IMG/VR virus record: IMGVR_UViG_2917865565_000001
Location: 1-43,765 of that record
Reading direction: 5' to 3' (one strand)
DNA length: 43,765 bases
DNA from: a virus
Taxonomy: Duplodnaviria; Heunggongvirae; Uroviricota; Caudoviricetes
The notes under the pieces are model-generated. The model was not told the DNA's origin. It worked only from the letters and a program-made list of their open reading frames with translations, and searched no databases. The position numbers were made by a program, and so were the translations under genes. Below are positions 1-43,765 of this stretch, in pieces. Positions within the stretch are counted from its first letter, which is position 1. Every line of letters starts with the position of its first letter.

Positions 1-597
1 ATGGGAACTGGGGTACAGGAAAGACTCACTTTATCAGAAAAAAAATTTCCCAAGTACTATGATAAAAACATTTTCTATTATATTTCTTTACTAGGTATTA
101 AATCCTTATCAGATTTCAAAGCTAAAATTATAGATTGTTACTACCTGCAAGATATACAAACATTTAAATCCGGGCTCGAAAGTCTATCAGGAATAGGTAG
201 CATTGCCAGCGGCTCACCTGCAAGTGCCAATATTATTAACAGCATGTTTAATTCTATTGGTGCAAGTGTTAGAGAAAACATTTTATCAAAACTGGATGGT
301 ATTTTTATATTGGATGATATAGAGAGAATATCCGAAACATCATTAGTTAGTGAAATTTTGACATATTGCCATTCTCTTTATATGTCCGAGATGAACTCAA
401 ATTTAGACTTTATTATTATTACCAATACATCAACTGAGTCTGGTTTAAAAATAGAACACAAGGAAAAACTCATTGCAGAAACACTTCATTATAATCCGCA
501 TCCAGAGGAAATATTGGATATAGATATAATAAATGGAAAGCTTTCCCAATTCCCACAGGAAGATAAAATTCTCTTTGAGGATATAGTAAAAAAATAA
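1..597 (+). CDS. C-terminal part of a P-loop/ABC-like NTPase, probably 5'-truncated by the window edge
   Basis: 198-aa ORF in AT-rich DNA; Walker-B-like GIFILDDIE followed about 25 aa later by hydrophobic strand IIITNTS; no Walker A in the window. Confidence 0.35.
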   Translation: MGTGVQERLTLSEKKFPKYYDKNIFYYISLLGIKSLSDFKAKIIDCYYLQDIQTFKSGLESLSGIGSIASGSPASANIINSMFNSIGASVRENILSKLDGIFILDDIERISETSLVSEILTYCHSLYMSEMNSNLDFIIITNTSTESGLKIEHKEKLIAETLHYNPHPEEILDIDIINGKLSQFPQEDKILFEDIVKK

Positions 598-622
598 CAA
601 CATAGTTAACATCCGTATTTTG

Positions 623-1666
623 ATGCGTATTTTGGACACAGCTACGCCATTATATGAATACGTTAAATCATATCCTCATCTTTCTTGGAGAATACCATCA
701 ACAATTCTTTTAAACTCAATATGCTCTTTCTTCATTTTATTATTTTTGCATAATCACTCTCTTGAGGAGCTTCTCAAGGATCAAGATCCAACATTTTTAT
801 TAAACACCGAGGAATCAAGTGATAGTGAGAGAGTGCTATGGTTAGCATTGAATAATTACAAAATAAAACCTGAGATTAAAAGGTATTATAGCGGACAAGC
901 TTCATTAAATGACATATTGGATGTTTTGTTTTATGAAGCAAAACCGCTTACTATGAGAGAAATTGCAATATCAGTACGTCCAGAATTACATGAGATAAAT
1001 GAAAAGGAACTTTCAAATACACTTGTCGACTTAATTTGCCGTAAGATTGATTGTAATTTCTATGAATGGATAAAAGCGTTTCAGAATTATGAGTATTTAA
1101 CCACACATAAATACCTACCAAAATCACCAATTATAACTCTAAAGTTTGTCACTTCGATTCTGAACGGATTCACTGACAATGAAGTTGCAGAATGCTTTGA
1201 GCTATACTCACTTGATAGAAAAAATAGCTTAAATAGTGGTTTTGAAGATAGCAAATTGCTGTACTCAATTTCATTTTACCGTTATAAAAGCACGATCAAA
1301 ATGCGTGAGCTCAACACTATTAGGTTGCAATTAGAATTGAATGGCTGGGCATCATTCAATGCTAACCAATTAACCACTTTAGATCCATTCGGAAATTATA
1401 AGCCGCTTGAAGTGCTTGGTGTATCATTTGTAACAAAATGCGTTTTAAAGAATTGGGCAGTTAATGATATTGAGCAATTTAGTTCTTTCTTGCGTAGCAA
1501 CTATCAAATCAGCAACATAAAACAATTCGCCACTAATGAAAAAAACAAACTTATTTATCTTAGTCAAAAACTTGATATTTTTTGCCTTTCCTATAAAGAA
1601 AGCTTTAAATTTGGAGCCATATACGATCTAAACAGAACAGTTAAAATTGCCATTAACAAATTATGA
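623..1666 (+). CDS. hypothetical protein, AT-rich cargo gene
   Basis: 347-aa ORF from ATG at 623 (track starts at in-frame TTG 620), 23 nt after the upstream ORF; Asn/Lys/Tyr-rich; no motif recognised. Confidence 0.4.
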   Translation: MRILDTATPLYEYVKSYPHLSWRIPSTILLNSICSFFILLFLHNHSLEELLKDQDPTFLLNTEESSDSERVLWLALNNYKIKPEIKRYYSGQASLNDILDVLFYEAKPLTMREIAISVRPELHEINEKELSNTLVDLICRKIDCNFYEWIKAFQNYEYLTTHKYLPKSPIITLKFVTSILNGFTDNEVAECFELYSLDRKNSLNSGFEDSKLLYSISFYRYKSTIKMRELNTIRLQLELNGWASFNANQLTTLDPFGNYKPLEVLGVSFVTKCVLKNWAVNDIEQFSSFLRSNYQISNIKQFATNEKNKLIYLSQKLDIFCLSYKESFKFGAIYDLNRTVKIAINKL

Positions 1667-2148
1667 GAACATCCACTTTACCAAAAAATCATTTTTTTGG
1701 TGGGGTAATACCTGGCGATTAACAAATCTGAAAACAAAGCTCTAATACAGCGGCGAAAGCATGATTTACTTGTGTATATTTAGTTCAAGACGTGCTTCGC
1801 CGTGCATCTCTCACTATTTCCCTCCAGAGCAACATTAAAATACTTCATATAATATAGATATAAGTATCATCTAGCCAAAAACCATTTGAATCCACATGCA
1901 TTCCAGCTTTTATTGATACTCTATCTGATATATCATCCCACCAATTCAGCCATTAATGCTATGACAGGAATTCTAGTTATTCATCATTTTGAGCTGATGA
2001 TGTAATAACGCAACTTATTAATATCTAATGTTTTTTCACTCACCCCTATTACTTCTGTGGCGCTTGCAAAAAAATCATTCAGTCTGAAGCAGGTAATTAA
2101 TCTCGCCACTTACTATCAGTTTCGGGAAAGTACACTAAACATGCTTTT

Positions 2149-2442
2149 TCACCCAAGATTAACTAACCGCCAGACCAGCAGACACGCCACCACCGGCACA
2201 GCAAAATCCATCAGGCTTGCCACATCCCATGCACGTGGATCAAAACCGCCCCACCACGGCATATTCATACGCTTGCCATGCCCGAACATTTCAATCCAGC
2301 GATATTCTGCCTGGGTGTGTTCGCGCGCAATGAAGAACGTACAACCAGCTATCGCCCCGTAAGCCCAGTTTCCGGTAAAAAGGCCAATCAGCACCTGCGC
2401 AGCCACAGCACAAAGCGCATGAAGGAAAGGTGTTATATCCAT
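2149..2442 (-). CDS. small integral membrane protein
   Basis: Internal ATG preceded by AAGGAGG with 4-nt spacer; 97 aa with hydrophobic segments and Gly-rich helix; track ORF starts at upstream GTG 2466. Confidence 0.5.
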   Translation of the reverse strand: MDITPFLHALCAVAAQVLIGLFTGNWAYGAIAGCTFFIAREHTQAEYRWIEMFGHGKRMNMPWWGGFDPRAWDVASLMDFAVPVVACLLVWRLVNLG

Positions 2443-2455
2443 TACTCCTCCTTTA

Positions 2456-3157
2456 TCAGATATCACTTCGGGAAGTTGATAACAACTTTAATTCTGACTC
2501 AAGTTCATCAACTCTTTCAGTCAGTTTCTGGATATGGTGAATCAGTGGAACAACCAGACGTTCGTACATTACACCTTCGGCAACAAGGCCATTGCTGGAA
2601 ATAGCTTCCGGAGCATCATTCTCGTTAGCTGGTCGCCAGTGTACAAACTGAGGGGCAATTTCTCCAACTTCCTCGGCAATCAACCCGTAGAATCCCCAGT
2701 CACGCCTGTCATTTTCGCATTGCGACCTGTACCACACAGGGCGCATCTTGAAAATGAGATCGGCGTGCTCTGAATCTATCGTCTCTACTGAATGTTTATA
2801 GCGGATAGACGATGTTGACCGCAGCACAGACGAAATTGCGGGGTCAGGATTAAGATAAAGGTTTGCCGCCGCTGTAGTCGTGCCCAATCCCCACAAATAA
2901 AACGCTTCACGACCAGTCAGCGGGTAAAAATCTCCACCATAACGACCACTTTCCAGATCGTTCACTTCCACTTTGTTTTTCAGCTTATTATCAACTTCAG
3001 TTTTTGTGTATCTGGAGCTGATATCCTGCTTTGCACTGGTCATCTCAGTCTGAAGCGTTGATACTTTTCCGTTAATTGAGGAAATATCTTCCTTAGCTTT
3101 ACTGACATCTCCCTTTAGCGTGGTAATGTCTCCCGGAATTACTGTCGATGTAGCCAT
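2456..3157 (-). CDS. tail-fibre-associated protein with C-terminal intramolecular chaperone (peptidase S74-like) signature
   Basis: 233 aa; N-terminal coiled region; C-terminal SSIRYKHS, FYGLIAEEV and VMYERLVVPLIHHIQKLTERVDELESEL match the S74 chaperone pattern. Confidence 0.5.
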   Translation of the reverse strand: MATSTVIPGDITTLKGDVSKAKEDISSINGKVSTLQTEMTSAKQDISSRYTKTEVDNKLKNKVEVNDLESGRYGGDFYPLTGREAFYLWGLGTTTAAANLYLNPDPAISSVLRSTSSIRYKHSVETIDSEHADLIFKMRPVWYRSQCENDRRDWGFYGLIAEEVGEIAPQFVHWRPANENDAPEAISSNGLVAEGVMYERLVVPLIHHIQKLTERVDELESELKLLSTSRSDI

Positions 3158-3166
3158 TTTTCTTCC

Positions 3167-3448
3167 TCACATCCAGCCACGAAGTTGATGCTCAACAGCA
3201 ACCACGTATTCATCGAATATTGACGGTGTTTTCACATCATTAATGATGCGCACGTTTACAAAATATCCGTCTTCCTTAACACATACCGGTTCGCCATCTT
3301 CATTCAGTTCTCCGGTTTCTTTGTACACGTTACCTATCACGTCAATAAGAATATCATCCTGCATCGACTCGTCATCATAATAGCCAGTGCTATCCATAAA
3401 GGCCGAAAAGTCGGCCTTGTCTGCAAATTTGAGTGTTAAATCTTTCAT
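3167..3448 (-). CDS. hypothetical protein in tail-fibre module
   Basis: 93-aa ORF, start overlaps stop of upstream ORF (ATGA coupling). Confidence 0.4.
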   Translation of the reverse strand: MKDLTLKFADKADFSAFMDSTGYYDDESMQDDILIDVIGNVYKETGELNEDGEPVCVKEDGYFVNVRIINDVKTPSIFDEYVVAVEHQLRGWM

Positions 3449-4641
3449 TAGATTGACTCCCCCATCTGAGCATCAGTCAATGCCTTGTGCCATATTCTGA
3501 AATTCCTGATATGACCAAATAAATGACGTAATCCGGCTGTAGTCTGGCCTCCAATACGGATAATTGCGGTGCTCTGAATATAGGACCATGTGGTTTTTGT
3601 TTCGCTGGATATACGCCCGTTACTTACTGCGCATGTAGACTGATCAGACTTTACACGCATCCCCATAACCATTTTTTCAAGTGATGCTTTTTCGTTTATC
3701 CGTCTGTTAGACCCACCAATATCGCAATAAGGAAATCCGTCGTAATCTGCTGAAGAACCGAAGCCAAGAATAATAGCCGCTCCGGTTTGATGACCGCCGG
3801 TATCAAAAACACGCGGTGCTGCATTTGGCGTTTTATACCAGTTCTTATGTACCTCACAAAGAACCGTAAAAGGAAGATTATAAAGATTATTCTTAATTGG
3901 GACTGTAACTATATCGCTTGCCCGTGTTACCGGTGCAGCCCCCGTAACAATAAAAGATGATGCGCCTGTACCAGCCTCAATCTGGGGAGTGGTTACATCG
4001 AGACAATCCCCTGATGCCACCATCTGACCTGTATCCGGAGAATACTGGACGAAACCACCAACCGTATTTTCTGTTGTATCTGCTTTTAATGTAGCCTCAA
4101 AAAATATCCAGCCAGTTGCATCATCCTTAACAGACCTTGCTGTAACACGGCTTGTCTGACCCGTCTTGCTAATTATGCGGGTGGTAAGGTTCAGGCTTGC
4201 TGTTCCTATTGATGTCCTTACTTCCCCATCATAATGTTCAAATAAAATACGAACGGCGATATTATCAACTTCACTTTTTACCCGGCAGGATATAGTTACA
4301 TACTTTTCGTCACCTGAAGTATCAACCCCACCGGTACTTGAATACAGCCCTATAATGGTATGCGCTTTACTTGTGCCAACAATCGAATCCTGTACGACAA
4401 ACCGGCCATAATTAAAACCGAAACTATCTGTGCCTGTTTCTGTAACGTCCAGTGAAGTTGACTTATTCCACTTCGAAGGGTCTGTACTGTTCGGGAAGAA
4501 GTTCGTTCTTTGCCCCTCAATAAGCAGGCCATCACGTTCAAACCGTGGCTCGTCAATGGCAGCCTCTGTCAGCACACCAGATTTATTAATGTAAGTTGCT
4601 TTCGATGCGCGTTTAAACTTTACAATCTTGTCGCCAGGCAT
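3448..4641 (-). CDS. side tail fibre, distal portion (non-lambda); probably once continuous with the stf ORF upstream
   Basis: 397-aa ORF; its frame stays open upstream through the T8 run (…KKIVIGDDEITMPGDK…). Confidence 0.5.
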   Translation of the reverse strand: MPGDKIVKFKRASKATYINKSGVLTEAAIDEPRFERDGLLIEGQRTNFFPNSTDPSKWNKSTSLDVTETGTDSFGFNYGRFVVQDSIVGTSKAHTIIGLYSSTGGVDTSGDEKYVTISCRVKSEVDNIAVRILFEHYDGEVRTSIGTASLNLTTRIISKTGQTSRVTARSVKDDATGWIFFEATLKADTTENTVGGFVQYSPDTGQMVASGDCLDVTTPQIEAGTGASSFIVTGAAPVTRASDIVTVPIKNNLYNLPFTVLCEVHKNWYKTPNAAPRVFDTGGHQTGAAIILGFGSSADYDGFPYCDIGGSNRRINEKASLEKMVMGMRVKSDQSTCAVSNGRISSETKTTWSYIQSTAIIRIGGQTTAGLRHLFGHIRNFRIWHKALTDAQMGESI

Positions 4642-4648
4642 TGTTATT

Positions 4649-5833
4649 TCATCGTCGCCAATAACAATTTTTTTTATATGATGGCGAAAAGCCCGTAATC
4701 ATATCCAATGAATCGTTAAACGGTATCCACACATCGGGAAGCGGCTGCAAAACTTGTTTATACGGCTCCGCAGCCTGGCTTGCATACTCTCTGGCTGCGT
4801 CTTCACTTGCTTTTGCAGCCGTCTGGCTTGCAGCGGATGCTTTCGCCGAGTTAGCCGCCGCAGTCTCGCTCGCCTTTGCGTTGGTTTCACTGGTTTTTGC
4901 AGCTTTTTGACTGTTGGCAGATGCAGTGGCAGAAGTAGCCGCCGCACTTGCAGAACCGGCTGCGGCACTTTCGCTTTGGGCCGCTGCATCCTGACTGTTT
5001 TTCGCCGCAGTTTCGCTGGCTTTGGCATTCGTTTCGCTTATTTTCGCTGCCGTCTGGCTGGACTTTGCGTTAGTTTCACTCGTCTTCGCAGCTTTCTGGC
5101 TGTTAGCCGCAGCAGTTGCTGATCCAGCTGCTGAAGTCGCAGAACCGGCTGCAGCACTCTCGCTTTCGGCTGCTGCATCCTGACTGCTTTTCGCCGCAGT
5201 TTCACTGGCTTTGGCATTCGTTTCGCTTATTTTCGCTGCCGTCTGGCTGGACTTTGCGTTAGTTTCGCTCGTCTTTGCGGCTGTCTCACTGTTTTTCGCG
5301 TTGGTTTCTGATTTTTTGGCAGCTGTCGCGGAGTTTGCCGATGCAGTCTGCGAGGACGCTGCCGCCTGTGCGCTGTTAGCTGCATTCGTTTCTGAGGTTT
5401 TCGCCGCGTTCTTCGATGATGCCGCTGCAGTTTCGGATTTCTTTGCCGCCGCTGCGCTCTGAGAGGCGGCTTCGGCGTTGCGTGCCGCTTCTTCCACCAT
5501 TGCCTCAAAACGACGCAATGCCTCCGGCATGACATCATCTTCCGTCATGGCACCGAGAAAATCATTCAGCGTACCTGGTCTGGAACCTTCATAGACGGTA
5601 ATGGTCCCGGCATGTGAAGGCGGAAAACCTTCAACCAGCAGGGTGACGCTGTACTGACCATACTCAACATCCATGCTGTAACGCCCGGCTTCATCCGGAT
5701 TTTCAGAGGCCACCGTGTTCACCAGTACCGTGGTGCTGTTACGCTTTGCCTTCAGTTGAATAGTGCAGTTCTGTATTGGTTTTCCCGCACCATCTTTCAG
5801 CACACCTGAGATTTTTACTGCTGCCATATCCAC
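4649..5833 (-). CDS. stf: side tail fibre Stf, N-terminal portion
   Basis: N-terminus MAVKISGVLKDG… and VEYGQYSV…GFPPSHAGTITVYE match lambda Stf; followed by Ala/Ser/Thr-rich repeats; ends in out-of-frame tail after homopolymer. Confidence 0.7.
   Translation of the reverse strand: MDMAAVKISGVLKDGAGKPIQNCTIQLKAKRNSTTVLVNTVASENPDEAGRYSMDVEYGQYSVTLLVEGFPPSHAGTITVYEGSRPGTLNDFLGAMTEDDVMPEALRRFEAMVEEAARNAEAASQSAAAAKKSETAAASSKNAAKTSETNAANSAQAAASSQTASANSATAAKKSETNAKNSETAAKTSETNAKSSQTAAKISETNAKASETAAKSSQDAAAESESAAAGSATSAAGSATAAANSQKAAKTSETNAKSSQTAAKISETNAKASETAAKNSQDAAAQSESAAAGSASAAATSATASANSQKAAKTSETNAKASETAAANSAKASAASQTAAKASEDAAREYASQAAEPYKQVLQPLPDVWIPFNDSLDMITGFSPSYKKNCYWRR
4940..5320. repeat. tandem duplication of about 189 bp inside stf (two 63-aa A/S/T-rich copies)
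   Basis: Near-identical DNA blocks about 190 nt apart (gcatcctgactg…ttcgcagc); protein repeat KTSETNAKSSQTAAKISETNAKASETAAK… twice. Confidence 0.6.
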
Positions 5834-5891
5834 TCCACAAAAAAGCCCGCCTGAACCGGCGGGCTGTCATAACACTGTGTTACCTGGCTAA

Positions 5892-6491
5892 TCAGAATTT
5901 ATAACCGACACCCACGATAAAACCGTCAGTGCGCCAGTCGCCACTGCCGGAGCCTTCATAAGCAAGGTCAATGGCCACGGATTCGGTCGGGTTAAACTGC
6001 ACGCCAGCCCCCCACGCCAGAGACGTGTTGCTGTGGCGACCGTCATCACTTCCGGTCAGCACATCGTGCGTTTTCCCCTTGTTATCAGTTACGCGGAGAT
6101 AATCCCCGGAGAAAGTCGACACACGGCTGTAAGCCACACCCGCCATCGCATAAGCACTGAACCATTCATTCACGCGCACAGATGGCCCCGCCATCATGCT
6201 GAACCAGCGGTTACGCACTGAATCTTCATGCCAGCGGGTATCGCTGTAACGGGTAAGCTGGCGATTCTTGTCTCCTGCATAGCTGAATGACGTCACCAGC
6301 CCCAGCGTGTCCGTAAATTCATAACGGTATTTCACGTTAATGCCCTTCAGGTCATCGTTGCCGGGCATATCTGTATGGGACTGAAGATACCCGGCGCTTA
6401 GTGTGGACTGATGCTCTGCTGCACTCGCTGGCGTACCAGCGGCGACCAGCCAGACTACTGCAGACAGAATAACAGCACATAATTTACGCAT
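5892..6491 (-). CDS. lom: outer-membrane protein Lom (Ail/Lom family)
   Basis: 199 aa with signal peptide, beta-barrel-like sequence ending GYKF, position after J as in lambda. Confidence 0.85.
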
Positions 6492-6558
6492 AATTACCTC
6501 TCGCTTTTCTGCAATAAAAAAGGCGCCATTTCTGGCGCCCGTATTTGGGTTATAAAAT

Positions 6559-9500
6559 TCAACTGATACTGATACCGGCTGTTGATTTCTTCATCACGAC
6601 AACAAGAAGGTCGCTGATACTGGTCGTTGGCGTCCAGTTATTAGCACCATATGAAGAAACATTGAAAGTCAGGGTGACATGACCGTGTCCGGCAGGCATA
6701 TCAATGACGGATGAAAATACCCTGCTGACATCCGTCGCGGGTTGCTGAAAGATTTCCTGTCCGTTCTTCAGCACCTGCAGCTTACAGGTTGAATACCAGT
6801 ATGACTGTTGGTTGTTGCTGTTGAAGTTTTCATGCTTACCACCGCGAAACAGAACAGGTGGGATTACTATCTGACGGTCAAAAGCCTGATCATCGTACAC
6901 AGTGACCGTTATTGTACCGCTGGCATAACTGCCATTTCTCGGAAAGGCTTTTCCCACCGTTTTGACAATATCACCTTCAATCTGGTTGGCAGACAGTTTT
7001 CCCAGAATCAGACAGTTCTGGTTAATCGTGACATTATTGAGCGTCCCGGAGTTCGCATTCACGTTACCGCTGATATCGGCATTTTTCGCCGTCAGCCGCC
7101 CGTCCGGTGTCAGGGAAAATACCGGAGGATTGCCGCCGCTGGTAATGGTGGGAGCCGTCAGATACTTCAGGAACACTTCGTTCATGAATATCTGGTTGCC
7201 CTGCGCCACAAACATCGGCGTTTCATTCCCGTTTGCCGGGTCAATAAACGCGATACGGTTAGCGGCAACCAGGAACTGGCTCAGTTTGCCTTCCTCCGTA
7301 TCCTCCATGCTGAGGCCAAGCCCCGCGACATAATGCCTGCCGTCTTCGGTCTGCTCAATTTTGACGCCCCACATGGCATTCCATTTATCGTTGGCGTCTT
7401 TCCACTCTTTCGAAAACTCCTCCAGTTTGCTGGCGTTATCCTCCGTCAGCTCGACTTTTTCCAGCAGCTCCTTGCCGAGATGGGATTCGGTTATCTGGCC
7501 TTTGAAAAAATCCAGGTAACCTTCCGCATCATCGCTCGCCCGACCGACAGCCTCCACGAATGTCGATTTGCCGACGGTGTTCACACTGCGAACGTAAAAA
7601 TAATAATCATGGCCCGGTTTGATATTGATACTGGCGGCTATCCAGTACAGCGCCGTGCCAAGATAGCGGGCTGTGGTTTCAACCTGCCTGATATCCGCAA
7701 TCCGCTTTTCCGAGAACCAGAACTCAAACTGTACCGTCGGATCATAAACGGCAAGATGCGGCGTGGCGGTTATCTGAAAATAGCCCGGCGTCAGCTCAAT
7801 CCGCGACGGCGCTGCCGGTGCGGCAATCCGGAACGATACCGATGCCGGATCGCCCTGCTGCCCCCAGGCATTTGCCGCCCGGACTGTCAGCCTGTAGTTT
7901 CCCAGCGCCAGTTGCGTGAAGCGGTATGTGGTTTCCGTCGTCCGGGCCGTGCTGACCAGCCGCTCACTGCCGTCATCCGCTGCCACGGTCAGGCGAAGCA
8001 TAAAGCTCACACCCTTCACCACCTTCGGCGTATCCCAGCGCGCCAGCACCTGGTATTCCCCGCTGTCTGCGGTGACTTCTGCGGTCAGGTGCTGCACCGC
8101 TGGCGGCGTGACACCATTCACCGTGCCGCTCTGGTCGCCGTCAAAGTGCGCCCCGTTATCCACGATGGCCTCTTTCTCCGGCACATGCTGCACAGCGGTG
8201 ATGGCATACGTGCCGTCGTCATTCTCACGGATACTCACACAACGGAACAGGCGCTGGCGCAGCGTCGGCAGCTTCAGCCCCCACACGCTGTACTCGGCAA
8301 CGCCGTCAGGAACCCGGCTCACTTTCACCTTCACGCCGTCGGTGACGGACTGGACCTCCACGCTGACCGGATTCCCCTGCCCGTCAACCAGGCTTATCAG
8401 CGTGGTGCCGGAGGATGGCAGCGTGATTTCTCGGTCGAGCGTCAGCGTCCGGGTCTGGCTGTTCACCGCCAGCACACGCCCGCCGATGCTGATCCCCGCA
8501 TAGTCATCATCACAGATTTCAATGACATCACCCGGTACATGGCGAAGCCTTCTGCGCCCACGCTGAAGTCCACGGTCTGCGTTTCCAGCAGCTCCGTTTT
8601 AATCAGCCACAGCCCGGCGCGGTGTGCCTGCCCCCGGCTGGTACAGCCAAAGGCATCCATCTTCGTGACGTTGCGACCGTAACGGAGAATGGCCTGCGTA
8701 TCTTCAACAAGCTCTGTCGCCGTCTCCCAGCCGTTATTCGGGTCAATCCAGTTCACCTCAATGGCATTATGGCGGTCCTTCAGGGCGCTGAAGCTGTAGC
8801 GGAACGGCGCGCCATCATCCGGCATCACCACATTACTGCGGTTATAGGTCCACACCTTATCCGACGGTCGGTCCTGCACGAACGTCAGCGTCTGCCCGTT
8901 CCATACCGGCATACAGCGCATCGCCGAGCAGAAATCACTGAGAACATCCCACGCCTTACGCTGTGTGGTCAGGTAGGCATTACAGGTGATGCGCGGCTCC
9001 GTGCCGCCAAAACCGTCCGGCACCGACTGGTCGCAATACTGGCCGATGACATACAGCGCCCATTTATCCACATCTGCCGCACCAAGACGTTTACCCATGC
9101 CGTAGCGCGGGTGGGTCAGCATATCCCACAGACACCAGGCCATGTTGTTGCTGTATGCTGGCTTAAACGTTCCGTCCCAGATACCGCTGTATTGCCGCGT
9201 CTGCGGGTTATAGTTCGACGGCACCTGCAGAATGCGCCCGCGAAGATGATAATTACGGCTCACCTGCTGGCTGCCGAACTGTTCCGAGTCCACCTGCACG
9301 CCGACCAGTGCCGTGTTCGGGTAGCACAGTTTCACATCGATGATTTCGGTGTATGACGACCAGAGCGTTTTGTTCTGCAGCTGGTCTGTGGTGCTGTCCG
9401 GCGTCATCCTGCGCATCCGGATATTAAACGGGCGCGGCGGCAGGTTACCCACCACCACCGAGGCCAGATACTGCGAGGTAGTTTTGCCCTTAATGGTGAT

Positions 9501-9956
9501 GTCTTTTTCCGTCACCCAGCCACCGTTACGCTGTATCTGAACCAGCAGGCGGACTTCCGACGGATTCCGGTCTCCCTTTGAGGTGGTTTCCACCAGTGCC
9601 TGCACACCGAAGGTAAAGCGCAGACGGTCGATGTTTGCCGACGTGATGGTCCGGGTGATCGGCGTGTCATATTTTACTTCCGTACCCAGCACCGTCTCGG
9701 ATCCGGAGGATTCAAAACCCTCCGGCGGTGTCTGCTCCTGCTCACCTGCCCGGAACACCACCGTGACACCGGCGATGTTGGTATTCCCTTCACTGTCCAG
9801 CACCGGCGTACTGTTCAGCAGCACGCTTTTTAATCCATCCACCGGACCTTCTATCGGCCCTTCGCTGATGGCATCGATCACACTCAGTAACTGCGTGGAT
9901 TTCAGGTTGTCCTTCGCTTCGCGCGGGGTATGCCCCTTACTGCTGCCTTTACCCAT
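6559..9956 (-). pseudogene. J: tail tip / host-specificity protein J, reading frame interrupted
   Basis: Two ORFs (8463..9956 and 6559..8475) in different frames together cover lambda J; first ends in junk tail [23 protein letters not shown], second frame reads [29 protein letters not shown]. Confidence 0.8.
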
Positions 9957-10016
9957 TCGTCATGCTCCATAAACGACAAAACCGCCCGGAGGCGGTTTCA
10001 CATAAAACATTTTGCA

Positions 10017-10664
10017 TCAGCGACCAATCACCACAACCTGACCACCGTCCCCTTCGTCTGCCGTGCTGATCTCCTGAGAAACCACCCGCGACCCCACACG
10101 CATTTCACCGTACAGAACAGGCAAAACATTGCCCTGAGCAACCATGTTATCCAGTGAGGAGAAATAGGTGTTCTGTTTGCCGTTATCTGTACTGGCTGCC
10201 GTGGGCGTCCTGGCTTTCGGTGCCAGCATCTGCGCCACACCTCCCAGGATCATACTGGCCCCTGCCGCATACATGCCCGATACAGCCGCGGCACCCAGCC
10301 AGCCCACAGGGTTCCACCATGCCACCGCAATCAGCGCCGCCCCCAGCACTGCCTGAAAAACACCGCCACTTTTGGCACCAGCCAGACGCGGTACGATGTG
10401 GATCACGGCACCATTTGCCAGCGGCTCATTAAGACGGGCAGATAATTCATTTTCGCCTGCATCACGCCCGGCAATGCGCACCTGATACCAGCCCTCATTC
10501 AGTTTCTGACGAAACGCCGGGAGCTGTGTGGCCAGCGCCCGGATGGCTTCGGCCCCCGTTTTCACACGAAGGTCGATGCGACGGCCAAATCGTTGCAAAT
10601 CCCCGTAAAGGCAGATGCGTGCCATGCCCGGTGACGCCAGAGGGAGTGTGTGCGTCGCTGCCAT
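10017..10664 (-). CDS. I: tail assembly protein I
   Basis: Matches lambda gpI as recalled; overlaps 3' end of K as in lambda. Confidence 0.85.
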   Translation of the reverse strand: MAATHTLPLASPGMARICLYGDLQRFGRRIDLRVKTGAEAIRALATQLPAFRQKLNEGWYQVRIAGRDAGENELSARLNEPLANGAVIHIVPRLAGAKSGGVFQAVLGAALIAVAWWNPVGWLGAAAVSGMYAAGASMILGGVAQMLAPKARTPTAASTDNGKQNTYFSSLDNMVAQGNVLPVLYGEMRVGSRVVSQEISTADEGDGGQVVVIGR

Positions 10665-11305
10665 CTATCGGTATACCTCTCTCGTTTGCTCAGTTGTTCA
10701 GGAATATGGTGCAGCAGTTCGCCGTCGCCGCAGTAAATGGCGGCATGATTCGGCACCGATGAACCAAAACAGCACAGCAGCACATCGCCCGGCTGCGCCG
10801 CTGACAACGGCACCTGATACAGCCCCGTTGCCTCCAGATTATCCAGATAGAGATTCTGGCCGTTACGCCACCAGTCATCCTCGCGATGAAAATCCGGCAT
10901 CTCTATCCCCGCCAGATGGTAAGCATCCCGGAACAGCGTGTAACAGTCCGTCACCCCGTGCTCAAAGCGCCGCCCGGTAAGATGCGGCACACAGCGGAAC
11001 TTATGAATCGCCCCCCGGCAGACCAGCCACCACGGCAAATCACTCTGCACCTGCAGCCGCCGGTCAGCCTCACTCAGCCAGGGCAGACCTCCGGGATGAC
11101 TGTGGACCAGCGCCACAATCTCACCCTGCATTTCTGCCTGCAGCCAGTCCTCCGGCGACATCCGGAAATACTCCTCCGGCTCACCGGAGATATTCACGCA
11201 GGGAAAATATCTTTCCCCCTCCGGCGTTCTCACCACGAAGCCGCACGACTCCGCTGGCGCACATCGCCGGGCGTGCGCCAGAATCGCTGATTCTGTCTCT
11301 GTCAT
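10562..11305 (-). CDS. K: tail tip assembly protein K (JAMM/MPN plus NlpC/P60-like)
   Basis: Matches lambda gpK; HSHPGG motif; internal Met49 would give the classical 199-aa product. Confidence 0.85.
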   Translation of the reverse strand: MTETESAILAHARRCAPAESCGFVVRTPEGERYFPCVNISGEPEEYFRMSPEDWLQAEMQGEIVALVHSHPGGLPWLSEADRRLQVQSDLPWWLVCRGAIHKFRCVPHLTGRRFEHGVTDCYTLFRDAYHLAGIEMPDFHREDDWWRNGQNLYLDNLEATGLYQVPLSAAQPGDVLLCCFGSSVPNHAAIYCGDGELLHHIPEQLSKRERYTDRWQRRTHSLWRHRAWHASAFTGICNDLAVASTFV

Positions 11306-11310
11306 GGGAT

Positions 11311-12009
11311 TTACTGCGAAAGTTTGTTAATGGAAAGGAAGCCGCCAAAGTTGCCGACGTTATTGCGAAACTTGCAGCCACTCAGGCATTTGCTGCATTT
11401 ATCCTTCGTGATATCGGACGTCGGCTGGTCATATTCATCCGCGACCGCCGGACCGCTATAACCGCACTCATCACCGCGATAGGTCCAGGTGCAGGTGTTG
11501 GCCAGCATGATACGTCCCGGAAAAACAGCGCCGTCCGTTTCCGTCGGCGTGGACAGTACAAAGGAGGCACTCACCGCGCTCAGTTCGCTGCACTGCTCAA
11601 TGCGCCAGCGGCTGATCACCTCCTGCTCCGGATCGGCGTCGCTGTTTCCGTTGACGAAGTTCACCGCATCCAGAAAACGGGCATAAACCTTACGCCTGAC
11701 CACCGTTCCGCAGACCAGACTCTGCAGTTCTTCCGCCATCCCGGTGACCATGCCGTGCAGGTTAGAGACCGTCAGTGTCGGACGGGCAGCACTGCCCTTG
11801 CCGTTCAGTTCAAATCCCGTCCCCTGAATGGGGTATGCCTGATACTGCCGCCCCTGCCAGGTGACCGGCTCACCTTTTTCGTTCTGCTCATTACAGAAAA
11901 AATAACGTTCACCACCGACCTCTGTCAGATCGATTTCCCAGAGCACCACGCTGGCAGACTGCTCCGCACGGGTGCATTCATTCAGTGTTTCCTGTCGGAT
12001 ATCCTGCAT
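11311..12009 (-). CDS. L: tail tip protein L
   Basis: 232 aa, matches lambda gpL. Confidence 0.9.
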   Translation of the reverse strand: MQDIRQETLNECTRAEQSASVVLWEIDLTEVGGERYFFCNEQNEKGEPVTWQGRQYQAYPIQGTGFELNGKGSAARPTLTVSNLHGMVTGMAEELQSLVCGTVVRRKVYARFLDAVNFVNGNSDADPEQEVISRWRIEQCSELSAVSASFVLSTPTETDGAVFPGRIMLANTCTWTYRGDECGYSGPAVADEYDQPTSDITKDKCSKCLSGCKFRNNVGNFGGFLSINKLSQ

Positions 12010-12338
12010 CAGTTCACCACCTGTTCAAACTCTGCGCTGAACTCAACACGCAACATACTGACCCGCGACGACCATTTTGCGCAGGTCACCTTTATCTGCC
12101 GGTAGCCATAAGGCGGCGTCCACAGAAAGGCCTTCCAGCCCCCGTGCTCAGCCAGAAACGACTCCAGCGCCGCGGCCTCCCAACGGGGAACAGAAAGCGT
12201 CACGCTGTACGTTTTCAGGTCGACATTCAGCCCGGCAGGCGCTCGCTGGGAATAGCCATCACCAAAGCGCACCTTCCTGACGGAAGGGGCCGAAGCCACA
12301 TCCATACCGGGTTTCACTTTCCAGCGGAAGGTTTTCAT
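12009..12338 (-). CDS. M: tail tip protein M
   Basis: 109 aa, matches lambda gpM. Confidence 0.9.
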   Translation of the reverse strand: MKTFRWKVKPGMDVASAPSVRKVRFGDGYSQRAPAGLNVDLKTYSVTLSVPRWEAAALESFLAEHGGWKAFLWTPPYGYRQIKVTCAKWSSRVSMLRVEFSAEFEQVVN

Positions 12339-14914
12339 CGTCCACCTCCGGAGAACAGGCCACCATCACGCATCTGTGTCTGAATTTCATCACGGGCACC
12401 CTTGCGGGCCATGTCATACACCGCCTTCAGAGCAGCCGGACCTATCTGACCGTTCGTGCCGTCGTTATTAATCACCACATGGTTATTCTGCTCAAACTTC
12501 CCGGACGCCTGCGACCGGCTGTCCGCCAGGCTGCCCGGTGTACCGACATAACCACCGGTGGCATAGCCGCGCATCAGCCGGTAGAGATTCCCCACGCCAA
12601 TCCGGCTGGTTGCCTCCTTCGTGAAGACAAATTCACCACGGTGAACAATCCCCGCTGGCTCATATTTGCCGCCGGTTCCCGTAAATCCTCCGGTCGCAAA
12701 ATGGAATTTCGCCGCAGCTGCCTGAATGGCTGTACCACCTGACGCTGATGCGCCACTACTGGCAGCACCGCCAATGGCGCTGCCGATACTCCCGACAATC
12801 CCCACCATTGCCTGCTTAAGCAGAATTTCTGTCATCATGGACAGCACGGAACGGGTGAAGCTGCGCCAGTTCTGTTCACTGCCGGTCAGCATCGCCGCCA
12901 TATTCTGTGCAATACCATCAAAGGTCTGCGTGGCTGCACTTTTAACCTGCGACATACTGTCCGTGGCGCTCTCTTCCCACTCACTCCAGCCTGACCTGAG
13001 GCCTGCCATCCAGCTCCCGCGAAGCTGGTCTTCAGCCGCCCAGGTCTTTTTCTGCTCTGACATGACGCTATTCAGCGCCAGCGGATTATCGCCATACTGT
13101 TCCTTCAGGCGCTGTTCCGTGGCGTCCCGCGCTGCCTGCCGGTCAGTCAGCCCCCGGTTTTTCGCCTCAATGGCTGCCCGTTTTGCCCGTTGCTGCTGTG
13201 CGAATTTATCCGCCTGCTGCGCCAGCGCGTTCAGGCGCTCCTGATACGTGACCTTGTCACCAAGTGCAGCCAGCTGGCGTTTGTACTCCAGCGTCTCATC
13301 TTTATGCGCCAGCAGGGATTTCTCCTGTGCGGACAGCTGGCGACGTTGTGCCGCCTCCTCCAGTACCGCGAACTGACTTTCTGCCTTCCACATATCCCGG
13401 CGCTGCTGGCTGATTTTCTCATTCGCTCCGGCATGCTTCTCCAGTGTCCGGAGTTCTGCCTGAAGCGTCAGCAGGGCAGCATGAGCACTGTCTTCCTGAC
13501 GATCGCCCGCAGACACTTTCACGCCGGACTGCTTCGGCTTTTTCAGCGTCGCTTCATAGTCCTTTTTCGCCGCCGCCATCAGCGTGTTGTAATCTGCCTG
13601 CAGGATTTTTCCGTCTTTCAGTGCCTTATTCAGTTCCTCCTGGCGGGCGGTATATTTCTCCAGCGGTGTCTGCAGGCGTTCGTAAGCCTTCTGCGCCTCT
13701 TCGGTATATTTCAGCCGTGATGCCTCAGACTCGGCCCGATCTTTTGCTGCCATCTCACTGGCCTTTTCAAGATCTGCCTGCAACGTGGCGGCTGAAAGCC
13801 CAAGTCGCGCATTCTCTCTCTTCTCCCATGCCCCCCGAAGATTGGCAAGAAATGCTGACGTTTTACCGCGCCGGTGGCTCCGGCTCTGATACCACTGCCA
13901 TTTTTTATCCGCTTCATCAAAAGCTTTTTCAGCTTTGGCGAGCATATCAGCAGAGGAGTCCGGGCGGCCAATATCCAGCACCGCATCCCACATGGATTTG
14001 AATGCCTGTGCAGTCCTGTCTGCCCAGGTCTCCAGCGTACCCATGTTATCTTTCAGTTTACGGGTCTGGTCATCAAACCCTTTCGTTGCGGCCTCGTTCG
14101 CCGCCTGCAATGCCCCGGCTTCATCGCCGGAACGCTGCAACTGAGCAACATATGCAATCTGCTCCGCCGTCACGTTATGGAACTGGCGCGCCATCGCCGT
14201 CAGCCCCGACGTCGGGTCAGTGGTCAGCTTCCCGAAGGCTTCAGCGACCTTGTCCACCTCCACGCCGGATGCAGAGGAGAAACGCGCCACACTCTGGCTG
14301 ATGGACGCAATCTGAGCCTCGCCGCTTACCCCCGCCTTAACCAGTGCGCTGAGTGACTCGCTTGTCTGGTTAAACGTCAGCCCTGCGGCCTGCCCGGCTC
14401 TGGACAGGACCAGCATACGATCTGCCGTCAGTCCCGCCTGATTACCGGAAAGGACCAGCGTTTTATTGAAATCGGACAGGGTTGAGTCACCCTGATACCA
14501 GGCATACGCCAGCGCACCGGTCGCCACCGCCAGCGAAGTGATACCAACCATCGGCAGGGTGATCGCACCGGCAAGCCCCCTGAACATGGGGATCATCCCG
14601 CCGAAGGAGTCCTTCACCTGACCACCCTGTTGCAGCAGGATCAGCCACGGATTCTGCCCCCCTGCAAGCTGTGTGGCCACGTCGGTGAACTGCGCAGGCA
14701 GCATACGCATGGCGGCTTTATACTGCCCGACGGAAATCCCCGCTTTCTGTGCAGCCAGCGCCTGCCGGTTCATTGACTGTTCAACGACTGCCGCTGTTTT
14801 TTTCGCATCAGTTTCCGTACCGGAAAAATGACGCCTGACTCTGGCCATCTGCTCGTCAAATCTGGCCGCATCCAGACTTAAATCAACGACCAGATCGCCT
14901 ACCGGTTCAGCCAT
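12335..14914 (-). CDS. H: tail tape-measure protein H
   Basis: 859 aa, matches lambda gpH. Confidence 0.9.
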   Translation of the reverse strand: MAEPVGDLVVDLSLDAARFDEQMARVRRHFSGTETDAKKTAAVVEQSMNRQALAAQKAGISVGQYKAAMRMLPAQFTDVATQLAGGQNPWLILLQQGGQVKDSFGGMIPMFRGLAGAITLPMVGITSLAVATGALAYAWYQGDSTLSDFNKTLVLSGNQAGLTADRMLVLSRAGQAAGLTFNQTSESLSALVKAGVSGEAQIASISQSVARFSSASGVEVDKVAEAFGKLTTDPTSGLTAMARQFHNVTAEQIAYVAQLQRSGDEAGALQAANEAATKGFDDQTRKLKDNMGTLETWADRTAQAFKSMWDAVLDIGRPDSSADMLAKAEKAFDEADKKWQWYQSRSHRRGKTSAFLANLRGAWEKRENARLGLSAATLQADLEKASEMAAKDRAESEASRLKYTEEAQKAYERLQTPLEKYTARQEELNKALKDGKILQADYNTLMAAAKKDYEATLKKPKQSGVKVSAGDRQEDSAHAALLTLQAELRTLEKHAGANEKISQQRRDMWKAESQFAVLEEAAQRRQLSAQEKSLLAHKDETLEYKRQLAALGDKVTYQERLNALAQQADKFAQQQRAKRAAIEAKNRGLTDRQAARDATEQRLKEQYGDNPLALNSVMSEQKKTWAAEDQLRGSWMAGLRSGWSEWEESATDSMSQVKSAATQTFDGIAQNMAAMLTGSEQNWRSFTRSVLSMMTEILLKQAMVGIVGSIGSAIGGAASSGASASGGTAIQAAAAKFHFATGGFTGTGGKYEPAGIVHRGEFVFTKEATSRIGVGNLYRLMRGYATGGYVGTPGSLADSRSQASGKFEQNNHVVINNDGTNGQIGPAALKAVYDMARKGARDEIQTQMRDGGLFSGGGR

Positions 14915-15341
14915 ACCGGACTCCTCCTGCGATCCCTTCTGATACTGTCATCAGCATTACGTCATCCTCCGTCATGTCCGCCACATCCGGGGAGGCGGGG
15001 ATAACTTCATTCCCGTCCGGACCAAAACGAACACCTCCGGCAAGCCCTGCCGCTTTCTGCATCAGCACATCACCTTCAGGCTCTTCGTCAGCCTCACACC
15101 GGTTCAGCAGACTGAAATCCAGCGGATGCATATCCGGATCGCTGAAAAACAGGCTGAGCACGGTGTACGTCAGCCCGGAAAAGTGCATATCCAGCAGAAC
15201 ATCATGAAAATAATGGGTACTGTAAAAGCGGTGCCAGTCGGCATACTCCGTGGATGACATCCCGGCAAGCATGGCGCGCCAGTCGGGTCGCCCCATCTCA
15301 CGCGCCAGTTTCAGGGCAAAACTCAGCTCACCGTCGAACAC
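14907..15341 (-). CDS. T: tail assembly chaperone T portion, expressed as G-T fusion by -1 frameshift
   Basis: ORF opens at GTG directly after the slippery heptamer; sequence matches lambda T. Confidence 0.8.
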   Translation of the reverse strand: MFDGELSFALKLAREMGRPDWRAMLAGMSSTEYADWHRFYSTHYFHDVLLDMHFSGLTYTVLSLFFSDPDMHPLDFSLLNRCEADEEPEGDVLMQKAAGLAGGVRFGPDGNEVIPASPDVADMTEDDVMLMTVSEGIAGGVRYG

Positions 15342-15736
15342 TTTCCCGCAGAAACAGGCTCTGCAGGCCCGGCGTCATCTGCCTGTTCAGGGGCATTATT
15401 CACCACAAACTCATACATACCGGACAGCCGGTACACCACGTTTTCAGCATGAGAAATTGCCTCTGTGGGCCAGGTGGTAAGCACTTCCTGCTCAATCTGT
15501 TTAACGGCTTCATTCATGGACGGCATCTGCGTCTTCTTCGGATGGTTATGCCACAGAGACATCGCCACCACAAAAGCGCCGGTTCTGATGACGTCTTCCA
15601 CAGTAAACTTCCGGTTGCTGTCGGATTCTGCCTGCTGTTTCATCAGGGCGAGATGCTCAATACGCTGCAGGGCTGACAGTTCAGAAAGCGTGACGGTCAC
15701 GCCGTTATATTCAAATGATTCGGTTTTCAGGAACAT
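15323..15736 (-). CDS. G: tail assembly chaperone G
   Basis: 137 aa, matches lambda gpG. Confidence 0.85.
   Translation of the reverse strand: MFLKTESFEYNGVTVTLSELSALQRIEHLALMKQQAESDSNRKFTVEDVIRTGAFVVAMSLWHNHPKKTQMPSMNEAVKQIEQEVLTTWPTEAISHAENVVYRLSGMYEFVVNNAPEQADDAGPAEPVSAGKCSTVS
15341..15347 (-). other. programmed -1 ribosomal frameshift slippery site G GGA AAG (G to G-T)
   Basis: Plus-strand ctttccc, i.e. GGGAAAG on minus strand, at the G/T overlap. Confidence 0.75.
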
Positions 15737-15751
15737 CGCTGACTCTCCGGA

Positions 15752-16492
15752 TTAACTGGCGGTGACGGTGATTTCTGCAACAGCAGCAAGTTCACCATTA
15801 CCGGATACGACCGGAATGTTGACCTTGCCTGCAGCAACGCCGTTCACGGTGATGGTCATACCACTGACCGACACGGTGGCTTTTGTTTTATCCGAAGACA
15901 CCGCACGGAAGCTCTTGTCGGTTACGCCTTCCGGCTGGAATGCCACGGTCAGCGTGGTGCTCTGCCCTTTCACTACAGAAGCACTGGCTGGCGTTACCGT
16001 CATGCCGGTTGCCGCCGTCACCGTACTGCGATCTTCAGCCATCGACGGGCGTCCCACATTGGTGACCTTCACCGTGCGGGTGATCACTTCCTTCGCCGTC
16101 ACCGCCTTACCGATACTGCTGACCCAGCCACGGAACACATCGACCGTGCCGTTCGGGAAGCGGATTTTATAGGCACGGGTATCACCTTCATTAAACCACG
16201 CCAGCAGCGCCTGCTGCCCCTGCTCTCCGGGCATCCACGCCAGCGTGAAGCTGGTATCTCCGGCAGATTTCTGCCCCTGCCCGGTCGCAGTCCAGTCTGC
16301 ATCTTCATCATCGAGATAGCTGTCGTCATAGGACTCAGCGGTCAGTTCGCCGGGCGTCAGGTCTTTAACTTTTGCCAGACGCGACCAGTCAACGTCTGAA
16401 AGCGGGTTCGCATAAGGGTCACCGTTCCCCTTATAAACCCACAGTGTGGTCCCGGCACCTTTTACCGGCATTGTTGGATTTGGTACAGGCAT
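15752..16492 (-). CDS. V: major tail protein V
   Basis: Internal start [12 protein letters not shown] gives 246 aa as in lambda. Confidence 0.9.
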
Positions 16493-16499
16493 AGCGTCC

Positions 16500-16895
16500 T
16501 CACATTTCATAGGTAATGACATAAGTCAGATCGGCTGAACTCCACAGGCCCGCATCATCGTCGCGCCGGTAGTCATAGCCACTGGCCACCATACTGGTGA
16601 TCAAATCTGACAGTGCCGGGATATCGCTCATCACCGGATAAATCCGGGACTCCATCCACGAATCCAGCTCTGAATCCGGCACCTGAGCAGGCAGGAAAAC
16701 TTCAATATGCAGCTCCGCCTGCCAGGTATCGCTGTCCAGCTCTTCGCCCGTGTATTCAGCGCCGGTGAGATAAACGGCAATTGCCGGAAAATCTTCCTCA
16801 TCAAAAACAGCGGGGCGACCATCAAAAAGCGTCGCCCCGGTGTCATGCTTCTCCAGTGCATCCAGTACGGCTGCACGGAGTTCAGTATGTTTCAT
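16500..16895 (-). CDS. U: tail terminator protein U
   Basis: 131 aa, matches lambda gpU. Confidence 0.9.
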
Positions 16896-17470
16896 CGCTT
16901 TATTACCATTCTCAGTTGATGCTGCAGCGCATAGCCCAGCTCTTTCGGAAGACGTTCACGCCGTATCCGTTCAATATTCTGTTTAAACGCCGTGGTAAGC
17001 GGCACCGCCATCGGGATTTTCACCACATCAATGGGGTAACGGTTTTTCCCGGCCACACGCTGCATGACATGCCACCGGCCATTTTTCAGTTGCTGAATAA
17101 ACGCGCCGGGAATACGACGGTTACCCACCACAAGCACGCTGCCGCCACCTTTCAGGGATGAACGCTGCCCCTTTTTACGACGCCTGCGGCGGGACAGGAC
17201 AACCCGCGCATTACCCAGCTTGATTACGGGCAAATCCCCCCGGTTAACTTTGATTCTGGCCTGCGGATTTTTGACCGTGGCCCTTTTCAGCCTGGCCCTT
17301 TCCTTTACCAGTTTCCGGCGTACCTTTGTCTCACGGGCAACCTGTGACGCAGACTGCGATATCGCGGATGAAGCAACGCGGTTAATAGCCATTGCGGCGG
17401 CACCAGGCACCGCCGTTTTGCTGATACGGCTGAGGTTTTCAACGGCCTGCTCAAGACCTTTTATGGCCAT
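16892..17470 (-). CDS. Z: tail completion protein Z
   Basis: 192 aa, matches lambda gpZ. Confidence 0.9.
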   Translation of the reverse strand: MAIKGLEQAVENLSRISKTAVPGAAAMAINRVASSAISQSASQVARETKVRRKLVKERARLKRATVKNPQARIKVNRGDLPVIKLGNARVVLSRRRRRKKGQRSSLKGGGSVLVVGNRRIPGAFIQQLKNGRWHVMQRVAGKNRYPIDVVKIPMAVPLTTAFKQNIERIRRERLPKELGYALQHQLRMVIKR

Positions 17471-17481
17471 ACATCCCCCTT

Positions 17482-17835
17482 TCAGCGGCGACGGTTAACG
17501 GCAGGCGGTACGCCCCGTCCAAGCCAGAGATGACAGCTTCCGCCATCATCCGGCGAAACCCGGTCTACCCAGAAATTTTCCTCACCGATGGTCAGCGTGT
17601 CTCCACGCCGCAGCTGCCGCACCTCATCAGTCCGGACAAACAGGGACGGGCTGGAGCCTTCAACGCGCACGCCCTGTCCGGCATAGCTGATATTTTCAGG
17701 GTCATCAAAAACACCACGTATTACTGCGCCGGACTGCTCACCGGATGTAATGGTGGCTGACGTTCCCATGTACCCGCGTATCGTTTCATCGGCGCGGGCA
17801 ATGGCAGCATCGAACAGGTTATCGAAATCAGCCAC
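17482..17835 (-). CDS. FII: head-tail joining protein FII
   Basis: 117 aa, matches lambda FII. Confidence 0.9.
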   Translation of the reverse strand: MADFDNLFDAAIARADETIRGYMGTSATITSGEQSGAVIRGVFDDPENISYAGQGVRVEGSSPSLFVRTDEVRQLRRGDTLTIGEENFWVDRVSPDDGGSCHLWLGRGVPPAVNRRR

Positions 17836-17846
17836 AGCGCCTCCCG

Positions 17847-18245
17847 TTATTGCATTCTGGCCAGGCCGCGCTCTGTCATTTCGGCTGCCACACCGGCAGA
17901 GACACGAAACGCCGTTCCCGGCAGCACAAATGCCACAGTTTCATCCCGCGTGGCGTGAAGTGCATCGGTGTGCAGCGTCACCAGTGCCACGACCGTGACC
18001 AGATCAGCCGCATCCTGAATCACGGTATCCGGCTGCGCTGATACAGCCTCATTTTCATGCCCGGTCAGCACATTTTCCGGGCTGAGAGGGGTGTCCTGAC
18101 CGGCAATATCACCCGTGTCATCAAGCTCTTCTTCCAGCTCTGCCACACGGAGCGCCAGTTCTTCTTTCGTCCCCGTCAGGCTGACATCACGGTTCAGTTG
18201 CTCACCCAACGACCGGAGACGGGCAATCAGTTCATCTTTCGTCAT
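17847..18245 (-). CDS. FI: DNA packaging protein FI
   Basis: Internal start MTKDELIARL gives 132 aa as in lambda. Confidence 0.85.
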   Translation of the reverse strand: MTKDELIARLRSLGEQLNRDVSLTGTKEELALRVAELEEELDDTGDIAGQDTPLSPENVLTGHENEAVSAQPDTVIQDAADLVTVVALVTLHTDALHATRDETVAFVLPGTAFRVSAGVAAEMTERGLARMQ

Positions 18246-18286
18246 GGACTCCTCCACAGAGAGAAAATGGCCCCGAAGGGCCACGA

Positions 18287-19312
18287 TTACGCCAGTTGTA
18301 CGGACACGAACGCATCAGGGTCAGCCAGCAGCATCAGCGGTGCTGACTGAATCATGGTGAACTCACGCGCCGGATCGCCGGTGGTCACCCAGTTTTTCGG
18401 GTAGCGGGCAGAGGCGTTAATGCCTTCGCGCTGTGCGTCCGCATCCTGAATGCAGCCATAGGTGCGCAGACCGCGTGCCTGAGTGTTCCCCAGCACCATC
18501 GTGTTGTCCGGCAGGAAGTTCTTTTTGACGTCGTTTTCCACGTACTGTCCGGAATACACGACGATCGCCACATCGCCATACATCCCCTTATAGGACACCG
18601 CTTCGCCCAGGTCTTTTACCGCTGTCTCCAGCTCGGAATTAGAGCCGCGACGGGTATCCAGCTTCTCCTTGACGGCTTTGAAGGAACGGAACAGCGCCCA
18701 GCCTTTCGGATCGAACACGATGATATTCACCACACCGCTGGCGTTCAGCGCGTAGGCCTCGATATCGTCGGTCGGGTCATACGTGGACTTGTCACGCTTG
18801 CTCCACTCCGTGCCGCCGGACTGCGTGATGTTATTCGCCGCACTGCGGCCCATATCCACCTCAACCGGATCAAAGGCTTCACCGGTCATGGTGTATTTGC
18901 CCTTAAGCACGGCAGAAACTGCCTGCATCTCTTCGACCTGGGCAATGGCCAGCTCTTCATCACGCATGTTCTGCATGATGATGCGACGGCGGCGGTAAGC
19001 CGGGTCCGCCAGATTCTGCGGATCTTCATCCGGCAGGCGACGCAGGGTCATCTGCGGATTCACCTCATGCTTCGGCTTGACATATCCCGGCGTAAATTCA
19101 GAGGTGGAGCCGCCACGGGAACGGATAACCTCACCGGAAACAATCGGCGAAACGTACAGCGCCATGTTTACCAGTCCCGGAATTTGTGAGAGATAGACTT
19201 TCTCCGTGGTGAAGGGATAGCTCTCACGGAAAAAGAGACGCAGAAACAGTGGATCAAACTTAAATTTCTGCTCATTTGCCGCCAGCAGTTGGGCGGTTGT
19301 GTACATCGACAT
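18287..19312 (-). CDS. E: major capsid protein E
   Basis: Start MSMYTTAQLL; 341 aa as in lambda. Confidence 0.9.
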   Translation of the reverse strand: MSMYTTAQLLAANEQKFKFDPLFLRLFFRESYPFTTEKVYLSQIPGLVNMALYVSPIVSGEVIRSRGGSTSEFTPGYVKPKHEVNPQMTLRRLPDEDPQNLADPAYRRRRIIMQNMRDEELAIAQVEEMQAVSAVLKGKYTMTGEAFDPVEVDMGRSAANNITQSGGTEWSKRDKSTYDPTDDIEAYALNASGVVNIIVFDPKGWALFRSFKAVKEKLDTRRGSNSELETAVKDLGEAVSYKGMYGDVAIVVYSGQYVENDVKKNFLPDNTMVLGNTQARGLRTYGCIQDADAQREGINASARYPKNWVTTGDPAREFTMIQSAPLMLLADPDAFVSVQLA

Positions 19313-19367
19313 AAAAAAATCCCGTAAAAAAAGCCGCACAGGCGGCCTTTAGTGATGAAGGGTAAAG

Positions 19368-19700
19368 TTAAACGATGCTGATTGCCGTTCCGGCAAACGC
19401 GGTCCGTTTTTTCGTCTCGTCGCTGGCAGCCTCCGGCCAGAGCACATCCTCATAACGGAACGTGCCGGACTTGTAGAACGTCAGCGTGGTGCTGGTCTGG
19501 TCAGCAGCAACCGCCAGAATGCCAACGGCAGCACCGTCGGTGGTGCCATCCCACGCAACCAGCTTACGGGTGGCGGTGTCCAGCATCAGCGGGGTCATTG
19601 CAGGCGCTTTCGCACTCAATCCGCCGGGCGCGGTTGCGGTATGAGCCGGGTCACTGTTGCCCAGCGGCTGGTAATGGGTAAAGGTTTCTTTGCTCGTCAT
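19368..19700 (-). CDS. D: head decoration protein D
   Basis: 110 aa from MTSKETF, matches lambda gpD. Confidence 0.9.
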
Positions 19701-19709
19701 AAACATCCC

Positions 19710-21009
19710 TTACACTGGTGTGTTCAGCAAATCGTTAACGGCATCAGATGCCGGGTTACCTGCAGCCAGCGGTGCCGGTGCCCCCTGCATCAGACGATCC
19801 AGCGCAGTGTCACTGCGCGCCTGTGCACTCTGTGGTGCTGCGGCCAGAATGCGGCGGGCCGTTTCCACGGTCATACCGGGGGTTTCTGCCAGCACGCGGG
19901 CCTGTTCTTCGCGTCCGTGAGCATCCTCACAGTTGAGGATCCCCATAATGCGGCTATTTTCTGCCGCAACCGCTGCGGTGATCTGCGCGTTCACGTCCGG
20001 CTGCGCCGCGCTGGCGTTTTCGCCCTCCGTCGCTTGCACCACGGTGGTGATGTCAGCCTGCGAAGCAGTGGCTGAAACAGTTGTTGATTGAGTCTCTTTG
20101 GTCATTCGCCCTCCTGAGAGACGGGATTTACGTGCATCCAGTGCATCACGCATGACGGTGATCGCATCGGTGCTGTTAACAAGTTCATCAGCCAGTCCGG
20201 CATCAATGGCCTCCTGACCGCTGTACACTGCAGCCTCGGTATCCAGCACAGCCTGCACGGACAGGCCGGTATATGCCGACACCTTCTGCGCAAACATCTG
20301 GCGGGTTGCGTCCATCCGGGACTGCAGTGTCTCCCGGACGTCATCCGGAAGATGGCTGTAGGGGTTGCCATCCACCTTATGGCTGCCGCTGTAAATCAGC
20401 GTGATTTCCACACCCTGTTTCTCCAGCGCAGCACCGTAATTACTGTGAGCCATCATGACGCCGATGGAGCCTGTCCGGGCGGTCTGCGTGACCAGACGCC
20501 GGGAGGCGGCACTGGCAAGCAACTGACCTGCACTGCAGTTCATGTCGTTGGCAAGCGCCCATACCGGTTTTATGTCACGCACACGGGCGATGATGTCAGC
20601 GCAGTCAAATGCCCCCGCCACCATCCCGCCGGGCGTGTCCATATCGAGCAGAATGCCGTCCACCATCGGATCGCTGGCAGCCTGTTGCAGACGGGCGATA
20701 ATGCCGTTGTAACCGGTCATCCCCGAGTACGGCTGCAGCGCCCGCGTCCGGCTGACCAGCGTGCCGGACACCGGCAGCACGGCGATGCCGTTCATGACCT
20801 GATAACTGCGGGCCTGTCGTGGTCCGTCATCATCACCGGATAATGCCAGCGTCGCGAGTGCCTCCTGGGCAGTCAGGCTGTCGCCGGACACCGCATCCGT
20901 CAGGCGGCTGATCCCAAGCTGGCCTGCAAGCGCACAAAAGAAAACCCGCGCATAGGCGGGTTCAAGCATCAGCGGCTCATTAAAGGCCATGCTGGCAATA
21001 TGCGGGAGA

Positions 21010-21029
<20 letters not shown>
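19710..21029 (-). CDS. C: capsid assembly protease C (scaffold Nu3 nested in frame at 3' end)
   Basis: GTG start giving (M)TAELRNLPHIASMAFNEP and 439 aa; overlaps end of B. Confidence 0.85.
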
Positions 21030-24711
<3,682 letters not shown>

Positions 24712-24737
<26 letters not shown>

Positions 24738-25257
24738 TCAGCAACCCCGGTATCAGTTCATCCAGCGCGGCTGCTTTGTTCATGGCTTTGATGATATCCC
24801 GTTTCAGGAAATCAACATGTCGGTTTTCCAGTTCCGGAAAACGCCGCTGCACCGACAGGGGGATCCCGTCGAGAATACTGGCAATTTCACCTGCGATCCG
24901 CGACAACACGAAAGTACAGAATGCGGTTTCCACCACTTCAGCGGAGTCTCTGGCATTCTTCAGTTCCTGTGCGTCGGCCTGCGCACGCGTAAGTCGATGG
25001 CGTTCGTACTCAATAGTCCCTGGCTGGAGATCTGCCTCGCTGGACTGCCGCAGTTCTTCAACCTCCCGGCGCAGCTTTTCGTTCTCAATTTCAGCATCCC
25101 TTTCGGCATACCATTTTATAACGGCGGCAGAGTCATAAAGCACCTCATTACCCTTGCCACCGCCTCGCAGAACGGGCATTCCCTGTTCCTGCCAGTTCTG
25201 AATGGTACGGATACTCGCACCGAAAATGTCAGCCAGCTGCTTTTTGTTGACTTCCAT
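24712..25257 (-). CDS. nu1: terminase small subunit Nu1
   Basis: 181 aa, MEVNKKQLADIFGASIRTIQNWQEQGMP… matches lambda Nu1. Confidence 0.9.
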
Positions 25258-25480
25258 TGTTCATTCCACGGCCAAAAACAGAGAAAGGAAACGACAAAGG
25301 CCCAAAAGTTCGTTTTCAGCACCTGTCGTTTCCTTTCTTTTCAGGGGGTATTTTAAATAAAAACATTAAGTTACGACGAAGAAGAACGGAAACGCCTTAA
25401 ACCGGAAAATTTTCATAAATAGCGAAAACCCGCGAGGTCGCCGCCCCGTAACCTGTCGGATCGCCGGAAAGGACCCGCAA
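25258..25480. other. cos site (cosB, cosN, cosQ)
   Basis: Plus 25435..25446 aggtcgccgccc is the complement of the lambda 12-nt cohesive end GGGCGGCGACCT; GAAAGGAAACGACA-type repeats toward Nu1. Confidence 0.7.
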
Positions 25481-25645
25481 AATGATAATAATTATCATCT
25501 ACATGTCACAACGTGCATCTACGCCATCAAACCACGTCAAATAATCAATTATGACGCAGGTATCGTATTAATTGATCTGCATCAACTTAACGTAAAAACA
25601 ACTTCAGACAATACAAATCAGCGACACTGAATACGGGGCAACCTC

Positions 25646-25840
25646 ATGTCAACTAAGAACAGAACCCGCAGAACAACAACCCGCAACATCCGCTTTCCTA
25701 ACCAAATGATTGAACAAATTAACATCGCTCTTGAGCAAAAAGGGTCTGGGAATTTCTCAGCCTGGGTCATTGAAGCCTGCCGTCGGAGACTAACGTCAGA
25801 AAAGAGAGCATATACATCAATCCAAAGTGATGATGAATAA
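25646..25840 (+). CDS. small conserved prophage protein (DUF3950/YlcI-like)
   Basis: 64-aa ORF between cos and bor, same position as the equivalent lambda ORF. Confidence 0.5.
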   Translation: MSTKNRTRRTTTRNIRFPNQMIEQINIALEQKGSGNFSAWVIEACRRRLTSEKRAYTSIQSDDE

Positions 25841-26199
25841 ACATCCCGGTTTCTTCCACCATCGCACCGGAAAAGCGACTATGAGGGTAACCCTGCGTCT
25901 GTCAGCACAGTAAAACCCGGTGTGCATCGTTTTTGATTATTCCCGCACACTCACGCAGAAGGAATTCCCCGTCGGGCTACGGTCATGGTTAATGCGGGAA
26001 TACGGCGACGATACAGCGCAGCTAAAAGGGTAATGGACAGAAAGAGCGGTTTATTTCATTCCACAGGATTCTGAGTGCCCCCCTCCTCCAATAGGCTGAG
26101 CATCCACCTATATAGTTTTAATTTTCATCAATCCATTTAACTATCGTTTAATTGTTGTCACATAGGATTCTGCCGTTTTTAACAATGCAGGATAATAAG

Positions 26200-26493
26200 A
26201 TGAAAAAAATGTTGTTTTCTGCCGCTCTGGCAATGCTTATTACAGGATGTGCTCAACAGACGTTTACTGTTGGAAACAAACCGACAGCAGTAACACCAAA
26301 GGAAACCATCACCCATCACTTCTTCGTTTCGGGAATTGGACAGGAGAAAACTGTTGATGCAGCCAAAATTTGTGGCGGCGCAGAAAATGTTGTTAAAACA
26401 GAAACCCAGCAAACATTCGTAAATGGATTGCTCGGTTTTATTACTTTAGGCATTTATACTCCGCTGGAAGCGCGTGTGTATTGCTCACAATAA
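26200..26493 (+). CDS. bor: Bor lipoprotein (serum resistance)
   Basis: 97 aa from MKKML…ITGCAQQTF lipobox; matches lambda Bor. Confidence 0.85.
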   Translation: MKKMLFSAALAMLITGCAQQTFTVGNKPTAVTPKETITHHFFVSGIGQEKTVDAAKICGGAENVVKTETQQTFVNGLLGFITLGIYTPLEARVYCSQ

Positions 26494-26524
26494 TTGCATG
26501 AGTTGCCCATCGATATGGGCAGCT

Positions 26525-26986
26525 CTATCTGCACTGCTCATTAATATACTTCTGGGTTCCTTCCAGTTGTTTTTGCATAGTGATCAGCCTCTCTCTGAGG
26601 GTGAAATAATCCCGTTCAGCGGTGTCTGCCAGTCGGGGGGAGGCTGCATTATCCACGCCGGAGGCGGTGGTGGCTTCACGCACTGACTGACAGACTGCTT
26701 TGATGTGCAACCGACGACGACCAGCGGCAACATCATCACGCAGAGCATCATTTTCAGCTTTCGCATTAGCTAACTCCTTCGTGTATTTTTCATCCAGTGC
26801 AGCAACATCACGCTGGCGCATCTGCATGTCAGTAATTGCCGCGTTCGCCAGCTTCAGTTCTCTGGCATTTTTGTCGCGCTGGGCTTTGTAGGTAATGGCG
26901 TTATCACGGTAATGATTAACAGCCCATGACAGGCAGACGATGATGCAGATAACCAGAGCGGAGATAATCGCGGTTACTCTGTTCAT
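26525..26986 (-). CDS. Rz: spanin inner-membrane subunit Rz
   Basis: Matches lambda Rz from (M)[16 protein letters not shown]. Confidence 0.85.
26584..26766 (-). CDS. Rz1: spanin outer-membrane lipoprotein Rz1 (embedded in Rz, +1 frame)
   Basis: 60 aa, lipobox VVGCTS and PPPPP tract, matches lambda Rz1. Confidence 0.8.
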
Positions 26987-27480
26987 TGCTGACCCCACAA
27001 ACAGATTTCACGCTCAATCTCACGACGAGTCATGAGACCTTTCCATTGCTTACCGCCAGCGTATGTCCAGCGACGTAGCTGGTCACATGCGCCTTTGATA
27101 TCGCCCTGGTTTATTTTGCGAAGAAGCGTCGATGTTCTGAAATTGCCTGCACCCACGTTGTAAACGAACGAGTAAAGAGCGCCGCGCGTTGTTTCCGGTA
27201 TATCGACTTTGATGTACGGGTTAATTTGTCTGGCGACTGTGGCAAGGTCTTTATTCAGGAGGGCTTTGCATTCTGCTTCGGTATACGTTTTACCGGGAAT
27301 GATGTCTTTTCCTGTATGCCCGTAACATACAGTCCATACACCAACTATGTCTTTGTAAGGATTATGTCTCACACCTTCCAGACCATCGTTACCACTTGGG
27401 CCAGTGATTAACACAGATGCTATGGCAATAGCCCCGCCACCAATAGCAGCAGCAACGGCTTTTCGTAATGATGGAGGCAT
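26983..27480 (-). CDS. R: SAR endolysin (T4-lysozyme-like), phage-21 type
   Basis: N-terminal Gly/Ala-rich signal-anchor-release segment; matches phage 21 R as recalled, not lambda transglycosylase. Confidence 0.85.
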
Positions 27481-27695
27481 TATTCACCTCTCGCAGCCTT
27501 TCGTCTGTCTTCTCTGATTTTGAAATACAGATTTGTCAGATAAGTGAGAAAACCCAACACAAGGCTTCCAAGCACTCCAATCGCTGCCCACTGTGACGGA
27601 CTGACCTGATCCAACCACTGCAAAAACCAGTATCCTGCACTACCAGCAGATGTTCCGTAGGCAATGCCAGTTGAGATTTTGTCCATTGATTTCAT
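27480..27695 (-). CDS. S: pinholin S (dual-start), phage-21 type
   Basis: 71 aa with Met1/Met4 dual start MKSMDK, two TM segments; matches S21. Confidence 0.85.
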
Positions 27696-27813
27696 AGCAA
27701 CGCCTCCGCCAGTAACGGATTGCGTAGTTCTTATATTGGGAAGGGGAAAAAAGAAGGCCGCAGCGTAACTATCACTGATGAATTCAGGATAGCCAGTGGC
27801 TACGGCTCAGTTA

Positions 27814-27889
27814 TGGTGCTGGTTAACGGACTTGAACCGCTACCCATTCGCTTACAAGGCGACTGCTCTACCATTAGAGCTAAACCAGC
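27814..27889 (-). tRNA. tRNA-Thr (anticodon UGU)
   Basis: 76 nt; perfect 7-bp acceptor and 4-bp D stems; G18G19, TTC T-loop, encoded CCA; anticodon loop CTTGTAA; one mismatch in anticodon stem. Confidence 0.7.
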
Positions 27890-27894
27890 ATGTT

Positions 27895-27969
27895 TGGCGG
27901 GACAGCGTGGACTCGAACCACGATAAGAAGGTTAACAGCCTTCCGTAATGACCTTTATACGACTGACCC
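27895..27969 (-). tRNA. tRNA-Asn-like (anticodon GUU), possibly degenerate
   Basis: 75 nt; perfect anticodon and T arms (GGTTCGAGTCC), CCA encoded; one mismatch each in acceptor (T4:T) and D stems. Confidence 0.55.
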
Positions 27970-27970
27970 A

Positions 27971-28030
27971 AATAAAAAATCCCGAAACCGTTATGCAGGC
28001 TCTAACTATTACCTGCGAACTGTTTCGGGA
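27971..28030 (-). terminator. tR' late terminator
   Basis: Minus strand CCCGAAAC…GTTTCGGG hairpin then ATTTTTTATT; matches lambda tR' as recalled. Confidence 0.65.
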
Positions 28031-28165
28031 TTGCATTTGCAGACCTCTCAGCCTGCGATGGTTGGAGTTCCAGACGATACGTCGAAGTGACCAACTAGGC
28101 GGAATCGGTAGTAAGCGCCGCCTCTTTTTATCTCACTACCACAACGAGCGAATTAACCCATCGTT
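27975..28165 (-). ncRNA. pR' leader / 6S-like transcript
   Basis: Region between pR' and tR' matches the lambda 6S RNA region as recalled. Confidence 0.5.
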
Positions 28166-28171
28166 GGGTCA

Positions 28172-28200
28172 AATTTACCCAACCTTATTCAAAAAGTCAA
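28172..28200 (-). promoter_or_regulatory. late promoter pR' (with qut)
   Basis: Minus strand TTGACT, 17-nt spacer, TAAATT immediately downstream of Q. Confidence 0.65.
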
Positions 28201-28242
28201 CATCATGCCGTTAATATGTTGCCATCCGTGGCAATCATGCTG

Positions 28243-28866
28243 CTAACGCGTGACCGCATTCAAAATGTTGTCTGCAATTGACTCTTCCTTGTGGCATTGC
28301 ATCACCAGGGCGTCATACAGCGGCTTAACAGTGCGTGACCAGGTGGGTTGGGTAAGGTTTGGGATTAGCATCGTTACAGCGCGATATGCTGCGCTTGCAG
28401 GCATCCTTGAATAACCGACGCCTTTACATCTTCCGCACTCTTTCTCAACAACTCTCCCCCACTGCTCTGTTTTTGCTATATCAACCGCACGGCCTGTACC
28501 GTGGCAATCTCTGCATCTTGCGCCCGGCGTCGCGGCACTACGGCAATAATCCGCATAAGCGAATGTTGCGAGCACTTGCAGTACCTTTGCCTTAGTATTT
28601 CCTTCGAGCTTTGCCACACCACGGTATTTCCCCGATACCTTGTGTGCAAATTGCATCAGATAGTTGATAGCCTTTTGTTTGTCGTTCTGGCTGAGTTCGT
28701 GCTTACCACAGAATGCAGCCATTCCGAATCCGGCTTGTGATTGCGCCATCCCCATAGCAGCCATCACATCAGTACCGGAAAGAGAGTCGGAAGCCGTGGC
28801 CCGTGGTGAGTCGCTCATCATCGGGCTTTTTGGCGAATGAAATTTAGCTACGCTTTCGAGTCTCAT
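28243..28866 (-). CDS. Q: late antiterminator Q
   Basis: 207 aa, matches lambda Q incl. zinc-finger cysteines. Confidence 0.9.
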   Translation of the reverse strand: MRLESVAKFHSPKSPMMSDSPRATASDSLSGTDVMAAMGMAQSQAGFGMAAFCGKHELSQNDKQKAINYLMQFAHKVSGKYRGVAKLEGNTKAKVLQVLATFAYADYCRSAATPGARCRDCHGTGRAVDIAKTEQWGRVVEKECGRCKGVGYSRMPASAAYRAVTMLIPNLTQPTWSRTVKPLYDALVMQCHKEESIADNILNAVTR

Positions 28867-29051
28867 CGTCTTCCCTTTTTGCCTGGCGTTACCATCAGGA
28901 CGCCGTTAACTATTGCGTGACGCTCGCCTTTGCTGTCTCGGTCGTACTTGAGCACTGTTCCTCTTGCGCAGGAAAGCATCCTCGCCACTTCGGTCTGATT
29001 GCCTCGTGTTTGGATAAGAGGCTCTGGTATCGTTTGAATTGTGGCGTTCAT
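28863..29051 (-). CDS. ninH: NinH-like HTH protein
   Basis: YGNQTEVAR…RGTV…HAIVN pattern as in lambda NinH. Confidence 0.7.
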   Translation of the reverse strand: MNATIQTIPEPLIQTRGNQTEVARMLSCARGTVLKYDRDSKGERHAIVNGVLMVTPGKKGRR

Positions 29052-29410
29052 ACGTTCTCCAGTTCGGTGATTTTTATTCCAAGCCTTCCGCCTGGAACTT
29101 TCACGCCACGAATTACGCGAATGTCATCGAATTGCTCGTCGTCTTCCGCAAATCCGGCGTGGATAAGGGAGTCGAGTAAACCTTTCAGGATGTTGTCGAG
29201 GTCGCGGCGGCGGGAGTCTGGAACGTCTGCGATGACTTTGATGCGGAGTCGTGATTTGGTGAAAATGTCTAACTTGAGTTGGCGGATGATTTGCTGTACG
29301 TCTTTTCGGTATTTCTGGCCTTTATCGCTTATGTAATATTGGCTTCCTCGTCTTCGCCAGTAGGTATTCAGAGACGGCGGGTATGGAAGCACAAACTGAT
29401 ATTCGTTCAT
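29048..29410 (-). CDS. rusA: Holliday junction resolvase RusA
   Basis: 120 aa; PDxRRRDLDN motif. Confidence 0.85.
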   Translation of the reverse strand: MNEYQFVLPYPPSLNTYWRRRGSQYYISDKGQKYRKDVQQIIRQLKLDIFTKSRLRIKVIADVPDSRRRDLDNILKGLLDSLIHAGFAEDDEQFDDIRVIRGVKVPGGRLGIKITELENV

Positions 29411-29697
29411 GGCTTAATCTTCCCCTCCTTCAGTAGTATCGCCTGCGTCCTGATCACGCCTTCGAGGTGGTAAAGTCTGGCGTCTTTGTTGTCGAGATTA
29501 TGGGTGCGTCGGTCGATTTCATCGTGACACGCGCTACAAGCCCATGCGCCGATCAGGTCGTCAGGTTTCATTCCCGTTCCGCAAATTCCAGCCATCCGGT
29601 AATGTGCCAGAACTGTAGTTTCAGGGTTGCCATTGCATACGCCGTAAATACGTACCTGGCATTCTCTGCCGCGTGCTTCTTTGCGTAGGTTAGCCAT
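29407..29697 (-). CDS. YbcO-like (DUF1364) putative nuclease
   Basis: RGRECQVR…CNGNPET…HDEIDRR pattern as in DLP12 YbcO. Confidence 0.6.
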   Translation of the reverse strand: MANLRKEARGRECQVRIYGVCNGNPETTVLAHYRMAGICGTGMKPDDLIGAWACSACHDEIDRRTHNLDNKDARLYHLEGVIRTQAILLKEGKIKP

Positions 29698-29966
29698 TAT
29701 GGTTCACTCCAGTAATTCTCAATTGCAGCTGCCATTCTCTGCATCCACTCTGCCAGCTTTAACGCGGCTTCTCTTTCAGAACCACATTTAGGGAAATCCT
29801 TCATTTCCATGCTGGCCTTATATGTTCTGAATGCCAGGTCTCCGGTAATAACCAACTCCTGATCAAGCACCGAGCGTTTATTCCGGTGTTGAACGTAATA
29901 GACAGATTCAGTCCGCATTTCTTCTCTGTCTTTTTTGAAGGAAATAAGCTCAGAGAAATCACTCAT
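29697..29966 (-). CDS. hypothetical nin-region protein
   Basis: 89-aa ORF with coupled start/stop. Confidence 0.5.
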   Translation of the reverse strand: MSDFSELISFKKDREEMRTESVYYVQHRNKRSVLDQELVITGDLAFRTYKASMEMKDFPKCGSEREAALKLAEWMQRMAAAIENYWSEP

Positions 29967-30171
29967 CGTCTTCTTCCTCGTACATTGAGCTATTCGGATC
30001 GCTCATCAGTTCTGCGCAGCAATCGGAGCACACGTGAACTTCCAGCACATGAAGCTTCTGACCGCAGTTAGCGCACGTTAAAGCCCGCTCGACGCTTTCT
30101 TGTTCGTAACTTCGATTTTGGTCAATCACCTTGTTTTCCTCGCACGATGTCTTAGCCACCGGATATCCCAC
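29959..30171 (-). CDS. ninF: NinF-like zinc-binding protein
   Basis: [24 protein letters not shown]…[13 protein letters not shown]…EEEDD matches lambda NinF. Confidence 0.6.
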
Positions 30172-30308
30172 AGGTGAGCCGTGTAATTGAAGGTTTTTAC
30201 GTCAGATTCTTTTGGGATTGGCTTGCGTTTATTTCTGGAGCGTTTCGTTGGAAGGTATTTGCAGTTTTCGCAGATGATGTCGGTGAAACTTCGTCGCTGT
30301 CGTCTCAT
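30126..30308 (-). CDS. ninE: NinE
   Basis: 60 aa, matches lambda NinE. Confidence 0.75.
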
Positions 30309-30715
30309 TCGTACCTCCTGTCGGTAAATCTGACACCCTGACCAATAGCCCAGGCTGTTGTGTACTCGATCAGACTTGCCATACGCTTCACGCTCATCTG
30401 CGCGCTGCTTTCGCGAATGTTGACGTATTCGCCTTCAAGGCCGGGCAAAACATCAGCTTCCTGCTTTGTTGCCACTGCATGACCGCTGATCAACAAAACC
30501 TTCCATTGTTCTGGTTTTAACCATTTATCGCGCCACTGAACTTGCCTAGCGATATCTGCGACCATCGCGTGAAATTTTGCGTTCTGGTCAAGGTTGCGCT
30601 TGTAGTCAGTAATGCGGATGGTGACTGGCTTGTCTTTATCGAGTGGTGTTGCGAGGATGGCATTTATTGCAGCTTGCTGTTGTTGCTTAGTTCGGAGGAA
30701 GATTGTTTGCTTCAT
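30305..30715 (-). CDS. ninB: NinB-like recombination protein
   Basis: [17 protein letters not shown] resembles lambda NinB core. Confidence 0.6.
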
Positions 30716-31062
30716 CGAAAATTCTTCTCTTTAATTCCAGCGGCTCTGATAGCTTTCATTACTGCAATTACCGTTTTGTCACGCCCATCCTCATAACCCA
30801 TCGCATAAGCACCTTCTTCACCATCTTTCCAAAAGTCGTCATTCGATTCGGGCCAGTCGATATCCAGTTCAATAGCTGCTCGCGATGCCTGCCACGTTTG
30901 CCAGTGGCCTTGAACATCGTCCATCACGTATTGACCACCAATATTACCGCTGCCAATTTCATGGTGATTTTCAGGGTAACGGATAAGGTCTGAAGATTCG
31001 CCTCCACGTCGCAACCAACTTTCTTCAAACTGCTTTCTTGATTCGTCCATATCACTCTCCAT
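30712..31062 (-). CDS. hypothetical acidic protein
   Basis: 116-aa ORF, Asp/Glu/Trp-rich. Confidence 0.5.
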   Translation of the reverse strand: MESDMDESRKQFEESWLRRGGESSDLIRYPENHHEIGSGNIGGQYVMDDVQGHWQTWQASRAAIELDIDWPESNDDFWKDGEEGAYAMGYEDGRDKTVIAVMKAIRAAGIKEKNFR

Positions 31063-31077
31063 CGATGATTTTTTGGG

Positions 31078-31260
31078 TCACCAATAATATTTGATAGTCG
31101 CCATAATTATCGGTAGCAACGCGCAGACGACTGAAAACCGTAAAACAAAACCCGCTCCCAATATGCGATATCCATTCTTCCAGAGAACAAAACTCATAAT
31201 CAGAAGACATCCATGAAAAATCGCGACAAGAAATAAACTATAAATAAATGCATTTGCCAT
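31078..31260 (-). CDS. small membrane protein
   Basis: 60 aa, two hydrophobic segments. Confidence 0.45.
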   Translation of the reverse strand: MANAFIYSLFLVAIFHGCLLIMSFVLWKNGYRILGAGFVLRFSVVCALLPIIMATIKYYW

Positions 31261-31266
31261 CAGTGC

Positions 31267-31587
31267 TTACCCTCTCTCACTTAATCTCCTCCACGCTTCG
31301 TTAAACTCATCTCTGGTTGCGCCGGATTTTCTTTCTTCAAACATCATGCATTCGCTGATGTCTCCCCATGACTTTGGTCGCTTTTCAGCGAACAGATCAT
31401 CCCATTCAAATACCCAGCGGCCTGATTTTCGGTAGTGGTAAATGGTCAGCCATGTTGTGCTGTTCGCTGGATACCCATAGAGAACTTCGACTTTTTGATC
31501 ACGGTCTTTATGCTTCTTCAGCAGGATAAAGCCAGCAACCAGCGAAGCTCCGGCAAGAATGATGATTGGAATTTGCCAGTCAGCCAC
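31267..31587 (-). CDS. membrane-anchored small protein
   Basis: 106 aa; N-terminal TM helix then charged soluble domain. Confidence 0.5.
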   Translation of the reverse strand: MADWQIPIIILAGASLVAGFILLKKHKDRDQKVEVLYGYPANSTTWLTIYHYRKSGRWVFEWDDLFAEKRPKSWGDISECMMFEERKSGATRDEFNEAWRRLSERG

Positions 31588-31599
31588 GCTTACCTCCGC

Positions 31600-31806
31600 T
31601 TAACTCACAAAACGCCACGCCATTTTTGCTACGACAACAGGCATAACACCGATAATCACCCACAGGAGAATGCTACCGAAAAGCACACCCACCAGGTCTT
31701 TACCTTCGCCTACCAACCGGACAAAACTGCTGGCAACCACAATGAACGTCACCACCATCCACGACGCACCGAGAAGTCTCAATGCAGAGAAAATCAACTC
31801 AACCAC
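31600..31806 (-). CDS. small membrane protein
   Basis: 68 aa, two hydrophobic segments. Confidence 0.45.
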   Translation of the reverse strand: MVELIFSALRLLGASWMVVTFIVVASSFVRLVGEGKDLVGVLFGSILLWVIIGVMPVVVAKMAWRFVS

Positions 31807-31878
31807 GATTTACTCTCCCCCAAATAAAAAGGCCTGCGATTACCAGCAGGCCTGTTATTAGCTCAGTGATGTAGATGG

Positions 31879-33255
31879 TCATACGTCAGCCCCTTGTGCA
31901 TATCGTCTGCCACGTGCAGCAGGTGCATTTGATGCTGTGCAAATCTGTCTGGCTTCATCCTGGTCACATGCAACAAAGTGTCCGTTGCAGAACCGCTGGT
32001 AAACCGTACCAAGCGAGCCAAAACGGTTTTTCGTTACGATGATTTCAGCAAATGGCGCGGCGCTACTGTTCTCGTCATATACCGCTTCCCGATAGAGCAT
32101 GATGATTGAGTCTGCGTCCTGTTCAATGCTTCCTGAATCACGCAAATCTGCGTTTGTCGGGCGTTTGTTTGGTCGCTTCTCAACATCGCGTGAAAGCTGA
32201 CTTAGGGAGATAACAGGCGTTTTCAGGTCTTTCGCCATCGCCTTAAGGCTTCCTGAGATGTGAGCAATTGCGAGGTCGTTGCGATCTGCTTTCGGCTTCT
32301 CAATCAGGCCAAGATAATCCGCCATGATTAGTGACAGGTTTGGATTTTCCTGTTTATGCCGTTCTGCGATTGAGCGTATTTCTTCGACCGATAACCGCGA
32401 GGCATCGACTACCCATACATCCAAATCTGCAAGCTGACTCATGCCGTTAGCAACACGCGCCCAGCCTTCGTCATCCATCGATGCAGGATTTCGCAGTACG
32501 CTAACCGACATCCTCCCGGCGTTGGCAATGCTTCGCTCTGCAATCTGCAATGCGCTCATTTCCATCGAGAAAATCAATACTCCGCGCCGGACGTCAGAAC
32601 CAGGAATAACGCGACTTGCAACGCCTTCGGCAATCTTCAGCGCCAGCTCGGTTTTCCCCATACCCGGACGAGCAGCGATAATCACCAGGTCTTCCGCGTT
32701 CATCCCTCCGGTGATGGCGTCAAGTTCTTCGATTCCGGTCTTCAGGGTATCTGATTCCTCTCCGTTCCTCAGACGCCTGTCAAGCGTGTCAGTGTAGTCA
32801 GTGATGATTTCCCCTAACCGTACAGGTTTAACCTCGTCACGGGGCTTTCTGATAGCTGAGAGACGTTTTACAAGTTCATCCATCGCCTGACTCGATACGT
32901 CGATGGTTCCGCTCTGAATTGGTTCACGCATTTCATCCATGATTTCCAGCACCAGACGGCGGTGATAGTTATCCGCGACCATTCCGGCATATCCCTTCAG
33001 GTTTGCGGCACTCGGGCAGTTTTTGCTGGTCATCAGGATTGACGTGAAATGCTCCTCTCCGCACGCCTCGGCAACCATCAGCGCGTCGATTAGGTTTCTG
33101 TTTCGCGCCTGCTTGCGGATAACCTCGAAGGCTTTCCGGTAGAGCGGAATTGAAAACGCTTCCGGCTCAAGCGTTGCCAGAACGTCACTGGCAGTTGGTG
33201 TTAATCCACCAATCAGCAGTCCACCGATAACGCTCGCTTCGATATCCTGTTTCAT
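31879..33255 (-). CDS. replicative DNA helicase (DnaB family)
   Basis: 458 aa; Walker A ARPGMGKT, DnaB-like C-terminal RecA fold. Confidence 0.85.
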
Positions 33256-34073
33256 GCAATCCCCCTGTCTGCAAACTTCCCTTCCCGTACTCCCGTTAAC
33301 GAATCTTCCCTCAGCAGGTAATCAAAATCGGCCGTCCAGCCCGTGTCGTTATCTCCGAAGTAAAACGGCTTGGCCTGATGCACAAACGCCCTGACATACG
33401 CTCTGAAACCGTCCACGTTTGGCGTTTTCAGTTGCGGGATGATTTTCTTCAGGCGGCGTTTGCGTTTCTCGTTGACCGCAACAGCGTGTGGCAGTCTGTC
33501 ACCGACTTCGGTGTTGTAGGCGTTCAGGAAGGATTCGTAGTCGATTCGTTCTGCCTTGCGACGTTCAGGTTTAACCTGCCCATCGCCGCCCCCGTTAGGG
33601 GGTAAGGGGGTATTTGTATTTATTGTCTTTTGTATATTGTCTTTTGTGTTTAGCTGACTTGGCTTATACCCATTAGCCGACTCGGCTAATGTTTTATTAG
33701 CTGTTTTAGCTAATGTTAAGCTGTCCTGGCTAATCCACTGCGAAACCACCTTGTTCACTCCGATTTTCACGCCATCAGCAATGAGGAATTTACGCTCAAT
33801 AAGCTGGCGCTTGGCAGCGCAAACATGAGTGTGATGAATACCTGTCATGGCTGCTATCTGCGTGTTTGTGAGTCGATCCATCGGCTTATTGAATCCGTAT
33901 GTCTTGCGCATGATAGCGAGCATCACCTTCAACTGCCGGACGGTTAAATCAGCCATCAGCAGACTGTCGGTAATCTCGTTAGCAACGCGCATGAAACCAT
34001 CTTCGGTATCTGCCACGCGATGCTCCACGACCTCCAGTTGAGGCCTGTAATCAGCTAACTTAACGACGCCCAT
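33252..34073 (-). CDS. replication initiator (O-like, P22 gene-18 type)
   Basis: 273 aa; N-terminal DNA-binding domain, Gly/Pro linker, C-terminal domain; ori-like repeats within. Confidence 0.75.
33590..33760. other. putative replication origin (iterons plus AT-rich tract) inside the initiator gene
   Basis: Repeated GGCTAAT/AGCTAAT units, palindrome tagccgactcggcta, direct repeats ttgtcttttgt, located in linker-coding region. Confidence 0.5.
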
Positions 34074-34269
34074 GTTTCACTCCTGCTTTGGCTAGTCTGT
34101 AAACACCAACAAGGCGCTCTGCGAACGCCCTGTTATTTGCTGCGGCTACCACTAATCCCTCAGGTGAATCAGGGTGTCGAATCTCTTCTTTTTCCTGGTA
34201 TTTCTTACGACGTTTTGTCATAATTACTCCTGTGGATTGATCCAGTCTTTCTACATCATCAGGCCTCAA
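34060..34269 (-). CDS. hypothetical small basic protein
   Basis: 69-aa ORF between cII-like gene and initiator; true start may be internal Met17. Confidence 0.35.
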   Translation of the reverse strand: MRPDDVERLDQSTGVIMTKRRKKYQEKEEIRHPDSPEGLVVAAANNRAFAERLVGVYRLAKAGVKHGRR

Positions 34270-34537
34270 AACTGTTGCAGCAGTCTTGAGGCTTTTCTTT
34301 TGTCAGCACCATGGCTACTTTCTTTGCCAGCTCCGCTAATTCCTCGTCTTCAACACCCCACTCCAGCACAGCCAGAAGCATGGCCATCTTTGGGATAAAG
34401 CTGTCTTTCCATCGCGAAATTTGCGATTCATTAATCCCTAATGCATCAGCAACCTTTCGCTGACCACGTACAGCAATTCGATTTAGGATGTTGCTTGTAA
34501 TTGCATTCGCTTTCTTGCGAGTACTTGTAAGTTGCAT
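34259..34537 (-). CDS. cII: CII-like transcriptional activator (P22 c1 type)
   Basis: 92 aa from internal ATG with AAGGAA RBS; motif …ESQISRWK…MLLAVLEWGV as in lambda CII. Confidence 0.75.
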   Translation of the reverse strand: MQLTSTRKKANAITSNILNRIAVRGQRKVADALGINESQISRWKDSFIPKMAMLLAVLEWGVEDEELAELAKKVAMVLTKEKPQDCCNSFEA

Positions 34538-34595
34538 ATGTAAGTATTTCCTTAACAAATAAGAAGTTATACGCACCAACTGATGCGCGTTGTAT

Positions 34596-34638
34596 TCCCG
34601 CATTTCGGCGGGAATGAGGACCATGACTGTTAAAGAGC
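34596..34638 (-). promoter_or_regulatory. nutR (boxA GCTCTTTAACA and boxB hairpin)
   Basis: Minus-strand boxA-like GCTCTTTAACA then hairpin TCCCGC-CGAAAT-GCGGGA just after cro; identical elements in nutL. Confidence 0.6.
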
Positions 34639-34645
34639 AATTTGC

Positions 34646-34831
34646 TTATGCCGCTTTGCGATAAGCACTTTCTTGATACTTCAGGGCGCCAGCTGTAACG
34701 ACTTCCAGTCGATAGGCGTCTTTCTCTGGGATGACTTCCTTCCACTGAGAGACTGCTGCATCGCTAATACCTAACGCTTTAGCTACCGCACGCTGGGTTC
34801 CGAAGTGGTCGATAACATCTTTCTTGTACAT
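34646..34831 (-). CDS. cro: Cro repressor (P22 type)
   Basis: 61 aa, matches P22 Cro as recalled. Confidence 0.85.
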   Translation of the reverse strand: MYKKDVIDHFGTQRAVAKALGISDAAVSQWKEVIPEKDAYRLEVVTAGALKYQESAYRKAA

Positions 34832-34844
34832 AGACTCGCTCCGA

Positions 34845-34911
34845 AATTAAAGAACACTTAAATTATCTATCAAAGGAATCTTAAGTCAAGTTTATTTAAG
34901 ATATCTTAACT
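34845..34911. promoter_or_regulatory. OR operators with divergent PR and PRM
   Basis: Three P22-type half-site pairs (ATTAAAGaacaCTTAAAT; aatCTTAAGT; ATTTAAGATATCTTAAC); PR on minus strand TTGACT, 17 nt, ATAATT. Confidence 0.7.
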
Positions 34912-35562
34912 ATGAATACACAACTGATGGGTGAGCGTATTCGCGCTCGCAGAAAAGAACTCAAGATTAGGCAGGCTGCCCTTGGCAAGATGGTTGGCGT
35001 GTCTAATGTTGCTATTTCCCAATGGGAGCGTTCTGAAACGGAGCCCAATGGCGAAAACCTATTGGCCTTAGCCAAGGCTTTGCAGTGCTCCCCTGATTAC
35101 TTGTTGAAAGGAGAAAATAGTCTTTCAAACATTGCCTATCACAGCAGGCATGATCCAAGAGGTTCGTATCCTCTAATTAGTTGGGTAAGCGCAGGATGTT
35201 GGATGGAAGCTGTAGAGCCATATCATAAGCGTGCAATAGATAACTGGTACGATACAACCGTAGATTGTTCAGAAGATTCGTTTTGGCTGGACGTAAAGGG
35301 TGATTCGATGACGGCTCCAGCCGGTCTCAGCATCCCCGAAGGAATGATAATACTCGTCGATCCTGAAGTAGAACCTCGTAACGGGAAGCTTGTAGTGGCA
35401 AAGCTCGAAGGAGAAAACGAGGCAACTTTCAAGAAGTTAGTTATTGATGCAGGCAGAAAGTTTCTAAAACCACTTAACCCACAATATCCGATGATTGAGA
35501 TCAACGGGAACTGCAAAATCATCGGTGTAGTTGTCGATGCAAAAATAGCAAACCTTCCATAA
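34912..35562 (+). CDS. c2: C2 repressor (P22 type; HTH plus S24 LexA-like domain)
   Basis: 216 aa, matches P22 c2 as recalled. Confidence 0.9.
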   Translation: MNTQLMGERIRARRKELKIRQAALGKMVGVSNVAISQWERSETEPNGENLLALAKALQCSPDYLLKGENSLSNIAYHSRHDPRGSYPLISWVSAGCWMEAVEPYHKRAIDNWYDTTVDCSEDSFWLDVKGDSMTAPAGLSIPEGMIILVDPEVEPRNGKLVVAKLEGENEATFKKLVIDAGRKFLKPLNPQYPMIEINGNCKIIGVVVDAKIANLP

Positions 35563-35585
35563 GGGGCATTCGCCCCTTTTTTCTT
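35563..35585 (+). terminator. rho-independent terminator after c2
   Basis: GGGGC-ATTC-GCCCC hairpin followed by TTTTTT. Confidence 0.7.
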
Positions 35586-35599
35586 TCCTTTAAAAATCA

Positions 35600-35680
35600 A
35601 AGCAAAACTTAAGTCCCACAATAAAATTTAAGTTTTCTTCAAAAACACCCTTGACCATTAATTAAAGAAATCTTAAATTT
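35600..35680 (+). promoter_or_regulatory. OL operators and pL promoter
   Basis: TTGACC at 35652, 17-nt spacer, TAAATT at 35675; overlapping ATTAAAGaaatCTTAAAT operator. Confidence 0.6.
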
Positions 35681-35725
35681 AAGCCATCAGCAGGACACTG
35701 GTAGCCAAACGGAACAGATTGGCAG

Positions 35726-35766
35726 GCTCTTTAACATTGATGGGATTGTCCCGCCGAAATGCGGGA
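35726..35766 (+). promoter_or_regulatory. nutL (boxA and boxB)
   Basis: GCTCTTTAACA then hairpin TCCCGC-CGAAAT-GCGGGA upstream of N-like gene. Confidence 0.6.
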
Positions 35767-35880
35767 ACCAAAGAGTAGTTGGCTTTGGGGTGATGTGAAG
35801 TGCAGCAGCGCGACAGCATCAGGGAGTTAACCTCCCACCCCCCGTCACGTCACCGCTAAAGTCAATCATCGGAGGTCAAC

Positions 35881-36180
35881 ATGACAGTAGTCATTACATA
35901 TCTGGCTGACGATAACGCCAGAAATCGCCGCAGAGCACGCAGACAGGCTCAACGTGAACAGGCAATGAATGAACAGCGACTGGCGCGGAAGATTGCGCTA
36001 AAGCTCTCTGGTTGCGTCAGAGCAGACAAAGCAGCATCACTTGGCAGCCTTCTCTGCAAGAAGGCAGATGAAGTCGAGCGTAAACAGAACCGTATTTACT
36101 ACCGCAAGCCACGCAGCGAAATGGGTGTGACTTGTGTTGGTCGCCAGAAAATGAAATTAGGCAGCAAACCACTTATTTGA
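35881..36180 (+). CDS. N: N-like transcription antiterminator
   Basis: 99 aa; arginine-rich motif NARNRRRARRQAQRE; C-terminus matches lambda/phage-21 N. Confidence 0.8.
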   Translation: MTVVITYLADDNARNRRRARRQAQREQAMNEQRLARKIALKLSGCVRADKAASLGSLLCKKADEVERKQNRIYYRKPRSEMGVTCVGRQKMKLGSKPLI

Positions 36181-36188
36181 GGTGATAT

Positions 36189-36275
36189 ATGGAAGAAGAA
36201 TTTGAAGAGTTCGAAGAGCATCCGCAGGATGTGATGGAACAATACCAGGACTATCCGTATGACTACGACTATTGA
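36189..36275 (+). CDS. 28-aa highly acidic peptide (MEEEFEEFEEHPQDVMEQYQDYPYDYDY), overlaps ral start
   Basis: GAGGTG SD 5 nt upstream of ATG; below ORF-track cutoff; may correspond to lambda orf28. Confidence 0.3.
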   Translation: MEEEFEEFEEHPQDVMEQYQDYPYDYDY

Positions 36276-36459
36276 TAAAAATCAATGGTGTGGACAATTC
36301 AAGCGATGCAATGGATGCAAGCTGCAATCGGAATGCATGGTTAAGCCTGAAGAAATGTTTCCTGTAATGGAGGATGGGAAATATGTCGATAAATGGGCAA
36401 TACGAACTACGGCAATGATTGCCAGAGAACTTGACAAACAGAAAAACAAGGCTGCCTGA
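36259..36459 (+). CDS. ral: restriction alleviation protein Ral
   Basis: 66 aa, matches lambda Ral. Confidence 0.85.
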   Translation: MTTTIDKNQWCGQFKRCNGCKLQSECMVKPEEMFPVMEDGKYVDKWAIRTTAMIARELDKQKNKAA

Positions 36460-36595
36460 TGGTGGCCTTTATTTTTGGCATAAACAACAGAATAAACACT
36501 GCACTGTGTATTCATTCCAACAAGTGAATACACGGAGCAATGTCGCTCGTAACTAAACAGGAGCCGACTTGTTCTGATTATTGGAAATCTTCTTT

Positions 36596-36623
36596 GCCCT
36601 ACAATGTGAGGGCAGTTTTTTTT
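36596..36623 (+). terminator. rho-independent terminator (tL-type) downstream of ral
   Basis: GCCCT-ACAATGTG-AGGGC hairpin followed by T8. Confidence 0.6.
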
Positions 36624-36928
36624 GACGGAGTAAGCGATGATAAAAAACTGATTACCCTGCAGAACTTAAACAAAAAGTAATAACAGCAATTAAATGCTCT
36701 TTTATCTCATGTCGTACAGATGAAGAACGATATGTCGTTGAGTGTGCAATTGTCGAGTTTCTCACAGCGATGGAATTTACCGCCGCAGAATCAATAGACG
36801 TATTAAAGCAATCAGACGGAAATGATATTGAAACAGATGATGTTATTGACCGACTAATAAAATCATTCGAAGAAGAAATAGAGTAACTGCCAAGCGCAGC
36901 TTTAACACCTGCCAATGACGGAGGAATT

Positions 36929-37345
36929 ATGGAAATTACAGATATCCTGGTTAATCCAGATAATTACGACCAATTCAATATCTCTACTCAATCAGTTGAT
37001 TTGGGATGTGCAACTGTCAGCGCATGGCTACTTAATGGTAAACAGTTGGATAAATGCCTTGATGCACATATGACGGTTAACAGCTTCCTTGCAGAAAAGA
37101 CACACTGGCAAGATGCTGGAGGGAAATATGCTGGATGGCTTGAAAGCATGGGATTTGAATATCAATCTGATGAAGGTTGGTGGAGCCTTATAGCTGTAAC
37201 GCCTGAGACAATAGAATGCTTCGTTAAATACTCAAACGACGATGACTATAAACACCAGGTGGATTCTGCGATAGAAAGATACAAAAGAAAATCGTTCAAC
37301 CACGAAATATCATCAGTTCTTGATTTCATAGAAATCTTCAAATAA
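36929..37345 (+). CDS. hypothetical acidic protein at the sieB-equivalent position
   Basis: 138-aa ORF with GGAGG-like RBS (gacggaggaattATG). Confidence 0.5.
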   Translation: MEITDILVNPDNYDQFNISTQSVDLGCATVSAWLLNGKQLDKCLDAHMTVNSFLAEKTHWQDAGGKYAGWLESMGFEYQSDEGWWSLIAVTPETIECFVKYSNDDDYKHQVDSAIERYKRKSFNHEISSVLDFIEIFK

Positions 37346-37428
37346 GCCGCCAAACGCGGCTTTACCGCATACCAATAACGCTTCACTCGAGGCGTTTTCG
37401 TTATGCAATCAAACAGAAGGAGTTACCC

Positions 37429-37563
37429 ATGATGCACTTTCAGCTCGCGGGTAGCGGCGTCATGTCCGCTTTCTACCCGCACGAATCTGAATTATCACGC
37501 CGAGTTAAACAATTAATCAGAGCAGCAAAGAAACAACTGGAGGCCTTATGCGCAATGAAATAG
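37429..37563 (+). CDS. cIII: CIII-like protein (putative FtsH inhibitor)
   Basis: 44 aa; AAGGAG RBS; MMHFQLAGSG…HESELSRRVKQLIRAAKKQL resembles lambda CIII amphipathic region. Confidence 0.55.
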   Translation: MMHFQLAGSGVMSAFYPHESELSRRVKQLIRAAKKQLEALCAMK

Positions 37564-37954
37564 CCATTAATCACCAGATGCTTCGTGCTGCACAAAACAA
37601 AGCAGTAATAGCCCGATTTATTGGTGATTCAAAAATGTGGCTTGAAGCAAATAAAGCGATGAAATCAGCTATCAACCTTCCATGGTATCGCAGGAAATGA
37701 GTTTTACAGATAACTGGTCAGACGAAGAATTCATTCGTCAGATGAAAGAATTAATCGGTAACGAAGGAGATATGCATGTCACTTGCAACCACTGTGAAGG
37801 AGAGCAAGTTACAGAGACGCATGTACACGCAGAAAGCTCTCTGGTATCGCCATAATGGTGACCGCGAAGGAATGCGGGTATGCCTTAATTTGTCCAGAGT
37901 CGAAGTATTAAACCAGCGTTATTTCCTTGGGCCATGTCCATTCTGAGGTGAATT

Positions 37955-38662
37955 ATGGATTTGAATAAATTCGATGAGCCATTCAGCCCTGAAGATATCG
38001 AATGGCGAATACAGCAAAGCGGTAAAACACGCGATGGCAAAGTGTGGGCTATGGTGCTGGCTTATGTCACGAACCGGGCAATCATGAAACGCCTTGACGA
38101 TGTTTGTGGCAAAGCAGGATGGCGCAATGAATACCGCGATATTCCCAACAACGGCGGCGTTGAATGCGGCATATCAATCAGGATTGATTCCGAATGGGTA
38201 ACCAAATGGGATGCTGCTGAAAACACGCAGGTAGAAGCCGTCAAAGGTGGTCGTTCCGGTGCAATGAAGCGCGCTGCCGTTCAATGGGGAATCGGTCGGT
38301 ATCTGTATAACCTTGAGGAAGGTTTCGCACAAACATCTCTCGATAAAAAGCAGGGATGGCACAGGGCAAAACTGAAGGATGGAACAGGATTTTACTGGCT
38401 CCCTCCATCGCTGCCGGGATGGGCAATCCAAGCATCAGATAACAAACCATCACCAGAAAATACCAACCAGAAATCTCCATCGGTTGACTGCGAACAAATC
38501 CTGAAAGACTTCAGCGATTATGCATCAACAGAAACTGACAAGAAAAAACTCATCGAGCGTTATCAGCGTGACTGGCAATTAATGGCTGGCAACGAGGAGG
38601 CGCAGGCTAAATGCGTTCAGGTAATGAACATCAGAGTTAACGAACTAAAACAGGCGGCATAA
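37955..38662 (+). CDS. putative single-strand annealing recombinase (Rad52/Sak-like)
   Basis: 235 aa directly upstream of ssb; motif …AVQWGIGRYLYNLEEG…. Confidence 0.5.
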   Translation: MDLNKFDEPFSPEDIEWRIQQSGKTRDGKVWAMVLAYVTNRAIMKRLDDVCGKAGWRNEYRDIPNNGGVECGISIRIDSEWVTKWDAAENTQVEAVKGGRSGAMKRAAVQWGIGRYLYNLEEGFAQTSLDKKQGWHRAKLKDGTGFYWLPPSLPGWAIQASDNKPSPENTNQKSPSVDCEQILKDFSDYASTETDKKKLIERYQRDWQLMAGNEEAQAKCVQVMNIRVNELKQAA

Positions 38663-39169
38663 ATGGCAAGCAGAGGCGTAAATAAGGTGATTATCCTTGG
38701 TCGGGTAGGACAAGACCCGGAAGTTCGATACTCACCATCAGGAACAGCGTTCGCTAACCTGACAATAGCCACGTCAGAACAATGGCGAGATAAAAATACT
38801 GGCGAGCAAAAGGAATTGACTGAATGGCATCGTGTTGCTGTATCCGGGAAACTGGCTGAGGTCGTGGGGCAGTATGTGAAAAAAGGTGATCAGATTTATT
38901 TCGAGGGAATGCTGAGAACCAGAAAGTGGAAAGACCAGTCAGGGCAAGACCGTTACACAACCGAGGTTCATGTCGGAATTAATGGCGTGATGCAAATGCT
39001 TGGCGGCATTGGCGACAGCAAACAACAAGCAGCCAGCAGGCAATCACAGAAGCCACAGCAGCAATCATCACCAGCACAACACAACGAACCTCCGATGGAT
39101 TTTGACGACGATATACCCTTTGCACCAGTAACTCTCCCCTTCCCTCGTCACGCTATTCACGCAATTTAA
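38663..39169 (+). CDS. ssb: single-stranded DNA-binding protein with C-terminal extension
   Basis: OB-fold N-terminus, Gln-rich linker, MDFDDDIPF tip followed by 15 extra residues [15 protein letters not shown]. Confidence 0.85.
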
Positions 39170-39182
39170 TCAGGAGAAAATC

Positions 39183-39476
39183 ATGCCAGCGCCTCTGTAT
39201 GGTGCGGATGACGTGCGCCGCTGTTCCGGCAATTCCGTATCGGAGGTGCTGGATAAATTCAGGAAAAACTACGACCGGATAATGTCGCTACCGCAGGAAA
39301 CGAAAGAGGAAAAGGAATTTCGCCATTGTATATGGCTTGCAGAGAAAGAAGAACGCGAGCGAATTTACCAGACATCAATCCGACCATTCCGCAAAGCCAC
39401 ATATACCCACTTCCCTGAAATTGACCCGCGCCTGCGTAATTACCGCTCACGCTATGGCGCTATCAGTAATGACTGA
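39183..39476 (+). CDS. hypothetical protein
   Basis: 97-aa ORF with AGGAGA RBS. Confidence 0.45.
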
Positions 39477-39629
39477 GGAATTTACCATGAGAGGACTTGC
39501 ATACAATCCCGGCATTCTTCCGGCAGAAATGATTATTCGCCAACGCGTAAAGCCAATGCCATCGAGAGAGGAATTACTTAAGAGAAATTCTTTTCCATCA
39601 GTAAATCAAAACAAATATCTGAATGCGAT

Positions 39630-40109
39630 GTGGCGGAGTGGGAAGAAATGAAACAAATGTCACTAATTGAGATGGATGGATTTCTGAAAGGTAAATGCAT
39701 CCCAAGTGATTTAAAGGTTAACGAAACAAACGCTGAATATCTGGTGCGTAAATTTGCTGAAGCGGAGGCCAAGTGCGCGGCGCTGGCGGCGGAGAATGCG
39801 GGGCTGAAGTCTGGCGCTATGGACGAAATCGAGGTTATCAACCGTGGAGGGCAGGCATATTGCGTAAAAGATGGAGTGCAAGTTAATCCCATGTATGCAA
39901 GAGGGTGGAATGACTATCGCGCAAAGTCTCTGCAATCAAACACTCCAGCCACTGATGCTTTCCTGACTGAAATTGAACGCAAAGCAATCCGCAAGTTCAT
40001 TAATAGCATTGAACACATCCTGCGTGACAACTTGTCACCGTATGACACCGAAGAGATGCTTGAGGCTATGCGTATTTTTCTGGAAGAACAGGGAGGTGAG
40101 CAAAAATGA
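39630..40109 (+). CDS. hypothetical protein
   Basis: 159-aa ORF; start could be Met at 39645. Confidence 0.45.
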
Positions 40110-40420
40110 CAATCACAAAACAACGAGTAGAAAAAATCATATATCGCCATGAAATGGGACTGAACAGCGATGTCACTGCCGAAGAGGTTTATGACCTGGC
40201 TGTACTGGTGCTGAATTTATCAAATATCGCAAACCTGAAGCGATACGAGCTTGATATGGATGGTTGTGACTCGCGCGGTCAGGATTGTGGCGCTGACATG
40301 ACTGAAGATTCTGATGGCGATTATGTCCTGTTTGATGACGTGGTTAAGTTGTTTGAGTTTGATACAACCACTCAGAAGCTAGAAAGCCCAGCAAAGGAGG
40401 CAGCCAGTGAGCGAGATTGA
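40106..40420 (+). CDS. hypothetical acidic protein
   Basis: 104-aa ORF, start overlaps upstream stop. Confidence 0.45.
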   Translation: MTITKQRVEKIIYRHEMGLNSDVTAEEVYDLAVLVLNLSNIANLKRYELDMDGCDSRGQDCGADMTEDSDGDYVLFDDVVKLFEFDTTTQKLESPAKEAASERD

Positions 40421-40961
40421 CTATCAGGCACTGCGTGAGGCGGCGCAGAACGCGAAAGATTTAGGTGGGATTAAGAATTACAAGCGAGGCGAGCAAGCTG
40501 TTGCCGAATTTGAGTCCCTGACAACGCCACACATTGTGCTGGCGCTTCTGGATGAACGGGAAAGAAACCAGCAATACATCAAACACCGCGATCAGGAGAA
40601 TGAGGATATTGCGCTAACGGTAGGGAAGCTGCGCGTTGAGCTGGAAGGCAAAGACAAGCTGATTGCAGAGCTTAGAAAACAATGCGCTGAATGGGAGCGA
40701 AAGGCATTTAGCAACTTTGAAGAGTGCGCTGCGATGGCTGATCGTATCGAATATATGAGTAAGCAAAGTTGCGAAGCTCGGGAGCGTGATTTGTTTGAAT
40801 CATGGGTAATGCATTCAATTTGTATCTCCAAATCGACGCTTGAAGGATTGCGTACCGAAACTGGATACCGTAACGCAACCTTATCAGGCACAGACTTCAA
40901 CCGAATGTGGGAACAATGGAAATCTATCCGCGCCGCTGGCATTCGCATCAAAGGAGAGTGA
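40407..40961 (+). CDS. ea22: Ea22-like protein
   Basis: MSEI..QALREAA…VLxLLDERERNQQYIK.RDQENEDIALTVGKLRVELE…AGIRIKGE matches lambda Ea22 ends. Confidence 0.6.
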   Translation: MSEIDYQALREAAQNAKDLGGIKNYKRGEQAVAEFESLTTPHIVLALLDERERNQQYIKHRDQENEDIALTVGKLRVELEGKDKLIAELRKQCAEWERKAFSNFEECAAMADRIEYMSKQSCEARERDLFESWVMHSICISKSTLEGLRTETGYRNATLSGTDFNRMWEQWKSIRAAGIRIKGE

Positions 40962-40962
40962 T

Positions 40963-41151
40963 ATGTCACTGACAGTGAGGCAGTTAATCAGCAAGCTCAG
41001 AAAAATGCCTCCTGAGGCTGTCGTGGTCTGGCAGGGCTATGACCAATCAGAGGGTGACTATAACGATTTCGTAGTCCATGTCGCTGATATTACAGATGAA
41101 AATTCATCATCCTTTGACCCGGAAGTGCGCGTTGTGGCACTTAGAGGATAA
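40963..41151 (+). CDS. hypothetical small protein
   Basis: 62 aa from ATG with AAGGAGAG RBS; track ORF extends upstream in frame. Confidence 0.4.
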   Translation: MSLTVRQLISKLRKMPPEAVVVWQGYDQSEGDYNDFVVHVADITDENSSSFDPEVRVVALRG

Positions 41152-41154
41152 CCT

Positions 41155-41436
41155 ATGAACACTTTTACAGACAAAGAACTGATTAAAGAAATCAAAGAGC
41201 GAATCGGTAGCCTGGACGTTAGAGACAATATTGAGCGCCGTGCTTATGAAATTGCGCTGGCATCGCTGGGAGCAGAGCCTGTGGCATATCAGTATCGCCA
41301 GTGGGATGCAGAAAATGATGAATGGGGGGAATGGGAAGATTGCGGGGAATGTGCTTTCGAATGGTTTGCCGAGGGAGAGAAACGCCTTGGGGAAGGCGTT
41401 CAGACCCGTAAGCTATACGCCGCGCCGCCATGCTAA
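41155..41436 (+). CDS. hypothetical protein
   Basis: 93-aa ORF, Trp/Glu-rich. Confidence 0.45.
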   Translation: MNTFTDKELIKEIKERIGSLDVRDNIERRAYEIALASLGAEPVAYQYRQWDAENDEWGEWEDCGECAFEWFAEGEKRLGEGVQTRKLYAAPPC

Positions 41437-41451
41437 ACAAGGAGATGAACA

Positions 41452-42354
41452 ATGGATAATCGATATGAAATAGCAGAACAAAATGGCATGAGCCTAGAGT
41501 TCGCTGACTGGTTCTTTGATAACAAAAAAGATGGCTGTGGAAACACCTGGTTCGTGATGATGGCTGCCATGTGGGAAGGCTGGAAAGGCCGGGCAGAACC
41601 GCCAGTGCCGGATAAAATCGCGCAAGCAATTGAAAATCTCAAGCAGAAGTTAGTGGAATGCAATCGCTATAACTACTGCGCAGATGCAGTTAAAGGTGTT
41701 GAGGATGCCAGCCGCGTCTTGGCACTCCAAAATCAAAATATGTCAGCGCCGATAACGCCGGAGGCCATTGAAAACGCAATTGAATACATCCGCAGTATCG
41801 CTTTTCACATCGATGAAGACGATTACCACGGCAAACATATTGCGTATTTCATGCGACAAGCATTGGCCTGGCTGGAAGGGCATTCATGCAGCGATGACAG
41901 ACAAGGTAAAGCCGACAATCAACCAGCATCTGGTAACCAGGTCGCCGAATTCAATAACGGTAATGAGTGGACTGGCAATCCTGATATTGATAACGCAATC
42001 ATCATGCTCGACCGCGTAGATACGGCGGAACGTTGCGATGATGACCGTATTGAGGCTGTTAAGGCTGTGTTGCGTAAACTGGCTGGCAACTCTCCGGTAA
42101 CTCCGGATGGTTGGGTCATGGTGCCGAAGAGACTAACTATTGAGAACGGCGCTAAAGGTGCACTTTCTGGTGAGTTTTCAGAAACAGTATTCACTAACTG
42201 CCCGGAATGTTTTGGTGATGATGATTGCGAAACTTGTGACTGCAGCGGGAGAATCGAAATCAAGGTTCCAGTCAGTTGGACAACTATCAAAACTATTTGG
42301 GCTAAAGGGGGTGAGCACTTTTCAATAGTAGCACCGCAGCAAGATGGGGGATGA
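41452..42354 (+). CDS. hypothetical 300-aa protein with C-terminal Cys cluster
   Basis: AAGGAGATGAACA RBS; C-terminal CPECFGDDDCETCDCSG zinc-ribbon-like motif. Confidence 0.5.
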   Translation: MDNRYEIAEQNGMSLEFADWFFDNKKDGCGNTWFVMMAAMWEGWKGRAEPPVPDKIAQAIENLKQKLVECNRYNYCADAVKGVEDASRVLALQNQNMSAPITPEAIENAIEYIRSIAFHIDEDDYHGKHIAYFMRQALAWLEGHSCSDDRQGKADNQPASGNQVAEFNNGNEWTGNPDIDNAIIMLDRVDTAERCDDDRIEAVKAVLRKLAGNSPVTPDGWVMVPKRLTIENGAKGALSGEFSETVFTNCPECFGDDDCETCDCSGRIEIKVPVSWTTIKTIWAKGGEHFSIVAPQQDGG

Positions 42355-42478
42355 AAACAAGCCTTTATAACTTAAAGGCATAAAAAAAATCGCTCATAGA
42401 CCAAAAGGAATCTACGTCAAATATTACTATATTTCAATGTGTTATAATGATCCCGTCCATAAAATGGGGAGACAAAAA

Positions 42479-42721
42479 ATGTTCAAACGCTGCATCACCA
42501 AGTGTGGAAGTACACCTGACATCCACGCTTTTATTAATGAAGATGGTAAGCTTGTTGTTGAGAGGAGTGGTCCTTTTATTAGCAAACAACTTATCATTAC
42601 CTTTCCAGCGGAGATGGCCGGGGAATGGATAGTTTCTGAACCAGAGGAGTGGCACATCCCTCTTCCTTATGGCCCTCAGGGACTGATTTATAACCGTTAT
42701 GTTCAGAAGGAGGCGGGTTGA
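42479..42721 (+). CDS. hypothetical protein with own promoter
   Basis: 81 aa from ATG preceded by GGGGAG; extended -10 TGtTATAAT about 30 nt upstream. Confidence 0.4.
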   Translation: MFKRCITKCGSTPDIHAFINEDGKLVVERSGPFISKQLIITFPAEMAGEWIVSEPEEWHIPLPYGPQGLIYNRYVQKEAG

Positions 42722-43031
42722 CAATGCCAGGCATAACATCGCCGAGCAATCGAAAGAAAAACAGAACAAGGTAAACGTTGACCTTGCAGCATCAGGCGTG
42801 GCGTACAGAGAGCGCCTTAACATACCTGTTATCACTGAGCAGGTAGCACGAGAGCAACCTGAGCACTCACGCGAGTATTTCATGGAGCGCGTCAGATACT
42901 ATCGCGAGCAGTCGTTAAACCTGCCCAAGGGAAGCAACCATGGTATATCGAGATGGATGAACAGAACGCCAAGAAGTAAGCGCAATTTGAACGAATGCGA
43001 ACCCGCCGAGTGCGGGTTTTCTTTTATCTGA
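42699..43031 (+). CDS. hypothetical basic protein
   Basis: 110-aa ORF; 3' end overlaps a terminator-like hairpin, so coding status uncertain. Confidence 0.35.
   Translation: MFRRRRVDNARHNIAEQSKEKQNKVNVDLAASGVAYRERLNIPVITEQVAREQPEHSREYFMERVRYYREQSLNLPKGSNHGISRWMNRTPRSKRNLNECEPAECGFSFI
43000..43024 (+). terminator. rho-independent terminator-like hairpin
   Basis: CCCGC-CGAGT-GCGGG followed by TTTTCTTTTAT. Confidence 0.45.
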
Positions 43032-43068
43032 ACTCGCTACGGCGGGTTTTGTTTTATGGAGACAAGAA

Positions 43069-43413
43069 ATGTCAGATTTGGCTATGAAGGTTTTGAAATG
43101 GCAATCGACTGGCGATGTCGGCATCAGTAGCGCAACTCTTGCCTCAATCGCATGTGGACTGAAAAAGAATATCTATGGTCATCACTTCGGCGCTCCACAT
43201 GACGCAGCCGATTTCCGACGATGCGTTGCACTTGTTGAGCAGATTCCAGAAATCAGAGATTCATTCGACAAGGTTGCAAAGCGCGTTCCGGCATTCAAAG
43301 GCATCCTCAACGAATGGGATTCCCTCGTTGCTCTGTTGAAGTCTGAAATGAAGATACACGGAAACAAAGCACCAGAGACTTACAGAAGAATCAGAGAACT
43401 ACGCAAGGACTAA
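43069..43413 (+). CDS. hypothetical protein
   Basis: 114-aa ORF with GGAGA RBS. Confidence 0.45.
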   Translation: MSDLAMKVLKWQSTGDVGISSATLASIACGLKKNIYGHHFGAPHDAADFRRCVALVEQIPEIRDSFDKVAKRVPAFKGILNEWDSLVALLKSEMKIHGNKAPETYRRIRELRKD

Positions 43414-43534
43414 CTATGGAATCATACAGCCTCACACTCGATGAGGCCTGACAGTTTCTCAAGATCGCCAGATCTACCGCAACCGACAATAACCGCCACT
43501 GAACGGTTTATTTCTTTATGGAGAAACCATACAA

Positions 43535-43765
43535 ATGACAATCAATATTCAGCCGATTCTAATAAACCGCGAGCGTGTTCAGGAGATGCTTGGTGGTATC
43601 TCCAGAACTACTTTTTACCGGAAGCGTAAACAGTGGGAGCAATCAGGGACACCATTCCCTCGGGAAGTGGAAGAAATCCACCCACCGAAAGGCGGCGCCC
43701 TCTTTCGCTACAAGGAAGTTATTCAGTTTTGCAAAGATAAAGGATTGATTTCCGAACACTCTTGA
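43535..43765 (+). CDS. putative excisionase / AlpA-family HTH protein
   Basis: 76 aa ending at the window edge; basic HTH-like segment ISRTTFYRKRKQWEQ; position at distal end of pL operon. Confidence 0.4.
   Translation: MTINIQPILINRERVQEMLGGISRTTFYRKRKQWEQSGTPFPREVEEIHPPKGGALFRYKEVIQFCKDKGLISEHS

Follow-up and report, generated by a model that had tools for sequence, protein, structure and literature searches.

The closest described relative of the gene considered here is Reve, a single-gene anti-phage system found in P4-satellite hotspots (bioRxiv 10.64898/2026.02.27.708500, 2026 preprint). The supplement to this preprint reports the ATPase module of human ORC as the top Foldseek match of Reve, together with matches to PF07693 and PF13401 (bioRxiv 10.64898/2026.02.27.708500). 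If the construct pFD425 is taken as Reve on account of construct order, i.e., because it lies between Toga (pFD424) and Hailong (pFD426), plating of the Drexlerviridae phages Bas01-Bas13 is lowered to values from 2.5e-6 to about 2e-2, corresponding to a drop of up to about 10^5-10^6-fold, while lambda and Bas18 are unaffected (bioRxiv 10.64898/2026.02.27.708500). Enterococcus is defended by other KAP NTPases made of a single chain, in which the C-terminal region is uncharacterised; one of them, EF_KAP, depends on its Walker B motif as well as on this region, and its protection is not abortive (PMC13552941). PifA is also a stand-alone protein of the KAP superfamily, without the transmembrane helices that are typical of many KAP proteins (PMC13001434). 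In addition, the closest known systems include STAND/AAA+ sensor ATPases (Avs) as well as AAA+ proteins of the initiator clade (ORC/Cdc6, TnsC, MuB).

The DNA analysed here, hereafter the window, is a stretch of 43,765 nt of a Caudoviricetes genome, and its first 1,666 nt carry most of a gene for a KAP-type NTPase. Reve, in the form of the 586-aa translation of the synthesized sequence Syst.19_UnknownSys7, aligns by BLASTP with the intact allele of the window strain almost end to end (29% identity, residues 6-574 versus 4-570, 591 columns, E=2e-62), and its residues 2-578 match the profile built from the NTPase family with E=2e-116. Because of these two full-length matches, the window gene is considered a member of the Reve family. 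Both proteins are of similar length, share the same Walker A, Walker B, and N-x-R motifs, display PF07693 and PF13401 signals and an ORC-like fold match (as reported in the preprint for Reve), and are encoded by single genes carried as cargo by mobile elements of enterobacteria. They differ in their location, i.e., a P4 hotspot for Reve versus an att-adjacent position in lambdoid and P22-like prophages for the window gene, and in two segments proper to the window protein, a Gly/Ser/Ala-rich insert and a hydrophobic helix, neither of which is conserved in Reve. At 29% identity, function and phage specificity of the two proteins may differ as well.

The Enterococcus KAP proteins, set beside the window protein by description, also consist of a KAP NTPase followed by ~320-350 aa without known domain and act alone; EF_KAP is however modelled with two transmembrane helices, whereas no more than one hydrophobic segment is present in the window protein, and this segment is not conserved. 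The similarity to PifA, which is encoded by the F plasmid and involved in T7 exclusion, concerns the G-x-W-G-x-G-K-T Walker A motif, the stand-alone nature of the gene and its presence on a mobile element, but PifA is a protein of 741 aa rather than 580. Membership in the PifA group was dismissed, as hhalign aligns only 30 columns around Walker A (probability 58%) and the PADLOC PifA model gives no match. Among profile collections, three PADLOC models of PDC-S49 match the intact allele (best E=7e-16, profile positions 23-311 of about 620), and phrog_4740 of PHROG matches the N-terminal NTPase half (E=8e-18). Both sets of profiles have a length comparable to that of the window protein (619-629 and 627 positions, respectively), but the matches end at about residue 250-290 and leave the C-terminal domain uncovered. 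Reve shows the same N-terminal-only pattern against PDC-S49, and a PDC-S49 match is present in all but one of 49 family representatives. The PDC systems are computational candidates, and no report of an experiment on PDC-S49 was found. An earlier reading of the window, made from the sequence only, had proposed an undescribed system at this locus; this label has to be given up, since the gene is annotated in RefSeq, is matched by PDC-S49 and phrog_4740, and has a family member tested in a 2026 preprint.

A single NTPase gene read as two

In the window as read, two co-oriented ORFs are found on the + strand, at 1-597 and 620/623-1666, with a gap of about 25 nt, and the sequence-only reading had taken them for a two-gene cassette. 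The two frames do exist, but alignment with intact alleles shows that 1-1666 is one gene, encoding a 580-aa single-chain NTPase, with two +1 changes. A megablast search with positions 1-2000 retrieved this DNA from 71 of 5,426 complete E. coli genomes (95-99.5% identity, chromosomal every time), and a single 580-aa CDS (WP_000877736.1, "P-loop NTPase fold protein") spans the whole stretch in 69 of these 71; in strains A3 and A26, the gene appears as split in the annotation. The window begins 79 nt into the gene, so that 26 codons plus one base are missing, and the earlier suggestion that the N-terminus lies upstream was thus correct. Compared to the intact alleles, each of two A-runs carries one extra A, and the gene is consequently read in frame 3 (nt 3-45), then frame 1 (46-594), and finally frame 2 (595-1666, with the stop codon at 1664-1666). 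This is why Walker A, ORF1, and ORF2 lie in three different frames, and it explains both the apparent split and the seeming absence of Walker A. The latter had been described as lacking, and is in fact encoded at the very start of the window (Table 1); likewise, the supposedly separate 347-aa protein of ORF2 is the C-terminal 60% of the protein to which ORF1 belongs. Deletion of one A per run restores an uninterrupted 553-aa frame, 100% identical to residues 28-580 of WP_138158680.1.

Table 1. Coordinates of the NTPase gene and associated features at the start of the window
Feature	Position (nt)	Strand	Basis or remark
KAP-type P-loop NTPase gene, Reve family, 580 aa	1..1666	+	Lone CDS in relatives; repaired frame; Pfam
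Walker A GNWGTGKT, residues 28-35	3..26	+	Read in frame 3; conserved in homologues
A8 homopolymer, first frameshift	38..45	+	A7 in intact alleles, A6 in strain A3
Gly/Ser/Ala-rich insert between Walker A and B, residues about 83-116	169..270	+	Alignments, structure model
Walker B strand and next motif, GIFILDDIER (D131, D132, E134, R135)	298..327	+	
Strand DFIIITNTS (N168 nearly invariant)	406..432	+	Position of sensor 1 of AAA+ ATPases
A7 homopolymer, second frameshift	588..594	+	A6 in intact alleles; makes the apparent ORF1 stop, 595-597
C-terminal part, residues about 225-580: N229-x-R231 helix, hydrophobic helix, all-alpha domain	595..1663	+	
Non-coding, AT-rich spacer (35% GC), with the NTPase gene on one side and the convergent phage late genes on the other	1667..2148		

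As for the AT-rich character already pointed out for this region, it is confirmed by a GC content of 31.8% for 1-1666 versus 51.7% for 2149-43765. The spacer that follows the gene belongs to the same low-GC block, which extends in related genomes from the att site on the thrS side to the first gene of the tail region. No gene is annotated in this spacer in related genomes, and a search for RNA elements in 1-3000 and at the thrS-side junction gave Rfam matches below threshold only, none reaching the gathering score.

Several observations bear on the origin of the two extra nucleotides. The products of the broken ORFs are on record for Escherichia sp. E2562, as WP_240783019.1 (198 aa) and WP_240783020.1 (347 aa) from a 510-kb contig, and the intact 580-aa protein (WP_138158680.1/TLI79769.1) is recorded for Escherichia sp. 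E2562 as well, on a 188-kb contig. When run lengths are compared with those of the 97-98% identical prophage of strain WP5-S18-ESBL-07, 6 of the 25 A/T runs of at least 6 nt across the window are longer by one nucleotide, versus a length change in a single one of 218 runs of 4-5 nt; inside the NTPase gene, 2 of 7 long A/T runs are changed, again by +1. Changes of this type also affect genes of the phage body: a +1 at 4675 splits the side tail fibre gene and a +1 at 22361 cuts the N-terminus of the portal protein, while a -1 C at 8549 splits J. This bias in homopolymers is one-directional, depends on run length and is evenly spread over essential and accessory genes, which argues for a technical cause. 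The split is hence most likely an assembly error, and it is very likely that the stretch holds one NTPase gene broken in this way. A false lead is thereby removed, in that no new two-gene system is present, and any other "split gene" of the window should be distrusted, given that homopolymer errors also break the portal, J, and tail-fibre genes.

Domain organisation and conservation of the protein

The N-terminal part of the protein consists of a P-loop domain of the KAP type, whose AAA+ fold is ORC/Cdc6-like. The Pfam KAP_NTPase family (PF07693) matches residues 7-169 of the intact allele with 29 bits, for a cut-off of 20 (E=8e-7), and AAA_22 and TsaE are found below cut-off. ORF1 and ORF2 as read, each taken alone, give no Pfam or PADLOC match; a scan of the intact allele against NCBIfam gave no significant match, and a search of solved structures by sequence gave none that is meaningful (best E=0.045). 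With respect to fold, the NTPase resembles the DNA-loading AAA+ proteins of the initiator clade, i.e., ORC/Cdc6, TnsC, and MuB. The Walker B motif originally recognised in ORF1 was called correctly, as GIFILDDIER is part of this P-loop ATPase. The assignment made from the downstream IIITNTS strand, taken as the H-loop strand of ABC/AAA_21 ATPases, needs to be revised, as the strand is placed where AAA+ ATPases have sensor 1. An assignment of ORF1 to the ABC, AAA_15, AAA_21, or OLD groups was rejected, with no such match in Pfam; of the families for which a profile search had been advised, among them AAA_15, AAA_21, OLD, and KAP_NTPase, only KAP_NTPase was returned above cut-off.

Conservation was read from two alignments, A2 (32 homologues) and A4 (49 homologues). 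In both of them, G28, W30, G31, G33, and K34 of Walker A, D131, D132, and R135 of the Walker B region, as well as K182, N229, and R231, are invariant; T35 is invariant or nearly so, E134 is invariant in A2 and nearly so in A4, and for E181 and W382, invariance is complete in one alignment and nearly complete in the other. Judging from these motifs, the P-loop/AAA+ module of the window protein looks catalytically competent. The Gly/Ser/Ala-rich insert is kept among enterobacterial orthologues and modelled with low confidence. The hydrophobic segment, the only one of its kind in the NTPase, covers residues 257-275 (nt 692-748, Kyte-Doolittle mean of 2.09), and corresponds to a helix at residues 259-274 in the AlphaFold2 model. 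An output at the membrane through these two elements was envisaged, but this idea is weakened by the fact that neither of them is conserved in Reve. The C-terminal all-helical domain, of about 350 aa, does not match any enzyme fold, and no nuclease, protease, TIR, SIR2, or pore domain was found in a search for effector domains.

A first search for homologues yielded 38 clusters, nearly all of about 580 aa, from Escherichia, Citrobacter, Enterobacter, and Cronobacter. With a profile searched against 1.84 billion representatives, this number rose to 249 clusters at E<1e-30, mostly matched end to end and 550-640 aa long, and to 5,746 clusters at E<1e-10. Clustered at 50% identity, the NTPase family thus counts no fewer than 249 clusters, which are of similar length and come from several phyla, with distant members in Proteobacteria, Streptococcus, and Clostridia.

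Position in thrS prophages and neighbouring genes

On the other side of the spacer, the minus strand carries a small phrog_1443 gene, followed by the tail-fibre genes, Lom, and J of a lambdoid phage. In related genomes, homology with K-12 stops 135 nt upstream of the thrS start codon, and the thrS-espL1 interval is occupied by a prophage, which is P22-like in strain A3 and lambda-like, and close to the window, in strain WP5-S18-ESBL-07. In both prophages, the end next to espL1 carries one and the same tyrosine integrase (WP_001196928.1), while the NTPase gene occupies the end next to thrS. The two prophage ends share an identical 23-nt att core, ACACGAAAGATCACATACAAAGA, which lies 28-50 nt before the ATG of thrS; after the thrS-side core comes a version of the host leader region that is carried by the phage and has diverged. 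The NTPase gene thus lies inside the prophage, where ~600 nt separate it from the att site and the tail genes are convergent with it, and it would adjoin attP and int in a circular phage genome. The window itself ends with the stop codon of an excisionase-like ORF, the integrase being located beyond it. This integrase is found in 73 genomes and the NTPase gene in 71, in lambda-like as well as P22-like prophages, which indicates joint transfer of the two genes in an otherwise mosaic phage. The view of the region as cargo beyond the tail-fibre genes, at the position of a moron, is therefore upheld and can be refined to prophage cargo adjoining the att site. The check for presence in related prophages that had been called for gives the same 71 of 5,426 complete genomes, so that the gene occupies this att-adjacent moron position in about 1.3% of complete E. 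coli genomes.

A partner gene was looked for in several ways. In the E. coli loci, no adjacent co-oriented partner is annotated; upstream of the NTPase gene, the 600 nt between the att site and the start codon contain only ORFs of less than 50 aa, and promoter and terminator scans performed no better than on shuffled sequence. The contexts of homologues are diverse. In Citrobacter amalonaticus (70% identity), the gene is found at the end of a lambdoid prophage in the order SRAP, NTPase, umuC, umuD, dinI, tail fibre, and J, and in Cronobacter (60%) it is a lone gene in a chromosomal islet. A 58%-identical homologue adjoins smpB and a prophage remnant, again with umuCD, while another one at 39% identity is found with SRAP, umuCD, and a resolvase, in the order SRAP, NTPase, umuCD, resolvase. 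Lastly, a 30%-identical homologue is carried by an AlpA-type island, between a colicin/immunity pair and an IS element.

More distant relatives, of at most 25-30% identity, were followed at 38 loci among the matches listed. The 150 neighbouring ORFs of these loci include no recurring family, the commonest neighbours among these matches being phage integrases and HTH_3 proteins, with 4 each. Known defence genes are scattered near the distant homologues in the matches listed, such as PDC-S06, Olokun OloB, SIR2, type II methylases, GajB, or SoFic; by counts from a crude ORF caller, this is suggestive of a modest enrichment. Taken together, these contexts identify the gene as a stand-alone cargo gene of mobile elements.

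Probable defence role and alternative explanations

The intact NTPase protein is likely to function in anti-phage defence, by analogy with Reve. A defence role had been put forward before, and it is plausible in view of the full-length homology with a tested system, but not in the form of an ATPase-plus-effector cassette. Altogether, the preferred explanation combines one gene split by two extra A, its carriage as prophage cargo, and a stand-alone defence function of the Reve type inferred for its product, and it can be given a probability of about 0.7. This would extend the Reve/KAP-type family of single-protein defence systems, so far tested only from a P4 satellite, to a prophage-borne branch.

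Pairs of an ATPase and an effector are common among defence systems, and the two ORFs about 25 nt apart in the window as read could at first sight be such a pair, i.e., an ATPase and a 347-aa effector acting as two separate proteins. This proposal is now hardly credible: the ORFs adjoin each other within a single protein family whose members, from Enterobacteriaceae to Streptococcus, have a uniform length (550-640 aa), the first ORF has no Walker A of its own, neither fragment alone matches Pfam or PADLOC, and no conserved neighbour is seen among the matches listed. The same two ORFs would also result if the frameshifts were genuine, either in a decaying pseudogene or in a phase-variable (contingency) gene turned off by slippage in an A-run. 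Allelic diversity speaks for it, as first tracts of A6, A7, and A8 all occur among different genomes, a shortened 217-aa allele of the NTPase is present on 43 contigs, and split genes are annotated in A3 and A26, as mentioned above; furthermore, other prophage genes of the window are interrupted, as they would be in a degrading prophage. True frameshifts are nevertheless very unlikely, because the intact 580-aa protein of the same organism is what the repaired window sequence encodes, and because the changes in A/T runs are all +1, are limited to runs of at least 6 nt and occur at a uniform rate in the gene and across the window. As to a selected switch, both A-tracts are absent as a conserved feature from the orthologues of other genera, which argues against phase variation, and the idea of a contingency locus was abandoned on this ground.

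Another possibility accepts the intact gene but not its anti-phage role, and attributes it instead to a DNA-damage or SOS-linked module, to lysogenic conversion, or to plasmid or phage maintenance. This is consistent with the location of the gene between SRAP (YedK-like) and umuDC, near dinI, in Citrobacter and two enterobacterial loci, with a fold akin to that of the initiator-clade AAA+ proteins that load onto DNA, and with the lack of a recognisable effector domain. However, SRAP and umuDC are absent from the thrS prophages of E. coli, from Cronobacter and from the colicin-linked island, the distant homologues have no common neighbour among the matches listed, and the homologue Reve on its own confers a strong anti-phage phenotype. 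A role of the intact protein other than defence thus appears unlikely.

If the defence function is accepted, Reve, EF_KAP, and STAND proteins suggest by analogy that the helical C-terminal domain would sense a phage component, and that the ATPase would act as a nucleotide-dependent switch leading to an active, probably oligomeric state. Since no effector domain is present, the ATPase assembly itself would probably produce the output, either by using ATP to bind or remodel a phage component or by consuming ATP; any particular output is nonetheless much less probable than the defence role as such. The confident structure model, the invariant catalytic residues and the lack of an effector domain make the protein a tractable case for the question that the family poses, namely how an ATPase with only a helical domain might block a phage.

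A broader proposal would be that Reve-type proteins form a class of effector-less immune ATPases, in which an ORC/Cdc6-like AAA+ module with a private helical sensor would arrest infection by assembling in an ATP-driven manner on a phage component, such as phage DNA or a protein involved in replication or injection, and would leave the cell alive. In the thrS prophages, the NTPase gene, attP and integrase would in addition constitute a portable block that, upon insertion, takes the place of the leader and promoter of thrS, an essential gene, and thereby alters its regulation. In this combined form, the proposal is quite unlikely; if true, defence cargo and changed regulation of host thrS would be inherited together. 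We infer mobility of the NTPase gene with infectious phage from prophages only, as a DNA search and tblastn found no copy of it among the sequenced genomes of the phage collection. In plasmids, the gene is represented by one Enterobacter copy and one weak Vibrio match.

Homopolymer lengths and the limits of the window

Homopolymer lengths differ systematically between the window and the 97-98% identical lambda-like prophage of E. coli strain WP5-S18-ESBL-07, and three phage genes are split or lose their N-terminus at such sites (see table). Any gene that appears "split" or "truncated", anywhere in the window, thus needs to be compared with its relatives before being accepted as such. The window itself looks like a prophage prediction bounded by gene calls. 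Position 1 coincides with the start codon (ATG) of artefactual ORF1, a piece of the KAP-type NTPase gene, and position 43765 with the end of the stop codon of an excisionase-like ORF (43535-43765). The integrase gene lies outside these limits, as do the 79 nt with which the NTPase gene begins.

Features of the window and of related loci
Feature	Coordinates	Strand	Remark
Side tail fibre gene	4649-5833 + 3448-4641		split by +1 T at 4675
J gene	8463-9956 + 6559-8475		split by -1 C at 8549
Portal gene	22361		+1 A; N-terminus lost
Other homopolymer-length differences	19332; also 2074, 1734		same comparison
Small hydrophobic protein	2149-2466	-	phrog_1443 (function unknown), E=6e-58
Lom/Ail-family outer-membrane protein	5892-6491	-	known lambdoid moron
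Bor/Iss-type lipoprotein	26152-26493	+	known lambdoid moron
Second low-GC stretch	35881-37345	+	~41% GC; early-left region
SRAP / NTPase / umuC-umuD neighbourhoods	L006:9302-13792, L012:9259-13468, L016:10001-13566		enterobacterial loci

Integration in the thrS leader

The att site of the prophage lies upstream of window position 1, within the 5' leader of the essential gene thrS (L004:305-560 and L004:39600-39960 in E. coli strain A3, whose P22-like prophage shares the NTPase gene and the integrase with the prophage of WP5-S18-ESBL-07). Its 23-nt core, ACACGAAAGATCACATACAAAGA, is located 28-50 nt upstream of the thrS ATG. On the thrS side of the prophage, a diverged, phage-borne copy takes the place of the host's own leader and promoter, and thrS autoregulation may therefore be altered in lysogens. 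Next to int, and again in this thrS-side copy, lies a 28-nt sequence, AAATTGGTACACAATTTGGTACACAAAT, which may be an integrase binding site.

Neighbourhood and alleles of the NTPase gene

In Citrobacter and at two other enterobacterial loci, homologues of the NTPase gene are preceded by an SRAP (YedK-like) gene and followed by umuC-umuD, with dinI also close by in Citrobacter. The E. coli thrS prophages lack this recurrent SOS-type neighbourhood. A truncated 217-aa allele of the E. coli gene (P0184, C-terminal end ...FPQEDKIR) is recorded on 43 contigs, and natural inactivation may therefore occur in some lineages.

Other accessory and small genes

The window carries two known lambdoid morons (see table). 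The second low-GC stretch contains small ORFs with no assigned function, such as 36929-37345 (138 aa), which are possible further accessory genes. The phrog_1443 gene, the final gene of the tail-fibre cluster, faces the NTPase gene and is kept in both lambda-like and P22-like prophages, where it adjoins different tail fibre or tailspike genes.

Follow-up and report, generated by a model that had tools for sequence, protein, structure and literature searches.

The apparent split of the side tail fibre (stf) gene in this prophage is almost certainly not a real biological feature and would instead have arisen as an artefact of assembly, the prophage itself being an ordinary one of the lambda type. 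In the 43,765-nt stretch of viral DNA analysed here (IMGVR_UViG_2917865565_000001, referred to as the window), two open reading frames (ORFs) that would make up a single tail fibre are parted at a run of eight T residues. Sequence comparisons indicate with high confidence that this T8 is a homopolymer-length miscall, that the real run would be seven bases long, and that the real gene would encode a single 792-aa side tail fibre. Since a second assembly of the same strain, Escherichia sp. E2562, carries the gene intact and differs from the window only at homopolymer runs, the split is best explained as a sequencing artefact. The attribution of the error comes from comparing these assemblies: the extra base would have arisen during Ion Torrent base-calling or in the assembly consensus, and no frameshift, split gene, or recoding would exist in the organism.

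A T8 run parts the stf gene into two apparent ORFs

Deleting one A from the A8 run on the coding strand yields ...SPSYKKIVIGDDEITMPGDK... and joins both ORFs into a single 792-aa product, as anticipated in the initial annotation, which had described the T8/A8 run as the boundary between the two ORFs (Table 1). Counted from the ATG used by the homologues, the upstream ORF consists of a tail-attachment domain, a repetitive shaft rich in Ala, Ser, and Thr, and a six-residue out-of-frame tail (NCYWRR), and its stop codon lies only 7 nt ahead of the downstream ATG. That ATG corresponds to a Met codon lying inside the intact gene, the Met being kept within the ...DDEITMPGDK... segment of intact homologues, and inspection by eye found no Shine-Dalgarno sequence ahead of it. 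Separate translation of the 397-aa ORF was considered and dropped, given its conserved internal Met, the missing Shine-Dalgarno sequence, and a frameshift that appears artefactual. An 8-base A/T run is by itself unremarkable in the window, where four occur compared with 3.4 ± 2.8 expected from shuffled sequences.

Table 1. Positions of the features discussed in the text, counted from the first base of the window.
Feature	Position	Strand	Remarks
Proposed real gene, stf-like side tail fibre	3448..5827	-	792 aa without the spurious base
Apparent N-terminal ORF	4649-5833	-	394 aa from GTG; ends in ...SPSYKKNCYWRR and a stop (also given as ...GFSPSYKKNCYWRR and a stop)
N-terminal ORF, start used by homologues	4649..5827	-	392 aa from ATG at 5827
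Apparent C-terminal ORF	3448-4641	-	397 aa; starts MPGDKIVKFK
T8 homopolymer (T7 in VATM01)	4668..4675	+	A8 on the coding (-) strand; splits stf; true length most likely 7
Direct repeat in stf shaft	4856-5104 and 5045-5293	-	Offset 189 bp; 85% identity
KAP-family P-loop NTPase gene	1-1666	+	Between the tail fibre genes and host thrS
A8 (A7 in VATM01)	38..45	+	Within the KAP NTPase gene
A7 (A6 in VATM01)	588..594	+	Splits the 580-aa KAP NTPase gene; both Logan assemblies also shorter
A7 (A6 in VATM01)	2068..2074	+	Intergenic
Genes downstream of stf	2149-3448	-	93, 233, and ~97 aa
Tail tip gene J	6559-9956	-
CC (CCC in VATM01)	8548..8549	+	Splits J (1132 aa) into 638- and 497-aa ORFs
Portal gene	21010-22612	-	533 aa in relatives
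A7 (A6 in 10/10 related prophages)	22355..22361	+	Splits the portal gene into 111- and 515-aa ORFs; call based on relatives only, the site lying outside the stretches compared with VATM01
T8 (T7 in VATM01)	36616..36623	+	Just upstream of a small early gene
A6 (A5 in VATM01)	36642..36647	+	Start of the small early gene behind 36616..36623
A8 (A7 in VATM01)	42382..42389	+	Intergenic

The repaired gene is predicted to encode a lambda-type side tail fibre

The N-terminal ORF carries a PF08400 (phage_tail_N) domain at residues 3-132 (E 2.7e-67) and shares 58% identity over 341 aa with lambda orf-401 (E 5e-78). In the C-terminal ORF, an NF048003 GTA_spike_fiber domain occupies residues 40-241 (E 1.8e-19) and the C-terminus gives a weak Laminin_G_3 match; this half showed no similarity to orf-401, the lambda sequence with which it was compared. 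The gene comes after J and lom in the order H-M-L-K-I-J-lom-stf, which is seen in the second E2562 assembly and in relatives, and the structural genes of the window are 95-96% identical to those of lambda-like phages. Because of the PF08400 domain, the identity to orf-401, the distal-domain matches, and the gene position, we identify the gene from its sequence as encoding a side tail fibre of the lambda type whose distal module is not that of lambda; its assignment to the lambda type, already made in the initial annotation, is thereby borne out.

Going by its homology with lambda Stf, the fibre would be anchored to the tail by the PF08400 domain and would have the repetitive segment rich in Ala, Ser, and Thr as its shaft, while family matches and published work on lambda suggest that the distal GTA-spike-fibre/LamG-like module presumably binds a surface receptor. 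The shaft contains a direct repeat (Table 1) that encodes reiterated KTSETNAK-type segments rich in Ala, Ser, and Thr, and shaft length differs widely among relatives, at about 200-480 codons upstream of the junction.

The phrog_1419 profile aligns with residues 2-792 of the repaired protein on profile positions 1-793 of 793 (1436 bits), and the repaired translation is exactly that of WP_138158678.1/TLI79765.1 from Escherichia sp. E2562. A collection of 15 billion proteins contains the repaired 792-aa protein but no exact copy of the 392-, 394-, or 397-aa fragment. At 90% identity, WP_138158678.1 falls into a cluster of 104 proteins, and a length of 792 aa is seen in 11 of the 15 members listed. 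E. coli prophage tail fibres of this family are common, and the gene is an ordinary one among them.

Relatives read through the junction in one frame

Complete E. coli genomes and phage IdasGreatGrand contain the closest genes, which are single ORFs (792 and 731 aa) and align to the window with exactly one gap; this gap falls exactly inside the T8/A8 run. The comparison with intact homologues, which had been proposed as a check on the initial annotation, agrees with its reading of one gene split by a one-base homopolymer change. The gene for WP_016230681.1 is ~96% identical to the window stf at the DNA level, and a megablast search of INPHARED phages and complete E. coli genomes with the locus returned relatives of at most 96% identity, all with a single intact gene.

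The junction was also surveyed with a pattern scan of viral, genome, and metagenome collections, which allowed 1-5 variable bases after TATAAAAA and was designed to catch A6, A8, and A9 alleles. The 144 loci from the scan and three fetched earlier gave 147 loci with the same flanks, 76 of which read TATAAAAAAATTG (A7) and 71 of which read TATAAAAAGATTG (A5GA). An out-of-frame run was found at the junction in none of the 147 relatives, and A6, A8, and A9 alleles were not found in the viral, genome, and metagenome collections. The frame is continuous through the KK-IVIGDDEIT junction in all 147 relatives and in the second E2562 assembly; the window has one extra base. Most relatives having both sides on the contig keep the frame open for ~400 codons each way. 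Related phages with two genes meeting at an 8-nt run, the arrangement that had been named as speaking against the initial annotation, were sought and found in 0 of 147 cases.

These data bear on whether two genes could be the natural state, with a shaft and a distal fibre resembling T4 gp36/gp37 and with the fused versions as the exception. The junction does lie at a module boundary, in that the downstream part stays at ~396-418 codons among relatives while the upstream part changes in length (~200-480 codons). However, nearly all relatives with both sides on the contig read through in one frame, the annotated homologues are single genes of 731-792 aa, the internal ATG is without a Shine-Dalgarno sequence, and the upstream ORF ends in six out-of-frame residues. 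A two-gene organization is therefore extremely unlikely and, judging from these single-gene, read-through homologues, appears already refuted.

Runs of A or T about this long permit some RNA polymerase slippage in E. coli. The length of the A8 run is thus compatible with a functional slippery site that gives both truncated and full-length protein through transcriptional slippage or +1 ribosomal frameshifting, or with a phase-variation switch, and the short distance of 7 nt between the upstream stop and the downstream ATG would also fit such a role. Conservation of the site is lacking, however: out-of-frame runs occur in none of the 147 relatives, nearly half of the relatives carry AAAAAG, with its synonymous interruption, and the VATM01 assembly of the same strain has A7, all of which leave a slippery site with only the slimmest chance. 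Since the G/A difference within the run is synonymous (AAG and AAA both encode Lys), the run does not appear to be under selection. Programmed -1 frameshifting was rejected because restoring the frame needs +1 or -2 and because the run is not conserved.

Two assemblies of strain E2562 differ only in homopolymer length

The window is 100.000% identical, with no gaps, to PDIJ01000010.1 (GCA_004745205.1) over positions 1-13157, 21879-43255, and 24912-43765. This contig is part of an Ion Torrent draft of Escherichia sp. (cryptic clade II) strain E2562, for which single-end reads of 35-400 nt at 50x, deposited under SRX3260343, were assembled with MIRA and SPAdes under the accession PDIJ00000000 (PMC6639607 Table 1). 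In a second assembly, VATM01 (GCA_005781075.1), the proteins are named as those of Escherichia sp. E2562 and stf lies on contig VATM01000015.1; a literature search for its sequencing platform found no paper describing the VATM01 assembly.

Across the two window stretches compared with VATM01 (1-15826 and 34239-43765, 25,353 bases in total), there were 0 substitutions and eight one-base differences, all of them in homopolymers (Table 1). Five of these were the one-base gaps that, with 0 mismatches, separated window positions 1-15826 from VATM01000015.1. Seven of the eight differences are A/T runs that are one base longer in the window, and the remaining one is a C run that is one base shorter. 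VATM01 has 7-mers at all four of the window's 8-mers, and in the 15.8-kb overlap 2 of 5 A/T 7-mers and 2 of 14 A/T 6-mers differ, with no difference in any shorter A/T run.

At the stf site, VATM01 has seven bases and an uninterrupted frame, which leaves the 792-aa gene whole; the SRR8835204 Logan assembly likewise reads A7 in an uninterrupted frame. The genes for the KAP NTPase (580 aa), J (1132 aa), and stf (792 aa) are all intact in VATM01; the PDIJ01 record holds no J or stf protein and has the KAP NTPase gene in three pieces. The Logan assemblies of SRR8835204 and SRR6148323 match VATM01 at every site covered.

The SRR6148323 Logan assembly shows shorter run lengths at its three covered sites. 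Judged by its run number, SRR6148323 may stem from the 2017 Ion Torrent project that includes PDIJ01, and if it is the E2562 run, the extra bases came from the published consensus and not from most of the reads.

Run-length discrepancies extend to other genes and to host DNA

The J discrepancy is the sole case in a G/C run and the sole deletion, and sequence comparison indicates that the J split is another artefact. For the portal gene, the ten related prophages used as the reference were a non-specific lambdoid set taken from a large-terminase look-up. In the early region, the small gene near 36616-36647 encodes 68 aa in PDIJ01 compared with 82 aa in VATM01. The host DNA beside the prophage is also affected, with two run-length differences (T8/T7 and T7/T6) in a 7.5-kb flank; both fall in the rplT-pheS intergenic region, at 17296 and 17383 of the host-side sequence, outside the window. 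A 44-aa gene between rplT and pheS is present in VATM01 and not on record in PDIJ01. Since the same kind of difference occurs in host DNA, the run-length problem is assembly-wide and not specific to the prophage.

There are thus at least nine discrepancies in the window and two in the adjacent host DNA, or ~1 per 3 kb, and they are blind to function in that essential genes, accessory genes, intergenic DNA, and host DNA are all affected. If this rate were real, it would amount to well over a thousand frameshifts per genome. A five-part signature, namely differences that are indel-only, dependent on run length, A/T-biased, function-blind, and spaced at ~1 per 3 kb, would be that of flow-chemistry miscalling and not of mutation. 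Ion Torrent accuracy drops with homopolymer length, and errors are most frequent in the A and T flows (PMC3623719). While Bragg et al. found that long homopolymers were mostly under-called in raw PGM reads (PMC3623719), seven of the eight differences here are over-calls, contrary to that trend. The excess base may have come from a later base-caller, from 400-bp chemistry, or from the MIRA/SPAdes consensus.

In lambda PaPa, stf is divided into orf-401 and orf-314 by a real frameshift, with loss of the side fibres (PMC12617516), and homonucleotide runs in lambda stf readily acquire frameshifts in the laboratory, some conditions selecting for them (PMC2762979). A real inactivating mutation was accordingly a reasonable hypothesis. 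Under this hypothesis, A7 slipped to A8 in the E2562 culture sequenced by Ion Torrent, which would part the tail-attachment domain and shaft from the receptor-binding portion and abolish side fibres as in PaPa. Frameshifts were found in 15 of 19 mutated lambda stf genes, nearly all of them in short runs (PMC2762979), and, in further support, A7 runs are prone to mutation and lambda can form plaques without Stf. However, the stf change is one of at least nine discrepancies in the window and two in host DNA that are accompanied by zero substitutions, the essential J and portal genes are also affected, errors of precisely this kind are known from the platform, and the second E2562 assembly has A7. 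A PaPa-type frameshift was absent from the independent sequences, with both VATM01, from strain E2562, and the SRR8835204 Logan assembly reading A7. We therefore consider an inactivating mutation very unlikely. Of the two alternatives put forward in the initial annotation, a homopolymer sequencing error is upheld by the T7 in VATM01, the indel-only differences, and the Ion Torrent origin of the contig, whereas a real inactivating frameshift is not.

The two assemblies may come from different E2562 cultures, and a real A7-to-A8 change at the stf site keeps a residual probability of a few per cent. The A7 tract might also be pictured as a contingency locus that was OFF (A8) in the Ion Torrent culture and ON (A7) in the other, which would make this a phase-variable lambdoid side fibre, but this is most improbable, and all the other discrepancies between the assemblies argue against it and for simple error.

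Neighbouring genes and implications for the window

The start of the window truncates the KAP NTPase gene, which is further disrupted by two homopolymer miscalls. Through its match to the PADLOC candidate defence family PDC-S49 (E 5e-16), it may represent a prophage-borne defence moron. Downstream of stf, the arrangement of three genes is kept in relatives. The 233-aa protein among them carries a Peptidase_S74 (endosialidase chaperone) domain and resembles the C-termini of very long tail fibre PHROGs (phrog_3299, 3e-140), features that point to an additional short fibre or to a tip detached from its fibre; together with its two small neighbours, it may serve as a second fibre or in assembly.

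Unless confirmed, an apparent frameshift, split, or pseudogene at any A/T run of at least six bases in the window is to be regarded as an artefact, a caution that covers the J, portal, KAP NTPase, and stf genes. The window supports no conclusion on side-fibre loss, prophage decay, or recoding.

Comparison with known systems

The window stf resembles lambda Stf (Ur-lambda stf; orf-401/orf-314 in PaPa) in its place after J and lom and in its homologous PF08400 N-terminus and Ala/Ser-rich shaft. The two differ in their distal halves and in what follows them: a T4 gp37-like OmpC-binding tip and a downstream gene for the Tfa assembly chaperone (tfa) were not found at the window stf, whose distal half is instead GTA-spike-fibre/LamG-like and which is followed by genes of 93, 233 (Peptidase_S74), and 97 aa. 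The analogy with PaPa drawn in the initial annotation holds formally, since in both cases a one-base change leaves two ORFs of ~400 aa, but it does so on the page only. Because the C-terminal half appears unrelated to lambda Stf, this site and the one in PaPa are not homologous, and what is a true phage mutation in PaPa would be an assembly artefact here.

The discrepancies also resemble the flow-chemistry artefacts of Ion Torrent draft bacterial genomes, with which they share their indel-only, run-length-dependent, A/T-biased, and function-blind character and a documented platform, although they are mostly over-calls where long runs in early PGM raw reads were mostly under-called. Compared with the 792-aa proteins of phrog_1419 that are annotated as prophage tail fiber N-terminal domain-containing (WP_138158678.1 and WP_016230681.1), the stf of the window would differ only by its spurious base.

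Follow-up and report, generated by a model that had tools for sequence, protein, structure and literature searches.

The window analysed here, a stretch of DNA of 43,765 nt, contains a lambda-like late region on its minus strand. Mapping of 27 reference proteins by tblastn places the tip attachment (host specificity) gene J in the tail module, after K and I and ahead of lom and stf. The whole of J (6559–9956, minus strand) spans 3398 nt, one base short of its full-length phage homologues, each of which measures 3399 nt; the nearest of these phage genes share 97% DNA identity with it (megablast). As stated in a preliminary description of this DNA, J is covered by two ORFs in different frames: the ORF listing shows them on the minus strand at 8463–9956 (497 aa) and 6559–8475 (638 aa), and tblastn confirms the arrangement. 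With the intact J of E. coli 23CRST032 as the query, residues 1–471 align to frame −3 (9956–8544) and residues 467–1132 to frame −2 (8559–6562).

The upstream ORF (8463–9956, minus strand) consists of 470 genuine J residues, ending in ...SVGAEG, followed by an out-of-frame tail and a stop. The existence of this tail had been recognised, but it comprises 27 out-of-frame residues and not the 23 initially counted. The expected continuation of the protein had been assigned to the other frame, and the downstream reading frame (6559–8598, minus strand), which is open back to 8598, indeed reads as described and contains J residues 471–1132. On either side of the break, the J protein is 98.7–98.9% identical to that of the L005 prophage (tblastn). 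The break is a specific lesion in an otherwise 97–99% conserved gene rather than a chance pattern of ORFs.

The lesion itself maps to positions 8548–8549, where the gene (minus) strand has GG (CC on the plus strand) in place of the expected GGG (CCC), so that at codon 470 GGG followed by CTT turns into GGC TTC. A MAFFT alignment with the J genes of phages Lambda_4C10, Turner, and PhiR29_2 shows one gap in the window sequence, and the same single gap is obtained when the J genes of two E. coli prophages (L004 and L005) are added. A single gap at this site is also seen against the SRR8835204 Logan contig and the GCA_005781075.1 assembly. At the gap, the window reads GAAGGCTTCGCC and the references read GAAGGGCTTCGCC, that is, GCAGAA-GG-CTT-CGC-CAT as opposed to GCAGAA-GGG-CTT-CGC-CAT. 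The small indel that had been predicted near GAAGGCTTCGCC is therefore a 1-nt deletion lying exactly there. Alignment to intact J genes revealed no uninterrupted frame in this interval: the window as deposited has J in two frames, and a single uninterrupted J frame is present in the SRR8835204 contig and in GCA_005781075.1. As a separate observation, J of phage PhiR29_2 (PV340557.1) is annotated as two CDS; the cause is a 2-nt gap at alignment columns 1947–1948, which may be either erroneous or genuine.

Insertion of one G yields a 1132-aa protein with its sole stop at the end, identical to the J of the SRR8835204 Logan contig. The repaired protein is colinear with the lambda tip attachment protein J (PDB 8iyk chain J) over residues 1–1131 of 1132 (2320 bits) and matches all six of the Pfam families FNIII-A_GpJ, Phage-tail_3, Ig_J, Ig_J_second, Phage_Tail_Tip, and Ig_GpJ_C above their curated cut-offs. 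The last four of these families fall in the downstream frame, and the Phage-tail_3 match stops at position 138 of the 164-position profile, which places the break inside this domain. Once one G is restored, the window J thus resembles lambda J in its length of 1132 aa, its full domain set, and its position between I and lom; as deposited, it differs from lambda J in being split by the 1-nt deletion into ORFs of 497 and 638 aa.

A tblastn comparison with the proteins of a close relative showed that 24 of the 27 structural and lysis genes in the late region are intact, at 75–100% protein identity. Only stf, J, and the portal gene B are split, each with a single-base homopolymer change. None of the genes tested contains a nonsense codon, and the late region showed neither an IS element nor a large deletion. 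Otherwise, the prophage is probably a complete lambda-like element and not a defective one. In the chromosome it has thrS and the KAP-NTPase on one side and yniD and pfkB on the other, and its integrase lies just past the end of the window.

Three further features of the region were observed. Genes for tRNA-Thr(TGT) and tRNA-Asn(GTT) are located at 27814–27969 on the minus strand, between the lysis cassette and the gene of the Q antiterminator. Gene G has an in-frame 9-nt deletion at 15626 relative to two E. coli prophages. The protein encoded by gene I (10020–10565) is 75% identical to its counterparts in two E. coli prophages, with neighbours at 95–99%; this divergence is ordinary lambdoid mosaicism.

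Source assembly and homopolymer differences

Over three stretches, amounting to 35,228 of the 43,765 nt, the window and contig PDIJ01000010.1 (GCA_004745205.1) are 100% identical; the record of the latter has no protein called for the portal or for J. The parent entry, PDIJ00000000, represents the Escherichia cryptic clade II strain E2562, which was sequenced by Ion Torrent with single-end reads of 35–400 nt at 50x, with MIRA 4.0.2 and SPAdes 3.6.0 as the assemblers (PMC6639607). The best matches to the window among complete RefSeq E. coli genomes reach 96–98.6%.

A sequence-identical relative is provided by GCA_005781075.1 (VATM01000015.1) and the Logan contigs of SRR8835204, which cover positions 1–22915 and 39722–43086 of the window (26,280 nt). 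Across this length, the relative and the window have no substitution and seven differences (at positions 45, 594, 2074, 4675, 8548, 22361, and 42389), every one of which is a single-base change in the length of a homopolymer. In the relative, J (1132 aa), the portal (533 aa), stf (792 aa), and the NTPase (580 aa) are each unbroken. SRR8835204 and GCA_005781075.1 may come from a clonal sister of E2562 and not from a second sequencing of that strain. Seven indels in the company of no substitution are unlike natural divergence and are the pattern that homopolymer miscalls produce. As a control, the complete RefSeq genomes L004 and L005 differ from each other by 558 substitutions and one isolated 1-nt indel in 25 kb; the window and L004 are separated by 8–9 isolated 1-nt indels.

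Apart from the one in J, the discrepancies (six in all) are gains of a single base in A/T runs of 6–7. The portal lesion (22355–22361, minus strand) is an A7 run that is A6 in relatives and splits portal gene B (21010–22612). A6 is found in seven references and in the SRR8835204 contig, which encodes the intact 533-aa portal; A7 is common to the window and the SRR6148323 Logan contig, and a scan of IMG/VR found no contig with the same lesion. In the side tail fibre gene stf (3448–5833), a T8 run at 4668–4675 (minus strand), T7 in relatives, splits the gene. T7 is present in L004, GCA_005781075.1, and the SRR8835204 contig, and stf is intact at 792 aa in GCA_005781075.1; an exact-protein look-up with the C-terminal stf ORF returned no match. 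The preliminary description had grouped the portal and stf breaks with that in J, and all three are indeed of the same kind, namely single-base homopolymer changes; of the two readings offered for them, a defective prophage is disfavoured.

Two of the remaining sites lie on the plus strand in a gene for a KAP/P-loop NTPase (1–1666) and break this chromosomal or island gene, which adjoins the prophage. The first (38–45) is A8 in the window and A7 in GCA_005781075.1 as well as in the SRR8835204 and SRR6148323 Logan contigs; across genomes, this run is A6 in E. coli A3 and A7 in most. The second (588–594) is A7 in the window and A6 in the same three sources. The NTPase is intact (580 aa) in GCA_005781075.1 and the SRR8835204 contig. 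An intergenic run at 2068–2074 (plus strand) is A7 instead of A6, and a run in the early region at 42382–42389 (plus strand) is A8 instead of the A7 of the SRR8835204 Logan contig.

A second view of what is apparently the same isolate comes from the Logan contigs of SRR6148323. These have no substitution relative to the window and have the J and portal lesions in common with it; evidently, the deposited assembly and the SRR6148323 contigs represent the same clone. Nevertheless, the two disagree at six other homopolymer sites in ~21 kb. At positions 45, 594, and 2074, the SRR6148323 contig has A7, A6, and A6, as in the references and against the deposited assembly. Extra 1-nt deletions in SRR6148323 occur at 5681 (AA to A), 10859 (GG to G), and 11611 (GG to G); they would break stf, K, and L, and none of them is found in the deposited assembly or in SRR8835204. 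Given these six conflicts between assemblies of one clone, homopolymer lengths in these data are unreliable at about one site per 3–4 kb. Conversely, the presence of the J and portal lesions in both the deposited and the k-mer (Logan) assembly implies that most SRR6148323 reads support both lesions. Reproduction of the lesions in both assemblies fits a systematic error and also fits a real mutation in the isolate.

A census of homopolymers was used to gauge the behaviour of the longer A/T runs, of which 7 of the 12 with a length of at least 7 could be compared by exact flanks. Runs in agreement with the references begin at 1539, 19313, 19326, and 23012, and also at 26203; the run at 1692 is variable among references, and the remaining compared runs are one base longer in the window. 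Universal overcalling of long A/T runs was rejected on the grounds that four of the seven compared runs match the references. As not all long A/T runs are overcalled, the errors are stochastic.

Occurrence of the J deletion in other genomes and contigs

The distribution of the lesion was surveyed with a 38-mer that spans it and is designed so that intact copies give no seed, and with a 39-mer as its intact counterpart. None of 5,426 complete RefSeq E. coli genomes contains the lesion 38-mer, and the intact 39-mer occurs at 3,066 places in 2,097 of these genomes. IMG/VR contains at least 120 intact copies of the J site and one with the lesion. An inherited pseudogene allele was rejected on the basis of these k-mer counts in complete genomes (0 as against 3,066). 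In agreement, related prophages show no inheritance of the lesion, which is absent from the relative with no substitutions and from all 3,066 complete-genome copies.

Three other sequences carry the identical deletion. The first, CP178302.1 (E. coli ECMA0423), is listed as a "complete genome" of 4.44 Mb and shows 80 gaps per 2.8 kb relative to the window. Its J is in pieces distributed over all three frames, yet the genome collection uses this genome as a species representative, a status that may reflect assembly noise depressing its identity to other E. coli. The second, the IMG/VR contig UViG_3300003862_000001, has stf, lom, and L frame-split as well, and the third, the ENA contig OQEB01000169, has a k-mer coverage of 2.3 and many 1-nt deletions. 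The flanks of the lesion in these carriers are 5–9% diverged from the window, with SNPs within 10–26 nt of the lesion. Common ancestry with the lesions of UViG_3300003862_000001 and OQEB01000169 was rejected in view of the close SNPs on both sides and the many other indels: with SNPs at such short distances, the deletion is not shared by descent.

The J deletion is accompanied by a GG to G deletion in gene L (window positions 11610–11611) in UViG_3300003862_000001, OQEB01000169, and the SRR6148323 contig, which are independent sequences of low quality. Neither the window nor any of 7,914 copies of L in complete E. coli genomes has the L deletion. In the three contigs, 1-nt deletions often fall within a GGC context. 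The co-occurrence of the J and L deletions points to context-specific systematic undercalls, which explain it only in part.

Origin and meaning of the J break

Indels in homopolymers are the dominant and characteristic error of Ion Torrent sequencing. We consider it very probable that the J break is a base-calling and consensus artefact, that is, an Ion Torrent undercall of the G3 run that was kept in the draft. The platform would have read GGG as GG, and the undercall would have persisted into the MIRA/SPAdes draft of E2562 (PDIJ01000010.1); we infer that the reads and not the DNA are wrong at the J site. The prophage in the cell would then most likely have an intact, 1132-aa lambda-type J gene, and the breaks in the portal, stf, and KAP-NTPase genes, together with the two non-coding homopolymer differences, would represent the same kind of error. 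The preliminary description had left the choice between a defective prophage and an error-prone assembly; the Ion Torrent source, the restriction of the differences to homopolymers, and the six conflicts between assemblies of what appears to be one isolate strongly favour an assembly error and disfavour a defective prophage.

In several respects the window behaves as expected of Ion Torrent homopolymer errors: its differences are single-base changes in homopolymer length, substitutions are lacking, and assemblies of the same clone disagree. The J case is unlike this picture in being an undercall of a 3-base run that is reproduced in both available assemblies. Three Gs make a short run for a homopolymer error, and the other six differences are gains in longer A/T runs, which also counts against an artefact. 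Residual doubt about the artefact stems from the fact that both assemblies of the isolate's data reproduce the lesion, and for the same reason the J undercall behaves as a systematic, context-dependent error and not as a random one.

This reproduction is also what speaks for the foremost alternative, namely that E2562 very recently underwent a real loss of one nucleotide that inactivates J. Prophage decay in nature commonly proceeds through frameshifts in short runs. A related known case is the stf of lambda PaPa (orf-401/orf-314 as compared with the Ur-lambda stf), a real 1-nt frameshift that splits a tail-fibre gene in an otherwise intact phage, has been verified experimentally, and was passed to all descendants. 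The window J is similar to it in that a 1-nt frameshift produces two ORFs in an otherwise intact phage, but differs in that its lesion is absent from the sequence-identical relative and from high-quality genomes. If the J deletion were real, the prophage would, in conjunction with the portal and stf frameshifts, be unable to form infectious particles. We regard a real deletion as unlikely. The ratio of no substitution to seven homopolymer indels over 26 kb is unexpected from natural mutation, and at least three of the seven indels are contradicted by what appear to be the isolate's own reads. Moreover, none of the 3,066 complete-genome J copies has the lesion, no other decay was detected in the late region, and the documented platform (PMC6639607) is one prone to homopolymer errors.

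A considerably less probable explanation treats the site as a mutational hot spot or a phase-variable switch, such as might arise in a lineage deficient in mismatch repair, through which J would repeatedly be turned off in different phages by loss of a G. It draws on the identical deletion in CP178302.1, UViG_3300003862_000001, and OQEB01000169 despite their diverged flanks, and on the same L-gene deletion co-occurring in the latter two and in the SRR6148323 contig. Yet every carrier is of low quality and has many other indels, neither deletion is seen among the complete-genome copies of J (3,066) and L (7,914), three Gs offer too short a run for slippage to be efficient, and for the clone of the window itself the deposited assembly speaks against the L deletion. 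In its boldest form, to which we would give very little credence, the GGG of J and the GG of L (11610–11611) would together constitute a genuine recurrent deletion hot spot that repeatedly and independently inactivates lambdoid tail genes in natural populations, working as a crude on/off switch of particle production, and that shows up only in metagenomic and draft data, finished genomes being prone to under-sample such variants.

Least probable of all, to the point of being negligible, is that ribosomes bridge the two frames by a programmed −1 frameshift or that J is naturally made as two polypeptides: such frameshifting does exist in this phage, as seen from the canonical lambda G/GT heptamer G GGA AAG at 15341–15347 (minus strand) in the G/T overlap, but direct reading of GCAGAAGGCTTCGCCATG, GCA GAA GGC TTC GCC ATG, around the J break found no slippery heptamer of the type X XXY YYZ, the two-frame layout is absent from every comparable J gene (homologues form one 3399-nt ORF, with 3,066 intact copies and no lesion copy), the break cuts through the Phage-tail_3 domain, and the sequence-identical relative has a single J ORF, so that this reading was rejected.

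The finding as such is ordinary. Taken at face value together with the portal and stf breaks, the J break would lead to the prophage being labelled defective and to three pseudogenes being added to its annotation. Where several homopolymer frame breaks appear in an otherwise pristine gene set, the sequencing platform and sequence-identical relatives should be checked before biology is invoked. If the J break is an artefact, E2562 probably harbours a lambda-like prophage that is complete and may be inducible.

Follow-up and report, generated by a model that had tools for sequence, protein, structure and literature searches.

A tRNA-Asn/tRNA-Thr cassette of the phage 21 and Sf6 type in the late-operon leader of a lambda-like prophage, with a conserved U·U mismatch in the acceptor stem

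Between the late-operon leader terminator and the lysis genes of a lambda-like prophage lie two short genes with the outline of tRNAs, one of them with mismatched stems. The locus raises the question of whether these are working tRNA genes, decaying remnants or copies taken from the host, and of what a temperate phage might gain by carrying them. The window, that is, the whole 43.8-kb stretch of DNA analysed here, contains exactly two tRNA genes according to ARAGORN, both on the minus strand. As far as sequence comparison can tell, they are very probably intact and functional genes of phage lineage, forming a late-operon leader cassette of the type known from phage 21 and Sf6. The features concerned are the following, in the direction of late transcription:

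28243..28866, minus strand: late antiterminator Q of lambda type, 207 aa (Pfam PF03589 Antiterm, 191.6 bits)
28172..28200, minus strand: late promoter PR', TTGACT - 17 nt - TAAATT (sigma-70-like consensus scan)
27970..28032, minus strand: leader terminator tR' (hairpin 28032-27978, U tract to 27970)
27969-27895, minus strand: tRNA-Asn(GUU), 75 nt (ARAGORN; Rfam RF00005, 55.3 bits)
27890-27894, minus strand: AACAU spacer of 5 nt between the two tRNAs (sequence reading)
27889-27814, minus strand: tRNA-Thr(UGU), 76 nt (ARAGORN; Rfam RF00005, 63.2 bits)
27747..27806, minus strand: conserved hairpin (27806-27757) followed by CUUCUUUUUU (27756-27747)
27480..27695, minus strand: S21 class II holin, or pinholin (Pfam PF04971, 122 bits; phage 21 annotation)
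26983..27480, minus strand: endolysin of the phage-21 SAR lysozyme type (Pfam PF00959, 163.6 bits; phage 21 annotation)
26525..26998, minus strand: Rz spanin (Pfam PF03245, 182 bits)
26584-26766, minus strand: Rz1 ORF embedded in Rz (ORF list)

The preliminary description of this DNA had placed a tRNA-Asn(GUU) and a tRNA-Thr(UGU) gene at these coordinates, and both ARAGORN and Rfam call them there; the tRNA-finder check that it had proposed was run, and ARAGORN accepts both genes and rejects neither. Each is matched end to end by RF00005, the gathering score of which is 29 bits, so that an elongator-tRNA score and an independent finder agree on both. When the same Rfam tool is applied to known genes, asnT, thrU and thrT of E. 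coli K-12 score 72.6-74.6 bits and K-12 tyrU 53.4 bits, while the 24 tRNAs of phage T5 range from 33 to 69 bits, with 55.4 bits for T5 tRNA-Asn and 45.4 bits for T5 tRNA-Thr. The scores of the window tRNAs fall inside the T5 range, and have for this reason been counted toward intact, functional genes.

Both sequences fold into a cloverleaf with stems of 7/4/5/5 bp which is backed by covariation and interrupted by one or two conserved non-pairs per tRNA. The tRNA-Asn has G73, an encoded CCA end, a 4-nt variable loop, a CUGUUAA anticodon loop and the full set of U8, A14, G18 G19, U33, T54 Psi55 C56 and A58. The stem mismatches that had been reported for it are real, since the cmscan marks and a cloverleaf drawn by hand agree on an acceptor-stem U4·U69 and a D-stem U13·U22. 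The tRNA-Thr, which had been said to fold well, has G1-C72, C2-G71, A73, an encoded CCA end, the acceptor strands GCUGGUU...AACCAGC and a CUUGUAA anticodon loop; that judgement stands as regards the gene call and its score of 63.2 bits, but not as regards the G27·A43 non-pair seen in the Rfam alignment and the pyrimidine at position 14. The latter is U in the window and C in 96 of 102 relatives, where the universal state is A14, although an alternative alignment could place an extra nucleotide ahead of A14.

The order of the neighbouring features agrees with the position originally proposed, between tR' and the lysis genes, with Q, PR' and tR' upstream and the S21 holin, the lysozyme and Rz downstream. 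The PR' transcript probably starts at about 28165. Its leader terminator tR', which closes the lambda 6S-type leader at its 3' end, folds with -27.9 kcal/mol (z = -6.7), and its U tract abuts tRNA-Asn, just as the equivalent terminator directly abuts tRNA-Asn in the annotations of phage 21 and Sf6. On the other side of the pair, the hairpin 3' of tRNA-Thr, which we take to be the element labelled t'R2, folds with -39.3 kcal/mol (z = -3.75, folded within 27813-27690). Its pairing is preserved over 44 haplotypes, chiefly by wobble-compatible changes, and its U run is found only together with a phage-21-type right flank. This element separates the tRNAs from the holin and resembles either a further terminator or a processing element. 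The holin itself shows the dual start Met1-Lys-Ser-Met4.

The sigma-70 consensus scan of 27400-28900 gives no promoter besides PR', a weak negative by which a separate tRNA promoter was set aside. As to the signals of a moron, tR' and tRNA-Asn abut with no promoter-like site in between; a hairpin and U run are present 3' of tRNA-Thr, the same hairpin being found in tRNA-less lambda.

The surroundings of the cassette are mosaic. The window overall is a lambda-like prophage, in which 7025-25446 is 94-98 % identical to lambda 1-18437, with cos at 25446/25447, and 28873-27972 is 96.8 % identical to lambda 43878-44781, including Q, PR' and tR'. The lambda homology ends at the U tract of tR' (27972) and restarts at 27816, in the CCA of tRNA-Thr, after which the hairpin region is 92 % identical to lambda 44942-45003; phage 21 matches the segment 27979-27401, which spans the two tRNAs, the hairpin and the S21 holin, at 99.1 % identity. 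Relative to lambda, the tRNA pair is a precise replacement of the slot of ~160 nt that lambda has at this place. Within that slot (lambda 44782-44941), ARAGORN finds no tRNA and there is no RF00005 match at E <= 10, and an ancestral lambda tRNA pair that later decayed was rejected, given that the slot is free of any tRNA remnant. Likewise, the hairpin is not a part of the tRNA module, because it is present in lambda, which carries no tRNAs.

The cassette is already known and widely annotated. Annotations of tRNA-Asn and tRNA-Thr are attached to this DNA in phage 21, Sf6, SfI, HK446, mEp506, Kapi1, BTP1, SPN9CC and others; 97 phage records contain it, and among 5426 complete E. coli genomes 990 (about 18 %) do so, with up to five copies per genome (<=5). 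It is 99.4 % identical to phage 21 over 156 nt, and its tRNA-Asn is identical to the copies of phage 21, L and JLK-2012, as well as to the copies L001 and L002. The order of tRNA-Asn, 5 nt and tRNA-Thr, after the leader terminator and ahead of the holin, matches the maps of phage 21 and Sf6. The late regulatory region of phage 21 was reportedly first described by Guo, Kainz and Roberts in 1991 (PMID 1704887), and the two tRNA genes have been on record from that year on. As found here, the cassette matters little in itself, being a copy of a feature annotated since the genomes of phage 21 and Sf6. The preliminary description made no mention of the minus strand, of the non-canonical position 14 of tRNA-Thr or of this long-annotated status. 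The cassette has been described in the SfI paper, with reference to phage 21, Sf6, ST64T and PS3 (PMC3636060), and discussed likewise in the papers on phages L and epsilon34 (PMC8022706, PMC2629481). The role of tRNA-Asn was termed 'not clear' by the SfI authors (PMC3636060), and the expression of the tRNAs and their excision from the late mRNA 'not known' by the phage L authors (PMC8022706); in the literature searched, no data on expression, processing or aminoacylation were found for this cassette.

Among the carriers, phage 21 (OL657228) shares the terminator-Asn-5 nt-Thr-holin order, but has its own 21-type Q and QBE, where the window has the lambda-type Q, PR', qut and tR', and a C at position 14 of tRNA-Thr, where the window has U. 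In Sf6, SfI and the P22-like group (BTP1, SPN9CC and the prophages of the epsilon34 group), the cassette is 97-99 % identical over about 230 nt and lies likewise between a Q-like gene and a holin gene (PMC3636060, PMC2629481), but the virion types (podovirus, myovirus) and the lysis modules are others. In these phages, the homology to the window ends at 27752, just 3' of the hairpin. Another well-known example of cargo at this site is that of the Stx phages such as 933W, in which ileZ-argN-argO follow Q/PR'/tR' and precede the lysis genes, are expressed from the late transcript and, with a toxin gene alongside, decode the rare AUA, AGA and AGG codons, in line with codon supplementation. The window cassette thus occupies the same cargo site as ileZ-argN-argO, but its specificities are different, its sequences are unrelated and in 933W it is stx that lies alongside. 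The three tRNAs of 933W are also mentioned in the literature (PMC4631060). The suggestion that this is the site at which other lambdoid phages carry tRNA and toxin cargo is borne out.

The two genes would be expressed with the late operon. The tRNAs would be made within the PR' transcript, Q-mediated read-through of tR' leading to high expression, while lysogens would perhaps have a weak output by leak-through at tR', with transcription perhaps ending at the next hairpin, short of the holin. Both tRNAs would be released by host RNase P and 3' trimming exonucleases, the CCA being encoded. Charging by the host AsnRS and ThrRS may be expected, because all the known identity elements are present. 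For the E. coli AsnRS these elements are G34, U35, U36 and G73, and for the ThrRS G1-C72, C2-G71, G35 and U36, A73 being also named; the AsnRS set is complete in tRNA-Asn and the ThrRS set in tRNA-Thr, and neither anticodon loop differs from that of its host counterpart. During late protein synthesis, the pair would provide extra decoding of AAC/AAU and ACA/ACG, the benefit being either a modest codon supplementation or a set of decoders that are spared when the host copies are attacked. The missing A14 of tRNA-Thr and the acceptor U·U of tRNA-Asn could each lower activity, and a need for the tRNAs is doubtful, as the 94-98 % identical virion of lambda is built without them.

That the pair serves codon supplementation only, the phage using ACA (and AAC/AAU) beyond the capacity of the host tRNA pool, is possible but on the whole unlikely. 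The frequency of ACA per 1000 codons is 12.0 in the late genes and 15.1 in the early genes of the window, and 10.1 in lambda, against a reported value of about 7.1/1000 for the host (Shigella), SfI having 17.3 vs 7.1 (PMC3636060). ACA is thus used above the reported host value in both classes of genes, and it makes up 21 of the 44 Thr codons of a tail-fibre-like late gene (3448-4641), from which the late-gene excess largely derives. For Asn, the capsid gene of phage L, with AAC as 24 of its 25 Asn codons, points the same way (PMC8022706). However, the Asn codons of the window stand at a host-like frequency (39/1000), an Asn codon bias is absent according to the SfI authors (PMC3636060), and in the major capsid gene only 2 of the 21 Thr codons are ACA. 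Moreover, the strongest ACA enrichment is in the early genes, which are translated ahead of tRNA synthesis from the late operon; the codons AGA, AGG and AUA show a greater skew, but the phage has neither an Arg nor an Ile tRNA; and lambda, whose late genes are nearly identical and contain ACA at 10.1/1000, does without tRNAs. Finally, the cassette moves among phages whose Q and lysis modules differ, and hence shows no co-adaptation to a single genome. Taken by codon, supplementation, which is the explanation offered in the literature, has weak backing for ACA and none for Asn.

A more speculative possibility, and one to be held still more tentatively, is that the cassette acts in counter-defence, late isoacceptors that resist PARIS/AriB-like tRNases sustaining late translation. 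[quoted passage not shown] 2025, PMC12409363), Lys being the main target, Thr(UGU) a prime target and Asn(GUU) a secondary one, and the window tRNAs match two of these three specificities, which gives the old cassette a fresh angle. Cleavage needs U36-A-A-U39-C40 followed by A41; none occurs with U39->A, and it is weakened by A41->C and by U16->C (PMC12409363). The sequences at positions 36-41 compare as follows:

Host thrU: UAAUCA
T5 Thr: UAAGCA
Window Thr: UAAGCG
Host asnT: UAAUCC
Window Asn: UAACCU

Both window tRNAs thus combine an AriB-target anticodon with substitutions at positions 39, 41 and 16, the last being A instead of U in each, and under the counter-defence reading it is the replaced U39, position 41 and U16 that would confer resistance, with U4·U69 and the odd D arms as further escape features. 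The lack of U39 and U16 in both tRNAs, the cutting of host tRNAs of these two specificities by AriB (PMC12409363) and the restriction by PARIS of lambda, which has no tRNAs (PMC9122126), are consistent with such a role, which would also cover the Asn gene that codon supplementation explains poorly. Furthermore, the location between two leader terminators could give lysogens a low-level protection. As an account of why the cassette is kept, counter-defence is compatible with tRNA production from the PR' transcript. Anticodon-loop escape mutations, as in the van den Berg 2023 model, do not apply, because the two loops match the host's exactly and the differences lie in the stems and D loops.

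The closest functional parallel is T5, in which the Lys, Thr and Asn variants jointly neutralise PARIS (PMC12409363). Its Thr and Asn variants have the same anticodons as the window tRNAs, a substituted position 39 (G39 in both T5 Thr and window Thr), changes at or near the 40/41 site and similar Rfam scores below those of the host, but they belong to a different lineage and are accompanied by a Lys(UUU) partner that the window lacks (PMC11464382, PMC12409363); besides, the window phage is temperate and its tRNAs are probably made from the late operon only. The pair of specificities also recurs in unrelated small sets, a point in favour of counter-defence: P1 has Asn-Thr beside tciA/tciB, and N4-like phages have Asn-Ser-Thr-Pro. 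The tRNA-Thr of these phages is 76-83 % identical to that of the window, but their tRNA-Asn is of another lineage (56-60 %), with a canonical D arm, without U4·U69 and in a different genomic context, while in JLK-2012 a lambdoid array is joined to tciA/tciB in a P1-like manner.

Against counter-defence, none of the lambdoid arrays examined carries Lys(UUU), the main target of AriB: ARAGORN finds no tRNA-Lys in the window, nor in the segments of ~1.3 kb around the array in 124 related loci, and a resistant tRNA-Lys(UUU) was required for the rescue of T4, T7 and T5 mutants (PMC12409363). Moreover, U39 is kept in 23 of the 49 members of the Asn family and in the tRNA-Asn of P1, which has the full UAAUCA site; a base other than U at position 39 is the likelier one a priori; and resistance also depends on undefined distal contacts (PMC12409363). 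No paper linking PARIS to lambdoid tRNA cassettes was found in the literature searched. If the reading is true, tRNA-based immune evasion would extend beyond large virulent phages to common temperate prophages, and this hypothesis, together with the conserved acceptor-stem U·U mismatch, is where the residual value of the locus lies.

The preliminary description had left open whether tRNA-Asn is decaying or non-canonical, and the populations of related sequences bear directly on this point. In a sample of 124 IMG/VR and GenBank loci, 102 full-length copies represent 68 haplotypes, and U4·U69 is present in 97 of the 102 independent viral contigs, the other states at 4:69 (U·C, U·G and G·U) all being rare. 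The number of segregating sites per nt is 0.16 in tRNA-Asn, where 18 nt were fixed by the search pattern, and 0.18 in tRNA-Thr, compared with 0.47 in the 70-nt downstream noncoding flank; the variants in the tRNAs are mostly singletons, and the spacer between them has one polymorphic site, C or U (52 vs 50 contigs). Within the population, five contigs show the compensatory change G5-C68 -> U5-A68 in tRNA-Thr. Farther away, homologues in Klebsiella phages (89 % and 91 % identity) keep U4·U69 and display compensatory changes at 6:67, 7:66 and 28:42 of tRNA-Asn and at 3:70 and 6:67 of tRNA-Thr.

A second scan with the D-arm signature added 68 further loci, bringing the tRNA-Asn family to 49 distinct sequences. 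In this family, both partners vary at 15 of the 21 cloverleaf pairs, 92.9 % of the cells pair, against 35-52 % with slid partners, and the covariation score was reached by none of 500 shuffles. The only systematically unpaired acceptor pair is 4:69, in 21 of the 49 sequences, all of them in a temperate clade with the acceptor 'GGGU...CCC-G-CCA'. There, the U·U is retained over five acceptor backgrounds (GGGUCAG, GGGUCGG, GGGUCGA, GGGUUAG and GGGUAGG), among which the neighbouring pairs 5:68, 6:67 and 7:66 vary in a compensatory way. The second mismatch, U13·U22, is invariant and belongs to a D arm common to a large family of phage tRNA-Asn, this invariance being partly by construction, since the D arm formed part of the search pattern.

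On the main reading, U4·U69 and U13·U22 are selected lineage traits and not damage, the conserved U4·U69 being a well-supported, if small, structural oddity. Passive carriage of tRNA-Asn as a decaying gene or pseudogene is accordingly very improbable, although some observations lean towards it: the two non-Watson-Crick positions themselves, an Rfam score of 55.3 bits vs 72.6 bits for the host asnT, an MFE z-score (ViennaRNA) of only -1.74, and the occurrence of broken relatives at the same site. The latter comprise Asn/Gly chimeras with a T-arm deletion (L039 and L042), which ARAGORN rejects, and tRNA-Thr copies whose 3' half resembles thrU and whose anticodon stem is broken, and do not resemble the window genes; in phages L and ST64T there is, furthermore, a 72-nt gene of 'Leu(UAA)' type with only 42 bits. 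However, the host asnT has a similar z-score (-1.71), and the T5 tRNA-Asn, which is active against PARIS, has practically the same score as the window gene (55.4 bits). The near fixation of U·U through covarying acceptor backgrounds, the covariation of the family and the low tRNA polymorphism relative to the flank all argue against decay, as does the 100 % identity of tRNA-Asn among phage 21, L and JLK-2012 despite a divergent second tRNA. With a polymorphism below that of the flank, compensated stem changes and acceptance by both finders, a pseudogene was rejected. Of the earlier alternative, therefore, a non-canonical tRNA-Asn of phage type stands and a decaying one does not. The high identity among copies could also be due in part to recent horizontal spread rather than to selection.

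Least credible of all is that these are recently captured host tRNA genes, to which the host-like anticodon loops and the encoded CCA ends, as in E. coli genes, would lend themselves, but which is contradicted by an identity of only 58.7 % to K-12 asnT for tRNA-Asn and of 65.8 % to thrU and thrT for tRNA-Thr, by the phage origin of the closest relatives and by the near absence of the Asn signature from species-representative bacterial genomes. Identical host copies had been named at the outset as the sign of a simple capture; the comparison, once run, gives copies that are not identical (59 % for asnT and 66 % for thrU), so this objection does not arise. For tRNA-Asn the nearest relatives come from a T4-like phage and from a jumbo phage of Erwinia (72-77 %, the D arm being identical), and that of tRNA-Thr is in an N4-like phage (83 %). 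Among 185,579 species-representative genomes, the Asn signature is confined to 7 contigs, five of them from Enterobacterales and two from gut MAGs that are probably mis-binned.

The window (1-43765) is a lambda-like prophage, integrated in reverse orientation, whose head and tail genes, like Q, are of lambda type and whose lysis cassette is of phage-21 type. With its mosaic junctions at 27972-27979 and 27752, it is a clean case of lambdoid mosaicism. The features considered around the tRNA genes and elsewhere in the prophage are the following:

3448-4641, minus strand, late ORF of 397 aa at the tail-fibre end
25446/25447, cos
26152-26493, plus strand, bor
27747-27806, minus strand, conserved hairpin separating the tRNA slot from the holin gene, 92 % identical to lambda

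The lambda counterpart of the hairpin lies at lambda 44942-45003 (1143-1204 of the collected lambda segment, L206). The window hairpin looks like a terminator, since a U run comes directly 3' of it, and of the tandem late terminators of lambda it may correspond to the second. The 397-aa ORF gave no match in a Pfam search. Its codon usage suggests a recently acquired AT-rich segment, because, of its 44 Thr codons, 21 are ACA (53 per 1000), a usage much higher than in any other late gene.

As regards the tRNA genes themselves, the universal A14 is replaced by a pyrimidine in the window tRNA-Thr (U, window 27876), and position 14 is C in 96 of 102 relatives, as well as in the Klebsiella phage copy. 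The tRNA-Thr genes of N4-like phages and P1, in contrast, have the canonical A14, while the D loop of the T5 tRNA-Asn resembles that of the window tRNA-Thr.

The D arm and variable loop of the tRNA-Asn are common to a large phage family (68 IMG/VR loci, L133-L198, together with L130 and L131), whose members come from T4-like phages, jumbo phages and numerous environmental phage contigs. The D arm is identical throughout (C9, GUAU / AAAGGUYA / UUAC, with U13·U22), an invariance partly imposed by the D-arm signature used to collect the genes; the variable loop is the 4-nt UUAU, and the other three stems covary freely. The encoded CCA is absent from the members in virulent phages. The tRNA-Asn signature of enterobacterial phages was also seen on short contigs of two gut MAGs binned to non-enterobacterial taxa, Segatella copri (L200) and Collinsella sp. 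(L204), most likely from mis-binned prophage or phage contigs.

The composition of the array at the late-leader site varies among phages. In phage L / ST64T the second gene is annotated as a 72-nt tRNA-Leu(UAA) (1281-1352 of locus L125; also in L090), for which ARAGORN made no call and Rfam gave only 42 bits. Because its first 13 nt are common to phage tRNA-Thr, this gene may have arisen from a Thr gene by degeneration or re-assignment.

A three-gene form, Asn-Thr-Gly(UCC), occurs in seven IMG/VR loci (L012, L033, L078, L079, L089, L097 and L107) and in phage JLK-2012 (L126 1201-1434). Its Thr gene is a chimera of 26 phage-type nucleotides at the 5' end and a thrU-like 3' part, and most copies have a broken anticodon stem and receive no ARAGORN call. 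In two further IMG/VR contigs (L039 and L042), Thr and most of Gly are deleted and the T arm links tRNA-Asn to what is left of Gly, its 3' end, giving a genuinely broken tRNA rejected by the finders. These fusions show that the conserved T loops serve as recombination sites inside the array.

In JLK-2012, as in P1, tciA/tciB come next after the tRNA array, and directly 3' of them, in the late leader region of JLK-2012 (L126 2261-2433), lies a strong Rfam match (107 bits) to the STnc100 sRNA family.
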